From an archaeon (lineage in GTDB: Archaea > Micrarchaeota > Micrarchaeia > Norongarragalinales > UBA97), in contig JAGVFW010000011.1 of assembly GCA_020057405.1 (NCBI GenBank), positions 13,111-77,110 of the forward strand: a stretch of 64,000 bases of DNA, in the 5' to 3' direction. This document shows positions 1 through 64,000 of this stretch, piece by piece. The notes beneath the pieces are model-generated. The model did no database searches. It was given only the letters and a program-made list of their open reading frames with translations, and was not told the origin of the DNA. Within the stretch, counting starts at the first letter, position 1; each line of letters starts with the position of its first letter. Position numbers and translations under genes: made by a program.

Positions 1-36
1 CCAATTCACCCGACTAAGCAAGAGCTATTCGAAGAA

Positions 37-441
37 TTGCTCATCATGAGGGACATTGGTGGCCTGAAAATACTCCCCTCAACCAAAGAAGGCCTCATCA
101 CATTCAGCCGAATTCCAAAAGAAATAGGCTACAAAGGCACTTGGGGCAGGGTGCGCGCGGTATACGAGGCGAAAACATCAAGCGGAACAGCACAGTATAC
201 CGCACAAGTAGACTTTGACGATAGCAGACGCCTTGACACCAAATATTGTTCAGGCTGGAGCGGCTCTAAATTCGCGGAATTTAATGGCGTGACTTTATGC
301 CAAGGACCTCCCGGAGAGAAAACAACTGCATACTACTGGAATAGTGGGTTTTTCGGAGTGAAAATACTACAGCCACCCGACCAAGAGCTTAACGCGCCAC
401 TCGTTTCCGCCTACCTAGCCAAATACCCGGCTGACAACTAG
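37..441 (+). CDS. hypothetical protein (134 aa)
   Basis: ORF at window edge with no recognisable motifs. Confidence 0.3.
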   Translation: MLIMRDIGGLKILPSTKEGLITFSRIPKEIGYKGTWGRVRAVYEAKTSSGTAQYTAQVDFDDSRRLDTKYCSGWSGSKFAEFNGVTLCQGPPGEKTTAYYWNSGFFGVKILQPPDQELNAPLVSAYLAKYPADN

Positions 442-489
442 CCTCACTTGCGCAAAGCAAGAAAAGGCTTTACATGATAAGGTGAAGTT

Positions 490-894
490 ATGCCGAAAAT
501 TATGCTTGCAGGGTGCGTCATCCTAAACGAGGAAGGAAAAGTGCTTTTGCTCCACCGCAAGGAAGCGGGAAAGAGCCAATGGGAACTTCCTGGCGGCAAG
601 ATAGAGGAGGGCGAGGAGCCCTGGCAGGCTGCTGTGCGCGAGTCGCTAGAGGAAGTGGGTGTCGAGCCCGCGATTGCGATGGAGCTTGGCTTCCGCGAAT
701 TCCGCGAGAGTGCGGCAATTTACAAGTACTACTGGTTCTCCGCGACTATTGACAAGCCGCCTTCAATCAAGGAGAGCAAGTTTGACAAGCTCGCTTACTT
801 TTCGTGGCACGACATGACAATAATGCGCGAGGAACTCTCGCCAAACGCGCGCAACCTCCTCCAGGCATACGAGGACAACAAGCTGCCCCTCTAA
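490..894 (+). CDS. NUDIX hydrolase
   Basis: Nudix box GGKIEEGEEPWQAAVRESLEEVGV (GX5EX7REUXEEXGU). Confidence 0.8.
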   Translation: MPKIMLAGCVILNEEGKVLLLHRKEAGKSQWELPGGKIEEGEEPWQAAVRESLEEVGVEPAIAMELGFREFRESAAIYKYYWFSATIDKPPSIKESKFDKLAYFSWHDMTIMREELSPNARNLLQAYEDNKLPL

Positions 895-948
895 GGCCAA
901 AGACTGCCGCAACTAATTTATTCAATCAACGCCCCCATTAGAAGTTCG

Positions 949-1704
949 ATGAAAAAACTCTTGCGGCGTGTCGCCGCGGCTGCCGTTTTACTTAGCGCTT
1001 CCGCGACGACGGGAAACGTCGGTCCGGCAATAGCCCGCTCGTCACAACCGTTTGCCTTCCACGCCTCGCCCGCAAGCAATATCGAAGTTTTGCGGCCGGC
1101 AAAGGGCCAGTCGCTAAAGGCGTTCGCCGCCTCCACCAAGGGCAAGTACAAGTGGGTTGTCAACGCGGGTTTCTTCAACCCAAAAAACCGCATGCCAATA
1201 GGATTTCTGCGGGACGATGGCCAACACATTGACTCAATCCACTTAACGTCAAGCCGAAGCGCCCTCGGAATCTTCGAGATTGGCGAGCAGCGGTTTGCGT
1301 CAATTGACCGCGTGCTGCACACCAAGTCCGGAAAAATTTATTACCGCATCACGAGCGGCTACGACTGGAAAAAAGCAATCGAGGCAGTGCAGGGAGGCCC
1401 GAGGCTCGTGCAGGATGGGAAAGTTGTCTTCGGCACGCAAGAGCACCGCGAAGGGTTCAAGCCCGACGTCTTGAAAGGCGCAAACCGCAGGACCGTCGTT
1501 GGGCTCGACGCGGACGGCAACGTCATGGTGCTCGTGTTCAATAAAGACATTGGCCTAAAGGACGCCGCAGAGGCAATGAAGCGGAAAAACGCCGTCCACG
1601 CCTTCAACCTCGACGGCGGCACTAGCACGACGCTTATTGAGGACGGAAAACTGCGGCTCTACTCCGGCCGCTACCCGCCAGTCTACCTCGCTGGCCGCAA
1701 GTAG
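949..1704 (+). CDS. secreted phosphodiester glycosidase-like protein (DUF2233/NAGPA-like)
   Basis: N-terminal signal peptide (MKKLLRRVAAAAVLLSASA); GPRLVQDGKVV, VVGLDADGNVMVLVF and FNLDGGTSTTL motifs typical of the phosphodiester glycosidase family. Confidence 0.5.
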   Translation: MKKLLRRVAAAAVLLSASATTGNVGPAIARSSQPFAFHASPASNIEVLRPAKGQSLKAFAASTKGKYKWVVNAGFFNPKNRMPIGFLRDDGQHIDSIHLTSSRSALGIFEIGEQRFASIDRVLHTKSGKIYYRITSGYDWKKAIEAVQGGPRLVQDGKVVFGTQEHREGFKPDVLKGANRRTVVGLDADGNVMVLVFNKDIGLKDAAEAMKRKNAVHAFNLDGGTSTTLIEDGKLRLYSGRYPPVYLAGRK

Positions 1705-1778
1705 GCAGAAGAGCGTTTAATAGCCAGCGCGGGCAACACTGACGCCCAAGCCAAAGCCCCACGCCCCCAACAATAAGT

Positions 1779-1985
1779 TCAGCGCTTCTTCTTGGCCTTC
1801 TCGGGCCGAGTCTTTCTTGCAGGACGGCAGGCGTGGCCTTCAACTGGTTTTGAAAACTCTTTTCCGCACTGCGGGCACTTCCAAAAGCCGATGCGCTTGA
1901 TGAGTGAAGTGACGCTTGAGACGACGCGCTTGTGCTCTTCACTCATATTGCCGTGCTCCTCAAAAACTTCTTGAGTGGAGACCAA
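1779..1985 (-). CDS. small zinc-ribbon protein with Lys/Arg-rich C-terminus
   Basis: CPQCG...H..C metal-binding pattern and basic tail in a 68-aa ORF; start may be the internal Met at 1946. Confidence 0.35.
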   Translation of the reverse strand: MVSTQEVFEEHGNMSEEHKRVVSSVTSLIKRIGFWKCPQCGKEFSKPVEGHACRPARKTRPEKAKKKR

Positions 1986-2338
1986 TAGAATTCCTTCCAG
2001 CCGCTTGCGATGTCTTTAGCAAATTCTTCGGGAACGCCGGTTTGAACGAAAGTGAGCTTGGTGTTCTTGCCGGCGGCGGTTAATTGAAAAACAACTTTGG
2101 AGAAAACGCCGTCGGGCCAGTCGCTGGCGCGCCACGCTTGGACAATTTTCTTTGATTCAACCAGCTCGAGGTTCTTCCCTGTTGCCCAACCGTCAAAGGC
2201 AGTGAACTTGCCGCCCGGTATCCGGCTGATTACAGCCTTGCCTCCCGTAAACGCGGAGTGCTTGGCCGAATCCATCAAAGCGGCGTAAACTAGAACAGGT
2301 TTTGCGGGCAGAATGACCGACTGGCGGATTGACTTCAT
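1943..2338 (-). CDS. SRPBCC/AHSA1 (activator of Hsp90 ATPase-like) family protein
   Basis: Composition and WKEFYW / GWATGKNLELVE motifs resemble the AHSA1/START-like fold. Confidence 0.55.
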   Translation of the reverse strand: MKSIRQSVILPAKPVLVYAALMDSAKHSAFTGGKAVISRIPGGKFTAFDGWATGKNLELVESKKIVQAWRASDWPDGVFSKVVFQLTAAGKNTKLTFVQTGVPEEFAKDIASGWKEFYWSPLKKFLRSTAI

Positions 2339-2384
2339 TTAACCAAAGCCAATAGGAAAACGAGGTTTTTTAAGCCCCCGAAAA

Positions 2385-2852
2385 TTGGCTTTAAAGGGGG
2401 AAACCCCGTTTGGAGAGGTGGTTTGGGAAATGATTGAAATAGTCACTAATTGGATGGCAGTCGTTGCCGCGGCAGTTTCGGCAATGGTAATCGGCTACGT
2501 TTGGTACGGCCCGCTTTTCGGAAAGATGTGGATGAAACTAATGGGAGTCAAGGAAATGGGCGACAAGAACGGCATGATGAAGGGTATGGCGCTCGACTTT
2601 CTCGGCGCCCTCGTGATGTCCTACGGGTTCGTCTTCACCCTGTCGTTTGCCATTGCAGCCGGGTTTGTGGCTAAAGGCGATTTCGTCAGCGGCGCGATGG
2701 GCGGATTCTGGGTCTGGCTCACCTTCGTCGCAACGGTGATGCTCGGCATGGTCGCCTGGGAAAAGAAGCCCTGGAACCTGTACTTCATCAACGTCGGCTA
2801 CCGCCTAGTGTCGATGGCAGTGATGGCAGGAATCATCACCGCGTGGATGTAA
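2385..2852 (+). CDS. DUF1761-like integral membrane protein
   Basis: Four predicted TM segments; VIGYVWYGPLFGKMWMKLMG motif. Confidence 0.5.
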   Translation: MALKGETPFGEVVWEMIEIVTNWMAVVAAAVSAMVIGYVWYGPLFGKMWMKLMGVKEMGDKNGMMKGMALDFLGALVMSYGFVFTLSFAIAAGFVAKGDFVSGAMGGFWVWLTFVATVMLGMVAWEKKPWNLYFINVGYRLVSMAVMAGIITAWM

Positions 2853-2948
2853 GCACTTCGCCCATTCTTCCGACGGGGGACCCGGCAAACCCCCCAACAC
2901 TCTTTTTTATTACCCTCTTTTCCCTAACAACCTAGAGAGTGGGTCGTT

Positions 2949-3626
2949 ATGCGGTTCTTCAAGTACGGCGAGAAAGGCAGTGAAATCCTGGCAATAGTGC
3001 TGCCTGGAAGCATCCAGCGAAGCTCAATGGTGAAGGAAGGCGACGAGTACGAGTTCATCGAATTGGCTCCGGGGGCTTTCTTCCTCGCAAGCAAGGCATA
3101 TCTCTCCGACGTGACTAGAAAAGACCTCGTCGCCAAGCTTGGAGCCAAGGTATTTGAATCAAGCGTCAAGCCCGCCGGGCAAACGACCGCGGCGCCCGTT
3201 TCGCAAACAGCCGTCCCGGCTCCAGTGGCCAAGGTAGAGTCTCCAAAACAGTGGGCGGCAGTCGGGGTACCGCAGTCGGCTTCAAAGAACTACTTTGAGG
3301 GCGAACTTGAAAAGCAGGGCTTTTTGGTCGTGGAAAACGAGGCCGAGGCCAAGGAACTCAGTAAAGCGCTCGAGGCCCGCATCAAGACGGGCGACGTCAA
3401 GGGCGTGCGCGGGTTTGACAAAAAGTTTTACATCGTCAGCCGCGAGTTCTACGAGTCGAATGTCGCAAAAGTGATGAACTCGCCGCCCAAGTCGGAATTC
3501 ACTGCCGCCGAAGTCACGGGCATCGTGAAAACTCCCGAACCCGGCGCCGCCGCACTATTGCAAGTGATGAAGGAAGAAGGCCAGTTGCTTGAGAAGCGCC
3601 GCGGCTACTACCAAATCATCAGGTAG
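2949..3626 (+). CDS. hypothetical protein (225 aa)
   Basis: Long ORF with coding-like composition and a plausible TTG/ATG context; no recognisable motif. Confidence 0.4.
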   Translation: MRFFKYGEKGSEILAIVLPGSIQRSSMVKEGDEYEFIELAPGAFFLASKAYLSDVTRKDLVAKLGAKVFESSVKPAGQTTAAPVSQTAVPAPVAKVESPKQWAAVGVPQSASKNYFEGELEKQGFLVVENEAEAKELSKALEARIKTGDVKGVRGFDKKFYIVSREFYESNVAKVMNSPPKSEFTAAEVTGIVKTPEPGAAALLQVMKEEGQLLEKRRGYYQIIR

Positions 3627-3635
3627 TGATGAAAA

Positions 3636-4271
3636 TTGGTTAGGAAGCAAGCTCTCTTTTCCAAGATGGCTACGTGGCCCGGCCGCCACGCTTCACTGAT
3701 TAAGGAAATGGCGCGCATCCTGCCCTCAAGCGGCAGGCTCGAAATCGTGAACTACGGGCCTGGCGTGATGCACAAGGGCTTTGTTCCGCTGGTGCCAAAA
3801 GGGGAAAAAGCATCCAAGGGCCCGCTCGTGCGCAGCTGGGGCCGCGCAATCCGCCTAGTTGAAAGTACGGCCAGAAGACGCATGGAAACTCCCGAAGGCC
3901 TCGTGACTTTCGAGCCTTTTGAAATCGCCCAGGCGATGGGCGAGGAGAAAAAAGACTTCCGCCTGACCGTCATCGACAAGAAGAGCCATGTGCAAACTGT
4001 GATGGAAAACTCTCCGAGTTATCCTTTGCATCGCAAGAACATCCGCTTCATCAACGCCGGCATAGAAACATTGAGCACGCCCGCCCACGGCATTGTCGCA
4101 CTTGCCGTGATTGGCTACGCAGACCGAAAGAAAGCGGTTGCGAACATGGCAAAAGCGCTCGAGACCGGAGGGGTTCTTGCAACCGACCACCTCACGGAGA
4201 AAGAAATGGCGGAGCACGGCCTGAAACTCCACAGGAAGTACGCCGACGGCGCACTCTACGTCAAGCAATAA
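3636..4271 (+). CDS. hypothetical protein, possible Rossmann/methyltransferase-like
   Basis: LEIVNYGPG resembles a Gly-rich motif I; otherwise unassigned. Confidence 0.35.
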   Translation: MVRKQALFSKMATWPGRHASLIKEMARILPSSGRLEIVNYGPGVMHKGFVPLVPKGEKASKGPLVRSWGRAIRLVESTARRRMETPEGLVTFEPFEIAQAMGEEKKDFRLTVIDKKSHVQTVMENSPSYPLHRKNIRFINAGIETLSTPAHGIVALAVIGYADRKKAVANMAKALETGGVLATDHLTEKEMAEHGLKLHRKYADGALYVKQ

Positions 4272-4273
4272 CC

Positions 4274-4285
4274 GGGGGGGGGGGG
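4274..4285 (+). repeat. G12 homopolymer tract
   Basis: Twelve consecutive G, 2 nt after the stop of the 3636-4271 gene. Confidence 0.9.
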
Positions 4286-5148
4286 AATACCGGAATGCCG
4301 CTGTTTTTATTCCGTCCCGCGGTTCGCCCTATTACCCACTAAAGTGATGCCCCCCTATGCCGTCAGTCTTCGTACTGTCAAACGACCGCCAGTCAACAGA
4401 CTCAGCCATGGCGTTTACCGGCGACGAGTTAATCGTGCTCGTCGTCATCGACAAGGGCGCCCTCGCGACGAGCTTCGATTCAAGAATGGACGCGATTGAA
4501 CGAAAGGCAATGGCCCTTGAGCACAAGCTCGCATCTATCGGCAAAAAGTGCCGAGTCATAGTCGAGTGGGGCGACAAGAATGAAGTCGTCGCAAATACCC
4601 TCACCCGCGAGCGGGCGCAACTTTTGCCTAGCTGATTCGCTTTAGCCCGAAGCCATTATATTCCGCCTGCTGGAAGTCAATAGAATATGGCGGCCAAACA
4701 CTTCCTGCGCAACAACGCCCAGTTGATTAAAGGACTCAGGCAAATTACTGCCGCCAGCGACAGGCCTCTAAGCATGGCAAGTTTGGCGGGCTCGATGCAC
4801 AAAAAAAATCGCGCTCGGCCTTGGCCGCATGAATGTTCGCACCGAAAACCAAGCGATTTCACGAAGCGGCAACCGCGCAGACATTGTCGTCGCCCTAAGC
4901 ACGCCGGTAGCCAACTTGTCTAAGCGGAGCCTGCACTTGAGTGCGGCCCGCTCTGCAATGGCAAACGGCGGGTGGCTTGTCACAAAACCACTCGCGCCAG
5001 AAGAACTCCTGGCTCACTCGCTAAAAGAACACGCCAACTACGGAAAAACAGCCATTTACGTGGTAGACGAAAAGACGCGATCGCGCCGGTAAACGCACCC
5101 TCCCCCCGCGCCGCCGATAATAAAAGCCTGCGCGACATAAGCACCTTC

Positions 5149-6312
5149 ATGCTGCATCCGCGCCTCATTAAAGACGCAATCCACGACTCGATTGAGCTTA
5201 GCGACGTGGAGTTGGCCGTCATCGACTCACCTCTTTTCCAGCGCCTGCGGTTCGTGCGCCAGCTCTCGACCGCCTATTTAGTCTACCCGAGTGCGATGCA
5301 CACGCGGTTTGAACACTCGCTTGGCGCGATGCACTTGACGGGCGTCCTTGCGCGGCGCTTGGGCTTTCCTGAAGGCAAAGTGCGGGCCCTGCGCCTCGCG
5401 GCGCTTTTGCACGACATTGGCCACGGGGCTTTTGCACACGTGAGTGACCCGCTCTTGCAGGAAAAGACGGGAAAAATGCACGAGACGCGCGGGCTTGACC
5501 TCGTGCGCCGAAGCGGGCTAAAGGAAATCGTCGAGGACGCGGGAGTCAGCCTCAAGGAATTAAGCCGGCTGATGGAAGGCAATGACGAGGGTGCCATTAT
5601 CACTAGGGACCTGGGCACCGACAGGATCGACTATCTCTTGCGCGACGCGCACTTTACTGGAGTGGCGTACAGCACGATTGACGCAGACAGGCTCCTCCAC
5701 ACCATGGCTTATCGCAAGGGCGAGTTGTTTGTTGAAGAGCGGGGAATGTTGGCTGCCGAGAGCCTCCTGGTTTCAAGGCACTTCATGTTCAAGGCAGTCT
5801 ACTACCACCCCACCGTACGCATATCTGGCGAGATGGTCGCCCAGGCGATGCGCGAGGCCCTAGCCGACGGGCGGATTGCGCTTAACGACATTGCCCAAGG
5901 CAGCGACGAGCGGCTGCTCTACACGCTTGAGGCGGCCGGAAGCGACTTGGCGCGCAGGCTGCTTGAACGGCGGCTCTTCAAGTCAGCCTACTCAGTCGAC
6001 TTTCGCCGGGGCGCGGGTGCGCTTGCGACGGTCCGTTCAGCCGGCTTCAGGAAGCGCTTTGCCAAGCACATGGAAGAAAACGGGTTTATGCAAGACGATT
6101 ATTTGGTGTCGTTGCCTGACAGGCGGGAATCGCACTTTAGCGCCAAAGTCTTGCTAAAGGACGGCAGGACGACTACCCTTGACCAAGCAAGCGGCCTGGT
6201 GCGCGCCCTTGAGGCCGAGGGGCCGGAAAGCCCGCTTATTGTCGCCTGCAAGCCCGGGCTAAGGGAAAAAGTTGCAAAAGCGTCGAAAGCGTTTTTCAGC
6301 CGCTTACGCTAG
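5149..6312 (+). CDS. HD-domain phosphohydrolase (dNTPase/SAMHD1-like)
   Basis: H..HSLGAMHL and LHDIGHGAFAH metal-binding motifs. Start placed at the internal Met (MLHPRLIKDAIHDSIEL) that matches the family N-terminus; the ORF finder's longer 4972 start adds a basic, low-complexity extension. Confidence 0.75.
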   Translation: MLHPRLIKDAIHDSIELSDVELAVIDSPLFQRLRFVRQLSTAYLVYPSAMHTRFEHSLGAMHLTGVLARRLGFPEGKVRALRLAALLHDIGHGAFAHVSDPLLQEKTGKMHETRGLDLVRRSGLKEIVEDAGVSLKELSRLMEGNDEGAIITRDLGTDRIDYLLRDAHFTGVAYSTIDADRLLHTMAYRKGELFVEERGMLAAESLLVSRHFMFKAVYYHPTVRISGEMVAQAMREALADGRIALNDIAQGSDERLLYTLEAAGSDLARRLLERRLFKSAYSVDFRRGAGALATVRSAGFRKRFAKHMEENGFMQDDYLVSLPDRRESHFSAKVLLKDGRTTTLDQASGLVRALEAEGPESPLIVACKPGLREKVAKASKAFFSRLR

Positions 6313-6510
6313 CGGGCGAAAATTTGGAGAAGAAGCTCGATGACGATTACGAAGACTGCAAATCCGACGACGAGCTTTGGGTCAAGCTGGATGTTGCTTG
6401 CGCTCACGTCATAAAATCGCATGAGCCCGGTGCTTCCCGCGGGTGCGGTAATGCGCTCGTCTGCCATAGTCTTTATTAAATCGGCAAACGCATTTAAAGC
6501 GTTGGTTGTA

Positions 6511-7371
6511 ATGGCGGACGACATCAAGGGCGTGCTAAAAGAAATCCCCAACATCATAGTTTTAATCCTGCTAATCGCCGCGCTCTTATTTGTCGCAACC
6601 AAGTTCAAGTGGGTTCACTGCAGCCAAATCCCGCAGTGGTGCGATGTCTACTGCCGCATCACGGGCAACTCGCAGGTGGCAGTAATTTACGGCGCTCCCG
6701 ACGACCCGGGCACCGGCGATGCTCTTCTCTTGCGACGCAGGATAACGGCCGAGCGGCTCTTTACTAACGTCGTGCCGTTTCGGTCAAGTGAATTGTCGGG
6801 GGGTATCCTCGATGACTACGAGATGGTGGCCCTAACCCAGTTCAAGCGCATCACTTTACGCGAGGCGATTGTATTGCGCGACTTTCTTAACAAGGGCGGG
6901 TCGCTCTTGTGGGAGGGCGACGCTGCAAGCGAGTACAGGTTTAGCGGGGAGGACGACACTTACGCGAGGCAGATGAATCTCACGAGCCCCGGCTTCTACG
7001 AGGCATTCAAGGACGCGGTCGTCAACAAGAGCAAGGGATTCGGCATTTTGGGCGACATTCTTGGCGCGCAATACAACAAGACCGTGCCCGCAAACCCGCA
7101 AATCATCCGCATCAAGGCGCTCTCCGAAAGCCACATGGTAGTGCAGGGAGTCAAGAACTTCAACCTCTCCCGCGCGCCCTACGCGATTGTCACCGCCGAC
7201 CCGCGATACTCCACCCAAGTCGCGGTTTTCAGGACGCCGGACGACAAGAGCCACCCCATGTTCCTCGATAGAAAGTACGTGGGCCGGCTGTTTTACACTG
7301 CAGTGCCCCTCGAGTACATCGACAGCCGCACGCTTTTGACCAACGTAATGGACTACATGGTGACGTGCTGA
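6511..7371 (+). CDS. membrane-anchored GATase1-like (ThuA / GH42-trimerisation-like) protein, paralog A
   Basis: N-terminal TM (IIVLILLIAALLFVA); VAVIYGAPDD...YEMVAL...LRDFLNKGGSLLW pattern of class-I amidotransferase-like folds. Start chosen at Met 6511. Confidence 0.4.
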   Translation: MADDIKGVLKEIPNIIVLILLIAALLFVATKFKWVHCSQIPQWCDVYCRITGNSQVAVIYGAPDDPGTGDALLLRRRITAERLFTNVVPFRSSELSGGILDDYEMVALTQFKRITLREAIVLRDFLNKGGSLLWEGDAASEYRFSGEDDTYARQMNLTSPGFYEAFKDAVVNKSKGFGILGDILGAQYNKTVPANPQIIRIKALSESHMVVQGVKNFNLSRAPYAIVTADPRYSTQVAVFRTPDDKSHPMFLDRKYVGRLFYTAVPLEYIDSRTLLTNVMDYMVTC

Positions 7372-8312
7372 GGGGAAAGAAAGAGTTTAAATACGGGAGA
7401 ATGTTTTATAAACTGCAACCAGTAAAATCAGATACGCTGTTAAAACTCTTCAATGGTGATGAATTTATGAAGCGCGGTCAGGCTTATGTTCCTTCGGGCG
7501 GCAGCCACATGTTCGAGAGCGCCATCCCGCTCATCCTCATCGCCATTCTCGCAATCTTCATCGCAGGGCGCTTCGGCATCATCGACTTTAGCGGCGTCCC
7601 CGTGCTCAACAGCATCTTCCCCTCGCCGAAAATTGTAGTCGGCGTGGTCGGACGCGCTTCGCCCGAAATGGAGCAACTGCTCCAGAGCGAGGACTTTAGA
7701 GTCGCAGGAGTATACTACGCCGGCAACATTGACCAGCGCGTAGTCTACAACGGCGTGCTCAACAACTTCGACGTAGTCATAGCCCAAGGCGACCCCGTCT
7801 GCGACAGAACAGCTAGGAAGGTCATGGGAGACCGCGTGAAGGCTGGCGGCAAGCTCATGATAATCCAGGATGCCTGCACTCGCGTAAGCGATGACAGGGC
7901 AGCGTTTGGCTGGGACATTGGCATCGGCAGCCTTGGAGACGTAGTGCCAGTAATCATCGGCGGCGTTACCAAGGAACTCACGCCGTGGACTACTGAACCC
8001 CGCGCAGGCAAGTTCAAGATTATCGACGTCGAGCACCCGATATTTAATGGCGTGAAGAACTTCCAGTTCTTCTCAACCATTACCTTCATCACGGTGCCCA
8101 AGCCCAACGCGCGCATCCTCGCGTTCATCGACGCGAGCTCGATTGGCAGGCCGACCGGCGAGAGCTGGTTTGCCATCGTCGAGAGCCAGGGACTGCTTTC
8201 AGGCAAGGTCATTTACTTCAGCTTTGACCCCGCCACGGTTGCAGTCCAGGGCGGAACCGGCAGGAACATGTTCCTCAACACCCTGCTCTACCTGCGCGGC
8301 GCAAAGGGCTAA
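7365..8312 (+). CDS. membrane-anchored GATase1-like protein, paralog B
   Basis: Same architecture and size as the 6511-7371 protein (TM, then VKAGGKLMIIQD); overlaps the upstream gene by 7 nt; start uncertain. Confidence 0.4.
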   Translation: MLRGKKEFKYGRMFYKLQPVKSDTLLKLFNGDEFMKRGQAYVPSGGSHMFESAIPLILIAILAIFIAGRFGIIDFSGVPVLNSIFPSPKIVVGVVGRASPEMEQLLQSEDFRVAGVYYAGNIDQRVVYNGVLNNFDVVIAQGDPVCDRTARKVMGDRVKAGGKLMIIQDACTRVSDDRAAFGWDIGIGSLGDVVPVIIGGVTKELTPWTTEPRAGKFKIIDVEHPIFNGVKNFQFFSTITFITVPKPNARILAFIDASSIGRPTGESWFAIVESQGLLSGKVIYFSFDPATVAVQGGTGRNMFLNTLLYLRGAKG

Positions 8313-8373
8313 GTCCCACTCCGCTGGCCTTTTGGCCAGCTCTTTTATTTTTCAAAACCCCCCAGCGCCTAGC

Positions 8374-8380
8374 TTTTAAT
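8374..8380 (+). promoter_or_regulatory. TATA-like box (TTTTAAT) ~25 nt upstream of the GTG start at 8402
   Basis: Archaeal TTTAWA-like element at spacing consistent with a leaderless transcript. Confidence 0.35.
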
Positions 8381-8401
8381 TCACTTCGAGGTTAGCATAG
8401 C

Positions 8402-11332
8402 GTGGCTCCCTACCTTGACTCGGCCTCTCACGAGGGCTGGCACGAACCAGAACAAGCGCCCCTGCAGTTTCCCTCAGGCGAGCCGCCAAAACCAGTTACC
8501 CTCAAGAGCATAGGCTACGGCATCCTCGCACTCGCAATCCTGGCGGCGCTCCTGGCAATGCAGGCGCCCGAAGAGCCCAATGAGAAAACAACTTCCGGCA
8601 CGTCATCAAACCTGCTAAGCAAGCTCGGCTCGACAGTGACGCGCGTAGCCAACGCGATACTCGGCCTAGAGCCCAAAAAACTCGCTGCAACAGTAAACGA
8701 CACGAAGAACGCGATTTCAACTACGCCTGCTCCAACACCGGTAGCGACGAGCCCAACGCCTTCCCCCACGCCCGACCCCTGCGCTTGTCCTGGCATTTAC
8801 ACGCCGGTCTGCGGCTCTGACGGCAGGACTTACTTCAATGTTTGTGTTGCAACCTGCGAGGGGGTCTCAATTGCGCCTGCAGAGAACTGCGTGAACTCGA
8901 ATCTTCCCATAGTCACGCCCCGGCCAATGCCCTCGCCAGGCTCGCAAGGCAGTCCCACACCAACACCCTGTCCATCCTGCAGCCCAACTCCCACTCCAAC
9001 GCCGACGCCTTCGCCCACGCCAACACCCTGCCCATCCTGCAGCCCAACTCCCACTCCAACGCCTACCCCGTCACCGACTCCCACGCCTACTCCGTTTCCA
9101 GCGGACTTTTTCGTTGCGCCAACCGCTTGCAGCGACTCCAACCCGGGAACGCAAGCGCAGCCGTTCTGCACTATACAGAAGGCGCAAGCCGAAATCCGCA
9201 GCCTGATTGCGGGCGGCATGGCCAAGGACGCGATAGTGGCGCTGAGGGAAGGCGTTTATCGCATCAACTCGACCATTAACTTTGGCGCAAGCGATTCTGG
9301 CAAAAACGGCTTCAAGGTCAAGTACGTCGCGTACCCCGAGGAAACGCCGGTCCTTCGCGCCAGCCGCGACATCACGGGCTTCGCTCCAACAGGCCAACAA
9401 GGCGTTTTTTCGACCAACCTGCAAAGCGCGGGCTTATTCGACAACGGTTCGCTCGTGTTGTTCTACAACGGTCAGCTCCAGCAGCCGGCGCGGTACCCAA
9501 ATTACCGGGCCCCGGACTTTGGCGCGATAGACCCGTGGGCCGGAAACTTCCTGTACGCGACCGCGCCGAGCTTGACTGCGGACCTCAAGATTTACTACGA
9601 CACCACGAAGCTTGACGCCAGCGGCTGGACGACCGCCCCCGGGAGCCAGGTGGTGATTTTTACCGGCCCCAACTACGTCAACAGCTTTGGTGGAGTGGCA
9701 AGCATCAGCCAAAGCACTGGGACAATCAACATAGCGCGCATAAACAACCAAAACCAGTGGAGCTGGGACTCTGCGTGGCCCTATGACATCAGGGTCGGCA
9801 ACAGGTTCTACATCCAAAACGTTCGCGAGGCGCTTGACGCACCCGGCGAGTGGTACTACAACCCGCAGACGAAAGACCTCTTCTTCTATCCGCCCGCGCC
9901 AATGGGCCAAAACGACCGCGTTTCGCTCCCGGCGGCCTACGACATCATTCGCGTCGAAGGCGGCCAAAACATGGAGTTTAGCGGCCTCACCCTCGAGGAA
10001 GCGTCGGGAACAGGCTTTCTTTTGCACAACAGCAACAACATCGTGATTGCCAACAATGAAATCCGCAGCATAGTGATGAACGACAACAAGCACCCGGGAA
10101 CATGGGGACGCGTCTGGCCGTACGTCTCCTCGCGCGGCATTTACGCGTACGCCGAGGCGGCATCCGACCCGCAGTTCGAAAACATCGTGATAGAGAACAA
10201 CTCAATCCACGACATCGGCGGCGAGGGAATAAGCCTGGGGTCGGCCTCCACAACCCAGGCAAACCAAGACAGGTCAAACGAAGACTACCACTTCAAGAAC
10301 CTGGTTCCGCACAACCACCGCATAACATACAACAAAGTCTATGACACGGGCAAGGTCGCCGCCGGGACTACCGCAATCAAGTTCCGAGGCGTTGGCATTA
10401 CGGTATCGCACAACGAGGTCCACGACGTGCCCCGCATAGGCATCGGGTTCCAGGGAAACGATGACATAATCGAGTACAACCTGGTCTACAACGTGAACCG
10501 GCAGACGGAAGATTCCGGCGGCATCACGCACGGCTCGCGCGGCTGGACTTACCGCAACAACACCATCCGCAACAACTTCGTGCACGACACCGGCGGCTAC
10601 GCGTTCAACAACAGCGGCAGCGGCCTCTACGAGTTCAACAAGTTCAGTTGGGGAATTTACCCCGACGACTTTTCAAGCCAGTTTGAAATCCACGACAACG
10701 TTGTTGCCCGAGCTTCCAAGGGCATGGTGCAAATTCATTCGGGACGCGACAACTACATCCACGACAACATCGGCATTGAAGGCGCCTACAGCGGGCTCTA
10801 CGCGCAAGGCGAGTGGGGAAAGGCAGCCGACAACGCCTCCTTCCAAAACATGTGGAACGAGGTGCAGAACCTTGCCGGCTGGGGCTTCGACACGGCAAAA
10901 TACTATAGCAAGTACCCGCTGCTTGCCAACATACCCAATCCCGCAACCATGGCCGAGAACACGGTGTTCGACAACAACAAGTATGATCGCAACATCATCT
11001 ACTACCCGGGGCACGCGAGTGCTCCCGCTTACTGGGTGCGCCACATCATAGGCACTCCAAACACGGCATTCACCAAGAACCTACTTTGGAACGGCGGCGG
11101 CTCGATTTTCGTGCAGGAACCCGAAGCGGTATCCCACGGCGGCAGCTACACTTGGACCAATGGCGCCTACGTAGCCTTCTACAACTGGACGTACTGGAAG
11201 CAAATGGGCTACGACGCAGACTCACTAATCGCCGACCCGCTCTTCACCAACCCGGCTGCAGACGACTACACTCTCCAGCCGTCGTCGCCCGCCTGGGCAC
11301 TCGGCATGCACAACGTCATCGTGCCACGGTAA
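8402..11332 (+). CDS. membrane-anchored Kazal-domain protein with Pro/Thr linker and C-terminal right-handed beta-helix (pectate lyase/PbH1-like) domain
   Basis: GTG start supported by the paralog N-terminus (MAPY..HEGWH); TM helix; Kazal pattern [29 protein letters not shown]...ENC with six Cys; PTPTPSPTP linker with two CPSC motifs; repeated [13 protein letters not shown] / [20 protein letters not shown] beta-helix repeats. Confidence 0.75.
8961..9080 (+). repeat. 60-bp tandem duplication (x2) inside the Pro/Thr linker of the Kazal gene
   Basis: 8961-9000 and 9021-9060 are 39/40 identical, encoding [18 protein letters not shown] twice. Confidence 0.8.
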
Positions 11333-11358
11333 GTGTGAGAAAGCTTCACTGCAATCAG

Positions 11359-11367
11359 CTTTTATTT
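11359..11367 (+). promoter_or_regulatory. TATA-like box (CTTTTATTT) ~22 nt upstream of the ATG at 11385
   Basis: AT-rich box in an otherwise GC-rich context. Confidence 0.3.
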
Positions 11368-11384
11368 GCTAACGCAATTAGGGG

Positions 11385-11942
11385 ATGGCAATGGCTCCCT
11401 ATCACCTAGACGCCGACCAGCACGAGGGCTGGCACCAAGAAAGGCAGCCCGCGCCCCAGCTTCCTGAAGACCATGCGCCAGAGCCTTTCTCGCTCAAGCG
11501 GCTTGCGCTATCGGTGCTCGCAATAGCGATTGTCTCCGCCATGCTGATGGTGCAAGTGCCTTCCGACGCAGCCGAAGGTGCCACGCACTCAACCACCCTA
11601 GGCTCAAAGCTCGTCACCGCAGTCGGCGTCGTGGCGGATGCCATTCGCTCGTTTGCACCGAAGAACCTGTATGAAAAAGGCGGCGCAGAAGGCAACCTGC
11701 AGGGGACCGCCAATGCCTCGAATCAAACCGACCCCACGCCCATTCCGACCCCCGATTTTGGCGCGTGCGGCTGTGAGCGCGCGTACAAGCCAGTCTGCGG
11801 CCGCGACGGCATCACCTACAACAACACGTGCTTTGCCACGTGCGCGGGCGTCATCATCGCTGCTGCTGACGACTGCGTTACTGCAAAAACGGCTACTCCG
11901 AGGCCCGTCGTCGCGCCCTACGGCACGCCGGTGCCGAGCTGA
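11385..11942 (+). CDS. short membrane-anchored Kazal-domain protein (paralog lacking a C-terminal enzyme module)
   Basis: N-terminus MAMAPYHLDADQHEGWH parallels the 8402 protein; TM; Kazal CGCERAYKPVCGRDGITYNNTCFATCAGV...DDC. Confidence 0.7.
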   Translation: MAMAPYHLDADQHEGWHQERQPAPQLPEDHAPEPFSLKRLALSVLAIAIVSAMLMVQVPSDAAEGATHSTTLGSKLVTAVGVVADAIRSFAPKNLYEKGGAEGNLQGTANASNQTDPTPIPTPDFGACGCERAYKPVCGRDGITYNNTCFATCAGVIIAAADDCVTAKTATPRPVVAPYGTPVPS

Positions 11943-11953
11943 GTTGTGGAAAA

Positions 11954-12409
11954 ATGATTGTCGGAGTGGACGCGGGGCTGACAACGGCAATCGCGTTCGT
12001 GTCACTTGACGGCAAGCCCGTTTCCGCCAAAAGCGGCAAGCACTGGGGTTTTGAGGAGGCGATGCTTGCAGTTGCGCAAGGCGCCCCATCAGTTGAGATA
12101 GTGGCCTGCGATACCAATCCTTCGAGCCACTTTGCCAAGCAGCTGGCCTCGGCTTTTGGCGCTCGGGCTTACGTGCCCCGCCATTCGCTTCCGGTGATTG
12201 ATAAGGAGCGCATTGCGCAAAAAAGCGGGCTAAAGCTCAAGAACAAGCACGAGCGGGACGCCCTTGCCGCCGCTGTTTGCGCCTGGCGGCATTACCAGAA
12301 CAAGCTAAGGCAAGCCGGAACCAAGGCAGTCAAGGCTGGAAAGGCTGCTGGTGAAGTGCAAAAGCGCGTGCTTGCGGGAGAGAAGATGGCGTACTTGGTA
12401 CGAAAGTGA
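11954..12409 (+). CDS. RNase H-fold (YqgF/RuvC-like, DUF460-like) protein
   Basis: MIVGVDAGLTTAIAFVSLDG N-terminal motif typical of RuvC/YqgF-like resolvase folds. Confidence 0.4.
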   Translation: MIVGVDAGLTTAIAFVSLDGKPVSAKSGKHWGFEEAMLAVAQGAPSVEIVACDTNPSSHFAKQLASAFGARAYVPRHSLPVIDKERIAQKSGLKLKNKHERDALAAAVCAWRHYQNKLRQAGTKAVKAGKAAGEVQKRVLAGEKMAYLVRK

Positions 12410-12412
12410 GTC

Positions 12413-12787
12413 ATGCGTTTAAATAACTTGGGCAGAATAATCTGCTTTATGGAACCGACTAAGACTACCGCTCCAAGCGGCGATGCAAAACAATCCGCCA
12501 AGCCGGCACGGGCACCGTTTGAGGGAAACGTCATTTTTGTGGGAAAAAAGGAACCCATGAACTATGTACTGGCGCTAGTTGGCAGGTTTAACGCGGGGGC
12601 GGCGAGCGTGGAGCTAAAAGCCCGCGGCCGAACAATATCGAAAGCCGTTGACATTACACAAATCCTAAAGAACCGCTTTTTGTCCGACGTGCGCATTGCC
12701 GACGTCAAGCTATCGACAGAGGAAGTCGAGAACGAGGACGGCACGAAAAGCCGCGTAAGCAGCATGAGCGTAACGCTCTCCAGGTAA
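12413..12787 (+). CDS. albA: chromatin protein Alba
   Basis: [16 protein letters not shown]...[26 protein letters not shown] matches the Alba core; 30-aa N-terminal extension, start may be Met 12449. Confidence 0.8.
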
Positions 12788-12792
12788 ACTCC

Positions 12793-12798
12793 TTAAAT
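12793..12798 (+). promoter_or_regulatory. TATA-like box (TTAAAT) ~26 nt upstream of the GTG start at 12822
   Basis: Spacing consistent with a leaderless mRNA. Confidence 0.35.
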
Positions 12799-12821
12799 CC
12801 CGTCCCTGCGTAACGGTTTGC

Positions 12822-14642
12822 GTGAACGAACAGTCACTCGAGGCACAGTCAGAAGAAAAGAAGGGGATGGAGGGATTCGGCCTCGTCACCCTCCTGCTCG
12901 CCATCGGCATGCTGCTGCTCTACTTTAGCGCGGGGGGCGGCGACTCCAAGCAATTTCTCGAAAAAGCATCAAACTCCATCCAAAACCTGACTCAAACAAT
13001 CAGGGAAACGGGAAACGAGCCAACTCCGCAACCAACCCCGGCGGAGATTGGCTCAACGGCAACTCCGACGCCAGAGGCCGAAGGCGAGTTTGCGCAATGC
13101 GGGTGCCCCAAAACCTATTCACCCGTATGCGGTTCCGACGGCAACACCTACTACAATGGCTGCATGGCAAGATGTCGCGGAAAAGAAATCGCGAACGCCG
13201 AAAACTGCGTAAAACCGTGGATAACGCCAGTACCAACGCCCAACCCAAGCTCGACGCCTACACCAACTCCGCTGCCAAGCACGACCCCCACGCCCAACCC
13301 CTCGCCAACAATTAGCCCCACGCCAAGCCCAACTCCCACCCCGACGCCAAGCCCAACGCCCTCACCGACTCCCACGCCAACCGCGAGCCCAACGCCACAA
13401 GCGGACTTCACTTTCGGCTGGTACACGATGGTCGAAACCGGATCCTTTGCCAACCTCAGTGCAATAGCCAGTGCCGGCGGATCGAACACGGTAATTGCCT
13501 ACTCGTGGCCAGCCGAATGCGGCGGCTGGGGACCCACGGTGAACCACTCTTGCTGGAGAAACTACCTTGATGCCGCACAAGCCCGCGGAATCAAAGTATG
13601 GGCTGAAGTTCCAAGAAACCTGGTCAATGCCCAAAACTTCACGGGATTGAGGCAATTTGCCCAAGGCCTCAGGGGCCACCCGGCACTCGCGGCGTACTAC
13701 CTTTCCGACGAGCCCGACCAGGCGTTCTGGCAAAACGACCCTAGGTTCAGCCCACAAAACATGACACTCGCATACCAAGTGCTAAAACAAGAAGACCCCC
13801 AAACGCTAGTAACCCACGTGGTTGTGCAAGTGGGCTTTGGCGTTTACCCGCAACTCGACTGCAGCGCGTACGGCGACCCAAGCAAGCACCACCTAGGGTG
13901 CCACAAGCCCTACGGACAAAACACGGCCATCTACAACGCTAGCACTTGCGGGGAACGCGATTTGTGCAACCTCGCCTACTACGAACCGTCCGCCGACATC
14001 CTCTCTACCGACTACTACCCGTTCGAGTATGGACTCGAAGGCCAAACCATCAAGAACGTGACAGTCTACCCCTACTGGCCCTTCGACCGCACCAAAAAAT
14101 GGAGCGAATACGCCAAAGCCCGGGGCAAAAACTACGTAGCGATAGTGCAAGGAACCTACTGGCTCGACCGGCTTATTTCGATGACGCCCGAACAACTGGA
14201 ATTGCATCCCACAAAACAAGAATACCGCTTCTACTCAATAGGCAACATGCTGGAGGGGGCAACCGGCATCATCGCATTCGTTGCCTACCGCTCTTCCCAA
14301 AATGTTAGGAACAACATCATCGCACCCGCCTACAGCGACATACAATCGTACAAAAAACTATTTTATGACGGCATCGCGGCGTCATGTGTTCCGGCCCAGG
14401 AATGCGCGGAAGTAATAGCAAAAACCACTCAAGACGGAACCGACGGAACACTTATTGGTGCGCTTAACGCCAATTTCACAACTCAGCGAACCATCACGCT
14501 TGCCCTGCCCGCCCCGGTCACCTCGGTCAAGCTCTTTGAAAACGGCGTCCTGCAAGACTACCCCGGCCTAATCAGCATAAACGGAAACGCCATTACAATC
14601 CGGTTAGAACCCCAGCAAGCAGTACTGCTAAAAGCAAGCTGA
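12822..14642 (+). CDS. membrane-anchored Kazal-domain protein with Pro/Thr linker and glycosidase-like TIM-barrel domain (family unassigned)
   Basis: GTG start; N-terminal 75 aa ~85% identical to the 14863 paralog; Kazal [29 protein letters not shown]...ENC; long PTPSPTP linker; C-terminal domain with YYLSDEPD (acid/base-like) motif. Confidence 0.7.
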
Positions 14643-14727
14643 AAAGAAAAACGCGAATAACTCGTTTCATCACCAAACAATTATCAGCACTAGGAAGATG
14701 CACTAAACGCGCAGACCGTACCCTATT

Positions 14728-14739
14728 CCCCCCCCCCCC
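14728..14739 (+). repeat. C12 homopolymer tract
   Basis: Twelve consecutive C between Kazal paralogs 3 and 4. Confidence 0.9.
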
Positions 14740-14834
14740 GACCGAATCGGCCAACACGTACTCAGCGCCAACCGAACTCGCACTCGATGTGCCCGACAAG
14801 ACACTCGCACTCAGGTTGACACCCGGTTAGCGAA

Positions 14835-14840
14835 TTAAAA
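14835..14840 (+). promoter_or_regulatory. TATA-like box (TTAAAA) ~26 nt upstream of the GTG start at 14863
   Basis: Same spacing as the paralog promoter at 12793. Confidence 0.35.
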
Positions 14841-14862
14841 GCGCAACTCGCGTTACGATAGC

Positions 14863-17229
14863 GTGGACGAACAGGCACTCGAGGCACAGGCTGATGAGAA
14901 GAAGGGAATGGAGGGATTCGGCCTCGTCACCCTCCTACTCGCCATCGGAATGCTCATGCTCTACTTCAGCGCGGGGGGCGGCGACTCCAAGCAAATGCTC
15001 CAAAACGCATCAAACACCGTCCAAGACATAACCCAAACAATCAAAGAAACGAGCAACGAGCCGACGCCGGAGCCAAGCGAACCCACGCCAGAACCATCTA
15101 CTGAAACGCCCACGCCGCCTCCTGGGGAAGAGCAAAACGAGTTTACACAATGCGGATGCCCCGAACTCTATTCTCCAGTGTGCGGAGAGGATGAAATAAC
15201 ATACTACAACGCGTGCATGGCACGCTGCCGCGGGCGAAGCATAGTCGACGGCCAATACTGCGACCCGAACAACTGGCCAACTCCCCGGCCAACACCGACG
15301 CCAACCGTAACGCCCAAACCAAGCCCCACGCCAACCCCTTGCCCAAGCTGCGCAACGCCGACCCCTACACCCACGCCAAGCCCAACTCCCAGCCCTGGCC
15401 CCACTCCAATGCCAACCCCGCCACTCGATTATTCGGGCTACTGGAGTTTCGACAACTACAGCTCCACAACGGTCTTTGATGCGTCACCAAACCACTTTGA
15501 CGCAGCCTATACCGCAGGCGACTCGAGCCAAAACAGCGTCAACGGTGCTTTTGGAAAATCACTCAAGACCACCCAAACGAACTACGCCCGCGCGGCAGGA
15601 GACGCCCTCACCGACGGCCCGTTCACCGTAACCAGCTGGTTCAAGCACGACGCCGAACTCGTCTCCGACCAACCAACTCCCTGGGTAGGCGGCTTGGGCA
15701 AGGCCTACCGCATGCGCTTGGGCTGGATGGGCGGCGGCACGGACTTTTACCAAGGTGGCTGGATGTGCAAAATCAATTCCGGCAACGCGCCAAGCGTCTA
15801 TCAAGTTTATCCAGTCAAGGCAGGCGTTTGGTACAATGTCGCATGCACTTGGGACGGCAGCTCGATTAAACTCTATGTCAACGGCTCGCTAGTGCGAAGC
15901 GACAGCTACGCTAGCCAAAGCTATGTTGGCAGCGAACAGTTTGACTTTGGACGCTCAAGCGACACTTACTGGGTCGGCAGCATTGACGAAGTGAGAGTGT
16001 ATCGGCGAGCACTTTCCGAAAGCGAACTCTTGACAATGTCGCCCGACTGGGCCAAGAAGCGCCAGACTGAAACACCCAAATCCACCTACTCCTTCACTGA
16101 CTCGATTGGAGTAAACATGCACGACTGGCCTAACTATGAGTCGGCAATCGCCCCCCGCGTGCGCGAACTGGGCGTCAAGCACCTGCGCGACAACCTGTGG
16201 TTCATCAACAAGAGCGCCTGGACCCAAACTAAGATGCGCCAACACATTGGGGACGGCGTAAAATACGCCTTGATTCCCGACCAATTCATGCTCAACGCCA
16301 CCGACGTCGTGCCCTATCTCAAGTTCCTCTACGGCAACCTCTCAGGGCAGTACGGTAATTCATTCATCGACGTAGTCGAAGGGCCAAACGAGCCCGACAA
16401 CTTCTACGACAACGTTCCGAACATCCTGCAAAAAACATTCGACTACCACACTTCGATGTACGCCGCTATCAAGGCCGACTCACAAACGCAGGCAATCAAA
16501 GTCGCCGCGCCGTCACTCACACTAAGCCACGACCGAAGCGCCTTCGACGACTACAACTACGCACCCATTGCCGACTACGCAAACGGACATTTCTACCAGG
16601 AACCCCTAAATCCCGGCTACCCACTCATCGACAAGAGCGAATACTACGTCAAGGGCGAAGCGCCCGGCCTACCCGTGCTTGTGACAGAAGCAGGCTACAC
16701 TACCTACTCCGGCGGCTTTAGCGAAACATTACAGTCGAAATACCTCGTGCGCACGCTCCTCGAATACTTCAACCGCGGCTACCCCCGCACCTACCTCTAC
16801 GACTTTGCAAACGACGGCCCATCAGGCGACGACCAGTACCACTCGCGCTTCGGGCTAGTAACCTGGGACGCGGTGCCAAAACCCTCATTCTACGCAATCA
16901 AGAACCTCATCACCATCCTCTCCGACACTAGCACGCCAATAACGCCACACGCTCTTGACTATGAACTCGAGACAACTAGTGCCGACCTTCATCACCTGCT
17001 CTTGCAGAAGACAAACGGCGACTGGTACCTCGTGTTGTGGCTCGAACGCAAGAGCACCGACACCGACGTCACTGCACAAGTGACAATCCGCACCTACACT
17101 CCGGTGACGCAAGCGCAGTTATTCGAGCCCCACGTCTCGGCAAGCGCAACGCAAACTTTCGCCAACCCCGCAGTAATTACGCTAAACGTGCCGGACAAGG
17201 CAGTGATTGTCAAGCTCACTCCCGCTTAA
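14863..17229 (+). CDS. membrane-anchored Kazal-domain protein with Pro/Thr linker, LamG/ConA-like lectin domain and clan GH-A glycoside hydrolase domain
   Basis: Kazal [29 protein letters not shown]; PCPSC-containing PT linker; LamG signature [22 protein letters not shown]; GH-A acid/base [10 protein letters not shown] and nucleophile [10 protein letters not shown]. Confidence 0.75.
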
Positions 17230-17313
17230 CTGCGCTAGAGATAAACCTCGTCATGCTCATTGCGCTCGAACTAGTGATGAAGGGCTAGTTGTAGAAAGCG
17301 CACCTAAAAGAAA

Positions 17314-17940
17314 TTAGACGCGAAGGCCCGTTTCACGCATTGCCTTTCGCAACTCCTCGATTCCCTGCTTGTTGGAGTCGAAATTAATCCCGCAAATGCC
17401 GAGCTTGCGCGCGGTTGCAATGTTCTCTGGAGTGTCGTCAACGAACACCACGCGGCTTGGCGAAATGCCGAAGCGGCGCAGCATGTGGACGAATATAGCG
17501 TCGTCCGGCTTTTTCGCACCAACTTGGCTGGAGAAAATCACTTCGTCAAAGAGGCTGTCAAACCCGAACCGGCTCTCCATTCCCTGGCGGAAAAGCTCGT
17601 TGTTGTTGCTTAGAATGACGATGACGTAATTCTCGCGCAATTCCTTAAGCAGCTTGCGCATTCCTGGCGTCTCTTTCAGCCGCTGCAAGTCGGGCGTTCC
17701 TGTGACAAGCACGCCGCCGAAGTCAAAGCCGACCACGCGGCGGTTGACGTAGAGGCGGTAGGCAAAATGCAAGTAATAGGCAACGGCATAGCAAACGGCT
17801 GCGAGCACCGGCAACAACAAGCCCTCAAACAAGTCAGGCCAAGCGTAGAAGCCTCCCGCAAAAAGCACGACCGCCCAAAACAACTGCCCCCGGCGAAAGC
17901 CGAAGAGACGCATCAAACCCATAGCACAATTTGCCCGCAA
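17314..17940 (-). CDS. HAD-superfamily hydrolase with N-terminal membrane segment and degenerate motif I
   Basis: Motif I VVGFDFGGVL (second Asp replaced by Gly), motif II ILSNN, motif III KKPD, motif IV FVDDT; two N-terminal hydrophobic helices. Confidence 0.65.
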   Translation of the reverse strand: MRANCAMGLMRLFGFRRGQLFWAVVLFAGGFYAWPDLFEGLLLPVLAAVCYAVAYYLHFAYRLYVNRRVVGFDFGGVLVTGTPDLQRLKETPGMRKLLKELRENYVIVILSNNNELFRQGMESRFGFDSLFDEVIFSSQVGAKKPDDAIFVHMLRRFGISPSRVVFVDDTPENIATARKLGICGINFDSNKQGIEELRKAMRETGLRV

Positions 17941-17946
17941 CTGGTT

Positions 17947-18936
17947 TTAAAGCGTGGTGACGGGGCGCGCCTGCACTATGTAGAAGACACCTGACTCGAG
18001 GGCCCACTCAAGGTCTTGGGGCGAACCGTAGTGCACCTCGATGCGGTTGCACAGCCGCGAAAGCTCAAGTACCTTGAGGCCGGAGAGCTTCTGCTTGGCG
18101 CGCTTGTCTGCAGGCACTGGCAGGTGTTGCGTGCCGCCAGTAGGCCCGCGGACAATCATTTCCTCCTGTTCATTCACCTGCACGTCGAGAAGCATTTCCT
18201 CAGCCTTGTCGACAACGTACTTGTCTGGAGTAATCAGCCCGCCCACTATTGCCTCGCCAAGACCGAAGCCCGCCTCGATTACCATCTGGTTGCGGTCGCG
18301 AGTGACGGGATTGACGGTGAAGGCAACGCCGCTCACCTCGCTCTCGACCATCTTTTGCACGACAACACCCACGCCCACTTGCGCCTTCTCCAGGCCCTGC
18401 TCAAAGCGGTAGAAAATCGCGCGGGGAGTGAAGAGCGATGCCCAGCACTTTCGCACGGTTGGCAAAAGCGTCTCGCCAGTCGTATTGAGGTAGCTTTCTA
18501 ACTCTCCGGCCCAACTCGCTGCCGAAGCATCCTCGGCGGTTGCACTCGAGCGTACTGCGACAAAACGCGCGCCGAGAGTATTGAATTGCGCAGTTATGGC
18601 ACTGGCCATGTCTTGAGGAATATCTGCCGACTCAATCAACGAACGGATATTCTTGCTTGCCGCGTCAACGCTCGACGTGTTGTGCTGGTCCACTTTAGCC
18701 AATTCAATGGCAATCTTTCCCCCAAGCCCGTTAACGCGGATGAATTCATCAAATGAAGCAACAGAAACGACAAAACCTGGCGGGACAGGAATGCCGGCCG
18801 CAGTCATTTCACCAAGCTGCGCACCCTTGCCCCCAGCAATTGCAACGCTGGCCTTCGAAAGAGAAGCAAAAGGCAAGACAAACTTTTCCATAAACCTAAC
18901 CCCAAACTCTATCGTAATTGTGGCCTGCTGCGACAA
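17947..18936 (-). CDS. stand-alone PEP/pyruvate-binding ATP-grasp domain protein (PPDK_N; PEP synthase / rifampin phosphotransferase-like)
   Basis: VAIAGGKGAQLGEM...PVPPGFVV...WASLFTPRAIFYR...GVAFTVNP match the PPDK N-terminal nucleotide-binding domain; ORF stops after this domain. Confidence 0.75.
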   Translation of the reverse strand: MSQQATITIEFGVRFMEKFVLPFASLSKASVAIAGGKGAQLGEMTAAGIPVPPGFVVSVASFDEFIRVNGLGGKIAIELAKVDQHNTSSVDAASKNIRSLIESADIPQDMASAITAQFNTLGARFVAVRSSATAEDASAASWAGELESYLNTTGETLLPTVRKCWASLFTPRAIFYRFEQGLEKAQVGVGVVVQKMVESEVSGVAFTVNPVTRDRNQMVIEAGFGLGEAIVGGLITPDKYVVDKAEEMLLDVQVNEQEEMIVRGPTGGTQHLPVPADKRAKQKLSGLKVLELSRLCNRIEVHYGSPQDLEWALESGVFYIVQARPVTTL

Positions 18937-19030
18937 CGGGCTTTTCCTCCCGCGGCACGCCCTGCCACACCTGCATGAGAAATATGATGACGAGCAGCGT
19001 GAAGATGATGTCGCTCTCGCTCATGTTTCT

Positions 19031-20584
19031 CTACCCCTCTAGCTTCCTTACGATACCCTTGACCGCGTCAACCTCGACCAAGTCACCGTCCTTGAGCACT
19101 TTCGTCGCAATTTTCGTGCCAATGACGCAAGGCACGCCAAGCTCGCGGCTCACTATCGCCGCGTGCGAAGTGACTCCACCCTGCTCGGTGACGATTGCGC
19201 CTGCCTTCTTCATCGCAGGAACGACGTCAGGATTCGTTGCAATTGCGACTAGGATGTCTCCCTGCTGCATCTTCGGCAGGTCGGCTGGTGACAAGACGAT
19301 TTTCACTCTGCCGGTTGCCTTCCCTAGGCAGGCGCACTGGCCGTGAAGCTCGCTGATGTTACCGTCAACCTGGACAACTGCGGTTGAGGCAAGAAGCGCC
19401 GCGTCGTCGCCAGTGACTAGCATGTCACGGCCTTTCTCCGAGTAGAGGACAAACTCGCTGCGCGAGCTTAGTTTCTCCAAGTCGAAGCTGCCTGTAAGCA
19501 GCGCCTCGTACTCTTTCGGCAGCATCGTTCGGGCTTGGTCTAGCGTGATGCCCTTGCGCTTGGCGATTTCCTTGAAAACCGCACGCAGGCGGTAGACTGC
19601 ACGCAATTGCCGGTAGCGGCGGTAGAGTTTCGTGAGCATGAACTGGCCGAAAACGTGGAAGAGCCGCTTGAACTTGCCGTCCATTCCAATTTTTGCCTCG
19701 AGGTCTGCCTTCTCAAGCGCCTTGACTTTCAGGTCGTTCTCGATGCCCTCAAGCTCCTCAGAGGGCGACTTGCCGGACTTGAGGTAGTCGGAGAGCTCGC
19801 CAATGTAGTGCCTAACTGGTGCCTTTTCGCCTACCCAGAGGGCCGAGATTGGCGAATACTCGCCGTAGTAGGCAAGCAACATGTCCCCGGCCTTGCCGCG
19901 CATCTCCGCCTCGATCACGTCGGCCGGCTGGTGAAGGAACAACTGCTTGTGGAAAGCGTTGTTCTCGATCTCAATTGCAATTGAGAGGAACCGCTCGTGC
20001 TGTTCCGCTTCCTCGCTGCGGTCGGAGGGGGTGGTCAATGCAACGAAAAGCGTGTTGACCTCGTCCTCGCCATTTGCTTTTGTGCGCAGGTAGCGCTTGA
20101 GAAGTTCAGTAAACTCAGGGTAGAACATGTCGGTCGCGTTTGGCAGCCAGCCCCACTCGTAGAGCGAGGAATGCACTTCCAAGTGGTCCTTGAGAAGGAG
20201 CCACAGCTGGGCGTCGGAGAGCGGCTTGAGGTCGGCAGGAATTTTCTTGCCGCTTGCCTCAAGGGCATCCGAGTGCCGCACGATCTCGGAGTTTATTTTC
20301 TCGCCGTAGCCGGGGTCGGCGTCCATCTTGTTGACTAAGTTTAGCGTGAAGTCAAGGCAGCTTTGCTTGCCGTAGTAGAAGCTCATGTCACGGCCCTTGA
20401 AGTGGCCGAGGATTTTGCTGTAGTTTCTCCCGCAGCTGTCCTCCATGTTGTTGACAAAAGCGCGGAGCCAGATTTGGCAGAAGAAAAAGTCAATGTTGGG
20501 AATGTCTTCAGCAACCATCCACTCGTCGCCGTCAGCCAAGCACTTGAGCCCGTTCTCTTTCGAGAGTTGTTCGATTCGTTCCAT
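19031..20584 (-). CDS. PEP-utilising enzyme mobile (His-swivel) domain protein with ~400-aa unassigned N-terminal domain
   Basis: C-terminal GGVTSHAAIVSRELGVPCVIGT is the phospho-His swivel signature; N-terminal region has no motif I recognise. Confidence 0.7.
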   Translation of the reverse strand: MERIEQLSKENGLKCLADGDEWMVAEDIPNIDFFFCQIWLRAFVNNMEDSCGRNYSKILGHFKGRDMSFYYGKQSCLDFTLNLVNKMDADPGYGEKINSEIVRHSDALEASGKKIPADLKPLSDAQLWLLLKDHLEVHSSLYEWGWLPNATDMFYPEFTELLKRYLRTKANGEDEVNTLFVALTTPSDRSEEAEQHERFLSIAIEIENNAFHKQLFLHQPADVIEAEMRGKAGDMLLAYYGEYSPISALWVGEKAPVRHYIGELSDYLKSGKSPSEELEGIENDLKVKALEKADLEAKIGMDGKFKRLFHVFGQFMLTKLYRRYRQLRAVYRLRAVFKEIAKRKGITLDQARTMLPKEYEALLTGSFDLEKLSSRSEFVLYSEKGRDMLVTGDDAALLASTAVVQVDGNISELHGQCACLGKATGRVKIVLSPADLPKMQQGDILVAIATNPDVVPAMKKAGAIVTEQGGVTSHAAIVSRELGVPCVIGTKIATKVLKDGDLVEVDAVKGIVRKLEG

Positions 20585-20658
20585 GGTAGTGTGTATGGCC
20601 GGAACTTTCGAAGTAGGTTTAGCCAGCGCACGCTGGTAGGTATAAAAAGCGGGGGTAA

Positions 20659-21399
20659 TCAGCGGACGTTTTGCAGCAAATCGGCAAGGAAGGGCATGAA
20701 CTTGGCTTGGGCTTTTCGCAAGTGCTCGCTCGCCGTCGCCACGCTGATGCCGAGTGATGCGGCAATCTCGTCTACTGAAATTCTTTTGGGAGTGTCGAAG
20801 TAGCCTTTGCGGACTGCGTATGAAATGACTTCCATCTGCTTTGGCGAAAGAGCTGCTGCGACTGACTTGAACGCAAGCATTTCTTGGAGGCCGAGGTAGG
20901 CCGTCGGCTTTGCCTTGCGCGGGTCAAGCACCCTCTTTCTAAGCAGCTTGACCTCGAAATTGTCCTTTAGAAGCGAATAGAGCTCTCGCAACTGCTTCTC
21001 GTCCTGCACGTAAATCGCCGACGAGTCAACGCCGCCTTTCGTAAGCGAGGGCTCAAGTGGCACCGCGCCAGTCTTGCCGATGGTTTCAATCAAGAGAGAC
21101 TCCGGCTTGCTTCGAAGATAGACGAGTGCGCGGTCTCCGTGGCGCTCGACGAGGCGGATGTCTTTGACGTGCTTGTGCGCCTTGAGCGCGTTAATCAACT
21201 TCGAAACGTCTTCTTCCGCCTCGACCTCGTAGAGGCCCGAAGCGATGCCGTTTCCGTAGGCAAGCGGCGAAATCAAGCTCACGCGAGCGCCGTGAACGCG
21301 ATTCACGCAGTCGATGCAAAAGCAAGTGTGAACCCACTGGAGCTCGACGAGCATGGGCCGCTCGTGCTTGACCGGCTCGATTTTCAAAACCTTGGACAT
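20659..21399 (-). CDS. HTH_10 (Bat-type) transcriptional regulator
   Basis: C-terminal TPKRISVDEIAASLGISVATASEHLRKAQAKF helix-turn-helix. Confidence 0.65.
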   Translation of the reverse strand: MSKVLKIEPVKHERPMLVELQWVHTCFCIDCVNRVHGARVSLISPLAYGNGIASGLYEVEAEEDVSKLINALKAHKHVKDIRLVERHGDRALVYLRSKPESLLIETIGKTGAVPLEPSLTKGGVDSSAIYVQDEKQLRELYSLLKDNFEVKLLRKRVLDPRKAKPTAYLGLQEMLAFKSVAAALSPKQMEVISYAVRKGYFDTPKRISVDEIAASLGISVATASEHLRKAQAKFMPFLADLLQNVR

Positions 21400-21515
21400 A
21401 GAAAACTAGTGGGAAAGGCGGAATAAAAAACGCGCTTTTGGTGCAGCTTTTGAGGAGCGAGAAGCGAGCCGCCCAACGGAGGGCGGGAGCCTCGCAGCGA
21501 CGAAAAAAGGTGCAG

Positions 21516-21620
21516 TGGGCCCAGCCGGAATCGGACCGGCGATCTTTCGCACGTCAAGCGAACGTCCTTGGCCAACAGTATACCAAAGTATGCTGTCGTT
21601 TACCATTCGACTATGGGCCC
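21516..21620 (-). tRNA. tRNA-Val(GAC) with a ~31-nt intron at the non-canonical 25/26 position
   Basis: Perfect 7-bp acceptor GGGCCCA/TGGGCCC, D-arm GTCG-AATGGTAAA-CGAC, then a 31-nt insert (hairpin CAGCATAC-TTTG-GTATACTG), then G26, anticodon arm TTCGC-TTGACGT-GCGAA, variable loop AGATC, T-arm GCCGG-TCCGATT-CCGGC, discriminator A; 74 nt without the insert. Confidence 0.5.
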
Positions 21621-21653
21621 AAATGGATGATACTATAATGTTGCGAATGGTTT

Positions 21654-22325
21654 TTATTTCGCTAATATTGACATCCGACCTGACTCTACCCAAGCCTCGT
21701 AGCGTGAAATGTTGCGCGGATTGCTGCTTCCAACGAAGGAAAACCAGTTTTTGGTGTTCGCAATGCCGTTGACGCCGACAATGTGACCTGATTCGTAGGC
21801 CGAAAAACCCGCTTCGCGCAAGATTGCCTTAATTTGGAGTCGAAGAGGCTCGCTGGAACTGCTGATTATCGCAAACGGCCGACGATAGCCCTCTGACTTT
21901 CTAGCGGCAAAGCACCCATCAGTGTCAAAAATTCCCCTAACGACACGCAGCTTCTTTACAAGCTGCAGAGCTACAATCCAGTCAGGCAGACGGATTTGGC
22001 CCTTCTTGCCTATTGGAAAGCCTACTTTCACGAGAATCAAGGCGAATTCCTTGTTGTTTATGACAAGGTCAACGGTATTGACGTTCTTGACATTAGTAGG
22101 TTTGCGCAAGTGAAGGTACGAATTGACGCCCAACTCAGTCAACAAAGGCTGCAAATAATTTTTAAAATATTGAAGGTCAGTCGTTGCGTTTCCGGTGATG
22201 AAGATGCGGTAGGCAACTAAACCGCCCGCGTCCTTTCTCTTAAAACGAACTAAGCAGCCGTCGCCAACAAGAGCGCCAAATAGCTCTAGAAAAGAATGAG
22301 ACTCAAGGTCAAAAAGCGGCTTCAT
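21654..22325 (-). CDS. free-standing LAGLIDADG homing endonuclease (double-motif)
   Basis: Two dodecapeptide motifs, LELFGALVGDGCL and VVRGIFDTDGCF, ~100 aa apart; own start and stop; not embedded in a host ORF. Confidence 0.75.
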   Translation of the reverse strand: MKPLFDLESHSFLELFGALVGDGCLVRFKRKDAGGLVAYRIFITGNATTDLQYFKNYLQPLLTELGVNSYLHLRKPTNVKNVNTVDLVINNKEFALILVKVGFPIGKKGQIRLPDWIVALQLVKKLRVVRGIFDTDGCFAARKSEGYRRPFAIISSSSEPLRLQIKAILREAGFSAYESGHIVGVNGIANTKNWFSFVGSSNPRNISRYEAWVESGRMSILAK

Positions 22326-22380
22326 GCTAGAATTAGGACTTCAGCAAAGCAATTGCTTCCGGGAGGGTGGCTTGCCGGGC

Positions 22381-22818
22381 TTACTTAAGCTCTTTTCTGA
22401 TGAGGCTCGCGGTGGCGAAGAGGTCTTTTTCGGCCGGTTCGGTGCGCAAACCCATTTCCTTGACGGCCACCTGCGTGAAAACGTCGTCGCCGTCGCGGCG
22501 GGGAAGCAAGTGCACGTGAACGTGCCTCTTGACGTACTTGCCTTCGGGCAGGTAAGGGCGGAAGTGCTGGCGCATGTCGACCCCGTCGCCCAAGCCCGCG
22601 GCGAGTATCGCCTTCTCGACGCGCGCGACGACTTTAAAGAGGTCAAGTAGCTCGGCGTCGGGAACTTCCATAAGCGACTCGTGGTGCGTCCTCGTCGTTA
22701 CGAGGCAGTGGCCCTCTGCAATGGGATGCTTGTCCATAAACGCGATCGAGTGGGCAGTTTGCGCAATCACGCCCTCGTGAGGGTTGTCGCGGATGTGGCA
22801 GAAGTCGCAGTTGTGCAT
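22381..22818 (-). CDS. HIT-family hydrolase
   Basis: Histidine triad HVHVHLLPR; N-terminal C.FCHI; start chosen at the internal Met. Confidence 0.8.
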   Translation of the reverse strand: MHNCDFCHIRDNPHEGVIAQTAHSIAFMDKHPIAEGHCLVTTRTHHESLMEVPDAELLDLFKVVARVEKAILAAGLGDGVDMRQHFRPYLPEGKYVKRHVHVHLLPRRDGDDVFTQVAVKEMGLRTEPAEKDLFATASLIRKELK

Positions 22819-22875
22819 CAAACAATTTGAGCACACAGGCAGATATAAATTAGAAATGTGCACTAGAAAGAACCG

Positions 22876-23187
22876 ATGCACCCTCTTTACGAGAAGCTCG
22901 TTGAAAAACTAAGGCAGTTTCCTGCAAAAGTAAGCAGTTTCAGTACGCCCAATCACCATTCGCTCGAAGTGGTATTTCACGTGGGGGACATGCGCGAAGA
23001 AGAAACATACGCTGCTGAGAGCAGTATTAGGGACGCTTTTGAGTTTGCCCACGGAATCATGAGCAAGGGACATCTTGAAGTGCAGGTCCGCCCATCAAAA
23101 GGGCTCTTTGAGCTAAGTGCCATCGGGCACAGCAACAAGGGAGTTGAACTCGTTAGGTTCCTGCACGATAGGCTGAAGGAAAGATAA
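22876..23187 (+). CDS. hypothetical protein (103 aa)
   Basis: ORF with coding composition; no motif. Confidence 0.35.
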   Translation: MHPLYEKLVEKLRQFPAKVSSFSTPNHHSLEVVFHVGDMREEETYAAESSIRDAFEFAHGIMSKGHLEVQVRPSKGLFELSAIGHSNKGVELVRFLHDRLKER

Positions 23188-23189
23188 GG

Positions 23190-23261
23190 TGGACTGGACG
23201 GGAATCGAACCCGCAACCTCATGCATGCCATGCATGCGATCTACCGTTGATCTACCAGCCC
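23190..23261 (-). tRNA. tRNA-Ala(GGC)
   Basis: Cloverleaf: acceptor GGGCTGG/CCAGTCC with the G3:U70 Ala identity pair, D-arm GATC-AACGGTA-GATC, anticodon arm CATGC-ATGGCAT-GCATG, T-arm GCGGG-TTCGATT-CCCGT, discriminator A, genomic CC follows; TTTAAA box ~30 nt upstream. Confidence 0.85.
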
Positions 23262-23304
23262 GGCAAATAGGGTATGTGTGAAAAAGCCTTTAAAGCGGCA
23301 GGCT

Positions 23305-23538
23305 TTAGGCGGGTGACACGAAGACAACCGTGTCGCCGCGCAGGAGAACGGTGCCGAGCTTTCGCTTCAACTCGCCGTTTTTCAGCTCCTCGCCGTTGTC
23401 GATGACGAGGTTCATGTGGACGTCGAAGCTGGCGAGCGTGCCGCGGATTTCGACGTCGCCCTTAAGCTTTACTAGAACGTTATTGTTTAGTGCCGCGTTC
23501 AAAACATCGAACGGCCTTTTTTCAGCCAAAAAAACCAC
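23305..23538 (-). CDS. Sm-like (LSm) archaeal protein
   Basis: Sm1/Sm2 motifs [26 protein letters not shown] and [15 protein letters not shown]. Confidence 0.85.
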
Positions 23539-23553
23539 CTACCCTAAATATTC

Positions 23554-24330
23554 TCAGACGCGAAAGATTCGCGTTATCTGCTCTACTAATTCTGCCAGCC
23601 AGTCCTTTTTAACCTTGCTTTCGTCGACCGGCTCGCCAGTTAGCTCTCCCGCAAGCACGCGCATCCTCTGGGAAAAAGTAGTATTCGGGAATTTGAGGAA
23701 AACCGGTTCCTGCGTGGCGCTGGCCCGGCGAACGTTGGCGTCAATTGGCGACTGCGCCAAAAGCTTGGCCTCAAGCACCGTGCCCATGTCCTTGGCGCTT
23801 ACTTCAGCCGCGTCGGCGTAGTACATGTTGTAGACAAAACCAGCCACGCGCACGCCGTTCTTCTCGGCAAACGAGCGGACTTTAAGCGCGTCAGCCAATG
23901 ACGAGGGCTCGGGCGTGACGACGACAAGCAGTTCTTTTGCGGCCTTGATGCCGGCTTGCGCGTCAGGCGCCAGGCCTGATGGGCAGTCGATGATGACGAA
24001 ATCAAAACTCTTCAGTTCCCCAACCGCGGCGCGCAGGCGGCCGTAATCAATTCGCCTGATGCGCTCGGTGCTAAGCCCGGCAGGCACGTAGTTTAAGCCC
24101 GCGGGCCCGTCGTAGACGGCGTCGCGCATGGACGCCTCGCCAGTAAGCACGTTGTGGAGGCTGATTGGCGCGCGGTCAACGCCAAGGAGGATGCCGAGGT
24201 TCGCCATGCCAACGTCTGCGTCGACAACGCAGACTTTAAGGCCCTTCTCGGCAAGCGCAAGCCCGAGATTTAGCGAGACGCTGGTCTTGCCTACGCCGCC
24301 CTTGCCGCTTGCAACCGCTATTGAACGCAT
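23554..24330 (-). CDS. minD: MinD/ParA-family ATPase
   Basis: Deviant Walker A GKGGVGKTS at the N-terminus, DADVGMANL, ParA/MinD length. Confidence 0.85.
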   Translation of the reverse strand: MRSIAVASGKGGVGKTSVSLNLGLALAEKGLKVCVVDADVGMANLGILLGVDRAPISLHNVLTGEASMRDAVYDGPAGLNYVPAGLSTERIRRIDYGRLRAAVGELKSFDFVIIDCPSGLAPDAQAGIKAAKELLVVVTPEPSSLADALKVRSFAEKNGVRVAGFVYNMYYADAAEVSAKDMGTVLEAKLLAQSPIDANVRRASATQEPVFLKFPNTTFSQRMRVLAGELTGEPVDESKVKKDWLAELVEQITRIFRV

Positions 24331-24333
24331 TTT

Positions 24334-24888
24334 TCATTCACCGTCGTCGCCGGCGAGGCGCTCAAGCAAGTCGTCCACGGCAGGCAGGCCGTCATCGCCG
24401 GCCGAAGGCTGCGCTACTGCGCCGGAGACCTTGTATTTCTTTAGAAGCTCGTCGCGCGTTGGCGATAGGGATTGGAACTTGAATTCCTCCTCGAAGAGCG
24501 GGTCGAACTCGATTTTGCGCGGCCTTAACTCCGCCGCGGAGGGAATGTATATTGCCGCCTCGTTAAAGGCAATCGCCAGCTGCACCTGCTCGTTGGTCAG
24601 CTCGACGACGTCGATGACGCCCTTAATCGCCGTCGAGGCATTGAGTACGCGCTTGAACGCGTCGCCGCCGACGGCCATCTTGCGAAAAGCGTAGTACTCG
24701 TAGAAGCTCGCGACGGGCTTTCCGTCGTCAAAAACTTGCGTGCCTTCTTCGATGCCGTACTTTCCTTGCGTTGCGATTGCCGCGTAGCCTGAAAACTTGC
24801 GGTCTGAAAGCTCGCGGAGGAGAGCGAAAAAGTCTATAACGGCGACGTCAAGCCCCGTCTTTAGGGCATTGCCTGAGGGCAGGTTCAT
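24334..24888 (-). CDS. hypothetical protein (184 aa), acidic C-terminus
   Basis: ORF immediately downstream of minD on the same strand, 3-nt gap. Confidence 0.4.
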   Translation of the reverse strand: MNLPSGNALKTGLDVAVIDFFALLRELSDRKFSGYAAIATQGKYGIEEGTQVFDDGKPVASFYEYYAFRKMAVGGDAFKRVLNASTAIKGVIDVVELTNEQVQLAIAFNEAAIYIPSAAELRPRKIEFDPLFEEEFKFQSLSPTRDELLKKYKVSGAVAQPSAGDDGLPAVDDLLERLAGDDGE

Positions 24889-24935
24889 CGAGTAGACTAA
24901 TTCAACGGATGGTTAAAAACCTAAGCACTTCCGCG

Positions 24936-26408
24936 TCAACCGCGCAAGTGGGGGTGGAGAATCTCTGCAACTCGCATTGAAGCCTGTATTCTTGAAGCGT
25001 CCTTGCCATTTGCTTTGGCCAGACGGGCCTTGACGCCGGACAGAAGCGATTGCGCGTTGTTTAGTTTTGACGCCCACGTGCTCCAAGCAGGAGTGCCGGG
25101 CCGCGCGTGGCTGGGGTGCTCGAGCGAGTAGGCGTACACTGCAGTTGAAAGAGCGCGCTTGATGTCAGACACCTTGAAATCATGTTTCAGAAATTCGAGC
25201 TCACGCAGTATATCGTCGTGGCCGGGATGGTGGCCCAGGCCTTCTTTTTTAAGAGTTTCTGTTAGCGTGGCGCCGTTTCCATTGGCTTCGGCCGCGGATT
25301 TTGCTTTGGCTGCGGAAGCCTCAAAAAGCGAAAGGACGTTTGCAATCGGTTTCTTAGCAGCCCGTTCGGCAATCTCAGCGTGCGTCGTCACTTTGGCCTT
25401 CACGAGCTTGCAGGCGCGCAGGAAAGTGGACAAATCCAGCCGGGAATAGTGCGCGAGGTCCGAAGGCGAACTGCCGGCCTCCTTGATGTTCTCGATTGCG
25501 GAAACGATTTTCCCAAGGTTGCTTACGCCGAGGGTGGCGTGGACTTCGATAACGTCGTTGATGGAATGCCCTCCGTCAAAAACGTCGCTTAATTCAGAGA
25601 ACCGGCTGTTTCGGGCAACGCCTAGAGGCAGTACGCGCCAAGCGGCCATCTTGTGCATCAGCAACACCAGCGACCTTGCGGTCGTGGAACCGCCGGCACT
25701 CCTGATTAAAGCCTCGGCCCCGGCTTCGGGCGAGCGGTCGCCAGGCGGCAGGCTAAGAAAGACACCAAGGGCATCCTCAAAACCCAGTTTCTCCGACACT
25801 TGACTGATTTTATCATAATCGATGTCCCTAGCGTGCTTTAGGATGTGATCGTATTCGGATAGCACTTCAAGACCCGCGGTGTCGAAAAACCTTGCGATAA
25901 AATGCTGCGAGCGCGGGTCGATTCCCTCACCAATCGCTTCCTTGAGCTTGTTTGGAGGCACGCTGCGGTCCAAAAGCCAGTCTATCGAATCGACTGAATT
26001 GCTTGTTTTCTTGTCTTTAGAGCCTGCCCAAATTCTGGCCGAGGCTTCTGGCGCCTCAATGATGCTTTTCAGGAGCTGCCTTAGCTGTGCCGGTTCTGAA
26101 AACACGCCCTCAGCCGTAGTCGGCAGGGGATTCTTAACGCCGCCAGTGCCTTTGATTCTGATCATCCCTTGTTCTGCAACAATTTCGGATAACTCGTCAA
26201 AAGGCGCCATCAGGTATGCCTGTCCCTGGGCACTGGACAAGTGATTATAGAAGTACGGCAGCGAAGACTCGAGAATCTCCCGCGAGAGGTCCTGCGGGTC
26301 GCGCTTAAGGTGTGTAGAGAGGACTGAAACCAGTGGAGTTCGCGAAAAGCTGGCGGCGTGCTCGTCTGCAATCCGCTTGAACCTATCCTCAAGTTCACCC
26401 TTGCGCAT
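24936..26408 (-). CDS. hypothetical protein (490 aa)
   Basis: Long ORF co-oriented with the minD block; no recognisable motif. Confidence 0.45.
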   Translation of the reverse strand: MRKGELEDRFKRIADEHAASFSRTPLVSVLSTHLKRDPQDLSREILESSLPYFYNHLSSAQGQAYLMAPFDELSEIVAEQGMIRIKGTGGVKNPLPTTAEGVFSEPAQLRQLLKSIIEAPEASARIWAGSKDKKTSNSVDSIDWLLDRSVPPNKLKEAIGEGIDPRSQHFIARFFDTAGLEVLSEYDHILKHARDIDYDKISQVSEKLGFEDALGVFLSLPPGDRSPEAGAEALIRSAGGSTTARSLVLLMHKMAAWRVLPLGVARNSRFSELSDVFDGGHSINDVIEVHATLGVSNLGKIVSAIENIKEAGSSPSDLAHYSRLDLSTFLRACKLVKAKVTTHAEIAERAAKKPIANVLSLFEASAAKAKSAAEANGNGATLTETLKKEGLGHHPGHDDILRELEFLKHDFKVSDIKRALSTAVYAYSLEHPSHARPGTPAWSTWASKLNNAQSLLSGVKARLAKANGKDASRIQASMRVAEILHPHLRG

Positions 26409-26412
26409 GAGT

Positions 26413-26883
26413 TCACTCTTTGAGGTTGATGACTATGTCGGCCGCGTTTCGTAAGGCGCTGGAGAAGTCGGGCTCGCAGCCGGCTACGATGGTTTCCTTG
26501 CCGTGCGCCTTTGCCTTCATCACGACGGGCTTAAAATCGCTGTCGCGGCTGACTATGGCGATGACGTCGATGTTGTCATTGAAGCTCGCCTCAACCGCCT
26601 CGACCGCGAGGGCCACGTCAACGTCTGACGGGACGACGACAGGATCGAAGCCCTGATTGGTGACTGCCTCGATGAGCTTGTCTGAAGCGTACTGGTCTAG
26701 GAAAACCTTGGCGACCTTCATCTTGCCGTGCTTGGCGAGCGTCTTTCGCACCTTTTCGAGGTCGATGCCGAGCTCTTTTCTAATGATGTTGGGGCCGTCG
26801 ACAAAGCACGCGATGTTCTTCTCGCCCTTCTTCTTCGCCATCAGGGCCTTAAGGCCTTCAAGCATGTTTGGAACGTTAGCCAT
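26413..26883 (-). CDS. NYN/LabA-like (DUF88) domain protein
   Basis: IACFVDGPN ... SRDSDF pattern of NYN domains; start chosen where the TatD stop (TAA) overlaps ATG as TAATG. Confidence 0.6.
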   Translation of the reverse strand: MANVPNMLEGLKALMAKKKGEKNIACFVDGPNIIRKELGIDLEKVRKTLAKHGKMKVAKVFLDQYASDKLIEAVTNQGFDPVVVPSDVDVALAVEAVEASFNDNIDVIAIVSRDSDFKPVVMKAKAHGKETIVAGCEPDFSSALRNAADIVINLKE

Positions 26884-27626
26884 TATTTCCACCCGAAAAA
26901 CTTTTGCGCGTTTGCACAAAGAGCCTCGGCGACAACCGCCAAGTCCTCATTGCGGCCAGACGCGACGACTTCGTAGGCGGCCACGACGTCTTTCGGTTCG
27001 CTTACGATGCCCGGCCCAAGCCCAAAGGGCGAGTCGGTCTCGCAAGCAAGTGACGCCAGCGGCAGCTTACGAGCAATCTTTAGCCGAGAGTCGCTTTTAA
27101 TGGTTGGCAGCGAAACCAGCCTGCCCGCCGGCGCGGCGGCCTTCTCGGCAAGCTTCTCAAGGAGGAAAAAGTGCATCATCGCCGGAACTGAAGGAAATTC
27201 GGCGAGAATCTCAAGCACCCGCTCTTCAGCCTTCCGAGAGTGGACGACGACGGGCAATGCCAGTTCCTCGGCAAGCGCGAGCTGGCTGCGAAACGCCTCC
27301 TCCTGGGCAGGAAGTTCTGCCTGCCCGAAGTGGTGGGCGTCGAGGCCAATCTCGCCGATGCCGACTATGGAGTCGCGGTTGGCGCGGATGAAAGAGAGTT
27401 GCTCTTGCAGGTCGCACTTGGGAACGTCGTAGGGCGAGACGCCCAAGACGACTTCAACGGTTTTCGGAAAGCGCTTGTGAATCGAGAGCTGGGCGAGGTT
27501 TGCCGCGGGGCCGGAACCGGCTGAAACGGCTTTAGTCACGCCGGCCCCAATGGCTCGGCTGACGATGGCATCGAGGTTGCCGTAAAGCAGCTCGTGCTCA
27601 AGATGGCAGTGGAAGTCTACAAACAC
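26883..27626 (-). CDS. tatD: TatD-family metal-dependent hydrolase/DNase
   Basis: N-terminal FVDFHCHLE, internal HSR and C-terminal TDSP motifs. Confidence 0.85.
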   Translation of the reverse strand: MFVDFHCHLEHELLYGNLDAIVSRAIGAGVTKAVSAGSGPAANLAQLSIHKRFPKTVEVVLGVSPYDVPKCDLQEQLSFIRANRDSIVGIGEIGLDAHHFGQAELPAQEEAFRSQLALAEELALPVVVHSRKAEERVLEILAEFPSVPAMMHFFLLEKLAEKAAAPAGRLVSLPTIKSDSRLKIARKLPLASLACETDSPFGLGPGIVSEPKDVVAAYEVVASGRNEDLAVVAEALCANAQKFFGWK

Positions 27627-27722
27627 GTCTTTTCACCAACACTCTTTAAAAGCTTGTGTGGCCACAAAGTAATAAAACTCGTTTCTATGGTGGTAGCAGT
27701 GTCTGGAAAAATTTTCTCTACT

Positions 27723-28094
27723 ATGGGCGACTTAAAGCTGGGCAAGTATGTCATGATTGACGACCACCCCTGCCGCATCGTGAGCATGGACAAGAGCAAG
27801 CCCGGAAAGCACGGCGCGGCCAAACTCAGCGTAGTGGCAATCAGCCTGTTTGACAACTCCAAGCGGTCGCTAATGAAGTCAACCGACGCCGACTGTGAAG
27901 TCCCGATTGTGGAACGAAGGCGCGCCCAAGTAATCAGCGTCGCTGGCGACAGCGCGCAGCTGATGGACCTTGAGACTTACGAGACGTTCGAAATCAGCGT
28001 CGATGCGGAAATACGCACGCAGCTTGAGGCAGGCAAGGAAATCCAGTACATGGATGTCATGGGCCGCCGCACGCTCGAGCGCGTCTACGAGTAA
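27723..28094 (+). CDS. eif5a: translation initiation factor 5A (aIF-5A)
   Basis: Hypusine loop SKPGKHGAAK; start placed at the internal Met (MGDLKLGKYVMIDDHPCRIV) matching family length. Confidence 0.85.
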   Translation: MGDLKLGKYVMIDDHPCRIVSMDKSKPGKHGAAKLSVVAISLFDNSKRSLMKSTDADCEVPIVERRRAQVISVAGDSAQLMDLETYETFEISVDAEIRTQLEAGKEIQYMDVMGRRTLERVYE

Positions 28095-28135
28095 AAAGAC
28101 TGTATTTAAATGCGCGTTGCGAAAGAACTGCGTAT

Positions 28136-29173
28136 ATGCGCAAGCTTTCCTTTTTGCTGGCATTCGCTTTGGCAGCGGCAGCATCGTTTGCCGCTGCAGC
28201 CGACTACAACGTCACGCAAAGCGGCACGTTTTTGCTCACCGTCGACGACTCGCTTTACATGGGCAACCTGCAGGTAAAGGTCCTCGACTCTGCCCCGCCT
28301 GACGCGATTGCCGTCGCAGTCTTTACCGGCGGGCTCAAGCAATTTGGCTTTACGCGAATCGGCCGCGGGCAATACCTTGACCTGCCGCCCTATTCCATCC
28401 AGTTCCAAGAGTTCAACTTGTTTAACGGCACCAACTACGCGAATGTTAGCGTCTACATCGCGCCGACGCCAACCCCGGCGCCCACGGCAACGCCGGAACC
28501 TACTGGCGATGGAAGCGCGGTAACCCCAGAGCCGACACCCTCTGACGGCAGTGGCACAAGCGGCGTGACTGAACAGCCGCTTGAGGACGACAATGGATAT
28601 CCGGTGGGCGCCCTGACTGCCGAACAGGCGGCGCAGTCGCCCAACTGCGAGGGCGCGAGTGCGTTAAACGCGATTGCGGCAATAAGTCCCCAAAGCGTAG
28701 CGCAGGGCGACCGGGTCAACGCGCTTTTGCAGGACGCGGCTGCTGACTCAAACTCGATTGCGAATGCGACGCTTCGGGTAATCTACCCGTCGGGCAAGGA
28801 ATTTGAAATCAAGACCGACACCCTCGGCCTCACAAGCTTCATCGCGGTTGAGAAAGGCAGGTACACTATTTTGCCGGGCGGGTGCTTCCAGCTTCCGCAA
28901 ACCCAGGTTTACGCATATCCTGACGCCGTGCCGGGGCTTGCAAAACAGGCCATTCCCGCACCGGCACTCGAGTTCTTCATCGACAATTATTTCGCTATTC
29001 TGGCAATCATCGTCGCGATTCTCCTCCTCACCGTCGCGTGGTTCACTTACGACTTTATTAACGAGAACACGTCCCTAGATGAAGCGCTGGAGAAGTTCGA
29101 AAACTGGCTTGAAACGCAGGTGGCGGCCCTCAAGATACAGCTCTTTGGCGGCAAGCAAGAAAAGAAGAAGTGA
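28136..29173 (+). CDS. surface protein: signal peptide, Pro/Thr/Glu linker, C-terminal TM anchor
   Basis: MRKLSFLLAFALAAAASFAAAADY signal; APTPTPAPTATPEPTGDGSAVTPEPTP linker; FAILAIIVAILLLTVAWF anchor near the C-terminus. Confidence 0.5.
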   Translation: MRKLSFLLAFALAAAASFAAAADYNVTQSGTFLLTVDDSLYMGNLQVKVLDSAPPDAIAVAVFTGGLKQFGFTRIGRGQYLDLPPYSIQFQEFNLFNGTNYANVSVYIAPTPTPAPTATPEPTGDGSAVTPEPTPSDGSGTSGVTEQPLEDDNGYPVGALTAEQAAQSPNCEGASALNAIAAISPQSVAQGDRVNALLQDAAADSNSIANATLRVIYPSGKEFEIKTDTLGLTSFIAVEKGRYTILPGGCFQLPQTQVYAYPDAVPGLAKQAIPAPALEFFIDNYFAILAIIVAILLLTVAWFTYDFINENTSLDEALEKFENWLETQVAALKIQLFGGKQEKKK

Positions 29174-29179
29174 GCAAAC

Positions 29180-30658
29180 ATGGCCTCTACGATGATGGCG
29201 CAACGCGAGTTTGACCTCGATAAGCGCAAGAACTTTTCCGAATGGTACAACACCATAATCTACGCCTCGGGGCTAATCGACGGCCGCTACAACGTGGCGG
29301 GCTTTGTAGTGCACAAGCCCCTCGCAACTCGCCTCATGCGCGGCATTTACGCGCTCCTTGAGCCGGAGCTTGAGGCAGACGGCCACGAGCCCGTCGCGTT
29401 CCCCACAGTCATTCCGAAAGAGAATTTCGAAATCGAGAAAGAGCACGTGGCAGGTTTTGTGCCCCAAGTCTTTTGGGTCACCAAAGGCGGAGGCGAAGAG
29501 TTCGCCAGGCCGCTCGCTCTTAGGCCGACAAGCGAGACTGCATTCTATCAAATGTTTGCCCTCTGGATAAAAGCGCACTCGGACTTGCCGATGAAGTTCT
29601 ACCAAAGCTGCACGGTCTTCCGCTATGAGCACGAGACGCTCCCGTTCATCCGCGGCAGGGAATTCCACTGGATTGAGACGCACGATGCTTTTGCAACCGC
29701 AAAAGAGGCGCTTGGCCAGACGGCAACTGACAACGAGATTTTTTCCCGCGTGCTCTTCGACCATCTTGGCGTGCCGGTGACCGTATTCAAGCGTCCCCAG
29801 TGGGACAAGTTCCCGGGCGGGGAAGAGACTTTCGCCTACGACGTGCTCATGCCAGACGGGAAAATGCTACAGTGCGGAAGCACCCACTACTTGGGCCAGA
29901 ATTTCACTAAAGCGTTCGGAGTCAAGTTCACTAAAGCCGACGGCGGCGAGGAATTCCCCTTCAGCACGTGCTTCGGCCCCGGAGTGTGGCGCATCGTCGC
30001 CGCGGTTGCAAGCGTGCACGGCGACAACAAGGGCCTCATCCTGCCGTTTTCCGTTGCGCCCGTGCAGGTGGCGGTAGTGCCGATTGCAAAAGGCGAGAAC
30101 GCCGAGGCGGTCGTAAAGGAGTGCCGCAAGATTGCCGCCGGCCTCAAGAAGGACGGCATCAGGGTTGTGTGCGATGATTCGGATAAGTCGCCTGGCTTCA
30201 AGTACAACTACTGGGAAATGCGGGGTGTACCCCTGCGCGTTGAAATCGGCGGCCGCGAGCTCGAGGCTGGCACCGCGACCGTCGTTCGCCGCGACACGCG
30301 CGAAAAGAAGGTCGTGCCGCTTGCCAAACTCGCCGACGAACTGCGAAAGGAAGGCAGTGCGATGCTTGCGACGCTGAAGGACGCCGCTGAAGCCGACTTG
30401 AAGGCGCACGTTACTGAAGCCAAGACGAAAGAGGAAGTCAAGAATGTCCTCGAGTCCAAGGGCGGTTTCGTGCGCACTCACTTCTGCTCGACCGCAAGGG
30501 ATGGCGAGGCGTGCGCAAAGGAACTCCAGGCATTCACTATCGGCGGCAAAGTGCGCGGCACGCTAGTCAACAAGGAAGAAAAGCCCGCGGCGGGCGCCAA
30601 ATGCGTGGTGTGCGGCCACTCGGCAAAGACAGTCGTTTACGTTGCAAAACAGTACTAG
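29180..30658 (+). CDS. proS: prolyl-tRNA synthetase, archaeal/eukaryotic type
   Basis: Class II motifs 2/3 (FRYE...R, GRE), C-terminal zinc-binding CVVCGH and terminal Tyr typical of archaeal ProRS. Confidence 0.9.
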   Translation: MASTMMAQREFDLDKRKNFSEWYNTIIYASGLIDGRYNVAGFVVHKPLATRLMRGIYALLEPELEADGHEPVAFPTVIPKENFEIEKEHVAGFVPQVFWVTKGGGEEFARPLALRPTSETAFYQMFALWIKAHSDLPMKFYQSCTVFRYEHETLPFIRGREFHWIETHDAFATAKEALGQTATDNEIFSRVLFDHLGVPVTVFKRPQWDKFPGGEETFAYDVLMPDGKMLQCGSTHYLGQNFTKAFGVKFTKADGGEEFPFSTCFGPGVWRIVAAVASVHGDNKGLILPFSVAPVQVAVVPIAKGENAEAVVKECRKIAAGLKKDGIRVVCDDSDKSPGFKYNYWEMRGVPLRVEIGGRELEAGTATVVRRDTREKKVVPLAKLADELRKEGSAMLATLKDAAEADLKAHVTEAKTKEEVKNVLESKGGFVRTHFCSTARDGEACAKELQAFTIGGKVRGTLVNKEEKPAAGAKCVVCGHSAKTVVYVAKQY

Positions 30659-30667
30659 CTGAATTCA

Positions 30668-31465
30668 ATGACAACGCTGGCTAAAATCGCAAGCTGGGAA
30701 AGCACCTCCAACCGCATGACTGCGCTTGCCAGGCGACTCAGAAACACGAGTTTAAACAATCACGCAAGCTTCGTTTACCGTCTAACCGACAGCCAACGGC
30801 CGGTCAGGATAAAAATAAAAAATTTCGGAAAAACGAAGGCGGGACCAAGCGACGAAGAAAGCAGGGAACTGATTTTGGATGCCATTTCCTTTCGCGTGCA
30901 TCGGCCGAAAGGCGCGCGAGGCTACGGCATCACGCCCCACTTCATTGACAAGAAAGGCATTTCAGCACTTCACCTCGGCTATCACGACATGCACCAGGCT
31001 AGCTTTTACACCGGAGGCGAGCACGATGTTGAAAACCCGAAGCCGGAAAACCACATTCCAATCGAACCTGTGAAAAAAGGGCTTGCGAAAATAGCCGAAA
31101 TGATTGGCAACTACAAGAAAGCCACCTGGCTTTCTGGCCTTAGCAGAAAAGCAATTGACGAACTGGTTAGAGCGGCCAAGAAGGACGGCGGCCATGACGT
31201 TACGGTAATACGATTTGCAGTGCATGACAGGGAGCACGGAAACCTCAACGCCCGCGAGTACTGGCCATACAACCCAAGCGAAGCCGAGCTAAGGCAAAGC
31301 GAGGACGAGCTAAGGCGAGAGCTAGTCGAGAGAATGCCTCTAAAAATACGAGAAGCGTATGAAAAAGAAGATGCCGAACTCTCGATTTTTAAGAGCAAGT
31401 CCGGCAGGGAAACAACGCTTTACGCAATCGTAAAGACGAAAGTCTTGCCCGAAGAGCACACTTAG
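30668..31465 (+). CDS. hypothetical protein (265 aa)
   Basis: ORF with coding composition directly after proS. Confidence 0.4.
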   Translation: MTTLAKIASWESTSNRMTALARRLRNTSLNNHASFVYRLTDSQRPVRIKIKNFGKTKAGPSDEESRELILDAISFRVHRPKGARGYGITPHFIDKKGISALHLGYHDMHQASFYTGGEHDVENPKPENHIPIEPVKKGLAKIAEMIGNYKKATWLSGLSRKAIDELVRAAKKDGGHDVTVIRFAVHDREHGNLNAREYWPYNPSEAELRQSEDELRRELVERMPLKIREAYEKEDAELSIFKSKSGRETTLYAIVKTKVLPEEHT

Positions 31466-31656
31466 GCCGCGATGGCCTTGGGCACTCGCCCGTTCATGAT
31501 GCACAACTCGCCTGCGAGCTTGTTTAACTCCTCGCCGCTTTTCATGATGTCAAGAGTGCGCACGAAGTTCTTGTTCGCAGTAAAGTCTCCGCTAATCTTT
31601 TCAGGATAGCGTTGCACTATTTGCTTGGCAAGCACGCGTAAATGTCGTCCTTTCAT
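31462..31656 (-). CDS. rps17e: ribosomal protein S17e (small archaeal form)
   Basis: LAKQIVQRYPEKISGDFTANKNFVRTL...ELNKLAGEL parallels the S17e pattern (KYPNEFT.DF..NK..V..L); start taken at the internal Met. Confidence 0.6.
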   Translation of the reverse strand: MKGRHLRVLAKQIVQRYPEKISGDFTANKNFVRTLDIMKSGEELNKLAGELCIMNGRVPKAIAA

Positions 31657-31903
31657 CTCAAACCACCTTCGCTCCATAATCTAACATAATAGCCCCGGGC
31701 AGATTTTCGTAGGGAAAAATGCGAAATCCTCCCCTGCTTCGAACTGCCGATCTCCTGGTTCAAAGCCAGACGTCCTTAGCCCCCCTTTCGGGGTTTGGCC
31801 GCTAGACGACGGGGCTACCTAACTACTGTGCTGCAGGCGAATTATTAACCCTCGCGCTTGGCCGAGGCGAATCATTATTACGGCGATTGCGGTAAATTCC
31901 TCC

Positions 31904-32401
31904 ATGATAGACTTCCTCAAGCTCGCCCTCTCGGTAAAGGCCGACGAGACGCAGGCTTACACTACTGCTTTTCTCCCCCCCTTCGTGCTCTTTGCGGTAA
32001 TGCTGCTTTTGTTCCTCGGCCTCACCCTCGAAGGCATTGCGATTGCAGTGCTATCCGGCATCGTGATGGGCGGCCTTGCCGTCGTCGGCCTGTGGTTTTT
32101 CACCGAAGCGCAGATTGACGGCGTGCTTTCCGTCCTAGACTACTCGCCTGCAGTCAAGGTAAGGAGCGAAAGCGGGGTTGAAAAAGCACTCGCGCGCGTC
32201 ACCCGCGTTTTTGCGCAAAAGAACCTGACGCAAGTGCCCCTAAGCCTAAGCGAGTACGCCTACTACTCCCCTAAGCCATTCGTCGCCGTACTGGTTAAGC
32301 CCGCTGGCAGTGGCAGCGAGGCCGCAATCGCGTTTGACACGGAAAACCCCGAAGCCAGGGCGATTGCGCAACTCTTGGCATCGAGCCTACGAATCAAATA
32401 A
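31904..32401 (+). CDS. hypothetical membrane protein (165 aa)
   Basis: Two predicted TM helices. Confidence 0.4.
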   Translation: MIDFLKLALSVKADETQAYTTAFLPPFVLFAVMLLLFLGLTLEGIAIAVLSGIVMGGLAVVGLWFFTEAQIDGVLSVLDYSPAVKVRSESGVEKALARVTRVFAQKNLTQVPLSLSEYAYYSPKPFVAVLVKPAGSGSEAAIAFDTENPEARAIAQLLASSLRIK

Positions 32402-32410
32402 AAAAGCGCG

Positions 32411-32433
32411 CCACCTAGTACTTACACAGGTGG
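32411..32433 (+). promoter_or_regulatory. inverted repeat CCACCT-N11-AGGTGG immediately upstream of hsp20
   Basis: Palindrome overlapping the AGGTGG element 5 nt before the ATG. Confidence 0.3.
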
Positions 32434-32438
32434 TTGAC

Positions 32439-32951
32439 ATGGCAAGCAAGAAACGCCGTAGCTTCTTTGACTCTTTTTTCGACGACTTTCCGGACTTTGG
32501 GGAAATTGACAAGATGTTTGACGCGATGATGCGCGACGCGGGCCGCATCAAGACCGAGCCAGGAAAGCCATTAGTCTACGGCTTTAGCATGCACGTCGGC
32601 CCAGACGGCAAGCCTCACGTCGAGCAGTTCGGCAACGTCGAAGTGCCAAAGGGCAAGATGAAGGACGAGCGCGAGCCGCTTGTCGACGTCATTGACGCGG
32701 AAAAGGAAGTCACAGTCGTTGCGGAACTGCCTGGAGTGACGAAAGAGGAAGTGCACCTGCGCTTTGCAGGCGGCACCCTAGTGATTGACGTCAAAGACCC
32801 GGAGCGAAGGTACTACAAGGAAGTCGCCCTGCCTGCGCAAGTCGACGAGGACAGCGTGAAGGCAACTCTCAAAAACGGCATCCTTGAAGTCAAGATGGCC
32901 AAGAAAAGGGCGGCCAAGGCGCAAGCCAAGGCAATCAAGGTCGAAGGCTAG
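32439..32951 (+). CDS. hsp20: small heat-shock protein Hsp20 (alpha-crystallin domain)
   Basis: VIDAEKEVTVVAELPGVTKEEVHLRFAGGTLVIDV...ATLKNGILEV ACD signature; start at the internal Met 32439. Confidence 0.85.
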   Translation: MASKKRRSFFDSFFDDFPDFGEIDKMFDAMMRDAGRIKTEPGKPLVYGFSMHVGPDGKPHVEQFGNVEVPKGKMKDEREPLVDVIDAEKEVTVVAELPGVTKEEVHLRFAGGTLVIDVKDPERRYYKEVALPAQVDEDSVKATLKNGILEVKMAKKRAAKAQAKAIKVEG

Positions 32952-33600
32952 GGGACGCCACTTTTTTCTTTCCAGCAGGCGCCAGCATCTTCCTCACTTG
33001 CTCGTCGGTCAGTTGCGGAAATTTTTCGTAGAACTGCCCGACTGCGTGGAAGAAAGGCGGCTCGAGCAAGACGTGCACTTCGTCAGCGTGCTTTCGCAGG
33101 AACTCGACCGCGGCGGGGGGCGCAACAGGCGTTGCCACAACGATTTTAGCGGGTTTTTTCAAGCGGATGAACTTTATTGCAGCTACGGCGGTGCTTCCGG
33201 TTGCGACGCCATCATCAACAACGATTACAATCTTTCCCGCAAGGCTCGCCAACCGCTTTTTTCCAACCAGCTCAGTGCGGCGCGTAGCAAGTGAAGCCTC
33301 AACCAGCCTGGCCTGCTGCGCGAACACGGCCGTCTCAAGGCCCGTCAGCTCGAGGTCGGGGTTAATCACTTTGGCGCCGCCGTGGCTCACCGCACCAACG
33401 GCGACCTCCGCGTTGGCCGGGTACGGCACTTTTTTGGCAACAACGAAGTCAAGAGGCGCGTTAAGTTCCCGCGCAACCACTGCGGCAACCTCAACCCCGC
33501 CGCGTGGAATGCCAAGCACGATTGCACCACGGCCACGGTAGCCGACAAGCCTGCTTGCAAGCAGCTTGCCTGCGGAAAAACGGTCAATAAAGCGGCTCAT
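32935..33600 (-). CDS. type I phosphoribosyltransferase
   Basis: PRPP-binding motif IVIVVDDGVATGST. Confidence 0.75.
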   Translation of the reverse strand: MSRFIDRFSAGKLLASRLVGYRGRGAIVLGIPRGGVEVAAVVARELNAPLDFVVAKKVPYPANAEVAVGAVSHGGAKVINPDLELTGLETAVFAQQARLVEASLATRRTELVGKKRLASLAGKIVIVVDDGVATGSTAVAAIKFIRLKKPAKIVVATPVAPPAAVEFLRKHADEVHVLLEPPFFHAVGQFYEKFPQLTDEQVRKMLAPAGKKKVASPSLRP

Positions 33601-33948
33601 AAGGCAGTATTTGGCGGTTGCGGGCTTTAAACACTAGAGCCAACACACCCAAGGGGTATGGCCCCCGCTTCAAAAGCCCCCCCTTCGGCCGCCTGAGAGC
33701 GGCTTGCAGGCCCGAATATATCGAAAAACGGTCCGGCCGGCCAAACCAGAGCCAATTATACTGCTTCGGTATTGATTTTGAGGTCTCTAGTGTGGCCGCT
33801 AGGGGTAAAGAAAAACCGGCTCGCGGGTGCCTTAGGGGGGCGGCAAGCCGGCAAGCCACCGTTGGCCAAGGAACGACCGCTCGGGGGCAGTAGCAACTAT
33901 GCAAAGTGAATTGAATGGTCTTCGGATTGGCTCGAATGAAAAAAAAGA

Positions 33949-34144
33949 GTGCCCGAGAGGACACGCGAGCCACCTGCCAAATTAGGTTAGGAACTGGTGA
34001 GTTGAATGAATTTCGTTAGTGCGTCAAAAAAAGAAAAAGTGCTCGAAAGGACGAGAGAGTCACCCACCAAATACAATTGGGGAGAACTCGAATATATTTC
34101 TTGTGCCGGTGTGCTCGAGAGGGTAAGAGGGTCACCCACCAAGT
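33949..34144 (+). repeat. three degenerate direct copies of a ~34-nt motif (GTGCYCGARAGG...GAG.CACCYRCCAARY), periods 90 and 72 nt
   Basis: Copies at 33949-33982, 34039-34072 and 34111-34144, ~75-80% pairwise identity; the third lies inside the tRNA-like gene. Confidence 0.6.
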
Positions 34145-34189
34145 GACTGCGCGCAGGCGCAGTGTGGGGTTCAAATCCCCACCGCCGGC
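34105..34189 (+). ncRNA. aberrant type-II tRNA-like gene (long variable arm; anticodon loop CCACCAA), possibly a pseudo-tRNA
   Basis: Acceptor GCCGGTG/CGCCGGC, U8, D-arm, stem-loop GTCAC-CCACCAA-GTGAC, 17-nt variable arm (TGCGC-GCAG-GCGCA), T-arm TGGGG-TTCAAAT-CCCCA; but one extra nt lies between the T-stem and acceptor, and the loop has C33/A34. Confidence 0.35.
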
Positions 34190-34222
34190 AAACGACCCTC
34201 AAGTAAACCAGAGGTGGTTGAC

Positions 34223-34342
34223 ATGAAAGTTGACGTAAGCAAGTTGAGTTTTGGAAGCCTGAACAAGGCCTTCACCGAGATGGATGAAGGCAACCTGGCG
34301 TTCTCCCGCAAGGGCGAGCGCGTGTTCGTCGAAGTGTGCTAG
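34223..34342 (+). CDS. small ORF (39 aa) sharing the exact 14-nt start context of hsp20
   Basis: MKVDVSKLSFGSLNKAFTEMDEGNLAFSRKGERVFVEVC, preceded by AGGTGGTTGAC, identical to 32428-32438. Confidence 0.3.
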   Translation: MKVDVSKLSFGSLNKAFTEMDEGNLAFSRKGERVFVEVC

Positions 34343-34354
34343 GAAAAAAGAGGA

Positions 34355-34573
34355 ATGAGAACAATGGACACGATGGACTACGCTGAGGCTGACGCGAATG
34401 CGCAGCGGCGGCCCCAGTTTTTCATCAAGCAGAACGGCGAAGTCATCGGGGCGGCCTGGCTTAAGGAAAGCCAGTCTGGGAAGTACCTTAGCGTGGCGGT
34501 CAACAAGGACATCCACGCGGGGTCAAAAGTGTTTCTTTCCCCAAGGAAGGGATTCGAGGGGGTTTTCGGGTAA
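34355..34573 (+). CDS. hypothetical small protein (72 aa)
   Basis: ORF downstream of the 39-aa ORF. Confidence 0.35.
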   Translation: MRTMDTMDYAEADANAQRRPQFFIKQNGEVIGAAWLKESQSGKYLSVAVNKDIHAGSKVFLSPRKGFEGVFG

Positions 34574-34686
34574 TAGAGGCATTAGGGGCAGTAGGCGCAA
34601 CAAGCCAATCAGGCACCGCGCCGCCCCCATTCCTCCACCCATCCGAAAGCTTTTAAGTCAATTATAACAAATTATAATAGATAGAG

Positions 34687-34896
34687 ATGGTGCAAGTGTT
34701 CAAAGCGAAAGTCAGGCCCATTGGCTCCTCTGCAGGAATCATCATTCCGCAGGAGGTTCTGCTTGCGGAGAAACTAGCTCCGGGCGAGGAAGCGGAGTTC
34801 GCAGTAATCCACCGAAATTTTGCCCTACTCGACAATCTCATGGGCACAATGAAAGGCGCAAAGCCGTTTGTGCGCGATCGGCGCGACAGAATTTAG
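34687..34896 (+). CDS. vapB: AbrB/SpoVT-fold antitoxin (VapB-like)
   Basis: KVRPIGSSAGIIIPQEVL swapped-hairpin motif; directly precedes a PIN gene. Confidence 0.8.
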   Translation: MVQVFKAKVRPIGSSAGIIIPQEVLLAEKLAPGEEAEFAVIHRNFALLDNLMGTMKGAKPFVRDRRDRI

Positions 34897-34904
34897 GTGG
34901 TTTC

Positions 34905-35279
34905 GTGCTCCTAGACACCTGGGCCTGGATAGAACTCTTTCAACGAACTCCCAAAGGCCTCGCTGTGCGAAGTAGGATGAAAAAAGACGAAGTGCTTACC
35001 TCTGCACTTAGCCTTGCCGAAATAGCCCACTGGTGCAATCGGAACGGAAAGGAAGCCAGCCCATACCTACAAGCAATGAGGCAATCATCAATAATCTTGT
35101 CTGTCAGCGATGAGCTAGCAGAGAAAGCCGGCTTAAACCTCGCGGGCTTTAGGCAAACGTCGCCAGGAATTGGCATGGTCGACGCAATAATACACGCTAC
35201 TGCCGAATCAGTCAGCAATCTTTTACTCACCGGCGACCCGCATTTTCGTAACCTGCCCGGCGTCGAATTCATCGAATGA
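34905..35279 (+). CDS. vapC: PIN-domain toxin VapC
   Basis: GTG start 8 nt after the vapB stop; LLDTWAWIE, DAIIHATA and LLTGDPHF acidic-residue motifs. Confidence 0.85.
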   Translation: MLLDTWAWIELFQRTPKGLAVRSRMKKDEVLTSALSLAEIAHWCNRNGKEASPYLQAMRQSSIILSVSDELAEKAGLNLAGFRQTSPGIGMVDAIIHATAESVSNLLLTGDPHFRNLPGVEFIE

Positions 35280-35351
35280 TTTACCCTAAAGCGAGTAACT
35301 ACGCGTTTTCGGCTAGGGGGGTTAAATGCCTTTAGCGGCTGCAAGTGCGTC

Positions 35352-35975
35352 ATGGACTTGATTCGCGAGTTTGCCAAAGGCAGGCCCGTGCTGGTTTTTG
35401 ACTCAAGCGACCGCGAGGCCGAAGTGGATTTCATGCTTGCGGCCGGGGCAGTCACGCCGAAGCTTCTTGCGCAGATGCGGGAGGATGCCGGCGGGCTCAT
35501 TTGCGTCGCAATCGGCGAAAAACCCGCAAAAGCGCTCAAGCTGCCTTTTGCTGCAGACTTGCTTAGAAAGAACGGACAGCGGGGACTTGGTCGCGAGAAG
35601 ATGCCTTACGGCGGGCAAAGCGCTTTTTCGCTTACCGTAAACCACAGGGAGACGTTTACGGGCATTCCCGATGCGGACAGGGCGCTTTCCATCACGGCGT
35701 TGGCCAAATTGGCGGCACGCCCCTCGCGCGCGGCGTTTGAGAAGCAGTTCTACGCTCCCGGACACGTGCAGTTGCTCATTGGCAGGGGCCTGAAGCAACG
35801 CCAGGGCCACACTGAACTGTCCTTGGAACTCTGCAAGCGGGCGGGGTTGCCTGAGGCGGCGGTTGTTTGCGAGATGCTTGACTCTAAAACTGGCCGGGCG
35901 CTAACGCCCGCCAAGGCGAAAGCCTATGCCCTGCGGCATGGATTGGCGTTTGCCGAGGGCAAGCAACTTATTTAA
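35352..35975 (+). CDS. ribB: 3,4-dihydroxy-2-butanone 4-phosphate synthase
   Basis: VLVFDSSDREAEVDFMLAAG...GGLICVAI matches the DHBP synthase active-site region. Confidence 0.75.
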   Translation: MDLIREFAKGRPVLVFDSSDREAEVDFMLAAGAVTPKLLAQMREDAGGLICVAIGEKPAKALKLPFAADLLRKNGQRGLGREKMPYGGQSAFSLTVNHRETFTGIPDADRALSITALAKLAARPSRAAFEKQFYAPGHVQLLIGRGLKQRQGHTELSLELCKRAGLPEAAVVCEMLDSKTGRALTPAKAKAYALRHGLAFAEGKQLI

Positions 35976-36032
35976 AGCATCCAGCGCCTAATCCCGTCTG
36001 CTTCACAGCAACCGCATAGAGGGATTTGGCAA

Positions 36033-39000
36033 TTGTTCGTATCGCAGATAGAGCTTCGCAACTTCAAGTCGTTTCCTAGTGCAACGATTAAGCTCCAGCA
36101 GGGCTTCAACGGCATCGTCGGCCCAAACGGCTGTGGGAAAAGCAACATCATCGACAGCCTGCTCTTCGCTTTTGGCGAAAACCGGCTTAAGGCGATGCGC
36201 GTCAAGCGCTCGGTTGACCTGATTTTTGACAACAATAAAGTTGCCGAAGTCAAGGTCACCCTAACTAATGGCAGCGAGTCGCATGAAGTCGCGCGCATGG
36301 TCAAGCGCGATGGCAAGACGAAGTACATGCTTGATGGGAAGCGCACTAAGCGCTACGCGATTGAGGACTTTCTTTCCCACCACTCTGTCTCGACGACGAA
36401 CATCATCAAGCAAGGCGAAGTCCAGCGCATCGTTGAGATGGATAGCAAGGACCGGCGCGGCTTGATCGATTTAGTCGCCAACGTGAGTGAGTACGAGGAC
36501 AAGAAAAAAGAGGCGATGGGCGAGCTTTCGCAAGTTGAGTCCAAGCTCCGCGAATCCACTACGCTCATGCACGAGCGGGAGGGGTACCTTCGCGAGCTTG
36601 AGCAGGAGAAGAACAACGCGATAAAGTACAAGGAACTAAAAGAACGGCTCGACGTTCTCAAGGCGACGATAATCTACATTGACTTGAAAAACTACGAGGC
36701 CAGTTTCGAGGCGCTCATCAACTCGATGCTTGACCATGACAACAAGATTTCCGCAGTCGTTGCCAAAGTCAAGGAACTTGAGTCCTCGATTACTGCAAAG
36801 AATGCAGAGAAGGACGAGATTAACAAGCTCATCATCGAGCGCAGCCACGGGGAAGATGCCGAGTTGCAGCGGGCGATTGACGCCCTTAGCATCGGCATCG
36901 AGACGAGCAAGCGGACTATAGAGGAAAAGGGCGCCTCCGCAAAAGAGGCCGACGAGAAGCTGCATTCGAGGAAACTCGAGCTCACTAAGGCGGGTGACGA
37001 GGCGCACGGCACGGGAACTCAACTAAAGGAAATCGAGGAGGAGCTTGCGGTCGTCGAGAGGCTGTTAAAGGAGAAGACCGCGGAGTACAACCGTCTTTTG
37101 GGGAGCAGCAACAAGTTTTCAGAAGGCTTTCAAAAGGCCCGCGAGTTTGTCGAGCAGTCAACCGAGCGAATGTTTGGCATCAAGTCACAGCTTTCCGAGC
37201 TTCAGGCCGACGCGGGCAAGAACGAAGAACTGGCTCGGATGAAGGAAAAGGAGCTCGACCGCATCAAAAGCGGCGAGTTCGTCGACTATGGCCCCCAAAG
37301 GAAGGAAGTCGAGGGGCAGCGCCACGGGCTAAACGCCAAGCTAAAGGAAGCGCAGGCTACCCTCGACGGGCTTTTTGAGCGAGAGCGAAAGCTAAACGAG
37401 CGCGTGCCGGTGCTTGAAGACCTGCTTTTGATGGCGCGCGAAAAATGCGTTGAAATTACTTCGCGCCTGCGCACGGCCGGTGAAGGCAACGAGCGGTCGG
37501 CCGAGGCGGTTGACACGCTGCGAAAGGAGGACAAGGGCGTTCTCGGCACGGTCGAGGAGCTCTGCACTTACTCAAGCCGGTACGCCGTCCCCGTGCAGGT
37601 GGCCTTCGGCGCTCGCAGCAACTTCGTCATCGTCGACTCAAGCAAGACCGCGTCAAGAGCCATTACTGCACTCAAGTCGCGGCGGCTTGGCCGCGTGAGC
37701 TTCATCCCCCTTGACAAGATTGGCACGCCGAATCTCATCAAGAAAGAGGACCGCGAGCTTGCAGAGAGGCCCGGGGCGCTTGGGTTCTTAATTGACTTGA
37801 TTGATTTTGACGAGAAGCACAAGCGCGCCTTCGAGTTCGTTTGCGGCAACACGCTTTTGATGTCTGACATGCACTCTTGCGAACCCCTCATCGGCAAGAT
37901 TCGGATGGTGACGATGGAGGGCGAGCTTGTCGAGTCAAGCGGCCTGATGACTGGCGGCACTTTCACGCTGCGCGTGAGCGCGGCAGTCGAGAGAAGACAG
38001 TTAACTGAATGGGAGAAGAAGCGCGACGACGCGAAACGCGAAAAGGATGGGGCTTATGATGCGCTGCAGGGCCTTCGCGAGGAGATGAACGACGCGCGAA
38101 AGAAGAAAGCCGAGGCCGAACTTGCGCTAAAGTCCTGCGAAATCCAGCTCGCCCACATGGCCGAGCAGGAAAAGCGCGAGCGGGAAAGCAAGGCCCACGT
38201 GGCAAAGGCGCTTGACGAGATTGCGTCGGACATAGTGCAGTTGCGCGAGTCTGTCGGCAAATCAAACGAGGAGCGAAGCCGGCTCGTACGCGAGCTCTCG
38301 GACTTAAACCTCAAGATGCTTGAAGCCAAGCAGCAGGTTGATGTTGAGAAGGAAGAGGCTTTCGGCATCCAGCTAAAGGAGCGCGAGCGGGCGATAAACG
38401 AGCTGCGCATGAAGTACATCGAGTACGAAAACCGGCTGCAGTCCCTGCGCACGCAGCATTCGCTTTACGACAAGCAGGCGCGCTCGCTTGAAAAAGAAGT
38501 TGCCGAACTCGACGCCCAGACGGGGGTCCTGCGAAAAGCCGTTGACGAGGCTGACGATTACATCAAGAAGGCGCGAGGCGAGCTAAAGGAGAAGACCGAG
38601 GCGCAAAAGGCCCTTAGCAGCCGGTTTGCCGAGATGGTGAACAAGCGCGAGAAAATCGATTCCGAAATCGCCAAGCTCGGCAACGAAAAGGGCCGCCTTG
38701 AGTTCGAGCGCGAGAAACTCGAGCACGAGGCCGGGAACGAGCGCGTGAAGAAGGCGGTTGTCGAAAACACGCTCGCCACGCTAAAGGGGCAGATGGACGA
38801 GTTCGCGAGCGTCACGCCGATGGATGGCAAGGGAATCGAGCACAAGCCCGAGCTCGTCGCCCACGCCAAAGTCGCGCACGCTGAAATAGAGTCGCTTGGC
38901 AGCGTGAATATGCGCGCGGTTGAGATGTACGAGACGCGGGCGAAGGACTTCGAGGAACAGAAGAAGCGCGTGGAGCAGCTCTTCACCGAGAAAGAGGCGG

Positions 39001-39485
39001 TAATCACCGTCATCAACGCAATCGAGGGCAAGAAAGTCGCGACTTTCATGGAGTCCTACAACCACATCAATTCGAACTTCAAGCGCATTTTCGCGCAAAT
39101 CTTCAAGGGCGAAGGCACGCTGTTTCTCGAGAACCCCGAGCGGCCCTTTGACGCCGGCCTCACCATCCAAGTCAAGCTTGAGAACAAGGAAGTCAAGTAC
39201 CTCGAGCTGATGAGCGGCGGCGAGAAGAGCCTGATTGCACTGGTCTTCATGTTCGCGGTGCAGAGTGTCAACCCGTCGAGTGTATACATCCTCGACGAGG
39301 CCGACGCGGCCCTTGACGCAGAGAACTCAAGGAAGCTCGCGATGCTCTTGCACGCGCTTGCGGAAGGCACGCAGTTCCTCGTCGTCACCCACAACCAGAA
39401 CGTCTACAAGGAAGCCGACACGCTCATCGGCGTCAGCGCCGCGAAGGAAGGCAGCCGCGTGGTTGAAGTGAAGTTGAACGAATAG
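36033..39485 (+). CDS. smc: chromosome segregation ATPase SMC
   Basis: TTG start; Walker A GPNGCGKSN, extensive coiled coil, hinge, signature LSGGEKSL and Walker B ILDEADAALD at the C-terminus. Confidence 0.9.
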   Translation: MFVSQIELRNFKSFPSATIKLQQGFNGIVGPNGCGKSNIIDSLLFAFGENRLKAMRVKRSVDLIFDNNKVAEVKVTLTNGSESHEVARMVKRDGKTKYMLDGKRTKRYAIEDFLSHHSVSTTNIIKQGEVQRIVEMDSKDRRGLIDLVANVSEYEDKKKEAMGELSQVESKLRESTTLMHEREGYLRELEQEKNNAIKYKELKERLDVLKATIIYIDLKNYEASFEALINSMLDHDNKISAVVAKVKELESSITAKNAEKDEINKLIIERSHGEDAELQRAIDALSIGIETSKRTIEEKGASAKEADEKLHSRKLELTKAGDEAHGTGTQLKEIEEELAVVERLLKEKTAEYNRLLGSSNKFSEGFQKAREFVEQSTERMFGIKSQLSELQADAGKNEELARMKEKELDRIKSGEFVDYGPQRKEVEGQRHGLNAKLKEAQATLDGLFERERKLNERVPVLEDLLLMAREKCVEITSRLRTAGEGNERSAEAVDTLRKEDKGVLGTVEELCTYSSRYAVPVQVAFGARSNFVIVDSSKTASRAITALKSRRLGRVSFIPLDKIGTPNLIKKEDRELAERPGALGFLIDLIDFDEKHKRAFEFVCGNTLLMSDMHSCEPLIGKIRMVTMEGELVESSGLMTGGTFTLRVSAAVERRQLTEWEKKRDDAKREKDGAYDALQGLREEMNDARKKKAEAELALKSCEIQLAHMAEQEKRERESKAHVAKALDEIASDIVQLRESVGKSNEERSRLVRELSDLNLKMLEAKQQVDVEKEEAFGIQLKERERAINELRMKYIEYENRLQSLRTQHSLYDKQARSLEKEVAELDAQTGVLRKAVDEADDYIKKARGELKEKTEAQKALSSRFAEMVNKREKIDSEIAKLGNEKGRLEFEREKLEHEAGNERVKKAVVENTLATLKGQMDEFASVTPMDGKGIEHKPELVAHAKVAHAEIESLGSVNMRAVEMYETRAKDFEEQKKRVEQLFTEKEAVITVINAIEGKKVATFMESYNHINSNFKRIFAQIFKGEGTLFLENPERPFDAGLTIQVKLENKEVKYLELMSGGEKSLIALVFMFAVQSVNPSSVYILDEADAALDAENSRKLAMLLHALAEGTQFLVVTHNQNVYKEADTLIGVSAAKEGSRVVEVKLNE

Positions 39486-39576
39486 AGTTGCAAACTTTCG
39501 CGAACACCTAACTAAGCCCGGCAAGTGGGTTACAAAAAGCTTTTTATTGCCCCCACTCAATTTCTAAAAGAACGAG

Positions 39577-40443
39577 GTGGTTCATTTGAAGAAATTAGTT
39601 TTGGCAGTGCTCTTCTTGGGCATCGTAGCAGGAATGGCATCGGCAGCAACGCTGACGATACGGCCCGATGGCCAGGGATTTTACTCGGCGTGGACTAACG
39701 TCGGATGCAGTTCCGGCTCAAGCGAATGGCAGTGCGTTGACGAGTCGTCTGCAAACACTAGCGACTACCTGAAGGCAACGAATACGGCAAAGGAAAGCTT
39801 TTCCTTCGGCAGCACCGGCCTATCGACTGAAACAGTCAACAGCGTCACAATCTACTACTACGCGAAGTGGAACCTGAAGACTGCAGACTCGTGCTTTGAC
39901 GCGATGATTCGCGCAAGCAGCACCGACTACGCCGGGAACAACTTCTGCACGAACGGAACTTGGCTGTACTACTCGCAGACGTACTCCACCAACCCGGCTA
40001 CCGGCAGCGCGTGGACGATTGCAGAAGTCAACGCGCTTGAGGCTGGCATGAAGGGCGGTGCAACAAATGGCGGCGGTTACGTAGCGCAAGTGTACGCAGT
40101 AGTTGATTACAATCCCCTCTTGTCCGACCTGTTCATCAACGGGTTGAACTTCTATGAATACGACAACAGCAACGGAACCGGCCAAGTCAGGGCGTTTGTC
40201 TGGGGCTACACCAAGAACGCTGGCGTCGCGAATGCAAGTGCATCGACGACACAGATGTCGTACCTGTCAACCGATGACCAGTCGGTAGGCGTGCTTGCAC
40301 CCGGAGTACAATCGTACTTCAGCCGCGACTACCTGTGCACTTCGGCGCACACATTCACCGCAACAGCCGACTTTTACGGCGCGGTGACGGAGAGCAACGA
40401 GGGCAACAACGCGGCCTCGGTCTACATCGACTGCGTAGTGTAG
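39577..40443 (+). CDS. secreted protein with C-terminal CARDB-like domain
   Basis: Signal peptide MVHLKKLVLAVLFLGIVAGMASA; C-terminal ...VTESNEGNNAASVYIDC resembles CARDB. Confidence 0.5.
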   Translation: MVHLKKLVLAVLFLGIVAGMASAATLTIRPDGQGFYSAWTNVGCSSGSSEWQCVDESSANTSDYLKATNTAKESFSFGSTGLSTETVNSVTIYYYAKWNLKTADSCFDAMIRASSTDYAGNNFCTNGTWLYYSQTYSTNPATGSAWTIAEVNALEAGMKGGATNGGGYVAQVYAVVDYNPLLSDLFINGLNFYEYDNSNGTGQVRAFVWGYTKNAGVANASASTTQMSYLSTDDQSVGVLAPGVQSYFSRDYLCTSAHTFTATADFYGAVTESNEGNNAASVYIDCVV

Positions 40444-40505
40444 AGTAAGAAAACACGCCAAAAAGGGGAAGACGAAAAATCCCCCTTTTTCCCTTCTTTT
40501 TTATT

Positions 40506-40841
40506 TTAAGTGACTTTAGTGCCAACGGGCACGTCGGCCTGCGGGCCGAGGAGCACGCAAGTGCTGCCGTCATCGCTTTCGGCGCAGAGCAGCATTCCCT
40601 GCGATTCCTCGCCAGCGAATTTTGCGGGCTTGAGGTTGGCGAAAACGACGACTTTTTTGCCGACGAGTTCTTCGGCAGTGTAGTAGGGAACTAATGATGA
40701 GACGATTTGGCGGACTTCGCCTTCGCCCATTGCGACTTTGAGCTTGTAGAGCTTTTCAGTGCGGGGCACTTTCTCGGCTGACAAAATCTCGCCAATCAGA
40801 AGCTCCAGCTTCCCCCAATCGGTAAGAACAGCTTGCTCCAT
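40506..40841 (-). CDS. tRNA-binding protein (CsaA/Trbp111, MetRS C-terminal-like OB fold)
   Basis: KLYKLKVAMGEGEVRQIVSSL...VGKKVVVFANLKPAKFAGEESQGMLL signature of the tRNA-binding domain. Confidence 0.8.
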   Translation of the reverse strand: MEQAVLTDWGKLELLIGEILSAEKVPRTEKLYKLKVAMGEGEVRQIVSSLVPYYTAEELVGKKVVVFANLKPAKFAGEESQGMLLCAESDDGSTCVLLGPQADVPVGTKVT

Positions 40842-40844
40842 GCC

Positions 40845-41057
40845 CTAAAGCCCGAGTGCGCGCAGCACGACGCCGAACGCTATTGCCAAAAGAACGGCTA
40901 CTAGGAGGAGGTTGATGTAGGAAAGTGCCTTGAGTTCGAAGAGTTTTGACTCCATTGTCTCCTCTACGCGCTTGTCAAAATCATGGAATGCCTGGAGCTC
41001 GGAATCGAGCGATTCGAGCATTCGCGCGATGTCTTCGTTGTTGGTTCGTTTTGCCAT
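40845..41057 (-). CDS. small membrane protein (70 aa)
   Basis: C-terminal TM helix; start taken at the internal Met to avoid overlap with MCM. Confidence 0.3.
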   Translation of the reverse strand: MAKRTNNEDIARMLESLDSELQAFHDFDKRVEETMESKLFELKALSYINLLLVAVLLAIAFGVVLRALGL

Positions 41058-41133
41058 GGCAAGCCACTTCCGATAATTCCTTATGGTTAAAAGCAGCACT
41101 TGATTTAAACAGTTTCCGTAAGGTGTGGTTTCA

Positions 41134-44100
41134 ATGGAAGTAGCGCAACAGAGGCTTATTAGCAGCGAGCTGGTGCTGCGGTTCGACAAGTTTTTCTCGC
41201 AGGAGAGCCAAAAGCGGCGGCTTGAAATCGTTGCCTCAAAGTACCCGCAGGTAAAGAGCGCCGATGTCGACCTTGACGACGTCTACAAGTTTGACCACGA
41301 CTTGGCGGACGAAATCCTTGAGCAGCCTGACGTTTACCGCGAGGCCGCGGAAGAGGCGGTGCGCAGGATGGGCGTGGCGTCAGTGCAGGAAAACGAGTTT
41401 TCGCCCCACGTGCGCTTCTTCAACACGCCTGACGTGCCAAAATTCCGGCCCATGGTGCTTGAGCTCGGCGCAGACCACCTAAACCGCCTTATTTCGATTG
41501 ATGGCACGGTCAGCTCAATTGGCGACATCAAGCCGCACTTGAAGCGGGCGGTGTGGCGCTGCAAGTTCTGCGAAGCCACTACCGAAACTTTTCCCGACAA
41601 GACTGAACCGGTCCAGCCGCCGTTCTTTTGCGAGAGCTGCACGCGCAAGGACGGGAAGGCCAACTTCGAGCTTGACGAGAAGGCAAGCTGGCTTGTCAAC
41701 AAGCAGCGGTCTGAAATCCAGGACGCAGTCGAGCGCCTGCGCGGCAACGTCCCGGCAGTGCACGTCGAACTGTGGCTTGAGGACGACCTCACCAACAGGA
41801 TTGCGCCAGGCGATAAAGTCATCCTTAGCGGCATCCTGAGGCTAAAGCCCCTGACGCAAGGCCGCGGGAAGAGCAGCGTTTACGGCAAGTTTTTCGAAGT
41901 CATGCACGTTCACGAGCGTGAACTTGAATTCGAGGAAATCGAGATTACAAGAGAGGATGAGGTCGAAATCCTCAAGCTTGGCCGGGACCCCAAGCTGTTT
42001 GAGAAAATCGTCGCGAGCATCGCACCCAGCCTCTACGGTTACACTGAACTAAAGCAGTCGATTGCGCTGCAGCTATTCGGAGGCACGCCCGGAAAAGTGC
42101 TTCCTGACGGGGAGCGCATCCGAAGTGATATGCATATTTTAATGATCGGTGATCCGGGTTGTCTCGTGGCCGATGAGCGGGTTGCACTAGGAAACGGCGC
42201 AATCGCTAAGATGGGAGAGCTTGGAACCAAACACTTGCAGGAAATAAACGTGTCCGTGCTTACTGGCGAGGGGGGAAGGAAACGGGATGTCGCAACCGTC
42301 TTCCACAAGTACCCTAACCAGCCGGTCATGGAAGTAATTACAGAAAGCGGCAAAAGCATCAGGGGAACTCACAACCACCCGCTATTGTGCGTAGAAGGCG
42401 ATTACGGAAGGATACAAAGAAATTGGAAGCGCCTTGATGAACTCAAAGTCGGGGACAAACTGGCGGCAGTAACGTCAATCCCCTGTACGATTACCGCACC
42501 GGTCGCTACCGGATTCAAGCCTCTAGCCTACAAGGGGGGACCCAAGTTCAGCGGAAAGCTGCCGGCCCGCTTCACGCCCGACCTGGCCGCACTGTCGGGC
42601 TATTTCCTTGGCGACGGCTGGGCAACTGAAACTGAAGTCGGATTCGTAGTGGCCGAACCGGAGAAAGACATCATACCCGAGCTTGAGCGCAAGTGCGTAA
42701 AGCTTTTTGGCATTAGTCCCAAGAAAGTGTCGCACAAGCTCGCTAAAGGCAGAACGGTTCCACTCCACTACTTCGGGCTATACTCGAAAGATATTGCGAA
42801 TAACTTAAAGTTCCTTCGGGAAAAGCGCGTGCCGGCACTGGTCCTCGCGTCGGGAAATAGGGTATTGGCGGAATTCCTAAAATGGCTCTTTGAAGCTGAC
42901 GGCACGGTCTTCGACAAGGGCAGGGGCAGGCGGGTCGTCGGGCTAAAGGCCAAGAATATCGAACTATTGCGGGACGTTCAGATGCTCCTACTTAGGTTTG
43001 CAATCCACTCGCGAATCGACGGCAACGCGCTTTTGATACGCCGGGGGAATGACATCATTAAGTTTACAAAGAAAATCGGCTTCGCATCGCAAAAGAAGAG
43101 GAAAAAACTCGAAAGCCTCGCCGCCAAAGCCAAAGGATTCGCGAGGACAAAGGGGCAGCGGGTTGAAAAAATCGTCAAAATCATCCGACACCCCCCCGAA
43201 GACGTCTTCGACGTCGAAGTGCCAAAGGGCCACCGCTTCATCGCAAACGGCATTATCTCCCACAATACGGGCAAGTCAACTATGCTTGAGTACGTTTCCA
43301 ACATTGCGCCCAAGAGCGTTGTTGTTAGCGGTGGCAGCTCGACTGGCGTCGGCCTCACGGCTGCTGCTGAAAAAGAGGAGGGCGGCGAGGGTTGGGTGCT
43401 TAAGGCGGGCGCCATGGTGCTCGCGAATGGCGGAATTGTCGCAATTGACGAGCTTGACAAGATGAATGAAAACGACAGGGGCGCAATGCACCAGGCGATG
43501 GAGCAGCAGTACATCAGCATTGCAAAGGCAGGCATTGTCACTGAATTCCAGACCAAGACTGCAGTCTTGGCGGCTGCAAACCCAAAGCTCGGCAGGTTTG
43601 ACCCCAACACGCCCCCCGCGCAGCAATTCAACATTTCTCCGGCCCTGCTCTCGCGTTTCGACCTGATTTTCACCATGCGCGACGTGCTTGACGAAAGCCG
43701 GGACAAGGCAATGGCGAGCCACATTCTCGAGGGCCACAGGATTGCGGCCTCGAAGGAAGCCCCGCCGAAGTCAAGCATCACCGTCCCGCTAATTGAGCAG
43801 ACTATTTTGCGAAAGTACATCGCTTACGCAAGGCGCCACTCAGCTCCAAAGCTCACGAAGGAAGCCTCGGAGAAAATCAGGGACTACTACGTGCAAATGC
43901 GCCGCATTGGACAGGAGCAGAATACTTTCCCGATCACTGCGCGGCAAATTGAGGGCCTCATCCGCCTCTCGGAAGCTAGCGCGAAAATGCGTTTGTCGGC
44001 AACAGTTGACTTGCAGGACGCCCAGCGCGCGGTTGACTTGCAGAACTACGTGCTTAACGAAGTCTTCATCGACAGGGAGACCGGCAAGCTCGACAGCGAC

Positions 44101-44337
44101 GTCGTCAATCTCGGACAGTCGAAGAACCGGCTTGACCGCGTGCGGACCGTGCTTAACATCATCCGCGACATCGAACGCGAGTACGACCTCGCTCCCATCG
44201 ACGATGTCGTGAAGGAAGCGCGCAACTACAACATCGACGAGTTCTACGCAAGGAACCTCATCGACGAGCTACTCCGCAAGGGCGAGCTCTACGGCCCCAA
44301 GGCGGGGTATGTGAAGAGCGCACGGCAAAGGGAATAG
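41134..44337 (+). CDS. mcm: MCM replicative helicase containing an intein in the Walker A loop
   Basis: Zn-finger CKFCE...CESC, Walker A GDPG-[intein]-TGKST, Walker B IDELDKM, Arg finger SRFDL; alternative GTG start at 41125; 701 aa after intein removal. Confidence 0.9.
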   Translation: MEVAQQRLISSELVLRFDKFFSQESQKRRLEIVASKYPQVKSADVDLDDVYKFDHDLADEILEQPDVYREAAEEAVRRMGVASVQENEFSPHVRFFNTPDVPKFRPMVLELGADHLNRLISIDGTVSSIGDIKPHLKRAVWRCKFCEATTETFPDKTEPVQPPFFCESCTRKDGKANFELDEKASWLVNKQRSEIQDAVERLRGNVPAVHVELWLEDDLTNRIAPGDKVILSGILRLKPLTQGRGKSSVYGKFFEVMHVHERELEFEEIEITREDEVEILKLGRDPKLFEKIVASIAPSLYGYTELKQSIALQLFGGTPGKVLPDGERIRSDMHILMIGDPGCLVADERVALGNGAIAKMGELGTKHLQEINVSVLTGEGGRKRDVATVFHKYPNQPVMEVITESGKSIRGTHNHPLLCVEGDYGRIQRNWKRLDELKVGDKLAAVTSIPCTITAPVATGFKPLAYKGGPKFSGKLPARFTPDLAALSGYFLGDGWATETEVGFVVAEPEKDIIPELERKCVKLFGISPKKVSHKLAKGRTVPLHYFGLYSKDIANNLKFLREKRVPALVLASGNRVLAEFLKWLFEADGTVFDKGRGRRVVGLKAKNIELLRDVQMLLLRFAIHSRIDGNALLIRRGNDIIKFTKKIGFASQKKRKKLESLAAKAKGFARTKGQRVEKIVKIIRHPPEDVFDVEVPKGHRFIANGIISHNTGKSTMLEYVSNIAPKSVVVSGGSSTGVGLTAAAEKEEGGEGWVLKAGAMVLANGGIVAIDELDKMNENDRGAMHQAMEQQYISIAKAGIVTEFQTKTAVLAAANPKLGRFDPNTPPAQQFNISPALLSRFDLIFTMRDVLDESRDKAMASHILEGHRIAASKEAPPKSSITVPLIEQTILRKYIAYARRHSAPKLTKEASEKIRDYYVQMRRIGQEQNTFPITARQIEGLIRLSEASAKMRLSATVDLQDAQRAVDLQNYVLNEVFIDRETGKLDSDVVNLGQSKNRLDRVRTVLNIIRDIEREYDLAPIDDVVKEARNYNIDEFYARNLIDELLRKGELYGPKAGYVKSARQRE
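42160..43266 (+). mobile_element. MCM P-loop intein (~369 aa) with LAGLIDADG homing-endonuclease domain
   Basis: Begins Cys after GDPG, ends His-Asn before Thr(+1); internal LSGYFLGDGWA and LKWLFEADGTV dodecapeptide motifs; boundaries +/-2 nt. Confidence 0.8.
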
Positions 44338-44442
44338 TATAGCGCCTGAAAAATCCCTAGATTTCGCCAGCGTAGCGGCAAGGCCGGCAAGCCACTGCCG
44401 AACATATTTATAAGGCGAGTTGTATATACTTGTGGTGTTTAG

Positions 44443-44688
44443 GTGGGTAACGTGTTGATTTCACTCGATGAGAAGCACGAGCGCCTCTTGCGGCGGCTGG
44501 TAGAAGAGAAGCACCAGGGCCGCAGGGGAGCCATTAGCGCAGTGGTAGCCGAAGGAATCGATGCAGTTGCGGAAAAGAGCCATAGACGGGCGGCGGCAAA
44601 ACGCCTGATTGAAGGCATGCGCAAAGGCGTCGACTTTGGCTTGAGGGGAAGGAAAGCTTACGAGAGCAGGGATGAGATTTATGACTGA
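44443..44688 (+). CDS. ribbon-helix-helix/CopG-like antitoxin
   Basis: Small basic ORF overlapping the downstream PIN gene by 17 nt. Confidence 0.6.
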   Translation: MGNVLISLDEKHERLLRRLVEEKHQGRRGAISAVVAEGIDAVAEKSHRRAAAKRLIEGMRKGVDFGLRGRKAYESRDEIYD

Positions 44689-45106
44689 AGGAACGGTTCT
44701 CGTAGATACGAATGTCCTCGCCTATGCTTATCAATCATTTGACGACCGGCATGAGACTGCCGTCAATGTGCTCGACGAGTTGATTGAAAACGGGAGGGGC
44801 GCAGTTAGCGTCCAGAACTTGGCGGAATTCTCGCGCTTGGCAGTTGAAAAATTCCCGAAAACCATTTCCCACGAAGAAGCACGGGAAATTGTGTTGAATC
44901 TCTCTGCCAGCCTTGACGTCGTATCGTACCGGGCGCAGACTGTCTCTGAAGCCTTAAGACTATGCAGGACCTACAAGCTGCACTTTTTTGACGCGCTTCT
45001 TGCGGCCACGATGGAACAAGACGGAATCAGAATTATAGTCACCGAAAACGAAAAAGACTTTAGGAAAATACCGTGGCTGAAGGTCGTCAACCCATTCAAG
45101 CCCTAA
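44672..45106 (+). CDS. vapC: PIN-domain toxin (VapC)
   Basis: VLVDTNVL...DALLAATM...IIVTENEKDF acidic quartet. Confidence 0.8.
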   Translation: MRFMTEGTVLVDTNVLAYAYQSFDDRHETAVNVLDELIENGRGAVSVQNLAEFSRLAVEKFPKTISHEEAREIVLNLSASLDVVSYRAQTVSEALRLCRTYKLHFFDALLAATMEQDGIRIIVTENEKDFRKIPWLKVVNPFKP

Positions 45107-45193
45107 ACCGCAAAGCTCATTTTGGCAGTGAGGCCTATGTTTGCGGCCGCGGGCAAAGCGCTTTTAACCAAGCGGCAGCGAAAGTAACTTGCT

Positions 45194-46120
45194 ATGCGAA
45201 AAGTAGTATTGTTGATGATAGCGTCTTTCCTCTTTGTCCAGCTCTTGGCGCTCGCGGTTGGAAGCGAGTTCATCGCGCAAAAAATCAGCGTCGTAAAGGA
45301 CTCGGCTGATAACAATAACGCGATTTTCTTCTTTGGCTACGTGCTCTTTAGCGCCGTTGTGCTCCTCCTCGTGCTAAGGTTCTACAGCGGCAACCTGTTG
45401 TTCGTCTTCCTTGAGTTCGTCCTCCTGTTCTTCTCAATGCAAATACTATTCTCCCTAGTTGTTGACAGCGAGCTGGTTGCCGCAGGCGCGGCGCTTTTAG
45501 TCACCCTCCTGCGCTTCAAGTTCCCCTACATTCGCGCGCTGCTTTTGCTATTGGCAAGCGCTGTTGTCGGGGCGCTTTTGGGCTCGAGCCTCGACATCGT
45601 GCCCGCAGTAATCCTAAGCGCGCTTCTGGCCGGCTATGACGTCATCGCGGTTTTCTACACCAAGCACATGGTGACCCTAGCTAAGGGGCTTAGCGCGCGG
45701 GGAGCGGCTTTTAGCATCCAAATCACTGCGGAAAAGAAAATCGAGGCGCGGACAAAGGCGGTCGTGCGGCCCGCGCTCAAGCTCCCAAAGGGCGACGCGG
45801 CGTACAGCCGTGGCATTGCGACTAAAGTTAGCGCGCCGACAACAGACCGCGAGCGCGATTCCGTAGAGACGATTGAGCTTGGCACGGGCGACTTAGTCAT
45901 TCCTGCAATGCTTTTAGTCAGCGCACTCAAACTTGACGGGGTCGGAACTCTTCCGCTTCACGCCATCGCCGCCTTTGCAGGCAGCGTGTTAGGCATCGCC
46001 GGACTGTTTTGGGTGCTTGAACGCCAGAGGGGCTATTGGCCGGCGCTGCCGCCACTCGTTTTCGGCGCCCTACTCGGCCTAGCTGCACTTCAAGTGCTCA
46101 TTGTCCTCAAGGTGGTTTAG
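45194..46120 (+). CDS. archaeal presenilin/signal-peptide-peptidase homolog (A22 aspartyl intramembrane protease)
   Basis: Multi-TM protein with the YD (LLAGYDVIAVF), GxGD (LGTGDLVIP) and PAL (YWPALPPLVF) motifs in the correct order. Confidence 0.75.
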   Translation: MRKVVLLMIASFLFVQLLALAVGSEFIAQKISVVKDSADNNNAIFFFGYVLFSAVVLLLVLRFYSGNLLFVFLEFVLLFFSMQILFSLVVDSELVAAGAALLVTLLRFKFPYIRALLLLLASAVVGALLGSSLDIVPAVILSALLAGYDVIAVFYTKHMVTLAKGLSARGAAFSIQITAEKKIEARTKAVVRPALKLPKGDAAYSRGIATKVSAPTTDRERDSVETIELGTGDLVIPAMLLVSALKLDGVGTLPLHAIAAFAGSVLGIAGLFWVLERQRGYWPALPPLVFGALLGLAALQVLIVLKVV

Positions 46121-46123
46121 GGA

Positions 46124-46561
46124 ATGGACGGCGAAAGCGCGCCAATCCGCTCTGAGAAGCCGCACCGCGAAACGGCACGGCATGCACTCGTCTCCGAATT
46201 GCTTGAAGGAAGTTTTGTGAAGGGCAGTGCTGAGGGCGAAGCCAATTTTATAGAGAGTGAGGCCGGCCGGTTTGCCCGCGTCTGCATAATCGGCACGGTT
46301 GTTGAACGAAAGTCTACTGAAGATGGGCCTGAACTTATTGTTGCTGACGCCACGGCCGAGATTTTAGTTCGGCCCGCCAACGATTTGGTCGCGTCTACGC
46401 TGCAAGGGCTTAATAAGGGCGCCGACGCTCTACTAATTGGGAAAGTGCGTGAGACGCGCGAGCGGTTTTTGCTCGCCGAAATCGCGCGGCCGCTTGAGGA
46501 CCCGAACTGGGAGGCCGCACATTTGCTCTCTGCCGCGCTCTCCAGGAAGAAATCGAAATGA
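46124..46561 (+). CDS. hypothetical OB-fold-like protein (145 aa)
   Basis: ORF 4 nt after the presenilin homolog; overlaps aIF2beta start by 4 nt. Confidence 0.35.
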   Translation: MDGESAPIRSEKPHRETARHALVSELLEGSFVKGSAEGEANFIESEAGRFARVCIIGTVVERKSTEDGPELIVADATAEILVRPANDLVASTLQGLNKGADALLIGKVRETRERFLLAEIARPLEDPNWEAAHLLSAALSRKKSK

Positions 46562-46974
46562 CTGACCTGCTCACTTACGACACCCTCTTAACCGGCGTTT
46601 ACGCCAAGCTGCCCAAGAAAAAAGCGCGCGCGGACCGGTTTGAAATCCCGATTGCTGACTCCATAGTCATCGGCATCCGCACGACTATAAAGAATTTTGA
46701 CGCAATCTGCGCCTACCTCCGCCGCCAGCCTGCTGACGTGGCCAAGTACTTTTTCAAGGAGCTCGCCGTGCCGGGCGTCATCGAGGGCCCGCGCCTGGTG
46801 CTTGCGGGCAAGTTTTCCAACCGCGCGATAAACGAGCGGCTGGCTGGTTTTGTCCGCGAGCGCGTGCTGTGCAAGGAGTGCGGCAAGCCCGACACCGAAC
46901 TTACGCAAATCGACCGCAACCTGTACTCGCTTAAGTGCGAGGCGTGCGGCGCAAAAGCGACGGTGCGCGTCTAA
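46558..46974 (+). CDS. eif2b: translation initiation factor 2 beta subunit (aIF-2beta)
   Basis: C-terminal zinc ribbon CKECGKPDT...CEACGA and family-typical N-terminal region. Confidence 0.85.
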   Translation: MTDLLTYDTLLTGVYAKLPKKKARADRFEIPIADSIVIGIRTTIKNFDAICAYLRRQPADVAKYFFKELAVPGVIEGPRLVLAGKFSNRAINERLAGFVRERVLCKECGKPDTELTQIDRNLYSLKCEACGAKATVRV

Positions 46975-46997
46975 GAAAGTTAATTAACAAAGCGTGA

Positions 46998-47375
46998 GTG
47001 AGATTATATCCGATGATTGCGAAAAAACCGTTTAAGAAGAAGCCCGCGTTCGTGCCGCGCATGCCATCAGGGGCGCCCATGACGCAGACGCAGATTGAGG
47101 AGCGCATCCGCACTCCAAAGCGCCACGAGGGAGAGATGTTCGCCATGGTAGTCGAGCAGAAGGGCGGTTCGCGCATGATTGTCCAGTGCGAGGACGGGAA
47201 AGAGCGCCTTGGCCGCATTCCTGGCCGCGTGAGAAAGCGTTTGTGGATAAAAGACGGCGATTACATCATCATCAAGCCCTGGGTAGTCGAGGCCGACGAG
47301 AAATGCGATTTGGAATACCGCTACACGCCAGTTCAGGCGGATTCCCTCAAGAGAAAGGGCATCATTCGCTTCTAG
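46998..47375 (+). CDS. eif1a: translation initiation factor 1A (aIF-1A)
   Basis: S1/OB core EGEMFAMVVEQKGGSRMIVQCEDGKERLGRIPGRVRKRLWIKDGDYIIIKPW; start may be the Met at 47013. Confidence 0.85.
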   Translation: MRLYPMIAKKPFKKKPAFVPRMPSGAPMTQTQIEERIRTPKRHEGEMFAMVVEQKGGSRMIVQCEDGKERLGRIPGRVRKRLWIKDGDYIIIKPWVVEADEKCDLEYRYTPVQADSLKRKGIIRF

Positions 47376-47390
47376 CTTTAAAGTGAGTCA

Positions 47391-48155
47391 ATGTGCGCAC
47401 TCAAGATAAGTAAACGCAAGCGCCCTGAACGCGAGGACAAGCCCCTAAAGGAACGGCTGAAAATCGCAGGGAAAGTGCTTGATGACCCGACTTTGATGGT
47501 GCTCGTCGGCTTCCTTAACGGGAAAGTCATCAAGAGCGTCGACTATCCCATCTCAAGCGGCAAGGAGGCGGTGGTTTTTCGCGCGACCACGCCAAAAGGC
47601 GAGTTTATTGCAGTCAAGGTATTCAAGTTCGAGACTAGCGCATTCCGCCACATGAGCGAGTACATCGAGGGCGACCCGCGCTTTCGGCACGTCAAGCGCC
47701 AGAGGCGGCCGCTTATACGGGAATGGGCAAGCAAGGAGTTCGCCAACCTGCGAAAGGCGTTTGAGGCGGGCGTGCCGTGCCCCGAGCCCATGCGGCTAAA
47801 GCAAAACGTGGTGCTCATGGAGTTTATCGGCGAGGGCGGCAGGCCTTACGCATTGCTTAACGAAGTGGTGCTAAGCGAGCCGGAGCAAATCTTCCGCGGG
47901 CTGATGGCGGATGTGAAAAAACTCTACTCAATTGGTTTGGTGCACGGGGACTTAAGCCCGTATAACATCATGCTGCGAGTGCGGGACGGCCGCGAGCAGC
48001 CGGTAATCATCGACTGGGGCCAGGGAGTCCTCCTCGAGCATCCGCGGGCAAAAGAATTTCTCGAGCGCGATGTTCGCACCGTCTGCGAGTTCTTCAAAAA
48101 GCAGGGAGTCGAGTGCGACGAACAAACCGAACTGCAACGCATTTTAAAGCAATAG
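47391..48155 (+). CDS. rio: RIO-type serine/threonine protein kinase
   Basis: ATP-binding AVKVFK, catalytic LVHGDLSPYNIM and IIDWGQGV motifs, RIO length. Confidence 0.8.
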   Translation: MCALKISKRKRPEREDKPLKERLKIAGKVLDDPTLMVLVGFLNGKVIKSVDYPISSGKEAVVFRATTPKGEFIAVKVFKFETSAFRHMSEYIEGDPRFRHVKRQRRPLIREWASKEFANLRKAFEAGVPCPEPMRLKQNVVLMEFIGEGGRPYALLNEVVLSEPEQIFRGLMADVKKLYSIGLVHGDLSPYNIMLRVRDGREQPVIIDWGQGVLLEHPRAKEFLERDVRTVCEFFKKQGVECDEQTELQRILKQ

Positions 48156-48904
48156 CCTCACATTACCAGAATGTGGAAAGCGAACTGCTCAAACGCGGCA
48201 ACTACCTGCTGAAGCGGGCTTCGGAAAACCCAACGCCAAACCACTACTTTGCCGGCCAGGCGCTTTACTACTTCACCATGGCCAACTCTAGGGAAGGAGC
48301 CAAGCAAGCAATTGCCGTGCTCAAGCGAAACTTGGGCCGCACAGGCGACTTTCCGCAACTCAAGGGAAAACTGGAGAAAAACGCCCAGGCGGTCGAACTC
48401 GCCGAATTGCCGAAAAAACTGATGCGCTACTACGACCTCTACGCAATCCATTTTGACAAGATTGCTGAAGCATCACGAAAACTAGTCATGTTTCCAGTTG
48501 AAAGCGAGAAACTCCAAGAACTGGAGCGGCTTGAAGGTTCAAGGCCAAAGCTAAATCAGCCGGCCTTTGAAATCCTGATGAGGCAAATTGAAGACCAGCA
48601 GGCCAGAAAACAAGGCTGGGACACCAAAGCAACTTCAAGCGCACTCGCAAAGAGAGCGGAAACCAACGCGGACGCAGATGCAGTCGCCACTGCAACCAAG
48701 CTATTAATGGGCGAGCGGCTGGCCAGCGCACAACAAATTGCCATGGAACTGCAGGCCAACGGCCTTCACTTTGATGACGCGAAACTGGTTGGCGATGCAT
48801 TCATGAGCCTAATTGGCGACGGCAGGGCGCTAGTGCAAAACAGTGCCGCCCGGCTGCACGCCAGCCACCTATACCGCACGCTGCGTGGGGTAAAGGGCGG
48901 TTAG
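48113..48904 (+). CDS. hypothetical protein (start uncertain; overlaps rio end by 43 nt)
   Basis: ORF in the rio-KH synteny gap; a later Met start near 48278 is possible. Confidence 0.4.
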   Translation: MRRTNRTATHFKAIASHYQNVESELLKRGNYLLKRASENPTPNHYFAGQALYYFTMANSREGAKQAIAVLKRNLGRTGDFPQLKGKLEKNAQAVELAELPKKLMRYYDLYAIHFDKIAEASRKLVMFPVESEKLQELERLEGSRPKLNQPAFEILMRQIEDQQARKQGWDTKATSSALAKRAETNADADAVATATKLLMGERLASAQQIAMELQANGLHFDDAKLVGDAFMSLIGDGRALVQNSAARLHASHLYRTLRGVKGG

Positions 48905-48987
48905 AGGGGCCTGAAACGCCATTTTTCGCTGTTTGGCCGATTGTGCGACGGGCAGGCTATTTAAGGCTTTAGAGGGTAACTAGTAGC

Positions 48988-49530
48988 ATGAGAGTTTTTG
49001 TCCTGCCCACCAAGCGCCTTGAGCGCTTGAAGAAAGATAGCGGCCGCGCGCTCAAGGATTTGGAGAAGAAGGGCGGAGTCAAGATTGCCGTAAAGGAAGA
49101 AGGCGATTACGCAACGCTAGAGATTACCGGGGAAAGCGAGGGAGAGTGGGTGGCGGGCCAAGTGCTTGCCGCAATAGACTTGGGATTCCAACCAAAACAA
49201 GCGCTAAAGCTCTTTGGCGAAAACATCTACCTTGAGACGATTGACCTTGGCGAGGCAATGCATGGCAAGGAAAACGCGGTGACGCGCATGAAGTCGAGGA
49301 TCATCGGCTCGGAAGGCCGCATTAGAAAAGCGCTTGAGGAATTAAGCGAGGCTGCAATTGCAATCAGCGACGACTCGCGCGTGGGGTTGCTTGGCGGTTT
49401 TGAGGAAGTTAAGGCCGCAAAGGAAGCCGTTTTGCGCCTCCTTGAGGGAAACCAGCACGGCGGGGTCATCACCTACCTTCGCAACGAAAAGAGAAAACGC
49501 GAGGCCCAATCGCTTGGAATCAAGCTGTAA
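48988..49530 (+). CDS. KH-domain RNA-binding protein
   Basis: Two KH-like GxxG segments (IIGSEGRIRKAL); conserved neighbour of rio in archaea. Confidence 0.65.
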   Translation: MRVFVLPTKRLERLKKDSGRALKDLEKKGGVKIAVKEEGDYATLEITGESEGEWVAGQVLAAIDLGFQPKQALKLFGENIYLETIDLGEAMHGKENAVTRMKSRIIGSEGRIRKALEELSEAAIAISDDSRVGLLGGFEEVKAAKEAVLRLLEGNQHGGVITYLRNEKRKREAQSLGIKL

Positions 49531-49626
49531 ACCGTGAGCCTTTCGAATGCGCAAAGGTTTTAATGCTTTAAGCGACTAACCGTGTTTGACTCGCCTAAAG
49601 TCTTGACGCGATTTTGAAGCAATCAA

Positions 49627-51309
49627 GTGACTAGAATGGCAAAGAAGACCGAAGAAGAACGCGTGATTTCAGCTGACGAGCTGTCAAAAGAGTTCAAGGA
49701 ATACAGCGTAGCCGAGTTCTTCAAACGCAACCGCCAGATGCTTGGCTACACGGGCAAGGTGCGCTCGCTAACTACCGCAGTGCACGAGTACGTCACCAAC
49801 AGCCTCGACGCCTGCGAAGACAGTAAAGTTCTCCCCGACATCCTCGTTGAAGTCCATTCCTTTGAAAACGGCCACGTCCGCGTCATTGTCGAGGACAACG
49901 GCACGGGCATTCCGAAAAAGAACGTAGGCCAAGCACTGGGCAAGCTCTTGGCCGGCACGAAATTCATGAAGCGCCAGCAAAAGCGCGGACAACAGGGTAT
50001 TGGCGCCTCGTACGCAACCCTCTTCGGCCAAATTACGACCGGCAAGGAAACGCACGTCAAGACGAGCTTAGGCGACGGCAGCGTTTACGAGTGCGACGTG
50101 AGTGTTGACATCAACAAGAACGACCCGCAAATCCGCAATGAAAAAGAGGCGCGCGGCAACTTTAGAGGCACGCGCATTGAAGCCGAGTTTGCTGAAGTCG
50201 AGTACAACCGGTCAACTTACGGCGTTTACGAATACCTCCGCCGCACTGCAGTTGCCAACCCCCACGCTCAAATCACTCTAGTCGAGCCCAACAAGGAAAT
50301 CACAGTCTTCCCGCGGGCGACTAAAAACATTCCAAAGAAGGCAAGGGAAGTCTTGCCCCACCCCCTCGGCATCACCACAAGCGACTTAGTCGACATGGCG
50401 CGCGTCACCAAGGGCCGCAAGATAGCCTCTTTCCTCCAAAGCGATTTCTCGCGCCTGAGCGCCGAGAAAGTCAAGGAAATCGCTTCAATGTGCCCCGGTG
50501 TTGACCTCGAGCGCGCACCATCGGCACTCACTTGGCCAGAAGCAGAGAAGGTCGTCAACGCCATGCAGAAAATCAAGTGGATTGCACCCGAGATGGACGC
50601 ACTGCAGCCCATTGGCTTAGTCGAGCTTGAAAAAAGCCTCAAGAACTTGCTGGCACCAGAGCGCTTAAAGGTAGTCGAGCGGCCGCCCAAGACCTTCCGA
50701 GGCGGCATCCCGTTCATGGTTGAAGCCGCAATCGCCTACGGCGGCAAGTCCGGAACAATCGGCAGTGCCGACGGCAGCGGCGCAGGCAAGGGCGAAGTCC
50801 TCCGCTACGCCAACCGCACGCCACTCTTGTTTGACGCAGGCGCCTGCGCAACAATGGAATCAGTAAAGACCATTGACTGGAACCGCTACGACCTGAAAAA
50901 CTGGGAGGACATGCAGGTCAGCATCTTCATCAACTTTACTAGCGTCTACGTCCCCTACACTGGCGCGGGCAAGCTTGCAATCGCCCAGGAAGAGGAGATT
51001 GTGCTCGAAATCCGAAACGCGCTCATGGAATGCGCCCGCGATGTCGCGACTTACCTCCACAGCGTGCGCCGTGGCGAGGAACAGGAAGCCCGCAGGCAGA
51101 TTTTCTTCCGTTACATCGGCGAAGTAGCAGAATCGCTTCACGACATCACCGGCAAGTCCAAAGTAGAGCTTGAAGGCAAGCTGCGTAAGATCGCCGAGGA
51201 AAAGACGAGCATACTCGAACAACAGGATGACGAGGCTGAAATGGAAGAGCTGGACAAGATTGAGAAAGCCGCGTCCAAGGCAATGAAGGACGAAGGCGAA
51301 GAGGAGTAG
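49627..51309 (+). CDS. top6B: DNA topoisomerase VI subunit B
   Basis: GHKL/Bergerat fold motifs EYVTNSLDA, VEDNGTGIP, GQQGIG; acidic C-terminus. Confidence 0.9.
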   Translation: MTRMAKKTEEERVISADELSKEFKEYSVAEFFKRNRQMLGYTGKVRSLTTAVHEYVTNSLDACEDSKVLPDILVEVHSFENGHVRVIVEDNGTGIPKKNVGQALGKLLAGTKFMKRQQKRGQQGIGASYATLFGQITTGKETHVKTSLGDGSVYECDVSVDINKNDPQIRNEKEARGNFRGTRIEAEFAEVEYNRSTYGVYEYLRRTAVANPHAQITLVEPNKEITVFPRATKNIPKKAREVLPHPLGITTSDLVDMARVTKGRKIASFLQSDFSRLSAEKVKEIASMCPGVDLERAPSALTWPEAEKVVNAMQKIKWIAPEMDALQPIGLVELEKSLKNLLAPERLKVVERPPKTFRGGIPFMVEAAIAYGGKSGTIGSADGSGAGKGEVLRYANRTPLLFDAGACATMESVKTIDWNRYDLKNWEDMQVSIFINFTSVYVPYTGAGKLAIAQEEEIVLEIRNALMECARDVATYLHSVRRGEEQEARRQIFFRYIGEVAESLHDITGKSKVELEGKLRKIAEEKTSILEQQDDEAEMEELDKIEKAASKAMKDEGEEE

Positions 51310-51317
51310 GGTTTCCC

Positions 51318-52451
51318 ATGGTCATAGCAGAAAAGAACAACAAGGAAAAGCTCAAAGCCAGCCGCGACGAGATTCTTGAAAAAATCAAGCGCACCGGCGA
51401 GAAGCTAATAAAAGAGATTGACAAGGGCGACAACCCGGCACTAGAAATTCCAGTGCGCGGCAGCAGAAACGTCGAGTTCGACGAGAAAAACAAAAAACTC
51501 GTGCTAGGCGACAAGATTGCCCACCGCTACCTCTTCAACGTCGGACACGCCAAGAAATTCATGCAAACCATGCTCGTCGCGAGCTACGTCAAGAAGGATT
51601 TGCTTGAGAACAACCTGACGGCGACTCTCCGGGACCTTTACTACGCGAAAAAGCGCACAATCGCTGGCACCAAGGAAGAAACAATCGAGGAACAAAAAGA
51701 GTCCGACTTGGCCATTGTCGACTTTGAAGTCTCGCTCGACACTTTCCGCGAAAAGCTCCACCTGCGCGCTGAACCAAAAGGCCGCATCGCAGGCGACATG
51801 GTAGTCACCGATAGGGTGCGCGACAAGGTCGACTCAATTGACCTTTCGCGAATGGGCTCCGGCGGATGGGCAGTGCCCTCAATTGTCGAACAAATCGAAT
51901 TCAAGGACGTTGGTGCCGAATACGTGCTCGTTGCCGAGAAAAACGCGCTCTTCGATAGGCTTAACGAGGACGAGTACTGGAAGAAGAACAAGTGCATGGT
52001 GATGACGACTGCCGGCCAGGCGGCCCGCGGCGCAAGGCGCTTCCTCCAGAGGCTAAACGAGGAACTCGGCTTGCCGGTCTACATCCTCACCGACGCAGAC
52101 CCCTACGGTTGGTACATCTACTCGACCATGAAGTACGGCTCAATGGCACTTGCCCACGAGAGCGACCGTCTTGGATGCCCCAACGCACACTTCATCGGCA
52201 TGAGCATCAGCGACATCGAGCACTACGACCTGCGCTCGGTGACAATCAAGGCAAAGGACGTTGACATCAAGCGCGCAGAAGAAATGAAGGAATACGAGTG
52301 GTTCAAGAGCAAGCCCTGGCAAGTCGAAATCAACAAGTTTCTTGAAAAGAAAATTAAGGCCGAAATCCAGGCACTCAGCTCCAAGAGCCTGCAGTACGTG
52401 TCAAACACTTACCTGCCCGAAAAAATCGCGAACAAGGACTTCCTGCCTTAA
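51318..52451 (+). CDS. top6A: DNA topoisomerase VI subunit A (Spo11 homolog)
   Basis: Spo11/Top6A 5Y-CAP and Toprim regions (RDLYYA, YVLVAEKNALF, LTDADPYG); 9 nt after top6B. Confidence 0.9.
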   Translation: MVIAEKNNKEKLKASRDEILEKIKRTGEKLIKEIDKGDNPALEIPVRGSRNVEFDEKNKKLVLGDKIAHRYLFNVGHAKKFMQTMLVASYVKKDLLENNLTATLRDLYYAKKRTIAGTKEETIEEQKESDLAIVDFEVSLDTFREKLHLRAEPKGRIAGDMVVTDRVRDKVDSIDLSRMGSGGWAVPSIVEQIEFKDVGAEYVLVAEKNALFDRLNEDEYWKKNKCMVMTTAGQAARGARRFLQRLNEELGLPVYILTDADPYGWYIYSTMKYGSMALAHESDRLGCPNAHFIGMSISDIEHYDLRSVTIKAKDVDIKRAEEMKEYEWFKSKPWQVEINKFLEKKIKAEIQALSSKSLQYVSNTYLPEKIANKDFLP

Positions 52452-52460
52452 GGTGCTAGC

Positions 52461-53096
52461 GTGCCAAAATTCGCCGCAGTTCTCTTTGACTTCGACGGCA
52501 CGCTCGTTGAGACGCACGACTACATTCTCGGCGCTTACAACCACGCGCTGGCTTCGATTGGAAAGCCCAAAATAGACCTGGAATTCCTTTCAAAGTGGGC
52601 AGGCGTGCCCCTTGACTCGGTCTTCCGCAAGAACGGATTTACTGAAGCGGAAATCGAGGCGCTAACCCTGAGCTTTTACGAATTCCAGAAGGCCAACCTC
52701 GGCCTCGTAAAGGCATTTCCGGAAACAAAGCGCGTGCTTGTCGAGCTTGAGGGTCGCGGGGTGAAAGTGGGCATCGTCACTGCGAGAAAGACGCGCAGCA
52801 CGAAGATGATGCTGGAACACACGGGCCTTGGCAAATTCATCAAGGAAATAATCGCGCCAGACAACTTCAACAAGAACAAGCCCTCGCCAGAACCATTCCT
52901 CGAGTGCGCGCGCCTGCTTGGCGTAACTGCAAAAGAGTGCCTCGTTGTCGGTGACGGGTGCGCCGACATTGTAGGCGGCCACGACGCTGGAATGAAGACC
53001 GCCTTGGCCGAATACGGCTACGGCGCTGCACACGAATGCCACCAAAAGCCCGACTTCATACTCAAGAGCGTCGCTGACGTGCTCAAGCTAATTTAA
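52461..53096 (+). CDS. HAD-family phosphatase (phosphoglycolate phosphatase/beta-PGM-like)
   Basis: Motif I FDFDGTL, motif II VTAR, motif III K..P, motif IV GDGCAD. Confidence 0.8.
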   Translation: MPKFAAVLFDFDGTLVETHDYILGAYNHALASIGKPKIDLEFLSKWAGVPLDSVFRKNGFTEAEIEALTLSFYEFQKANLGLVKAFPETKRVLVELEGRGVKVGIVTARKTRSTKMMLEHTGLGKFIKEIIAPDNFNKNKPSPEPFLECARLLGVTAKECLVVGDGCADIVGGHDAGMKTALAEYGYGAAHECHQKPDFILKSVADVLKLI

Positions 53097-53154
53097 AAGA
53101 AAAATTGAGGCGGGCGAATGCGCCCTTGCCCTGTCGCTTGGGAAACTAAATTGC

Positions 53155-53976
53155 TTAGCGGCGCTTGCGTCTGGCGCTCTTCTTGGATGCCGAAACGCGA
53201 ACTTTCGAAGCCGCCTTCCTGCCGCCCTTCTGCTCCTTGGTGAACTCGTGGTACGAGTAGACGATGAGGAAGACCACTGCAACTAGCACGGGACCGATGG
53301 CAAGCAGAAACGACCACTTGGGAAAGACCAGGCCAAAGAGGGCGATGATGCCTGCGGCTTTAAAGAGCCGACTTGCAATTGCATGAGTCTTGTCCCAGAC
53401 GTGATCGCTTGAAAGAGTCCACGGCGTGCGGACGCCGACGAAGTAGTTGCGCTTGGAGTCCGCCATCATCACGCCCACCTGGTAGAAAATGGCGGCTAAA
53501 GCGATTGGCATTGTCGCAAGCGGACTTAAGGGCTTGCCGAAGTTCCAGAGAATGTAGAGCTGGATGAAGAGCATGGCGATAACAAGCGAGAGTATGATGA
53601 AGAAGGCGTCAAGGTCGTTGCGGAACGCCTCGATTGCCTTGTGGCGCGGGTCAATGCGAGGGATGAGCACGAGGAGAATGAAGACGAAGAGGATTACGAC
53701 CGGCATGAGAAAGACGGTCCAGCTATCCGCATAGCTGTTTACAGCGCCGTTAGCATCCCAGTGGCTGGCGATTACCGGAGGAAGCAGCGGATAAGCCCAA
53801 ACTGCAATTGCAAAACAAGCAAGCGTAACCAACAAAACAGCGTTTTCAGCGAACCTCAAGCCAATCCCCTCGTAAGACTCAGGCACCAGGGCAATAAAAA
53901 GCATTTGAAAGACGCTTAGTGGCCCCGTAGAACGGAATAAAAACCATTCCCGACCTATAATTGTTGAGAGCAACAC
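53155..53976 (-). CDS. SdpI/YhfL-family (DUF1648) membrane protein
   Basis: Multi-TM with IPRIDP and NYFVGVRTPWTL signature; basic C-terminal tail. Confidence 0.5.
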   Translation of the reverse strand: MLLSTIIGREWFLFRSTGPLSVFQMLFIALVPESYEGIGLRFAENAVLLVTLACFAIAVWAYPLLPPVIASHWDANGAVNSYADSWTVFLMPVVILFVFILLVLIPRIDPRHKAIEAFRNDLDAFFIILSLVIAMLFIQLYILWNFGKPLSPLATMPIALAAIFYQVGVMMADSKRNYFVGVRTPWTLSSDHVWDKTHAIASRLFKAAGIIALFGLVFPKWSFLLAIGPVLVAVVFLIVYSYHEFTKEQKGGRKAASKVRVSASKKSARRKRR

Positions 53977-53989
53977 TACTAATTCTAGT

Positions 53990-54062
53990 GCCTCGGTAGC
54001 TCAGCTGGTAGAGCGCCTGGCTGTTAACCAGGATGTCGCAGGTTCGAGTCCTGCCCGGGGCG
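53990..54062 (+). tRNA. tRNA-Asn(GTT)
   Basis: 73-nt cloverleaf: acceptor GCCTCGG/CCGGGGC, D-arm GCTC-AGCTGGTAGA-GCGC, anticodon arm CCTGG-CTGTTAA-CCAGG, T-arm GCAGG-TTCGAGT-CCTGC; TATAATT box ~31 nt upstream. Confidence 0.9.
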
Positions 54063-54192
54063 CTTCTTCTCGAAGTATTAGCGCCGGTTTGAAGTGTTCT
54101 TTGGGCCGGCAAGTCACGGCCGCGAGCATGATTTGGGGGCGGTGGGACAGTATGCGTTATTTTGGCAAAACTTCTGGGGACGCACTGGCTAG

Positions 54193-55890
54193 CTAATTGA
54201 TTTGGTCCCGGAGGGGCAGCAGGCCCAAGTGCAGTACGGCTCCGCGGAAAGTTCCGTGGACTGCGGCCACGCCGCCGTAGAAGTACGGATTTGCCTCATC
54301 TACTACCAGGTCAGCGTAGGTGCCGTCCGCCCTGCCTCCCCAGTACGCCGGCATTGAAGTGGGGTTGGCGGCCTTCTCGAAGATTCCGAGCATTGCAAAA
54401 CTGCGGCCCTGGCCCTGATTGTACCACGAGCCGCTTGCGTAAACCTTGGTAGGCGTCACTACCAGCGAATCGAACGAAGGCCGGTATGTAGTCTGCAATT
54501 GGACTGTTCTTTGGAGGTTCAAGTTTGAAAGGTTGGCCGCGTCAAGCACGAGCACGATCGAACCGCCGGCCGCGTAGATTGTGTTCCCGTCAACCACCAT
54601 GTCCTTGAAGATGGCGCGGTTGAACCGGGTGTTCGGGTAAGTGGCAATTTGCTCAAGTGATGGCGAGAAGACCGCCACGCTCGGGTCGTCGTAAGTTCCC
54701 CTCACCCACGAGACGATTAAGTGCTCGTCCTTTACGGCAAACCCGTATAAGTTGCTAGAGTAGCTCAAGTCGCCGACTACGCTCACGGCGTTGGGGTTGC
54801 TTATGTCTATTTTCTTGAGCGAGCGGAGGAAGCTTACGTAAGCGAAGTTGCCCGAAAGCGCGATGTCGAAACTCCCGTAGCCGTCACTGGCCGGGATTGT
54901 GCTCAGCGGGCCCGACAGCGTGCCGTTGGGGAAGAACTTCAGCACGACGAAGCCCGTCCTTGTCGCGCCGTAGACGTACTCGCCGTCTGGAGAAAGCTTG
55001 AGCTTGTTGAAAGTGAAGTTATTGGCTGCAGACCTTACGACTGGCGGGAACAAGTAAGACCCAAAGTCCAGGCGCGTGGAATTCAGGCGATAGACGTCAA
55101 TTCCACTGAAAGATTTGCCTACCAACAGCATTTGCGTCGGCGCGTAATACTCGAGCGCGCCGCCTCCTGGCAGCGCCTCGCTCAGCTGAAACACGCCGGG
55201 AGGCGGTGTTGGTAAAGGAGAGGAAGCCGGAGTGGGGGTTGGCGTTGCGGCAGGGCTCGCAGTCGGGGTTGCGGAAACAGTCGGGCTTGCAACCGGAGTA
55301 GCGGAGGGAGTCGCGGTGCTTTCCGGTGAGGGAGTTGGGATTGTAGTTGGCGCCTCAGGCGTCGCAGTAGCTGCGAAAACCGTTGCTTGCGCGCTTGCCG
55401 CGGGAGCCGGACTTGCGTCCGCACTCCTGAAGAGTTGCAGTCTTCGTCCTATTTCGTCTTTCAGGATTCCATCGCACTTGTCAAGGTATTGTTCTGCCGT
55501 GAGGAAGAGGGGATCGTCAAGGCGGTTGGCTTCAAGCCGCGCGATTTCACAGTCCATTGTTGCCAGCGAGAACAGCGGTCTTGCTTCCTCGAGTTCCCTT
55601 CGCGTCTCCTCGCTTGCACGCTCGGGCAGCGTCATGTCCCGCAACTGGATGAAAAGGTTGCAGGTAGTTTCACTGCCTTGCTTGGCAGTGATTTCCGCAT
55701 AGACCGTCACGCCTGCCAGTGTGACTGTTGCCTTGGCGGGGCCGCAGCTTGCCTGCGTCTGTTCCTTCAGGCAACTGATGCTGTTGGCACAGTCGCGGAA
55801 ATCCACTCCAGTCTGCTGCTGCACGCAGCCTGCAATGACTAAGGCTATTGCGGCCAGGAGGCAAAATATTTTTTTCATCAGCCTTTTCAT
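54193..55890 (-). CDS. secreted protein with Pro/Thr/Ala-rich linker and C-terminal repeated beta-strand (beta-propeller-like) domain
   Basis: Signal anchor MKRLMKKIFCLLAAIALVIAGC; PTTIPTPSPESTATPSATPVASPTVSATPTASPAATPTPTP linker; recurrent hydrophobic-repeat units (YVYGATRTGFVVL, FAYVSFL, IYAAGGSIVLVL). Confidence 0.5.
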   Translation of the reverse strand: MKRLMKKIFCLLAAIALVIAGCVQQQTGVDFRDCANSISCLKEQTQASCGPAKATVTLAGVTVYAEITAKQGSETTCNLFIQLRDMTLPERASEETRRELEEARPLFSLATMDCEIARLEANRLDDPLFLTAEQYLDKCDGILKDEIGRRLQLFRSADASPAPAASAQATVFAATATPEAPTTIPTPSPESTATPSATPVASPTVSATPTASPAATPTPTPASSPLPTPPPGVFQLSEALPGGGALEYYAPTQMLLVGKSFSGIDVYRLNSTRLDFGSYLFPPVVRSAANNFTFNKLKLSPDGEYVYGATRTGFVVLKFFPNGTLSGPLSTIPASDGYGSFDIALSGNFAYVSFLRSLKKIDISNPNAVSVVGDLSYSSNLYGFAVKDEHLIVSWVRGTYDDPSVAVFSPSLEQIATYPNTRFNRAIFKDMVVDGNTIYAAGGSIVLVLDAANLSNLNLQRTVQLQTTYRPSFDSLVVTPTKVYASGSWYNQGQGRSFAMLGIFEKAANPTSMPAYWGGRADGTYADLVVDEANPYFYGGVAAVHGTFRGAVLHLGLLPLRDQIN

Positions 55891-56028
55891 TAACCAACCG
55901 CCATTTAAAAACTCGCTCTCAGGGGGCTCGGCTGTCCTTTCACTAAAGACATCTGGGCCTGGTCTTGGCTCTGGTGGGGGGTATCCGCCTTATTTCATTT
56001 GCTTTAAATAAAAGAAAGGCATTACAGG

Positions 56029-57006
56029 ATGGTGAAGCCCGTCCCGTTTTTACTGCTTGCGAGCCTTTTGCTGGGAGGCTGCATCACGGCCGCGGAGTTC
56101 GAGGACCCCACTCCGAGTCCGACAGCTACTGGCACACCAGACGAGCCACTGCTGATTGAAATCAGTTCTGCCGAAGTTCAGCGCAATGACGCCCCGCCGT
56201 CAATAACGATAAGCGCCAGTCCATCTAACCCAGACAGGGGGCAGGTGTTCACCCTGGCAATCAGCTCGCAAGACGACCTGGCGGTCAAGGCCCTTTCCTG
56301 GGAATCTGCGGACGTTTTTACAAAGCAGCCGGAAACAAATTCTTTCGACTGCGGACTGCAAAAAATCTGTTCGGTCAACTGGGATTTCAGCTCGGGCCAA
56401 GACGGCTTGAAGACCATTACCGTCTACTCCACTGACTCGACTGGACACTACTCCGGAAGAACCCCGGTTGAAATTGACGTCCGGCCTTTTGATGCGCGGC
56501 CTGCTTCCACGGTCACGCCGATTGCCGGTTGCGGGAATGACGTTTGCGACAGCGGGGAGGCGTTTGAGACCTGCGCCCAGGACTGTCCTGCCGCTGGCTT
56601 CAGGTGCGCTAACGGCGTTTGCGAAGGCGGGGAGTCGTATCAAAGCTGCCCGCAGGACTGCAGCGTGAGCTCCATTGTAGGAAGCACTTGCGGCGACGGC
56701 GCGTGCGAACGCGGGGAGGACAAGGCAAACTGCCCGGCCGACTGCACGTCAATAAAGCCCAACTGCGGAAACAACGTTTGCGACGCGTGGGAAAACAGCA
56801 CTAGCTGCCTTGCCGACTGCGAATCGGCTGGCGCGACCGAGGACGCGTGCACTTACAATTCCGCGTGCGGCTACAAGCAAATCTGCCAAGGCGGAAAGTG
56901 CGTGAGCGTGGACTGCACGAATGACGCGCAGTGCAGCTACGGCAAGGAATGCAAGTACAATCGATGCGTCAGGTGCCCAAGAGGCCCATACGGGCCGGCA
57001 TGCTAA
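56029..57006 (+). CDS. secreted Cys-rich protein with four tandem ~30-aa CGNxVC[DE]...C..DC repeats plus an EGF/antistasin-like C-terminus
   Basis: Signal peptide with lipobox-like GC; repeats CGNDVCDSGEAFETCAQDCP / CANGVCEGGESYQSCPQDCS / CGDGACERGEDKANCPADCT / CGNNVCDAWENSTSCLADCE. Confidence 0.55.
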   Translation: MVKPVPFLLLASLLLGGCITAAEFEDPTPSPTATGTPDEPLLIEISSAEVQRNDAPPSITISASPSNPDRGQVFTLAISSQDDLAVKALSWESADVFTKQPETNSFDCGLQKICSVNWDFSSGQDGLKTITVYSTDSTGHYSGRTPVEIDVRPFDARPASTVTPIAGCGNDVCDSGEAFETCAQDCPAAGFRCANGVCEGGESYQSCPQDCSVSSIVGSTCGDGACERGEDKANCPADCTSIKPNCGNNVCDAWENSTSCLADCESAGATEDACTYNSACGYKQICQGGKCVSVDCTNDAQCSYGKECKYNRCVRCPRGPYGPAC

Positions 57007-57152
57007 CCCCCGCCCAGAATCCTCCCTCGCCTCGGCACAACCCTTACTAGTACGCGTTTATTTGGAGTTCAATTAGAGTTTACGTGCGACCTACCTCGCT
57101 GTTGCCGAAAGGCAACAAGCAAGCTTTTATTTCGCCCGCCAGTTAGGCTTGC

Positions 57153-57611
57153 GTGAAAACCAGTGTTTTTAAGCGCAAGCCCGAGTTCTGGGTTGCGTTT
57201 GTTTTTGCGCTGATTGCCTGCTGTGCAGTTGCCGCGCTTTTCCTATACTCTCTTTTTAGCCAATCGAGCCTCGCCGTAATTGCCGCGGCCCTGGTTGCGT
57301 TGGGGGCAATAAGTATTGCCGTTGGCAACGCGCTAGTAAACACGGTGACCACGGTTGCCGTGGGACCGGGCAATGTTGAAATAAGGTTTTTGGGCAGGGA
57401 AAAAGTTTCTTTCTCCAAGGCGGACGCCATACTAATTTCCGCCGCGCTTTGGGCAATTCCCGCAGAGCTCACAATCAGGCACGGCAAGCAGGTTGTCTCG
57501 ATTGGCACTTACACCTGGTTTAAAGACGCGCGGGGGCTGGAGAAAGCAGTGCAGCAGGCGCTCAAAACCAAGGCAAAGAACCTCGGGATTATCACTTCAA
57601 AAGCCGAGTGA
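57153..57611 (+). CDS. hypothetical membrane protein (152 aa)
   Basis: Two N-terminal TM helices followed by a small soluble domain. Confidence 0.35.
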   Translation: MKTSVFKRKPEFWVAFVFALIACCAVAALFLYSLFSQSSLAVIAAALVALGAISIAVGNALVNTVTTVAVGPGNVEIRFLGREKVSFSKADAILISAALWAIPAELTIRHGKQVVSIGTYTWFKDARGLEKAVQQALKTKAKNLGIITSKAE

Positions 57612-57697
57612 AGAGTGCCGAAATTCGCGTGAAACAAGACCCGGGCAGTTTTTTGCCCCGGGGCTTGGTTTTTATTCCCCAAAAGAGTAACGAAAAC

Positions 57698-60600
57698 ATG
57701 CGTAAGGGCGCTTTTCGGCGGGCCGCATTCCTATTTTCCTTGCTCTTGCTAGTTATGGCAGTTCCCTTGCGCGCCACCAACCACACTTTCGAGTGCAGCC
57801 GGATGGCGCCCGCGGACTGGATTATCCAGCCGGCAGCGGAAGAAAACATGCGCGACGACAGTACCATGGACAAGGAGGAAGCCGCAATTGCCGAACAATA
57901 CGACCACTGCAGTTACCGCAACGCGGACAACGCGATAAACCCGCAGATGAATGTCCTGCTGTTCGTGCAGGGAGTGTTTCACCACAAACAGGCTGGTGCG
58001 GACAAGTACATTGCCAACACCGTCGAGGGCACGAAAAAATACGGGGTTACCGGCAATACCCCGGACAACAGGTACTGGTTTTTCACTGGTGCCAACTGGA
58101 GGATTGTCGTGGAAACTGCGGAGTTCGTCAGCGAATACGACCCCAAGACAATGAAGCCAAAGGGATACCACTACTACGCATGGAAGGGCAGGGGCGAAGT
58201 TTGGAAGCAAATCGGCCACTGCGTGCTTTCAGTCTCAGGCGAGCTTTTCCCCCCTGACTTGAACTACCGTTTCGACCCCATTCCGGAACGCGGGCCCTAC
58301 ACCACCAAACAGCAAGCCGTCGAGGTTGGAAGGGGCGTGCTGATGCGCGAATTGGCCGAGAAGGGCGAAGGGCTTTTGGCAAAAGCGTCAACCGCGGAAC
58401 TCCAGGAATTCTGCATGCGCTCGCTTGACGGCACGGAATCAGCCGCTCCAACGCCATCACCTTCACCGAGTCCATCGCCAGAGCCCAAATGCGATACAAA
58501 CGGGGAAATAATTTTCGAGCCAACTCAAGGCGTCTGGCAGGATGACTACCACTTTGCCGACGCGCCAGGAAAAAGAATAGAGAGAATCGCGCAAGGGCAA
58601 TACAATGCTGAACTGCCAATGGTTGTGGGAAGGCGCTCGCTTATTTTCGGACAAAGAGGGGCTGGCGCCCCAGACGCGGTAACGGACTTCGAGCGCAGGA
58701 CAATTAAAATGAAGGGGACCACTACGGGAACCACGGCGGTAATGTCGAGGATCAAGTTCTCGCTCGACTCGCTTGGAGCGTCGAAAACCGTCTACGAATC
58801 GGCCAACGAAATCGCGCTCCCAATCGGCCCGCCTTGCGGGGCGCAACACGCCTTTTCAAGAACCCTGCCCGCCGGGCTGGGCCTGCCGCCCGCGACGGAC
58901 TTCACTTTTGACTCAAAGGGCGCCTACGAGCTCAAGGCAGAACTGCTAAGGGGAAGCGACAGCAAGCCGGTAGGAGTGCAGACCAGCGTCTTTGGAAACG
59001 CGGTTGAAACAAAGGAAATGCAAGTGCACTTTGTTGCAACAAGTGTAATGCCGGCAATAGGCGCGTTGGCTGCGCAAAACCTGGCCGCGTGGACACGCCA
59101 GCTGGCCCAGGACTCGCAAGCCTACATTCCCGACTACTTCCCGCTTGCGCAAGGGCCAAACGCGATACAGACCCTCACCTATCCAGTACTACGCTCGTAC
59201 TTCTCGACCCTGGCTCAGGCAAACCAGAGCTGGAAGGCTTACTGGGCAAGCGCGCTCTTTACGACAGGCGAGGATGACGAGCGGGTTTACGAACATTACC
59301 GCAGGCAGCACATGGCCGCGCAGGTTTTCGGGGAACTTTCGGCAGGCGCAATGTTCGGCAACGCCGACAAGATAGTAGTGGTCATACCAAGCGAGGAGGC
59401 GGGAACGCTGATGGGATCAGGGGCAGTGGCAATCTCGGTTACCCAAAAAGTGGTGATAGTGCCCTACAACATTAACTACACAAAGCCGCCCCACGACACG
59501 GTTGCCCACGAACTTGCACACACCATGCCCTTCATATGGTCCGCGGACGAAATGCTGGCGGCGTGCGCAGACGATTACCACAACACCAACCGGACTATTG
59601 CGCACGGTTTTAGGATAACTTACGGGGGCGCTCCGGCAGTCAGGGGACACGTTCCAGCCGGCGGGGCGCTGCCGATAATGGGGGTCGGGACGCTCGTCGT
59701 AGGGCCGGCCGTGTGGGCAACCGACACGCTCTACGACGCCAACAGTTACACCGTCTGGAACGACCAGTGCACTTATACGCACTTGGCGGACTACATGCAG
59801 GCGCCAGTTGACCCCAAGCTGCTTTTGGTAAGGGGCGAAATCGCAAGAAAGGACGGCAAGTATTTTGCGAGGCTGGCGCCATCATACGAGTTTTACGGAA
59901 CGCCTACCTTGAGCGCCAACGGCACGGGAAGCTGGAGAATAGTCGTCAGGGACGCTTCGGGAACCGAAGGTCCGTCATACGCGTTTGAGCCCGGGTGGGA
60001 ACTGCCCACCCAGCCAGAGCACGTTATCCTTGACCTCGTTTCCTTCACCCAAGCAATACCGTTTGAAGACAATGCCGCATCAATAGAAATATACTCAAGC
60101 GAGGGGCTTGAGGCTACGATGAAGTTAAGCGCCAACGCGCCGACAGTGCAAATAACCTCGCCTGAAAACAATTCAAACACCGAGCCCCAAGAACAGGGCA
60201 CCCCAATTGCGTGGGAGGCGGGTGACGCGGACGGCGACGCGCTTGCCTACACCGTGCTTTACTCTTCCAACGGGGGCGAAAGCTGGCGGCAAGAAGTTTT
60301 TGAAACAACGCAAACAAGCGCGAAAATAAGGCTCGACGACGCGCCCGACCACCTTGTGAAAGTGCTTGCAACAGACGGCGCCAACAGCGGCGAGGCGGTC
60401 GTGGCTTTCAGCACGCGAGCAAAGGAACTCCAGCCCACGCCGGAACCCCAAGCTGCTTCGCCGCAAATCGAGCTTCCCCAAGAAATAGACTTTTCATTCA
60501 TCCCGCAATCGGTTGCCAGCTTGCTTGGCGGGGGGATTGTGAGAATAGACTTGTACGAGGGCGGCACTCCCGCATCGTTTTGGTATGAGCTCCAAGAAGG

Positions 60601-61207
60601 CGGCAAGGCAGTCAGGCTGGCCGAACCGCAGGGGGCAGCCCTTGCTCTGCAAGTTTCAATGACGCGCTCGGTATTTGAGGCAATGCAAAACTCCGTCGAC
60701 TCGCAGAATGCCGCAAAGCTGGCGGTGAGCCGCGATGCCGTGCGAATCAATTCCCCGGACGCTGCAAAGCAGGCGGCGCTCGGGTTTTTCAAGCAGACCG
60801 TAAAAGGGGATGAATTCAACCCCGCGCCCGGAAGCGAAGTGCAATTCAGGGGAAAAACGGCAACAGTGGTTGAAGGCCCGGCAGGAAGGCCTGCCCTCTC
60901 AATTGCCGGCGAGCGGTTCCTGCCGGTGATGAACAGGTACGGCGCGCCCATGGGAGCAAGCATTCCGGGCACGGCAGGGTTGCTGGCCAAGGCAAAAGAA
61001 TCAAGCACGCAAGGCGGGGCGGGCGAAGGGTTTTCGCAAAAGGCGGGAGTGCTTGCGGCAGACCCAAAGACCGGAAAGCCCGTGCTTGAGCCTCAAGCTG
61101 AATCAACCCCGCGGGCGCCAATCGCGGCAGTGAAGCCGGCAAGGGCGGCGTACAGGGCGGGGATAAGCGCAAGAAATGCATACAGGCAAGCGACTGCAAG
61201 GGGATAA
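57698..61207 (+). CDS. giant secreted protein (~1170 aa) with a zincin-like HExxH motif and Ser/Pro linker
   Basis: Signal peptide MRKGAFRRAAFLFSLLLLVMAVPLRA; APTPSPSPSPSPEPKC linker; HELAHTM embedded in VAHELAHTMPFIWSADEM; start taken at Met 57698 (ORF opens at 57608). Confidence 0.5.
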   Translation: MRKGAFRRAAFLFSLLLLVMAVPLRATNHTFECSRMAPADWIIQPAAEENMRDDSTMDKEEAAIAEQYDHCSYRNADNAINPQMNVLLFVQGVFHHKQAGADKYIANTVEGTKKYGVTGNTPDNRYWFFTGANWRIVVETAEFVSEYDPKTMKPKGYHYYAWKGRGEVWKQIGHCVLSVSGELFPPDLNYRFDPIPERGPYTTKQQAVEVGRGVLMRELAEKGEGLLAKASTAELQEFCMRSLDGTESAAPTPSPSPSPSPEPKCDTNGEIIFEPTQGVWQDDYHFADAPGKRIERIAQGQYNAELPMVVGRRSLIFGQRGAGAPDAVTDFERRTIKMKGTTTGTTAVMSRIKFSLDSLGASKTVYESANEIALPIGPPCGAQHAFSRTLPAGLGLPPATDFTFDSKGAYELKAELLRGSDSKPVGVQTSVFGNAVETKEMQVHFVATSVMPAIGALAAQNLAAWTRQLAQDSQAYIPDYFPLAQGPNAIQTLTYPVLRSYFSTLAQANQSWKAYWASALFTTGEDDERVYEHYRRQHMAAQVFGELSAGAMFGNADKIVVVIPSEEAGTLMGSGAVAISVTQKVVIVPYNINYTKPPHDTVAHELAHTMPFIWSADEMLAACADDYHNTNRTIAHGFRITYGGAPAVRGHVPAGGALPIMGVGTLVVGPAVWATDTLYDANSYTVWNDQCTYTHLADYMQAPVDPKLLLVRGEIARKDGKYFARLAPSYEFYGTPTLSANGTGSWRIVVRDASGTEGPSYAFEPGWELPTQPEHVILDLVSFTQAIPFEDNAASIEIYSSEGLEATMKLSANAPTVQITSPENNSNTEPQEQGTPIAWEAGDADGDALAYTVLYSSNGGESWRQEVFETTQTSAKIRLDDAPDHLVKVLATDGANSGEAVVAFSTRAKELQPTPEPQAASPQIELPQEIDFSFIPQSVASLLGGGIVRIDLYEGGTPASFWYELQEGGKAVRLAEPQGAALALQVSMTRSVFEAMQNSVDSQNAAKLAVSRDAVRINSPDAAKQAALGFFKQTVKGDEFNPAPGSEVQFRGKTATVVEGPAGRPALSIAGERFLPVMNRYGAPMGASIPGTAGLLAKAKESSTQGGAGEGFSQKAGVLAADPKTGKPVLEPQAESTPRAPIAAVKPARAAYRAGISARNAYRQATARG

Positions 61208-61208
61208 C

Positions 61209-61718
61209 ATGGATTCCAACAAACTGAAACCTGAAACTGGAGGGAAAAAAGAGCTTCCGCCCAAAGCGCCCTCGCTTTTTTCCAAAGCCGCGCCGTTTGC
61301 ACTTGGTGCTATAGCGCTGCTCATAATTGCGGTAGTTTTTAGCGTTTTTATTCTGCCGAAAACGCCTTCTGCAGGCGGGGCGGGCTTGGAGGAGGCGGCC
61401 GACTTTTCCCCTTCACTCAAGGATTCTGCCGCCTACAAGGCATTGGCTGAAAGCGGGCTTGAAAACGCGATAGTTGAGTCAAAGGAAAACGAAGTGCTGG
61501 TCTACCTGCAGGTGGATGTGGGAAGGGACGGAAGGGAAGCTGCGTTTACCGCCCTTGGGGCGGCAGGCGCCCTTGCTAAGGCAGAAAGCACGGTGAAAGT
61601 GCAAGTAGAGCAGGGAGGCAAGAAAACTTTTTACTCCGCAAGCGCTGCTGACGTGCACGCGCTGCTTGACGGCAAAATCAGCGACGAGGAATTTGAAAGC
61701 CGCGTGTCAAGCAATTAA
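61209..61718 (+). CDS. membrane-anchored hypothetical protein
   Basis: N-terminal TM ALGAIALLIIAVVFSVFIL; starts 2 nt after the giant gene stop. Confidence 0.4.
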   Translation: MDSNKLKPETGGKKELPPKAPSLFSKAAPFALGAIALLIIAVVFSVFILPKTPSAGGAGLEEAADFSPSLKDSAAYKALAESGLENAIVESKENEVLVYLQVDVGRDGREAAFTALGAAGALAKAESTVKVQVEQGGKKTFYSASAADVHALLDGKISDEEFESRVSSN

Positions 61719-61816
61719 CCCGATTTCAGCCCACGGTTCTTTCGTCACTGGCAGAAGGCGCTTTTTTCTCTTAAAGTCACGAGTATATAGTCCGGTTTGC
61801 CGTTGACATAATTACA

Positions 61817-62338
61817 ATGAATTACTTGCTTATCGCACTTTTTGCGGCAGTGCTGCTTTTTGGCTGCGTTAGCCAAACAATACTGCCCGAGCCTACCGCA
61901 ACGCCGACAGCCGCGCCAACAGTTACTGCGCAGCCTACTGCAATTGCTACTCCGATTCCGACAATCGTGTTTGTTGACGCGACGCCCGCTCCAAGCCCGA
62001 CGCCAGTTTCAGAGTTCACTGAAATGACTTTCGACGAGTTTCTTGCCGACTGCTCAAAGTCAACTAAGCTTACTGGAGTCCTGCGCGCCCAGCAGGTAAG
62101 GCTAGAAGGAAAGATTTCAACGATATACGACATCGTCAACAGAAACGGCGTCATCATCACCCTCGAAGGTTTTGGCTCAGCTTCAAAGCCGACAGGAATG
62201 GAAGCGACCGGCTCCACGATTTACACGTTCTTCGGCACTCCGTCAAAGCACCCGATTGCCATCTACACTCAAAACGAATGCTGGCTTAAGTTAGAGAAAA
62301 TCGAGAACACCGAGCAAGTCTATCCGTTGCCCGAATAA
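61817..62338 (+). CDS. lipoprotein-like secreted protein with Pro/Thr/Ala linker
   Basis: MNYLLIALFAAVLLFGCVSQ signal with Cys; PEPTATPTAAPTVTAQPTAIATPIPT linker. Confidence 0.45.
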   Translation: MNYLLIALFAAVLLFGCVSQTILPEPTATPTAAPTVTAQPTAIATPIPTIVFVDATPAPSPTPVSEFTEMTFDEFLADCSKSTKLTGVLRAQQVRLEGKISTIYDIVNRNGVIITLEGFGSASKPTGMEATGSTIYTFFGTPSKHPIAIYTQNECWLKLEKIENTEQVYPLPE

Positions 62339-62425
62339 GGGAAAGTGGGCAAACTATTTTTTGAATTCTCGCTCGACGCGTGCATCAATCAATATGGTTA
62401 TATCCTTCGGCGACCATAGTATTGC

Positions 62426-62755
62426 GTGGAGAATCTGCCCGAGGCTATCGTTAGCGACGGTCGACTTCTGGAAAAGAAGTTTGATGCCGCCGACGGAGTC
62501 ATTGACGCGGGCGAACTTGACCACCGCGAATTCTCTTCCGAACTAGTTAGGAAAGTCATTTACCTCCAGCGCGAGTTTTCCTCAAAGGAAGCCTGTGCGC
62601 GATACGACGAGGAGAAAGTCGACGGCTTTCGCGCGCTAGCAAGACATTTTCTAACGGAGCTAAAGGACGGTTCTCTGACAAGCGAAAGCACGCGTGAAGT
62701 CAGCCGCCACCTGAAGAACAACTTCCCCAAGCTGCAGATGCCCAAGAAAAGGTAG
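62426..62755 (+). CDS. hypothetical protein (109 aa)
   Basis: ORF with coding composition only. Confidence 0.3.
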   Translation: MENLPEAIVSDGRLLEKKFDAADGVIDAGELDHREFSSELVRKVIYLQREFSSKEACARYDEEKVDGFRALARHFLTELKDGSLTSESTREVSRHLKNNFPKLQMPKKR

Positions 62756-62960
62756 CTGTCCGGGATTCCCGCTGCAATTAAAAGCAGGGTGTGGGTGCAA
62801 CTAGTCTAACTTTATGGTCTTCAAAGTAATTCCGTTCCGCAACGGCACCCTACGGTGCAAGCTGGAGTACTTAGACTTTTAACAGCCGGTAAGAGCAGCA
62901 AACCGAGGGGCACTGCCGCACGGCAAAACTAATAAGCCACAAAGGACACTCTTAGTCACT

Positions 62961-63779
62961 ATGAAAAGGCAGTTCCGGCTCGAACAGTTCAGGGAAACGC
63001 CAACGCCCGAGAAAGTCAGGCAAGTAAGGCAGTTTTTCCTCCTAGGCCATCCTAACCTAGTGATTTCCATTGCAGGAAAACCGGGCGCGGGCAAGAGCAC
63101 GCTCGTGCGGGAACTTGCAAAATGGCTTGGCCTTAAGCACCAGGAAATGAGCGACCCAGCCTACGAGGAAGAGGAGAACGAGACTCACGAAGTTTCCTAC
63201 CGTCACCTACCCGGCAGCCTTAATGAAAACAAGAAACTCGCAAAGCAGTATGCCGTAGTTGACGCGCTAATTGACGCAAAAGGAATCGAGGCCGCACAGA
63301 AGTTCGCCAAAGACCGGGGCGGCATTGTTGCCGGAAGAATGCCCGCGTTTTTTGGCATTCCGAACGTGATTGCAAGGATAAACGCCAGGTTAAAGGGCAG
63401 AAAAACGCGCAATCTCAGCGTCGAGCGGATTCGGGCGGAAGCAAACGTCACTGAAGTTACTCCGATTCCGATTGGAGTGAGGATTTTCTTGCATTGCGAC
63501 CCCGTTGTCGCAGGCGAACGCAACTATTTCCGCGAACTCAGCCACGCTGGCTCCAAGGAACACCTAGAAAGCCCCGAACACGCGACCGAGAAAATACTCG
63601 ATAGAGAAGCCGACGACCAAGCGCACTACCTCAAGCAATACGGCATAGACATCGCAGACCCCTCCAACTACGACATAATCATTGACACTACCAACCACAA
63701 CAAAAACCCGCACGAAACGCTGATGGATGCCCTATTCGCAATCCGGGCGCACCTGGAAAAGCAAGCAAAGCAGAGGTAA
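62961..63779 (+). CDS. P-loop nucleotide kinase-like protein (cytidylate-kinase/AAA_18-like)
   Basis: Walker A ISIAGKPGAGKSTLVREL near the N-terminus; ...YDIIIDTTNHN lid-like region. Confidence 0.5.
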   Translation: MKRQFRLEQFRETPTPEKVRQVRQFFLLGHPNLVISIAGKPGAGKSTLVRELAKWLGLKHQEMSDPAYEEEENETHEVSYRHLPGSLNENKKLAKQYAVVDALIDAKGIEAAQKFAKDRGGIVAGRMPAFFGIPNVIARINARLKGRKTRNLSVERIRAEANVTEVTPIPIGVRIFLHCDPVVAGERNYFRELSHAGSKEHLESPEHATEKILDREADDQAHYLKQYGIDIADPSNYDIIIDTTNHNKNPHETLMDALFAIRAHLEKQAKQR

Positions 63780-63823
63780 CCGGCTATTGCGCCGCATGGG
63801 GAGGAGGGGTGTCGGTCGACCTT

Positions 63824-64000
63824 TTACTTTAGCACTACCATGTTCGTCATGCCGAAGGCGTGCGTCTCGACCGCGCCCTTGCCCTTGAGGCGGTTGACAA
63901 TCCGGTGCGTCTTTACTGCAGAGAAGCCGGTCTTTACCGACAAGTCCTTTTGAGTGAGCTTGCCGCCGGCCTCGCGGAGCTTGGCAACGGCCTGCTTTTC
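63824..64000 (-). CDS. winged-helix transcription regulator, 5' end beyond window
   Basis: C-terminal ...KLTQKDLSVKTGFSAVKTHRIVNRLKGKGAVETHAFGMTNMVVLK with stop at 63824-63826; partial. Confidence 0.45.
   Translation of the reverse strand, partial: EKQAVAKLREAGGKLTQKDLSVKTGFSAVKTHRIVNRLKGKGAVETHAFGMTNMVVLK

Follow-up and report, generated by a model that had tools for sequence, protein, structure and literature searches.

A recombining archaeal gene array encoding Kazal-domain proteins with glycosidase-like tails, candidate surface-tethered protease inhibitors

Introduction

The nearest described relatives of the Kazal domains reported here are LDTI (PDB 1an1, 1ldt, 2kmo), rhodniin, infestin and dipetalin, which are invertebrate non-classical Kazal inhibitors (MEROPS family I1) and small soluble proteins secreted by blood-feeding animals. 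Many animal modules of the Kazal/follistatin type (agrin, SPARC, OATP loops, HTRA1) function without protease inhibition. Inhibitor modules controlling pericellular proteolysis at the cell surface are found in RECK, which is GPI-anchored and carries Kazal motifs, and in the Kunitz-type HAI-1 and HAI-2. In the oomycete Phytophthora, extracellular glycosidases are deployed beside the apoplastic Kazal inhibitors EPI1 and EPI10, which act against serine proteases of the partner. Papers on oomycete secretion likewise treat Kazal-like inhibitors and glycoside hydrolases side by side.

Searching species-representative prokaryotic genomes with one narrow motif gave at least 527 Kazal matches; among the best 80 of these, a biased sample, the domain was common in Myxococcota, Bradymonadia, Bdellovibrionota, CPR and DPANN (10 of the 80), lineages known as predators or episymbionts. 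An archaeal Kazal cluster (arCOG10350) already exists, and Kazal appears in a 2026 survey as one of the fold groups unique to DPANN. Archaeal Kazal domains are catalogued but unstudied, and the domain is not rare in prokaryotes; a sequence-only reading of the present DNA, which had called Kazal essentially undescribed in archaea, overstated the case. Besides arCOG10350, the prokaryotic set includes proteins with DUF5667 and Kazal (CPR, Nanoarchaeia), multi-Kazal proteins and proteins joining Kazal and Antistasin modules (Myxococcota), and proteins with Kazal, DUF11 and a T9SS tail (Bacteroidota). Other DPANN members start with ordinary signal or lipobox-like sequences and have non-enzymatic Cys-rich repeats downstream of a leading Kazal.

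Here we describe a Kazal locus within a 64 kb window, meaning the whole stretch of DNA analysed, which encodes archaeal MCM, Topo VI-B and Alba and a ProRS 55-66% identical to Ca. Micrarchaeota proteins. These markers assign the DNA to a DPANN member of the Micrarchaeota, a tiny symbiotic archaeon. As in two other DPANN proteins (L079, L037), Kazal directly follows the signal or anchor and begins with C-x-C. Unlike about 30 other prokaryotic Kazal proteins examined, none of which is a Kazal-CAZyme fusion, three of the proteins here carry glycoside-hydrolase-like modules; such a fusion was likewise absent from the papers found, in keeping with the earlier view that it had not been described. 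Among the Kazal loci fetched, a tandem array with exchanged tails occurs only here.

Results

The ORF list of the window contains four intact, co-oriented Kazal-bearing ORFs on the + strand, exactly where four paralogs had been proposed: K1 (8402..11332, 976 aa), K2 (11385..11942, 185 aa), K3 (12822..14642, 606 aa) and K4 (14863..17229, 788 aa). The layout foreseen for all four, an N-terminal hydrophobic helix, then Kazal and a Pro/Thr (PT) linker, is present throughout. K1 consists of a putative cytoplasmic stub containing HEGWH, a hydrophobic helix, a spacer, Kazal, a PT linker and a GH141-like parallel beta-helix tail, and K2, the short paralog expected to be tailless, comprises an HEGWH stub, helix and Kazal and has no C-terminal module. 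K3 has a short stub, helix, Kazal, a PT linker of ~60 aa and a predicted clan GH-A barrel with beta-sandwich, while K4 joins a K3-type head, Kazal and a PT linker with C-P-S-C to a Laminin_G_3 lectin-like domain and a GH39-like domain. Upstream of K1 (8350..8401, + strand) the sequence ttttaat resembles a TATA box and ends ~24 nt ahead of the GTG start codon, and similar boxes precede K2, K3 and K4, suggesting four separate promoters; we take these to be archaeal TATA boxes and the mRNAs to be leaderless. Lodged within the array, on the same strand, is an unrelated housekeeping pair (11954..12787), a DUF460 gene (11954-12409; Pfam 1.7e-25) and an Alba gene (12413-12787; Pfam 1.9e-17, NCBIfam AlbA 7e-32).

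The proposal of a six-cysteine Kazal domain in each paralog was borne out by profile-HMM search, with Kazal_1 and/or Kazal_2 scores of 25.5-32.1 bits (E 1e-5 to 1e-7), above the Pfam gathering cutoffs of 21/22.8 bits in all four proteins. In all six reading frames of the entire 64 kb, the motif C-x-C-x7-C-G-x-D-x2-T-Y-x-N-x-C-x3-C-x10-C occurs only four times, all on the + strand: from C1 to C6 at 8780..8890 in K1 (aa 127-163, P1 Gly), at 11766..11876 in K2 (CGCERAYKPVCGRDGITYNNTCFATCAGVIIAAADDC, P1 Arg), at 13098..13208 in K3 (aa 93-129, P1 Lys) and at 15151..15261 in K4 (aa 97-133, P1 Glu). The Kazal profile matches LDTI at E=2e-16, gap-free over positions 3-40 of both, with further matches to rhodniin, infestin, dipetalin and ovomucoid. 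Over the 37-residue core, 19-24 residues are identical to LDTI without indels (51-65%; 24 in K1), the cysteine spacing of the LDTI group (C-x-C-x7-C-x10-C-x3-C-x10-C) and P-V-C-G-S-D-G-x-T-Y-x-N are kept, and the reactive-site context is alike, C-P-K of K3 being that of LDTI, including P1 Lys.

The pattern in this family is one of conserved scaffold and variable loop, as in evolving inhibitors. Nine clade members show little or no variation in the cysteines, P2' Tyr, P4'-P5' Pro-Val, G-x-D-G-x-T-Y-x-N and Ala P19', whereas P1 takes six residue types (G/R/K/E/S/A). Of all loop positions, P1 also varies the most (3.27 bits) in a set of 241 prokaryotic Kazal domains.

Hydropathy analysis (Kyte-Doolittle mean above 1.6) revealed a single hydrophobic segment of ~20 residues per protein, always N-terminal, starting at residue 31 in K1 (helix about aa 37-56), 35 in K2 and 15 in K3 and K4 (K3 helix about aa 17-38). 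K1 and K2 have a common head type, distinct from that of K3 and K4. The n-regions ahead of the helix are 17-36 aa long and acidic with an invariant APY-LD-x3-HEGWH motif, and the stub is the best-kept part of the head, at 89-94% identity across genomes vs ~55% for the spacer, which is not what a discarded signal-peptide n-region would show. Hydropathy and stub conservation lead us to infer that the proteins are membrane-anchored with an N-in/C-out topology. Long P/T/S runs lie C-terminal to the Kazal domain, and the PT linker of K1 contains two C-P-S-C motifs.

The tails of K1, K3 and K4 are glycosidase-like by profile and motif, although none reaches a Pfam GH gathering cutoff. The right-handed beta-helix proposed for K1 is supported by Pfam Beta_helix, but profile searches against the PDB point to a GH141-type rather than a pectate-lyase-like fold, with matches to 9rx2 at 7e-48 and to the GH141 protein BT_1002 at 3.7e-21. 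The K3 tail has no Pfam match; among 5.8 billion proteins only two are close homologs, and 253 distant ones were also recovered. Its profile matches GH158 in the PDB at 9e-13, and its AF2 model (pLDDT 83.8) resembles GH30, GH39, GH79 and GH140 structures in Foldseek (TM 0.5-0.56), with a predicted (beta/alpha)8 barrel plus beta-sandwich and Glu at the acid/base position after strand 4. The TIM-barrel-like glycosidase with DEP that had been read from the sequence is, by profile and predicted fold, a rare, new clan GH-A barrel resembling GH39, GH30 XynC and GH158; unlike these families, the K3-type one carries an invariant D-E-P in place of N-E-P, and Gln is near-invariant where the nucleophile Glu would be expected. 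For K4, the expected LamG lectin and clan GH-A hydrolase were recovered as Laminin_G_3 (Pfam, 8.4e-24) and as a GH39-like domain whose profile matches, in the PDB, 5jvk at 7e-8, PslG at 2e-4 and GH39 beta-xylosidases. Both catalytic motifs, GPNEP and TEAG, are present, align with GH39-type enzymes such as PslG and XynB, and are kept in P0003, consistent with a LamG plus GH39-like clan GH-A architecture.

Kazal copy number at this locus changes from relative to relative, syntenic genomes having one, at least two or four such genes, and head/tail combinations differ as well; parts have been recombined at this locus, and the modules, as had been supposed, are swappable. In L081, with synteny on both flanks, a single gene has the head of K1 and the tail of K3; the change from one to the other falls within the Kazal coding sequence, where the first half is 81% identical to K1 vs 58% to K3 and the second half 71% to K3 vs 55% to K1. 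An assembly chimera is possible for L081 alone, which is one 2.9 kb short-read contig. Two further relatives from separate metagenomes, L083 and L084, join a K1 head and K1-type Kazal to a LamG tail, and L083 also has the DUF460-Alba pair ahead of a Kazal gene. L085 lacks K1 and has a 181 aa K2 ortholog in the same position, between a ThuA-like gene and DUF460, sharing with K2 the conserved tail ATPRP-VAPYG. K2 is a conserved gene rather than a remnant, and the retention of a Kazal-only protein in position and sequence argues for autonomy of the Kazal domain.

At the DNA level, the 5' regions of K3 and K4 share 85% identity, as had been estimated, but a recent duplication of the whole gene does not account for this, since dS is 0.28 in the head and ~1.9 (saturated) in Kazal, showing that recent homogenisation was confined to the first ~200 bp. 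The identity is a 5' gene-conversion tract covering 12810..13035 (+ strand) on the K3 side and about 14851-15080 on the K4 side, with ~80-97% identity per 30-nt window dropping to ~50% outside. The Kazal scaffold is under strong purifying selection, with a K3 vs K4 dN of 0.06 in scaffold codons despite saturated dS; dN is 0.53 in loop or contact-equivalent codons, the small counts behind the loop variability being nine sequences and nine codons in the contact class.

Discussion

With middling confidence, we favor the view that these are surface-tethered canonical Kazal inhibitors shielding exposed linkers and enzymes, built on one recombining cassette. The cassette would consist of a cytoplasmic stub, a signal-anchor helix (N-in/C-out), a spacer, an LDTI-type non-classical Kazal and a Pro/Thr linker; K2 would be the cassette alone, and K1, K3 and K4 the cassette with a glycan-active module at the far end. 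Close to the membrane, Kazal would act as a tight-binding, substrate-like (Laskowski-mechanism) inhibitor of serine proteases from host or neighbour, shielding the cell surface and the displayed enzymes as well as the adjacent linker, which is protease-sensitive, and P1 Gly, Arg, Lys and Glu may give the paralogs differing protease specificities. The pairing of Kazal with Antistasin modules in Myxococcota proteins offers a protease-inhibitor context for the domain elsewhere. The tail enzymes probably cleave envelope or matrix polysaccharides, and the shared cassette supplies homology on which recombination can act. Anchor topology, disulfides, inhibition, target proteases and enzyme substrates are all predicted features of this model. 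As a candidate toolkit for interaction with other cells, the locus departs from each of its nearest analogues. Unlike the soluble LDTI group, the archaeal Kazal lies between a membrane helix and a PT linker plus enzyme, its inhibitory function is predicted, and several members have P1 Gly, Glu or Ser. It shares with RECK and HAI-1/HAI-2 the concept of a surface inhibitor, but has a putative N-terminal helix anchor and a fused enzyme, belongs to another domain of life and has no homology to them beyond Kazal. EPI1 and EPI10 are secreted separately from the glycosidases, whereas here a single, putatively tethered polypeptide holds the predicted inhibitor and the enzyme in cis.

The inhibitor reading is weakened by P1 Gly or Ser (K1, P0002, P0122, L083), which are atypical of strong inhibitors; additionally, the window ORFs scanned include no serine protease gene, so no target protease is in view, and the loop variability could reflect relaxed constraint instead of specificity tuning. 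These P1 residues also fit a possible, though less than likely, alternative in which Kazal is a compact, disulfide-locked module with a structural or binding role, as in agrin, follistatin or OATP, serving as a rigid stalk base or spacer, in adhesion or in oligomerisation. Its profile matches agrin (6e-23 summed), OATP transporters (~1e-5) and RECK (8tzp, 6e-11), in NCBIfam it matches only the OAT-transporter Kazal-like loop, the linker C-P-S-C motifs hint at disulfide-mediated assembly, and the non-enzymatic repeats that follow Kazal in other DPANN proteins point the same way. The nearest full-length matches, however, are the true inhibitors LDTI, rhodniin, infestin and dipetalin, K3 has the LDTI reactive site, Kazal-only K2 is conserved, and a scaffold under strong purifying selection with variation at exactly the loop positions would be needless in a pure spacer. 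Differing P1 residues among paralogs would also suit a near-irreversible, cohesin-dockerin-like grip on a surface serine protease, the host's or the cell's own, that fixes the glycosidases or the episymbiont to its partner, with P1 setting partner specificity. The hypervariability of the locus between close relatives, usual for interaction surfaces, and the abundance of Kazal in predator or episymbiont lineages (in the biased best 80 of at least 527 matches) agree with such docking, but a membrane-proximal Kazal under a long linker and large enzyme would reach another cell poorly and no candidate partner protease was identified, making this role quite improbable.

Tethering itself is open to the objection that the helix is a cleaved Sec signal peptide, leaving soluble Kazal-enzyme fusions in the medium, as a single N-terminal hydrophobic segment, the small residues after it (S-A-G-G-G in K3/K4, e.g. 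cut S-A-G|G; A-M-Q-A in K1) and the signal or lipobox-like starts of other DPANN Kazal proteins would allow. We consider secretion unlikely: the long, acidic, conserved n-regions are atypical of signal peptides, the ~20-residue stretch is of transmembrane length, and K1 has Pro at +1 (A|PEEP), which disfavours signal-peptidase cleavage. Finally, the tailless K2 and the 85% identical 5' ends of K3 and K4 might suggest decaying duplication debris, with K2 a truncated pseudogene and the likeness of the paralogs due to recent tandem duplication. That account is hardly credible and largely refuted already by the same-length K2 ortholog with conserved tail and position in L085, by four intact ORFs each with its own TATA-like box, by purifying selection on the Kazal scaffold and saturated K3/K4 Kazal dS, and by the retention of the K4 catalytic motifs in P0003.

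Four Kazal Proteins with a Shared Architecture

The four co-oriented open reading frames described in the sequence-only reading were all found where it had placed them, all on the + strand: K1 (8402-11332, 976 aa), K2 (11385-11942, 185 aa), K3 (12822-14642, 606 aa) and K4 (14863-17229, 788 aa). All four passed the Pfam curated thresholds for Kazal_1 and/or Kazal_2, scoring 25.5-32.1 bits against cutoffs of 21 and 22.8 (PF00050 and PF07648; MEROPS I1), and a six-frame scan of the 64 kb for the six-cysteine motif with a G-x-D-x2-T-Y core returned only four sites, those of K1-K4. Each domain contains the conserved Y...P-V-C-G-x-D-G-x-T-Y-x-N core. The cysteine spacing, C-x-C-x7-C-x10-C-x3-C-x10-C, is the same in K1-K4 and in leech-derived tryptase inhibitor (LDTI; PDB 1an1), and the alignment is free of gaps with 19-24 of 37 core residues identical (51-65%), which places the domains, by sequence, in the "non-classical" type. 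A profile built from seven domains and searched against PDB sequences matched 83 Kazal chains at E<=0.01, including LDTI end to end (positions 3-40 of both, E=2e-16), rhodniin, infestin, dipetalin, ovomucoid and pancreatic secretory trypsin inhibitor. Given this degree of ungapped identity to a solved structure, the Kazal fold and its disulfide topology (1-5, 2-4, 3-6) are predicted for all four paralogs.

The genes around the array are ordinary housekeeping genes, and DUF460 and Alba genes, unrelated to the array, sit between K2 and K3. The archaeal markers of the window, namely MCM (with an intein and an archaeal winged helix), Topo VI-B, SMC and Alba, together with a ProRS that shares 55-66% identity with proteins labelled Candidatus Micrarchaeota, Micrarchaeia or Norongarragalinales, indicate that the DNA comes from a DPANN archaeon.

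Hydropathy analysis showed a single hydrophobic stretch of about 20 residues in each protein, close to the N-terminus; in K1 it is preceded by Lys residues and followed by acidic ones. The heads (the parts before the Kazal domain) of K1 and K2 are alike and different from the K3/K4 head. Between genomes, identity within the K1/K2-type head is 89-94% in the stub, 75-80% in the helix and about 55% in the spacer; conservation within the head is thus highest in the stub, which argues for a retained cytoplasmic segment, with the hydrophobic helix as a predicted type II (N-in) signal anchor and a cleaved signal peptide as the less likely alternative. An APY-LD-x3-HEGWH motif is invariant in this stub (8402-8510 and 11385-11500 in the window, and the related contigs L081, L083, L084 and L085) and might serve in sorting, in partner binding or in metal binding; its HEGWH part is shaped like HExxH. 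In each of K1-K4 a TATA-like A/T box ends 21-24 nt before the start codon, which suggests four separate promoters and leaderless mRNAs.

Long Pro/Thr/Ser runs follow the Kazal domain in every one of the four proteins. These PT linkers contain C-P-S-C in K1 (8969-8980 and 9029-9040), in K4 (15340-15351) and in the homologous Kazal protein P0122, and C-P-T-C in the Kazal gene of L083 and L084. The motifs resemble the core of the antibody hinge and may form interchain disulfides giving dimers or heteromers of the displayed proteins.

Distal Modules

The K1 tail had been read as a pectate-lyase-like right-handed beta-helix. The beta-helix fold was borne out (Pfam Beta_helix, 41 bits), but the family was not. 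A profile of K1 and P0122 matched 9rx2, a solved "parallel beta-helix repeat protein", at E=7e-48 in three stretches covering most of the chain, and 5mqp (BT_1002), the founding GH141 enzyme, at 3.7e-21 over positions 6-310; the Pfam GH141_M score was weak (19.6 against a 27-bit cutoff). On these profile matches the K1 tail is predicted to be GH141-like, homologous to BT_1002 across the beta-helix and the insertion domain, and we preferred this assignment to pectate lyase. No PL family matched K1 in Pfam at E<=0.1, pectate lyases were absent among its PDB sequence matches, and the sole pointer toward one was a precomputed Pel9A-like_beta_helix annotation in relatives. A literature search found no paper for PDB entry 9RX2.

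K2 terminates 21 residues past its Kazal domain, with no tail module. We rejected the possibility that it is a pseudogene or debris, as an ortholog exists in L085, and the conservation of this Kazal-only protein shows that the domain is of use even by itself.

For K4, a LamG lectin followed by a clan GH-A domain with NEP and TEAG motifs had been proposed, and both modules were recovered. Laminin_G_3 matched at 8e-24 in Pfam, and a profile of the K4 tail and that of P0003, another homologous Kazal protein, matched 5jvk (7e-8), PslG (2e-4) and GH39 beta-xylosidases in the PDB, the alignment to these GH39-type structures covering the T-E-x-G region. K4 and P0003 have G-P-N-E and T-E-x-G in common without change; in clan GH-A, N-E-P after strand 4 holds the acid/base Glu and T-E-x-G after strand 7 the nucleophile Glu. 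The tail is thus best described as a predicted clan GH-A glycoside hydrolase, GH39-like; Pfam Glyco_hydro_39 scored 12.6 on K4, below its 26-bit cutoff, which leaves the assignment at the level of the clan.

The K3 tail (13419-14639) had no Pfam match and no significant phmmer match to PDB sequences. Homologs were sought with the tail alone, a full-length query being dominated by low-complexity matches to the PT linker, and only two close homologs were found in 5.8 billion proteins. An exhaustive HMMER search gave 253 distant relatives, which weakly match GH2_C, GH42, Apiosidase-like and DUF4434. A profile from a 51-sequence alignment of the family matched GH158 (9e-13), GH2 glucuronidases and GH5 mannanases, with the family-invariant D-E-P (E98) aligned with the acid/base motif N-E-S/P (N-E-S in GH158). 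AlphaFold2 run on this alignment gave a model with pLDDT 83.8 and pTM 0.85 (a two-sequence alignment gave pLDDT 49.9 and was unusable). The model is a (beta/alpha)8 barrel with a beta-sandwich, a clan GH-A-type fold for which Foldseek returned GH30 XynC, GH39 PslG, GH79 and GH140 at TM 0.5-0.56 and probability 1.0. The TIM-barrel glycosidase-like fold with a DEP motif, as recognised in the sequence-only reading, is therefore supported by both profile and model. At the end of strand 7, the position of the clan GH-A nucleophile, the family has a near-invariant Gln244; the Asp-Glu pair after strand 4 is invariant, as is Glu268, 24 residues beyond Gln244. This combination suggests either that the domain works by a non-canonical and possibly substrate-assisted mechanism or that its role is not hydrolytic, and by sequence and model the K3 tail appears to define a rare, uncharacterised clan GH-A family whose catalytic signature is unusual.

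Evolution of the Array

In DNA sequence, K3 and K4 share 85% identity at their 5' ends, as reported earlier, and this had been taken to indicate recent duplication. Identity per 30-nt window is about 80-97% from some 12 nt upstream of the start to about codon 70 and falls to about 50% beyond it. We rejected a recent whole-gene duplication given that dS is 0.28 in the head and about 1.9 (saturated) in the Kazal domain, a difference of about 7-fold. K3 and K4 are instead old paralogs with recently homogenised 5' ends, and the shared segment is a conversion tract.

Four related metagenome contigs, L081, L083, L084 and L085, overlap the array locus, and the metagenome scan for Kazal genes gave at least three confirmed loci. 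L085 is colinear with positions 434-8324 of the window, its neighbour proteins being 81-93% identical; directly after the colinear stretch it has a 181-aa K2-like gene and then DUF460, with K1 missing. The two tandem proteins directly upstream of the array (6421-7371 and 7365-8312), each with one hydrophobic helix and weak ThuA / ABC_transp_aux similarity, are 89-93% conserved at the amino acid level in L085, unlike the variable Kazal genes alongside.

Module shuffling, already suspected from the window, was evident among these relatives. In L083 the end of DUF460 and Alba precede a gene that joins a K1-type head and a K1-type Kazal domain, through a PT linker, to the start of a K4-type LamG domain, and L084 carries the same gene, so that this architecture is seen in two independent metagenomes. 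L081 matches the window directly upstream of K1 (74% DNA) and at the HAD gene directly downstream of K4 (77% DNA), and between these flanks lies a single gene, encoding P0002, with a K1-like head and a K3-like tail (49% identity). The first half of its Kazal coding sequence is 81% identical to K1 compared with 58% to K3, and the second half 71% to K3 compared with 55% to K1; the head/tail switch would thus fall within the Kazal coding sequence, L081 being a single short-read contig and possibly a chimera. On two further contigs, P0003 and P0122 combine other heads with LamG-GH39-like and TSP3-beta-helix tails, respectively. The contig of P0122 (L082, 206 kb) encodes Kazal-TSP3-beta-helix proteins twice, at 10001-12772 and from 22636 to the end of the locus on L082; Fic, PIN, NrdR and ribonucleotide-reductase genes lie between the two genes, which are about 10 kb apart, and multi-copy Kazal-enzyme genes are therefore not confined to the tandem array.

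The number of Kazal genes at the locus thus varies among related strains, from one through at least two to four, and at least six head/tail combinations exist. These comparisons point to the array locus as a recombination hot spot; the shared cassette would supply the homology for recombination, which explains the reshuffling. Such strain-to-strain change singles out the locus as one exposed to the kind of pressure that is usual at interaction interfaces.

Reactive-Site Variation

The reactive-site residue P1 was assigned from the LDTI alignment as the second residue after Cys2; in turkey ovomucoid third domain, too, P3 is Cys2. P1 is Gly in K1, Arg in K2, Lys in K3 and Glu in K4, the K3 site being C-P-K as in LDTI, and among the relatives it is Ser (P0002, P0122 and the L083/L084 gene) or Ala (P0003 and L085). 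Six different P1 residues thus occur among nine clade members, in which the scaffold columns are invariant. Across 241 prokaryotic Kazal domains P1 is likewise the most variable loop position (3.27 bits). Between the Kazal domains of K3 and K4, dN is 0.06 in scaffold codons although dS is saturated, compared with 0.53 in the loop/contact-equivalent codons, a small-number estimate from only nine codons.

Kazal Domains in Other Prokaryotes

A scan of one-genome-per-species prokaryotic genomes for the pattern PVCG[SRE]D[GER]x[TN]Y gave at least 527 matches confirmed by tblastn; the genomes of the window, P0003 and P0122 were not among them. Of the best 80 of these, 21 loci were from Myxococcota or "Deltaproteobacteria", 19 from Bacteroidota, 10 from DPANN or "uncultured archaeon", nine from CPR, five from Bradymonadia, three from Bdellovibrionota and 13 from others. 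The best 80 loci, a biased sample, are concentrated in Myxococcota, Bradymonadia, Bdellovibrionota, Saprospiraceae, CPR and DPANN. The first four of these groups are known as predatory lineages, and CPR and DPANN as episymbiotic ones.

Domain context differed among lineages. DUF5667+Kazal is common to CPR and Nanoarchaeia proteins, on both sides of the bacteria/archaea divide; other DPANN proteins have a Kazal domain followed by Cys-rich repeats, those of Myxococcota are multi-Kazal or Kazal+Antistasin, and those of Bacteroidota are Kazal+DUF11 with a T9SS tail. None of the approximately 30 other prokaryotic Kazal proteins examined has a glycosidase-like module, and no paper on prokaryotic Kazal function or on a Kazal-GH fusion turned up in the literature searched, in agreement with the earlier view that the fusion to CAZyme modules is undescribed. 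That Kazal domains are essentially undescribed in archaea was overstated given the archaeal loci among the best 80, the existence of an arCOG for the domain (PMC6697440), and a 2026 fold survey that names Kazal, without follow-up, among the DPANN-unique fold groups (PMC13607799).

A Candidate Tethered Inhibitor

All domains of these proteins are of known kinds. What is new is the fusion in cis of Kazal and glycosidase modules on a predicted tether, in DPANN and with strain-level shuffling of the cassette, rather than the Kazal domain itself. Overall, the finding is real and its initial description was largely accurate, with archaeal Kazal domains less exotic than claimed and the evolutionary dynamics richer.

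A fixed scaffold with hypervariable contact residues is the classic pattern of Kazal inhibitors, and the best-supported reading is that K1-K4 share a display cassette (stub, anchor, spacer, Kazal domain and PT linker) which would hold glycan-active modules at its distal end, the Kazal domain acting through its P3-P3' loop as a tethered canonical (Laskowski-mechanism) serine-protease inhibitor. It would shield the cell surface, along with the linker and the attached enzyme, from proteases, with the specificity set by a P1 residue that differs between paralogs. The main rival is that the domain is non-inhibitory and has a structural or binding role, as in agrin or OATP transporters, both of which, with RECK, are likewise among the PDB matches of our profile; the pattern of loop variation and the LDTI-like C-P-K site of K3 are more in keeping with inhibition. 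No serine protease gene was found among the window ORFs scanned, so that no cognate protease-inhibitor gene pair can be proposed.

Bolder is the possibility that the Kazal domains dock onto host surface proteases. Joined to the shuffling, it would give a recombination-driven display system in which homologous exchange within the shared cassette swaps glycosidase "warheads" between strains, and in which each Kazal domain, with its own P1, both shields its protein and latches a specific host-surface serine protease, the inhibitor-protease pair serving as a host-recognition and attachment device. We regard this combined scheme as improbable, and tethered inhibition remains our preferred reading.

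To our knowledge, little has been established about the means by which DPANN archaea recognise other cells, attach to them and feed from them, and a function has been predicted for only a very small number of their surface proteins. The locus therefore offers a testable candidate set, predicted tethered glycosidases carrying a domain closely similar to a well-understood animal inhibitor. If the Kazal domains do inhibit proteases, this would be the first functional evidence for archaeal Kazal inhibitors and the first example of an inhibitor joined in cis with the enzymes that it guards, a design that could interest enzyme engineers, and would extend pericellular protease control, known from animals, to archaeal cell surfaces.

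Other Genes in the Window

The window is rich in predicted exported proteins. In the ORF at 56029-57006 (325 aa, no Pfam match), a lipobox-like start (LLLGGC) and a PT stretch are combined with 29 cysteines arranged as repeats of C-G-x3-C-x3-E-x4-C-x2-D-C, and its product is probably another disulfide-rich surface protein. The 1199-aa ORF at 57608-61207, also with no Pfam match, combines a single hydrophobic helix at the N-terminus with a PS linker and a zinc-metalloprotease-like H-E-L-A-H motif. Surface proteins are further predicted at 54193-55890 (- strand) and 39577-40443; one of them joins an LVIVD repeat to a long PT/PA linker, and the other has a CARDB domain.

An intein that carries a LAGLIDADG homing-endonuclease domain interrupts the MCM helicase gene (41125-44337). 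ARAGORN called an 86-nt tRNA-Gly with the unusual anticodon ACC at 34104-34189, which the Rfam tRNA model did not report at its gathering threshold; the call may be spurious, or the tRNA may contain an intron. Finally, PPDK_N and the PEP-utilizers mobile domain lie in separate adjacent ORFs (17947-18936 and 19031-20584, - strand), an arrangement that resembles a PEP synthase or PPDK-like enzyme divided in two.

Follow-up and report, generated by a model that had tools for sequence, protein, structure and literature searches.

The window, the whole 64,000-nt stretch of DNA that was analysed, contains on its minus strand an operon of four genes in the order A-sORF-B-HAD, with an HTH_10 regulator gene (R) in front. 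In the direction of reading the features are as follows:

R: 20659..21399, minus strand, 246-aa HTH_10/BAT transcription regulator, directly upstream of A
TATA-like TTTTTATA: 20641..20648, minus strand, read by eye
A: 19031..20584, minus strand, 517-aa acceptor/swivel component
sORF: 18896..19024, minus strand, 42-aa peptide with one hydrophobic helix and a polar tail
B: 17947..18891, minus strand, 314-aa stand-alone ATP-grasp protein (PPDK_N)
C: 17314..17940, minus strand, 199-208-aa HAD-superfamily hydrolase with an N-terminal two-helix hydrophobic anchor

The ORFs of A, B and C were found where the original prediction had placed them, and their Pfam matches (E 3.4e-26, 2.5e-96 and about 1e-18, respectively) exclude chance. 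The genes are co-oriented and closely packed, with gaps of 6 nt between A and the 42-codon sORF, 4 nt between the sORF and B, and 6-24 nt between B and C. No further copy of A, B or the HAD gene was found in the window. An anti-phage defence system was considered and rejected, since a PADLOC search returned no match for A, B, C or the sORF and only weak HTH matches for R.

The Pfam search placed PEP-utilizers on residues 440-510 of A and assigned nothing to residues 1-400. This N-terminal part, previously regarded as an unassigned domain, showed fold homology to the RIF-binding domain of RPH (rifampin phosphotransferase; 17% identity), as reported for HpeH. Residues ~405-517 constitute a phosphohistidine swivel domain (T466-x-x-G-G-x-T472-x-H474), in which the swivel-His motif quoted earlier, GGVTSHAAIVSRELGVPCVIGT, occupies residues 469-490. 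The catalytic motif reads T466-E-Q-G-G-V-T-S-H474, in agreement with T/S-x-x-G-G-x-x-x-H; H474, G469 and G470 were invariant among 34 A orthologs, T466 was kept in at least 90% of them, and H474 was kept also in the A paralogs of arrays. The swivel domain was far better conserved than the acceptor domain, with identities of 71% vs 37% among orthologs and 56% vs 18% among paralogs, a pattern that, at the level of sequence, fits one conserved partner and diverse substrates. The closest sequence match of the swivel was an archaeal PEP synthase (~65% identity to 8a8e, by eye). With the NCBIfam models for PEP synthase, RPH, PigC and PRK08296, the last of which we take to represent PpsA-like proteins, only the swivel region of A aligned and the scores were far under the cut-offs. 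The PEP synthase model NF005057 gave 127.4 bits for A and 321.6 bits for B (cut-off 598), and the RPH model NF041857 gave 60.6 and 298.6 bits (cut-off 999). No PEP/pyruvate-binding TIM-barrel domain was found in A or B, for which Pfam gave PEP-utilizers and PPDK_N alone; this result and the RPH-like fold rule out such a barrel in the N-terminal region of A.

The sORF lies in what had been taken for a 95-nt spacer, where a hidden frameshift was suspected. Instead, the spacer was found to encode a conserved 42-codon ORF (19024-18896), whose product, MSESDIIFTLLVIIFLMQVWQGVPREEKPVVAAGHNYDRVWG, consists of a single hydrophobic helix and a polar tail. In the related loci L081-L083 its ortholog is called as a 42-aa gene and is 81% identical, with 10 synonymous codon differences, 8 conservative replacements and no indel. 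A frameshift or fusion was rejected, because A ends and B starts where their homologs do and the gap holds a conserved ORF. A fusion of A to B would still not yield the canonical domain order. Homologs of the sORF downstream of A genes were present in the window and in L081-L083 and in none of L001-L080; L081 carries in addition a 39-aa paralog ending in RIWG after another A paralog, and L084 and L085 contain analogous small hydrophobic ORFs without detectable sequence similarity to it.

B was described in the original prediction as a 329-aa gene and as a complete stand-alone ATP-grasp protein. The second claim was borne out by the Pfam PPDK_N match (E 2.5e-96). As for the first, the ORF called from a TTG (17947-18936, 329 aa) does exist, but its length was revised: judged by sequence comparison, the true start is almost certainly the ATG at 18891, giving 314 aa (MEKFVLPF...), since the family profiles begin there and both the 100% identical protein P0271 and the ortholog in L081 have 314 aa. 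Against PDB sequences, B matched archaeal PEP synthase 8a8e (1.1e-71), RPH 5hv1 (1.7e-62) and 9goj (6.4e-50), aligning over its whole length with the ATP-grasp domains of the first two and with 9goj, a stand-alone chain of 387 aa whose code is given in the HpeHI paper (PMC12167813). Stand-alone homologs of 311-318 aa with 57-70% identity were plentiful, and those with a named source were labelled Patescibacteria and Micrarchaeota. The name given to B by JGI is 'pyruvate, water dikinase'.

C matched Pfam Hydrolase/HAD_2 and possesses the complete set of HAD phosphatase features: the motif I Asp (D73, in FDFGG), S111 for motif II, K144 for motif III and the acidic pair D168-D169 for motif IV, on a Rossmannoid core. 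Its start is probably, from sequence comparison, the ATG at 17922 or 17913, which would give 202 or 199 aa (P0121, P0124). The expected N-terminal helices were recovered in the predicted model (residues 17-33 and 42-66); the hydrophobic region is kept in six orthologs, the second segment being strong and the first only moderate. The protein is capless, with motifs I and II separated by ~30 residues and no cap in the model. The D+2 position, Gly75, is Gly in all six orthologs too, leaving no Asp general acid/base; such an enzyme may be a slow phosphatase or have a different activity. The DFGG motif had been considered an oddity, but a DxGG motif I occurs also in the solved HAD 2i6x (FDLGGVLI), a match of C, and loss of the D+2 Asp alone thus has precedent. 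From 2i6x and from E. coli glucose-1-phosphate phosphatase YihX, another sequence match, both HAD-IA phosphatases, C differs in having no cap domain and an N-terminal two-helix membrane anchor.

R was identified by Pfam as HTH_10 (E 8.5e-19) and BAT (E 1.1e-6). It is separated from A by 74 nt, and TTTTTATA, located 57 nt upstream of the A start codon, is possibly an archaeal TATA box by its resemblance to the consensus. In 16 related loci, most of them labelled Micrarchaeota, an HTH_10 homolog of R likewise stands directly in front of the A ortholog, and in L081-L085 there are HTH_10 genes ahead of A paralogs too; in some A orthologs an XRE or winged-helix HTH domain is fused N-terminally. Enzyme-repressors such as BirA and NadR, which respond to a small ligand, typically have an HTH domain fused to them, and the fused and adjacent HTH domains seen here fit enzymes with such ligand sensing.

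Gene maps of the related loci were drawn with a simple longest-ORF caller and single-linkage BLAST clusters. By sequence similarity A is placed in a large clade, concentrated in DPANN archaea and Patescibacteria, of about 2,700 cluster representatives at E <= 1e-30, in which up to nine A paralogs stand in tandem with one B and one HAD gene. Gene order varies, being A'-A-sORF-HAD-B in L081-L083 and A-B-HAD-HTH_10-A' in L085, with B directly after A in L050, L052, L054 and L060. In the 16 nearest loci (L001-L016) no B was found within 6 kb of A, and L086 has B and no A; co-location is thus common and not obligatory. A related HAD gene lies beside A genes in 15 of 81 loci, never with Asp at D+2 (0/15), and the HADs of the Patescibacteria arrays carry caps. 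The ortholog designated 'a' occurs once per locus and is 40-45% identical between archaea and bacteria. No paper on swivel/PEP-utilizing arrays in CPR/DPANN was found in the literature searched.

We consider, with a probability of about three in four, that the operon encodes a two-component small-molecule dikinase of the RPH/PpsAB/HpeHI type. The two-protein phosphotransfer proposed earlier, from ATP-grasp to swivel His to acceptor with an HAD protein on the same strand, is supported by the domain identities and the linkage of the genes. Domain identities, fold homology, catalytic-motif conservation and conserved gene linkage are established; each chemical step and the roles of the HAD protein and the regulator are what we infer. 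By homology, B would bind ATP and pass the beta-phosphoryl group to His474 of the A swivel, the gamma-phosphate leaving as Pi, so that AMP and Pi would be the products. The swivel domain would then return to A's own RIF-binding-like N-terminal domain, where the phosphohistidine would phosphorylate a hydroxyl or similar nucleophile of a bound small molecule. The HAD protein is predicted to be tethered to the cytoplasmic face of the membrane, where it most likely strips or hands on the phosphate further along the pathway, in the way that the delta subunit of phenylphosphate carboxylase acts after phenylphosphate synthase; a kinase encoded together with a phosphatase would give a futile cycle unless other steps separate the two. 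The HTH_10 protein most likely renders expression substrate-dependent.

The phosphoryl group of His474 could alternatively go to a protein, such as Asp73 of the HAD protein, the HTH_10 regulator or the small membrane peptide, rather than to a metabolite. The absence of the D+2 acid in all 15 array-linked HADs would suit such a phosphorelay, as HADs of this kind are expected from the HAD mechanism to hold the aspartyl-phosphate longer; so would the repeated fusion or proximity of A to DNA-binding domains and the capless state of the window HAD, capless HADs often acting on macromolecules. We nevertheless regard a phosphorelay as unlikely, since the 400-aa domain that A keeps in full is homologous to one that binds small molecules, the characterised relatives all phosphorylate small molecules, the HADs of the Patescibacteria arrays have caps, and HTH fusion is equally typical of the ligand-sensing enzyme-repressors mentioned above. 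Similarly improbable is a resistance kinase that, like RPH, would inactivate a toxic compound from the host or community. The fold of the A acceptor domain is homologous to the RIF-binding domain, diversified paralog arrays with dedicated regulators fit inducible detoxification, and antibiotics are among the substrates in the wider RPH family, described as one of small-molecule dikinases (PMC4844700). Opposed to this are the low identity to RPH and the score of 60.6 bits against a cut-off of 999, the conservation of the 'a' ortholog between archaea and bacteria as a single copy per locus, more like a housekeeping gene, and the co-encoded phosphatase, which would reverse the inactivation.

An enzyme that activates phenols for aromatic catabolism, whether phenylphosphate synthase or a kinase related to it, would share the two-component layout of PpsAB, CreHI and HpeHI, and phenylphosphate synthase genes have been annotated in DPANN genomes; the same metagenome study, however, found no phenylphosphate carboxylase (PMC8091004). 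No UbiD/UbiX-type carboxylase or aromatic-catabolic gene was present in the window or the 86 loci examined, the PRK08296 models match A in the swivel alone, and A has Thr, not Met, at His-2, all of which makes this function highly improbable. Finally, archaeal PEP synthases are the top matches of both the A swivel and B, and the JGI name of B points the same way. That A and B are the halves of a PEP synthase or PPDK of central carbon metabolism, or derive from one through an assembly error or frameshift, is nonetheless contradicted by the lack of a TIM-barrel in A and B, the RPH-like acceptor domain and the scores (127 and 322 bits; cut-off 598); moreover, the C-terminus of A and the N-terminus of B are as in hundreds of homologs, a conserved gene occupies the interval and the same split recurs across independent assemblies. 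We give this explanation practically no credence.

Beyond the two-component dikinase favoured here, a wider reading is put forward tentatively. The window operon might represent the simplest version of a modular system for phosphorylation common to DPANN archaea and Patescibacteria, in which one highly conserved ATP-grasp 'charger' (B) would serve up to nine diversified A paralogs, many with a fused or adjacent HTH regulator, together with a D+2-less HAD and, in Micrarchaeota, small membrane peptides. Ultra-small symbionts would thereby be able to trap, activate or neutralise various small molecules from their hosts by phosphorylating them. No description of such a modular A/B/HAD organisation was found in the literature searched. 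The split and permuted gene order in itself teaches little, as it is already explained by two-component dikinases; what is new is the setting, namely an A clade of DPANN and Patescibacteria with tandem paralogs, one B, one D+2-less HAD and HTH regulators. These organisms have very small genomes with few recognisable kinases or salvage enzymes, yet maintain up to nine tandem A copies of ~500 aa. Identification of a single substrate would give a function to thousands of genes named 'PEP-utilizing enzyme' or 'pyruvate, water dikinase'. It would also put right those reconstructions of metabolism in which A/B genes figure as PEP synthase or phenylphosphate synthase, and might reveal what the symbionts take from their hosts.

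Among known systems, PEP synthase and PPDK are the closest sequence relatives of the A swivel and B and share the Thr at His-2; they possess the TIM-barrel, whereas A/B is split, lacks it and has an RPH-like acceptor domain, and the NF005057 scores place A/B outside them. RPH (5hv1, 5fbs) is a single chain in the order ATP-grasp, RIF-binding, swivel (PMC4844700), whereas A and B are separate chains, the ATP-grasp gene coming second; with 17% acceptor-domain identity and the RPH model far below its cut-off, A/B falls outside this family too. In glucan, water dikinase (GWD1) the acceptor-side central domain (483-926), His domain (931-1050) and ATP-binding domain (1069-1387) follow one another on one chain (PMC13553574), colinear with A and then B; the likeness noted here is one of domain order. 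GWD1 is eukaryotic, is not split, carries CBM45 modules and acts on glucan.

The arrangement had been thought atypical, but adjacent genes for a swivel/acceptor protein and a separate ATP-grasp protein are the described layout of a known family, the two-component dikinases PpsAB (phenylphosphate synthase of Thauera/Aromatoleum), CreHI (Corynebacterium) and HpeHI (Rhodococcus) (PMC12167813, PMC6114531). To judge from the naming of the genes (alpha/beta, H/I), the one for the swivel protein stands first there. The His of PpsAB resides in the alpha subunit and the pps genes are adjacent (PMC6114531), and in HpeH the His of the T/S-x-x-G-G-x-x-x-H motif is essential (PMC12167813). A and B have in common with these systems one protein in which a C-terminal swivel-His domain comes after an RPH-like acceptor domain, a separate ATP-grasp protein (~35-40 kDa there, 314 aa here), adjacent genes, the catalytic motif and, presumably, dikinase chemistry yielding AMP, Pi and a phosphorylated product. 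The HAD gene beside A/B likewise recalls the PpsAB pathway, where the next step involves Ppc delta, an HAD-like subunit ('KDO 8-P phosphatase' family) that slowly hydrolyses phenylphosphate (PMC6114531). The differences concern size (about 70 kDa for the acceptor/swivel protein there; 517 aa, about 58 kDa, for A) and sequence. HpeH, CreH and PpsA share about 45% pairwise identity, and HpeH and the homologs examined with it have Met at His-2 (PMC12167813), whereas A has Thr, as PEP synthase and PPDK do, and shows no match outside the swivel to the ~600-aa PRK08296 models; 9goj is also farther from B (6e-50) than PEP synthase is (1e-71). Comparison through models and published description thus gave no sign that A belongs to the characterised PpsA/HpeH/CreH clade, the models scoring below cut-off and residue 472 being Thr. 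The present operon further differs in its DPANN archaeal host, in the lack of aromatic-catabolic genes nearby and in its extra partners, a membrane-anchored HAD, a 42-aa peptide and an HTH_10 regulator.

The strand from 21399 to 17314 (minus) carries four ORFs in the same orientation, which were assigned as follows.

20659–21399, minus strand: R, regulator gene upstream of A, 246 aa (Pfam HTH_10, 8.5e-19; BAT, 1.1e-6)
19031–20584, minus strand: A, acceptor/swivel component, 517 aa (Pfam PEP-utilizers, residues 440–510, E 3.4e-26)
17947–18936, minus strand: B, stand-alone ATP-grasp protein, 329 aa as the long ORF from TTG (Pfam PPDK_N, E 2.5e-96)
17314–17940, minus strand: C, membrane-anchored HAD, 208 aa (Pfam Hydrolase/HAD_2, E about 1e-18)

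At these E-values chance is ruled out as the source of the Pfam matches, and the ORFs and domains of the original prediction for A, B and C are borne out. No Pfam match was obtained for residues 1–400 of A. Since the family profile alignment of B starts at residue 16 of the long ORF, and both the identical database protein and the B ortholog of the related locus L081 are 314 aa long, the true start of B is almost certainly the ATG at 18891, giving a protein of 314 aa. Database entries with the same sequence as B and as C (P0271 and P0121) lie on one public contig, and the named best homologs belong to Candidatus Micrarchaeota, which places the window in a DPANN archaeon. The short intergenic gaps (6 nt between A and a small ORF, 4 nt between this ORF and B, and 6–24 nt between B and C) are operon-like. 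By-eye likeness to the consensus suggested a possible promoter, TTTTTATA, 57 nt 5′ of the A start codon, and a T/A-rich box of similar kind, likewise a candidate promoter only, ahead of R.

The genes around the operon encode Alba, DUF460, DUF2226 and LAGLIDADG proteins, and the following features were also found in the window.

12822–14642 and 14863–17229, plus strand: two paralogous large Kazal-type proteins, converging on the operon
21516–21620, minus strand: probable tRNA-Val(GAC) gene, interrupted after the D arm by ~30 nt
21654–22325, minus strand: LAGLIDADG_3 protein of 223 aa, free-standing, immediately 5′ of the tRNA-like gene with the intron
34104–34189, plus strand: candidate tRNA-Gly with the unusual anticodon ACC, 86 nt (ARAGORN)

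Kazal domains are uncommon in archaea; the two proteins share a hydrophobic segment at the N-terminus, a Kazal-type domain and long linkers rich in Pro and Thr, and a Laminin_G_3 domain is present in one of them. The intact tRNA-like gene at 21516–21620 was missed by ARAGORN and by Rfam at the gathering score; its 3′ part scored 22 bits with Rfam, and on removal of 28–36 nt all 190 of the 190 tRNA-positive variants were called tRNA-Val(GAC) by ARAGORN. It is a probable tRNA-Val(GAC) gene with an insertion at a non-canonical intron position, and the overlapping 95-aa ORF (21406–21693) is probably spurious. The tRNA-Gly(ACC) was not reported by Rfam at the gathering score; it may be an atypical tRNA or a false call.

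Frame 2 of the A–B stretch (19024–18896, minus strand) encodes MSESDIIFTLLVIIFLMQVWQGVPREEKPVVAAGHNYDRVWG. The same 42-codon gene lies behind A in the closest relatives, L081–L083 (A 91% identical), and the window and relative copies differ by 10 synonymous codons and 8 conservative replacements, with no indels. The frameshift proposed to be hidden in a 95-nt spacer thus gave way to a conserved small gene. Fusion of A to B as a route to the canonical order was also rejected, since the swivel would precede the ATP-grasp domain, which is not canonical. Peptides of 30–66 aa with one helix each recur beside A genes in Micrarchaeota loci.

18896–19024, minus strand: small peptide of the window
L081, 3726–3854 and 8304–8423: two small peptides
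L084, 7780–7980: small peptide
L085, 10372–10464: small peptide

They are built alike: the N-terminus is acidic, the helix hydrophobic and the tail polar, and each has a Trp. Three of them (the window and both L081 sites) end in R[IV]WG. A 39-aa paralog behind another A paralog in L081 has an acidic start, a hydrophobic helix, PRxxK/E and an RIWG end. No such peptides were found downstream of A genes in 80 more distant loci.

The HAD motifs of C are FDFGG (motif I, D73, with Gly two residues after the nucleophile, D+2), S111 (II), K144 (III) and D168-D169 (IV). The sequence FD[FVL]GG and a hydrophobic N-terminus of ~65 residues are kept in six orthologs (57–100% identity); DxGG is also found in the solved structure 2i6x (FDLGGVLI) and so is not unique to C. 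C also gave a sequence match to YihX, the glucose-1-phosphate phosphatase of E. coli. Its AF2 model (pLDDT 81) has N-terminal helices at 17–33 and 42–66 and a capless Rossmannoid core; the soluble part would span residues about 66–208. Because both helices are bordered by Arg-rich segments with an acidic loop between them, the catalytic domain would, by the positive-inside rule, face the cytoplasm. In L085, a more distant Micrarchaeota locus (B 58% identical), the order A-B-HAD is that of the window and the HAD is likewise anchored and capless, with the motif FDFVGV. Two HADs lie near A in L081: a soluble, cap-bearing one (3858–4454, FDLSGVV) between the small ORF and B, so that the HAD/B order is swapped relative to the window, and elsewhere on the same contig (1–408) P0122, the ortholog of the membrane-anchored HAD.

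Sequence likeness of A to solved structures was restricted to its last ~110–160 residues, where the swivel matched PEP synthase 8a8e (E 6.6e-30) and residues 359–514 aligned with RPH 712–865 (E 2e-15). RPH consists of an ATP-grasp domain (1–314), a RIF-binding domain (327–754) and a swivel (767–865) (PMC4844700); together A and B thus correspond to the parts of RPH, A being RPH minus its ATP-grasp domain and B that missing domain. The swivel motif of A, T466-E-Q-G-G-V-T472-S-H474, fits the signature T/S-x-x-G-G-x-x-x-H, the His of which is essential in HpeH (PMC12167813). Conserved residues peculiar to the A orthologs are E26, D32, H138, Y142, K319, R322 and R323, which are candidates for lining a pocket that faces His474.

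More than 3,500 word-sharing homologs of A were found, and 2,674 of the cluster representatives reached E ≤ 1e-30. The library of representatives also includes proteins of 1,000–2,600 aa (P0129, P0132) containing 3–6 A-like stretches; such long proteins may be real fusions, or gene calls that read through. In 80 loci from species-representative genomes (simple longest-ORF calls, clustered by BLAST) plus the window, the A family comprised 262 genes; with the count limited to genes of 330 aa or more, 31 loci had one copy and 50 had two to nine. The longest arrays were in Patescibacteria loci (e.g., L033, L036, L047 and L048), and Pfam confirmed the swivel domain in sampled paralogs. Up to nine tandem ~500-aa paralogs, each with a C-terminal swivel, were seen in L033, L036, L044, L047, L048 and other Patescibacteria loci; these arrays are joined by just one ATP-grasp gene and one HAD, whose D+2 is never Asp. 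Overall, a related HAD lay in or beside A arrays in 15 loci, with N, Y, H, A or G at D+2 and never Asp. The literature search found no paper on this organisation.

In each locus the orthogroup of the window's A has one member, partly by construction of the search. Its identity is 37% in the acceptor and 71% in the swivel, against 18% and 56% for the other paralogs. No locus has more than one B (22 B against 63 A genes in B-bearing loci), and in L050, L052, L054 and L060 B is the next gene after the conserved A. The far stronger conservation of the swivel than of the acceptor and the ratio of one B to many A support an A–B partnership and fit one shared charger serving diverse acceptors.

An HTH_10 gene lies ahead of A in 16 archaeal loci, mostly labelled Micrarchaeota, and also ahead of A paralogs. 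Some A orthologs bear N-terminal DNA-binding domains, XRE HTH_3 (P0093) or winged-helix HTH_20/MarR (P0118, P0119). Nanoarchaeota forms of ~583 aa (P0081/P0096 type, 581–583 aa) have an N-terminal extension for which there was no Pfam match; one source labels one of these forms DUF2683. Further array neighbours encode an acylphosphatase, a phosphoribosyltransferase, a weak histidine-phosphatase-like protein and a Bro-N protein. In the Micrarchaeota loci L004 (616–5152), L005 and L009, early mevalonate-pathway genes lie directly upstream of R-A. Their products are HMG-CoA reductase, a protein like HMG-CoA synthase, a thiolase and an OB protein of the ChsH2/DUF35 type, and for L004 these assignments were confirmed by Pfam. 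A HIT-family protein is encoded 1 kb upstream of R (22381–22881, minus strand), and homologous genes (cluster c15) flank A arrays in Patescibacteria L034, L040 and L050, a linkage that may be coincidence.

From homology only, we infer the chemistry of the A/B system. B would use ATP to charge His474 of A, releasing AMP and Pi; the charged swivel would swing back to the RIF-binding-like domain of A and phosphorylate a bound small molecule; the HAD would act on that phosphate at a later step, and R would render expression ligand-dependent. We give this two-component dikinase a probability of about 0.75. A protein phosphorelay, in which the phosphate would pass to the HAD Asp or to a regulator, is unlikely, and an antibiotic-resistance kinase is improbable to the same degree. 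Phenol activation appears very unlikely: a DPANN study that assigned such genes to phenylphosphate synthase itself noted the missing carboxylase (PMC8091004), and no aromatic-catabolic or carboxylase genes were found nearby in any locus examined. A split PEP synthase or an artefact is hardly credible.

The two-component dikinase has described counterparts. HpeH (71 kDa) is homologous to the RIF-binding and swivel domains of RPH (PMC12167813); in phenylphosphate synthase the His is on the 70-kDa alpha subunit and the genes adjoin in one operon (PMC6114531); and in glucan water dikinase one chain holds the central domain, then the His domain, then the ATP-binding domain (PMC13553574). The split layout is therefore that of HpeHI and phenylphosphate synthase, and the order, that of glucan water dikinase, is typical for the subfamily and not atypical as originally claimed: the parts and the phosphotransfer logic of the original prediction stood, the rarity of the arrangement did not. 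The pairing of a HAD with a dikinase also has a precedent in the delta subunit of phenylphosphate carboxylase, a protein of the KDO-8-P-phosphatase (HAD) family with slow hydrolytic activity on phenylphosphate (PMC6114531). What remains of value is not gene order but the arrays and the clade that bears them in DPANN archaea and Patescibacteria, which is large and uncharacterised.

Several differences from the known enzymes were found. The matches of A to NCBIfam models, those of the ~600-aa PRK08296 group among them, were confined to the swivel region and lay far under the cut-offs. HpeH is longer than A by about 100 residues. Two residues before the catalytic His, A has Thr, as do PEP synthase and PPDK, where HpeH and the homologs examined have Met (PMC12167813). 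Among structures, B was closest to archaeal PEP synthase (1.1e-71), followed by RPH (about 1e-62) and the stand-alone 9goj (6.4e-50). A was rejected as an ortholog of PpsA, HpeH or CreH on model scores, length, this Thr and gene context. The swivel-only matches, the shorter A, the Thr, the affinity of B and the lack of aromatic-catabolic genes nearby mark a divergent member, and the operon, which would work like the HpeHI/phenylphosphate synthase-type enzymes, is filed as a new, divergent two-component dikinase.

Follow-up and report, generated by a model that had tools for sequence, protein, structure and literature searches.

The window, that is, the whole 64,000-nucleotide stretch of Micrarchaeota DNA that was analyzed, contains a free-standing LAGLIDADG homing endonuclease gene (HEG) with an HIT gene on one side and a complete tRNA gene on the other. 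The features of the locus are listed below by position in the window.

21503..21508, reverse strand: T6 run, 7 nt past the tRNA 3′ end
21516..21620, reverse strand: tRNA-Val(GAC) gene, on the same strand as the HEG and downstream of it
21516..21566, reverse strand: tRNA-Val(GAC) 3′ exon, anticodon GAC at 21553-21555, CCA not encoded
21567..21599, reverse strand: 33-nt intron of the non-canonical bulge-helix-bulge (BHB) type, in the D-loop at position 22/23
21600..21620, reverse strand: tRNA-Val(GAC) 5′ exon GGGCCCAUAGUCGAAUGGUAA, tRNA positions 1-22
21621..21653, reverse strand: 33-nt spacer from the HEG stop codon to tRNA position 1, holding the A/T-rich TATA-like box ATTATAGTA
21654..22325, reverse strand: free-standing LAGLIDADG HEG, 223 aa, with an ATG start and its own stop codon
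21915..21944, reverse strand: LAGLIDADG motif 2, VVRGIFDTDG, catalytic Asp D136
22254..22289, reverse strand: LAGLIDADG motif 1, LELFGALVGDGC, catalytic Asp D22
22364..22377, reverse strand: conserved motif CGGCAAGCCACCCT, 39-52 nt upstream of the HEG ATG

The open reading frame (ORF) carries two dodecapeptide motifs, LELFGALVGDG and VVRGIFDTDG, in a single chain, and the Pfam profile LAGLIDADG_3 matched two stretches of it (E 1.1e-9), which confirmed the double-motif, free-standing gene proposed in the original prediction. The catalytic aspartates are almost always retained in the family, D22 in 158/159 aligned representatives and D136 in 162/163, and K108 is likewise nearly invariant among the 163 representatives. 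The AlphaFold model of the 223-aa protein (pLDDT 94.9, pTM 0.91) is pseudo-dimeric, with two alpha-beta-beta-alpha-beta-beta-alpha halves. The top PDB matches of this model in Foldseek were I-Tsp061I (E 1.6e-10) and then I-DmoI, which were also the best matches in a sequence-profile search, and the WhiA and bI3 maturase folds were matched at lower ranks. The profile matches and the model thus confirm the ORF as a real free-standing, monomeric double-motif LAGLIDADG endonuclease with predicted nuclease activity. The GC content of the gene is 47.5%, about 8 points lower than the 55.7% of the whole window.

The ORF is not encoded by an intron or an intein, as it has its own ATG and stop codon and its homologs are all of free-standing length. 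Around it, Rfam detected neither a group I nor a group II intron, even at E<=1. The LAGLIDADG intein that had been described in MCM in the same window is present (gene 41125-44337, with a LAGLIDADG_3 domain), and the comparison of the two endonucleases that had been proposed as a check found them unrelated at the pairwise level, with no similarity by BLASTP between the ORF and the intein endonuclease domain (E 1.9).

The neighboring tRNA gene is poorly recognized. ARAGORN made no call at this position when run without the intron option, and with -i it called a Pro(UGG) tRNA with a poor anticodon stem; the Rfam match was partial and sub-threshold. When the 33-nt intron was excised in silico between GGUAA and GACG in the D-loop, ARAGORN found a canonical 72-nt tRNA-Val(GAC), and the resulting junction, GGTAA|GACG, is that of 70/72 intron-free Micrarchaeota Val genes. 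The canonical intron site would be 37/38. That the intron has a non-canonical place, in the D-loop at 22/23, had gone unnoticed in the original prediction. Two other structures were considered for this gene. The Pro(UGG) tRNA with a 37/38-type intron was rejected because the intron-free consensus sets the junction at GGUAA|GACG. A structure with the intron at 26/27 and an intact D-arm (GUCG/CGAC) was rejected on the same consensus junction and because CGAC is missing in relatives.

The intron is predicted to form a 4-bp helix (UGGU:GCCA) followed by a 3-nt AAA bulge and an inner hairpin. Its 5′ site has the strict H(4 bp)-B(3 nt)-h′ motif, and its 3′ site, in a 3x2 internal loop beside the D-stem, has the relaxed form. 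The H-B-h′ structure recurs with differing sequences in five genomes, with 100% of the cells paired and compensatory changes in 6/8 pairs, in an alignment that was trimmed by hand into register and is therefore biased towards the structure tested. A broad-specificity splicing endonuclease, epsilon2, has been described for Micrarchaeota (PMC3239211, PMC3488258). Judged by its sequence and predicted structure, the insertion is an archaeal non-canonical BHB tRNA intron that should be spliceable. It contains no ORF, and the end of the HEG lies 54 nt from it.

The signals around the two genes were also compared across the clade of HEGs that adjoin tRNA-Val (the Val clade). The motif CGGCAAGCCACCCT is common to other Val-clade loci despite differing upstream genes, and it probably belongs either to the mobile unit or to the HEG promoter region. 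Most Val-clade HEGs have a TATA-like box approximately 25-30 nt upstream of the ATG, and the A/T-rich box directly upstream of the tRNA is kept in the window and in the sister genome L081. The T6 run past the tRNA is likely a transcription stop. An arrangement was considered in which the HEG is carried in the 5′ leader of the tRNA and is transcribed from the tRNA promoter; it is weakened by the TATA-like boxes that most Val-clade HEGs have of their own, by the tRNA box in the window and L081, and by the existence of convergent arrangements.

To place the locus within its family, 87 homolog loci were collected, consisting of 12 lineages from a protein look-up and 75 non-redundant metagenome loci, with DPANN archaea and probable CPR bacteria as hosts. 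In approximately 78 of the 87 loci the 3′ end of the ORF abuts a tRNA gene or enters it by 10-55 nt. A tRNA gene was found at the ORF 3′ end in 12/12 of the look-up lineages and in about 66/75 of the metagenome loci, where 56 are co-directional and 10 convergent; by our estimate from tRNA density, a random ORF would end beside a tRNA gene in <1% of cases. Because the adjacency repeats in about 90% of homolog loci, chance is excluded. The link to an intron-containing tRNA that had been noted at this locus is real, although the distance of 34 nt had been counted by subtraction and 33 nt lie between the two genes. Homologs unlinked to tRNA genes, which had been named as evidence against such a link, are not what was found, because the stand-alone homologs almost always abut a tRNA gene.

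The ORF stop codon in co-directional metagenome loci often coincides with tRNA U8-A9-G10, and many C-termini among the 163 representatives read as translated tRNA 5′ ends (GP, GL, ..PVAQLG, ..FGGVG). Where ORF and tRNA overlap, cleavage by RNase P at tRNA +1 would strip the stop codon from the HEG transcript. The family is large, with at least 480 clusters at 50% identity (E<=1e-30), every one of free-standing size, and its clades and clusters track tRNA type: Val(GAC), Ala, Arg(CCU), Thr(GGU), Ser and Gly. The Thr-GGU cluster is found on either side of its tRNA. Among close relatives including the window, the spacing between HEG and tRNA ranges from -10 nt (overlap) to +33 nt, and the relatives reach +29. 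At none of the approximately 87 loci does an intron or intein contain the ORF; all are free-standing beside a complete tRNA gene. Many of the linked tRNAs have no intron (L009, L091, L092, L094-L096, L099-L102, every member of the Arg(CCU) group and the loci that appear bacterial), and an intron shield is therefore not the general immunity mechanism of the family. D-arm introns were also seen by eye at the HEG-linked tRNAs of L010, L097, L104, L106, L117, L132 and L164; as such inspection is open to bias, a general enrichment across HEG-linked archaeal tRNAs is not claimed.

The distribution of the HEG among related genomes was compared with that of the intron. In the sister genome L081 (MinD 66% and HIT 61% identical), HIT is followed by a 36-nt spacer and tRNA-Val; the HEG is absent and the intron is kept. 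The window differs from this empty allele by only about 730 bp, and the spacers are too diverged for the boundaries of the HEG insertion to be aligned. The syntenic loci L020, L027, L034 and L058 have neither the HEG nor a D-arm intron. The most divergent host, L001 (MinD 45%, DUF2226 35%), has the most similar HEG (64%), an incongruence that concerns one lineage and three host proteins. No integrase, flanking repeats or target-site duplication were found at the locus, whose flanks are syntenic housekeeping genes, and HEG-less alleles show no conservation of the sequence that precedes the tRNA. From its presence/absence polymorphism, patchy distribution, incongruence with the host and low GC in this limited sample, the HEG appears to be a mobile element.

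Within the Val clade, the presence of the HEG goes together with disruption of the D-arm. The eight HEG-bearing Val(GAC) alleles that were compared all carry a change within tRNA positions 18-26. Introns account for seven of them, at 22/23 in five alleles, at 18/19 in another and at 25/26 in another, and in L171 the HEG is present with no intron and with a rare C25T change instead. Among HEG-less Micrarchaeota Val genes, 70/72 have the intact GGTAAGACG and 2/72 are altered; the contrast of 8/8 with 2/72 overstates the number of independent events because the eight HEG-bearing alleles are related. The changes include at least three separate intron insertions and one substitution. D-loop introns without an adjoining HEG occur in tRNA-Ala(GGC) of L027, L034 and L058 and in tRNA-Val of L081. 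The Val-clade HEGs are 52-64% identical to one another, so any transfers are old, and since the clade is star-like at this level of identity, co-segregation of the intron sub-types (GCCA, GCCG, GACU) with HEG sub-clades is not resolvable.

With moderate confidence, we favor the explanation that the gene is an active, mobile, free-standing HEG of a large family that targets tRNA genes, and that the D-loop intron provides immunity of the target site. Cleavage, the position of the target site, immunity through the intron and co-conversion are all inferred from sequence, with the target placed where HEG-bearing alleles differ. In genomes that lack the HEG, the enzyme would cut the D-arm of the intron-free tRNA-Val(GAC) gene, at approximately positions 18-26. 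The HEG-bearing allele would then serve as the template for repair of the break, and the HEG and the D-loop intron would be co-converted during this repair; because the HEG is flush against the tRNA 5′ end, it is tightly linked to the proposed cut site. In the resident genome the recognition site would be split by the 33-nt intron, and on this proposal the tRNA gene of the host would therefore be immune. The intron would be removed from the RNA by the host splicing endonuclease, so that the tRNA would still be functional. The D-loop intron thus probably shields tRNA-Val from the neighboring endonuclease.

A broader and more tentative suggestion can be made, which we regard as possible but doubtful: free-standing LAGLIDADG endonucleases at the edges of tRNA genes may be a main cause of the gain of non-canonical BHB introns by archaeal tRNA genes and of the spread of these introns. 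Repeated cutting in the D-arm would select for insertions that break the site and can still be excised by a promiscuous host splicing endonuclease, and the endonuclease would then take such introns horizontally into new genomes. If this is true, it would provide a concrete mechanism for the origin and "transposition" of ectopic tRNA introns, long unexplained both in DPANN and in other archaea.

An unlikely alternative, though the most probable of those considered, is that the HEG is mobile and recognizes a site straddling the tRNA boundary (upstream flank plus 5′ end), which the HEG itself splits, and that the intron is an unrelated feature of the lineage. Such a site fits the flush or overlapping position at the tRNA end, which is universal in the family and extends to intron-free tRNAs and apparently bacterial hosts, and it accommodates both the D-loop introns that lack a HEG and the HEG that lacks an intron in L171. 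However, the spacing between HEG and tRNA varies from -10 to +33 nt among close relatives, and the Thr-GGU cluster occurs on either side of its tRNA. The sequences upstream differ between HEG-less alleles, and half of a straddling site would therefore be unconserved. This reading also leaves the alteration of every HEG-bearing Val allele at positions 18-26, through three intron sites and a substitution, unexplained.

It is improbable that the protein is a domesticated LAGLIDADG, similar to a maturase or WhiA, which aids expression or splicing of the neighboring tRNA and is vertically inherited. The conserved, same-strand and often overlapping arrangement suggests co-transcription, the WhiA and bI3 maturase folds are among the lower-ranked matches, and the Val-clade proteins are old, as their mutual identity indicates. 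WhiA and the maturases have lost the catalytic Asp residues, and against domestication these are retained here at both positions. The gene is patchy, being missing from the sister genome L081, where the same intron is kept, and from intermediate lineages; its partner tRNAs are often intron-free, some hosts look bacterial, its GC content is foreign, and its similarity is incongruent with that of the host genes. The original prediction had allowed for a domesticated enzyme acting as a splicing or homing factor for this tRNA locus. A homing factor is close to the explanation favored here, and the same observations count against a domesticated splicing factor.

Still less probable is the suggestion that the HEG has recently escaped from a tRNA intron, another intron or an intein, or will soon invade an intron. 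Its nearest solved relatives are I-DmoI and I-Tsp061I, which do sit inside archaeal rRNA BHB introns, and mobile introns have been suggested to arise through collaborative homing (PMC2988022). At none of the approximately 87 loci, however, does the ORF lie in an intron, and every one is free-standing; group I and group II signals are missing around it, and the MCM intein domain is not similar. The relatives are all of free-standing size, and the free-standing state is ancient and family-wide, which argues against the escape that had been envisaged.

Transfer RNA genes are common integration sites, and the ORF could have belonged to a larger element integrated at a tRNA attachment site or have been a chance neighbor; incidental adjacency is effectively refuted by the difference of only about 730 bp from L081 with no integrase or flanking repeats, by flanks of syntenic housekeeping genes, by the position of the ORF at the tRNA 5′ end and not the 3′ end, and by the repetition of the pattern across the family.

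The favored explanation, a tRNA-targeting HEG with an intron shield in the Val clade, has several implications. No prior description of this family was found in the searchable literature, in which subscription journals are incompletely covered, and the searches brought up no account in which an endonuclease explains how ORF-less tRNA BHB introns are gained or move. The family would represent a large, apparently undescribed group of selfish endonuclease genes that live at tRNA gene edges in the smallest cellular genomes known. With an endonuclease tied to an ectopic BHB intron, the question of intron gain or mobility becomes testable using a single protein and a small set of synthetic DNA substrates. 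The family also offers many natural meganuclease scaffolds, with the neighboring tRNA in each case indicating the likely target. For annotation, it matters that standard tools overlook or miscall this tRNA-Val(GAC) and that ORFs of the family overlap tRNA genes.

The system shares features with several that are already known. I-DmoI and I-Tsp061I are similar in fold, in their two-motif single chain, in their archaeal hosts and in being associated with introns that are excised by the host BHB splicing endonuclease. In contrast, they are encoded within the introns that they mobilize and have rRNA genes as targets, whereas the HEG in the window stands alone upstream of a tRNA gene and is 16-19% identical to them by structural alignment, and the intron here is 33 nt long and ORF-less. 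LAGLIDADG genes are also found in insertion sequences and introns of CPR and archaeal rRNA genes (PMC11270868, PMC6125680). Those genes likewise occur in ultra-small CPR/DPANN hosts, belong to the same superfamily and exploit conserved RNA genes, but they are embedded in the rRNA genes, in group I introns or intervening sequences, while the present family lies outside, at the tRNA edge.

The free-standing endonuclease SegB of T4, a GIY-YIG enzyme, is located in the phage tRNA gene cluster (PMC2988022). Its gene is inserted between tRNA genes and promotes inheritance of the tRNA region ("intronless homing"), and the present HEG, also free-standing beside a tRNA gene, would resemble it in this. 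It differs in nuclease family, in its phage host and in its intergenic target among the tRNAs, and it has no overlap of ORF and tRNA, no intron and no large family tracking tRNA identity.

Collaborative or trans homing has been described for F-CphI with the HEG-less psbA group I intron of cyanophage S-PM2, and for mobE with I-TevIII in T4 (PMC6083498, PMC2790892, PMC2988022). In these systems, as in the window, a free-standing endonuclease gene adjoins a gene with an ORF-less intron. The proposed logic is also the same, although here we infer it: intron-free alleles are cut near the insertion site, the intron protects, and both are co-converted. Unlike the present case, they involve phages, self-splicing group I introns, protein-coding genes and Endo VII or HNH enzymes, whereas the locus in the window belongs to a cellular DPANN genome and has a protein-spliced BHB tRNA intron and a LAGLIDADG enzyme, with cleavage and immunity predicted. 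Since there is no group I signal and the 33-nt intron is of the BHB type, the system is an analog and not a member of the F-CphI/psbA type. It is best read as an archaeal, BHB-intron-based counterpart of the "collaborative" or "intronless" homing of phages.

Adjacency to a tRNA gene is a property of the whole endonuclease family to which the free-standing LAGLIDADG ORF of the window belongs. The features concerned are as follows:

22381-22881: HIT-family gene, upstream of the endonuclease ORF
21654-22325, (-) strand: LAGLIDADG endonuclease ORF, 223 aa, ATG start
21516-21620, (-) strand, same strand as the ORF: tRNA gene, 33 nt downstream of it
21567-21599, (-) strand: 33-nt D-loop intron of this tRNA, at tRNA positions 22/23, between GGUAA and GACG
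Beyond the tRNA, on the downstream side of the ORF: HTH_10/BAT regulator gene
41125-44337, (+) strand: MCM gene, with an intein at about residues 355-714 that carries a LAGLIDADG_3 domain

The original prediction had placed the 3′ end of the ORF near the 5′ end of the tRNA, which holds with a spacer of 33 nt, and the link it drew between endonuclease and tRNA extends across the family. A word-indexed search returned 17 relatives, every one free-standing in size; genomic context was looked up for 11 of these, and a tRNA gene lies at the ORF 3′ end in all 12 lineages, the window included. The partner is tRNA-Val(GAC) in the window and in the homologous loci L001, L003, L004, L007, L018, L171 and L172, Ala(CGC) in L009 and L010, and Ser(UGA) in L016, whose contig carries type IV pilin genes and is probably CPR bacterial; in L012 the tRNA is on the opposite strand. 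In L004, L009, L010, L018 and L172 the ORF reaches 10 nt into the tRNA, and U8-A9-G10 of the tRNA is its stop codon. At least 432 further relatives were confirmed by a degenerate-pattern scan of metagenomes, and about 66 of 75 non-redundant metagenome loci have a tRNA at the ORF 3′ end (56 co-directional, with offsets mostly from -55 to +40 nt, and 10 convergent), while tRNAs close to the 5′ end were occasional. We estimate the chance expectation for a random ORF end this near a tRNA at <1%, assuming a tRNA density of about one per 20 kb. In an exhaustive profile search, the clusters (50% identity) numbered 480 at E<=1e-30 and rose to 2516 at E<=1e-10, of free-standing length, and the C-termini of many clusters read as translated tRNA 5′ ends (...GP, ...GL, ...PVAQLG, ...FGGVG).

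Average-linkage clustering showed that the proteins sort by partner tRNA, with clusters for Val(GAC), Ala, Arg(CCU) (16 members), Thr(GGU), Ser and Gly. The Thr(GGU) cluster includes both co-directional and convergent arrangements. This grouping, with Thr(GGU) in both orientations, is expected if the DNA target of each clade is the tRNA gene. At locus L133, a 5′ tRNA fragment (GCCCCCGTAGCATAG, ~2489-2503) was observed upstream of a block of tRNA-Thr(CGT) plus endonuclease gene, and a T-arm and acceptor 3′ fragment (~3625-3656) downstream of it; an insertion carrying an endonuclease may have split a tRNA gene here.

The partner tRNA was not detected by ARAGORN in default mode, and its Rfam match was partial (22 bits against a threshold of 29). 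With introns allowed, ARAGORN read it as Pro(UGG) with a mismatched anticodon stem. Manual inspection of the gene revealed an acceptor stem and an anticodon arm (UUCGC-UUGACGU-GCGAA, anticodon GAC) that are both perfect, a 5-nt variable loop, and a T-arm whose loop, UCCGAUU, is also seen in many Micrarchaeota Val genes. Removal of the 33 nt in silico yields a canonical 72-nt tRNA-Val(GAC) in which GGTAA runs straight into GACG, as in 70 of the 72 endonuclease-free Val genes from a scan for the Val 5′ half (one genome per species, nearly all Micrarchaeota). The minimum-free-energy fold of the intron-bearing tRNA (z = -3.9) is a relaxed bulge-helix-bulge arrangement: the 5′ junction lies within a 3-nt AAA bulge, which has on one side a 4-bp helix formed by exon UGGU and intron GCCA and on the other an inner hairpin of the intron, and the 3′ junction lies in a small internal loop beside the D-stem. 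Relatives with quite different intron sequences have the same architecture. The intron boundaries are thus fixed by the fold, the recurrence in relatives and the canonical spliced product. In a register-matched alignment of the intron from five genomes, all cells pair and both sides change in 6 of 8 pairs, values that fall much lower after sliding of the partners, although the alignment was trimmed by hand and is therefore biased towards the tested structure. The lineage is Candidatus Micrarchaeota, a phylum for which a splicing endonuclease of broad substrate specificity has been described (PMC3239211, PMC3488258). Two other endonuclease-linked tRNAs have peculiarities: that of L001 (5436-5640) carries a second intron of ~85 nt in the T-loop, and that of L172 (about 794-915) has the anticodon loop UCGUCGU (anticodon GUC, C at position 33) rather than UUGACGU, which may be a sequencing error (contig coverage is only 2x) or a sign of a decaying tRNA.

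The consensus D-arm is altered within positions 18-26 in all eight endonuclease-bearing Val(GAC) alleles: by an intron at 22/23 in the window, L001, L003, L004 and L172, at 18/19 in L007 and at 25/26 in L018, and by the rare change C25T (GGTAAGATG) in the intronless L171. Departures were found in 2 of the 72 endonuclease-free Val genes, an intron in L081, a syntenic allele without the endonuclease gene, and GAT in L026; because the eight Val alleles are related, the contrast of 8/8 with 2/72 perhaps amounts to four independent events. The three insertion points and one substitution all fall inside an 8-nt stretch, where the central cleavage region of a LAGLIDADG enzyme could lie. A D-arm target would have to be broken in every genome bearing the enzyme, and the clustered alterations fit such a putative target. 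With the gene placed flush with the tRNA, its co-conversion with the cut site would be at a maximum, and the ORF 3′ end, needing no promoter space, could for that reason always face the tRNA.

A viable alternative is a recognition site that straddles the tRNA boundary and is split by the insertion itself. It is favored by the intronless state of many endonuclease-linked tRNAs in other parts of the family, some in hosts that look bacterial. Given these partners and hosts, other forms of immunity must exist, e.g. substitutions, or interruption of the site by the insertion itself. D-loop introns were also found without an adjacent endonuclease gene in the tRNA-Ala(GGC) of L027, L034 and L058, just upstream of tRNA-Val; these could have been left behind by endonuclease genes since lost, or be unrelated and independent. 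Their site is similar to that in endonuclease-linked tRNA-Ala, e.g. L106.

An endonuclease gene was found upstream of the Val gene at none of the 72 scanned loci, and five of these share the DUF2226-MinD-LSM neighborhood of the window. The closest relative, L081 (identity: MinD 66%, DUF2226 60%, LSM 94%, HIT 61%), has the HIT gene, 36 nt, and then a tRNA-Val(GAC) with the same D-loop intron; L020, L027, L034 and L058 have neither the endonuclease gene nor a D-arm intron of tRNA-Val. By its host proteins L001 is the outgroup, sharing 45% (MinD) and 35% (DUF2226) identity with the window, but it carries the endonuclease most similar to that of the window (64%). At 47.5%, the GC content of the ORF is lower than that of the window (55.7%) and of neighboring genes (57-60%), and neither an integrase nor repeats nor signatures of intron RNA were found around it. 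Together, the empty alleles, the mismatch between host and endonuclease, the low GC and the lack of these signatures indicate that the gene has been gained and lost at a fixed position, a pattern expected of a homing element. The transfers are not recent, since Val-clade proteins share only 52-64% identity. A conserved motif, CGGCAAGCCACCCT (22364-22377, (-) strand), lies 39-52 nt before the start codon, with a TATA-like box ~10 nt after it; it also precedes the endonuclease genes of L172, L171 and L004, is common to loci with differing upstream genes, and may be the left end of a mobile unit or a promoter/operator.

The double-motif LAGLIDADG assignment was borne out: Pfam LAGLIDADG_3 matches the ORF in two stretches (E 1.1e-9), and the dodecapeptide motifs LELFGALVGDG and VVRGIFDTDG each close with the catalytic Asp-Gly. 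The AlphaFold model (pLDDT 94.9, built with 16 homologues) predicts two alpha-beta-beta-alpha-beta-beta-alpha halves, and both its top PDB matches and the best profile matches are I-Tsp061I and I-DmoI, which are monomeric LAGLIDADG enzymes from rRNA introns of archaea. The protein clearly belongs to this monomeric family, and two catalytic Asp and one Lys are nearly invariant across 163 family representatives. It is no domesticated derivative, one of the options that had been raised, nor is it intron- or intein-encoded. The predicted LAGLIDADG intein in MCM is present, and pairwise similarity between its LAGLIDADG_3 domain and the endonuclease was not detectable. In about half of the family members the N-terminus is extended by ~110 aa that include the helix-turn-helix-like motif LKxWRxGxxxIP (alignment A1, columns 1-150; rows P0007, P0009, P0010, P0012-P0014, P0016); the window protein lacks this extension, which may be an extra DNA-binding domain.

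Elsewhere in the window, ARAGORN called an 86-nt 'tRNA-Gly(acc)' at 34104-34189 (+) with a long variable arm and the anticodon loop CCACCAA (C at position 33). Rfam did not report it at the gathering score, and part of its loop sequence, TCACCCACCAA, is repeated ~45 nt upstream; the call may represent a pseudogene or an unusual tRNA resembling class II. A 1199-aa ORF at 57608-61207 (+) had no Pfam match, and Kazal and beta-helix domains are present in a 976-aa ORF at 8402-11332 (+).

In the full-text literature searched, the coverage of which is incomplete, no account was found of LAGLIDADG genes that abut tRNA genes in genomes of DPANN or CPR. The putative tRNA-targeting endonuclease suggests a way, open to testing, in which ectopic tRNA introns of archaea could arise and spread. 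The logic proposed for the endonuclease and the intron would be that of phage 'collaborative homing' or 'intronless homing', known from F-CphI beside an ORF-less psbA intron, mobE with I-TevIII, and SegB in the T4 tRNA cluster (PMC6083498, PMC2790892, PMC2988022). In contrast to the self-splicing group I introns of described collaborative homing, the window intron is a bulge-helix-bulge intron in a tRNA, predicted to be spliced by protein, and the place of phages is taken by cellular hosts, DPANN archaea. By analogy, the window system would work like collaborative homing, yet it lies outside the described cases.
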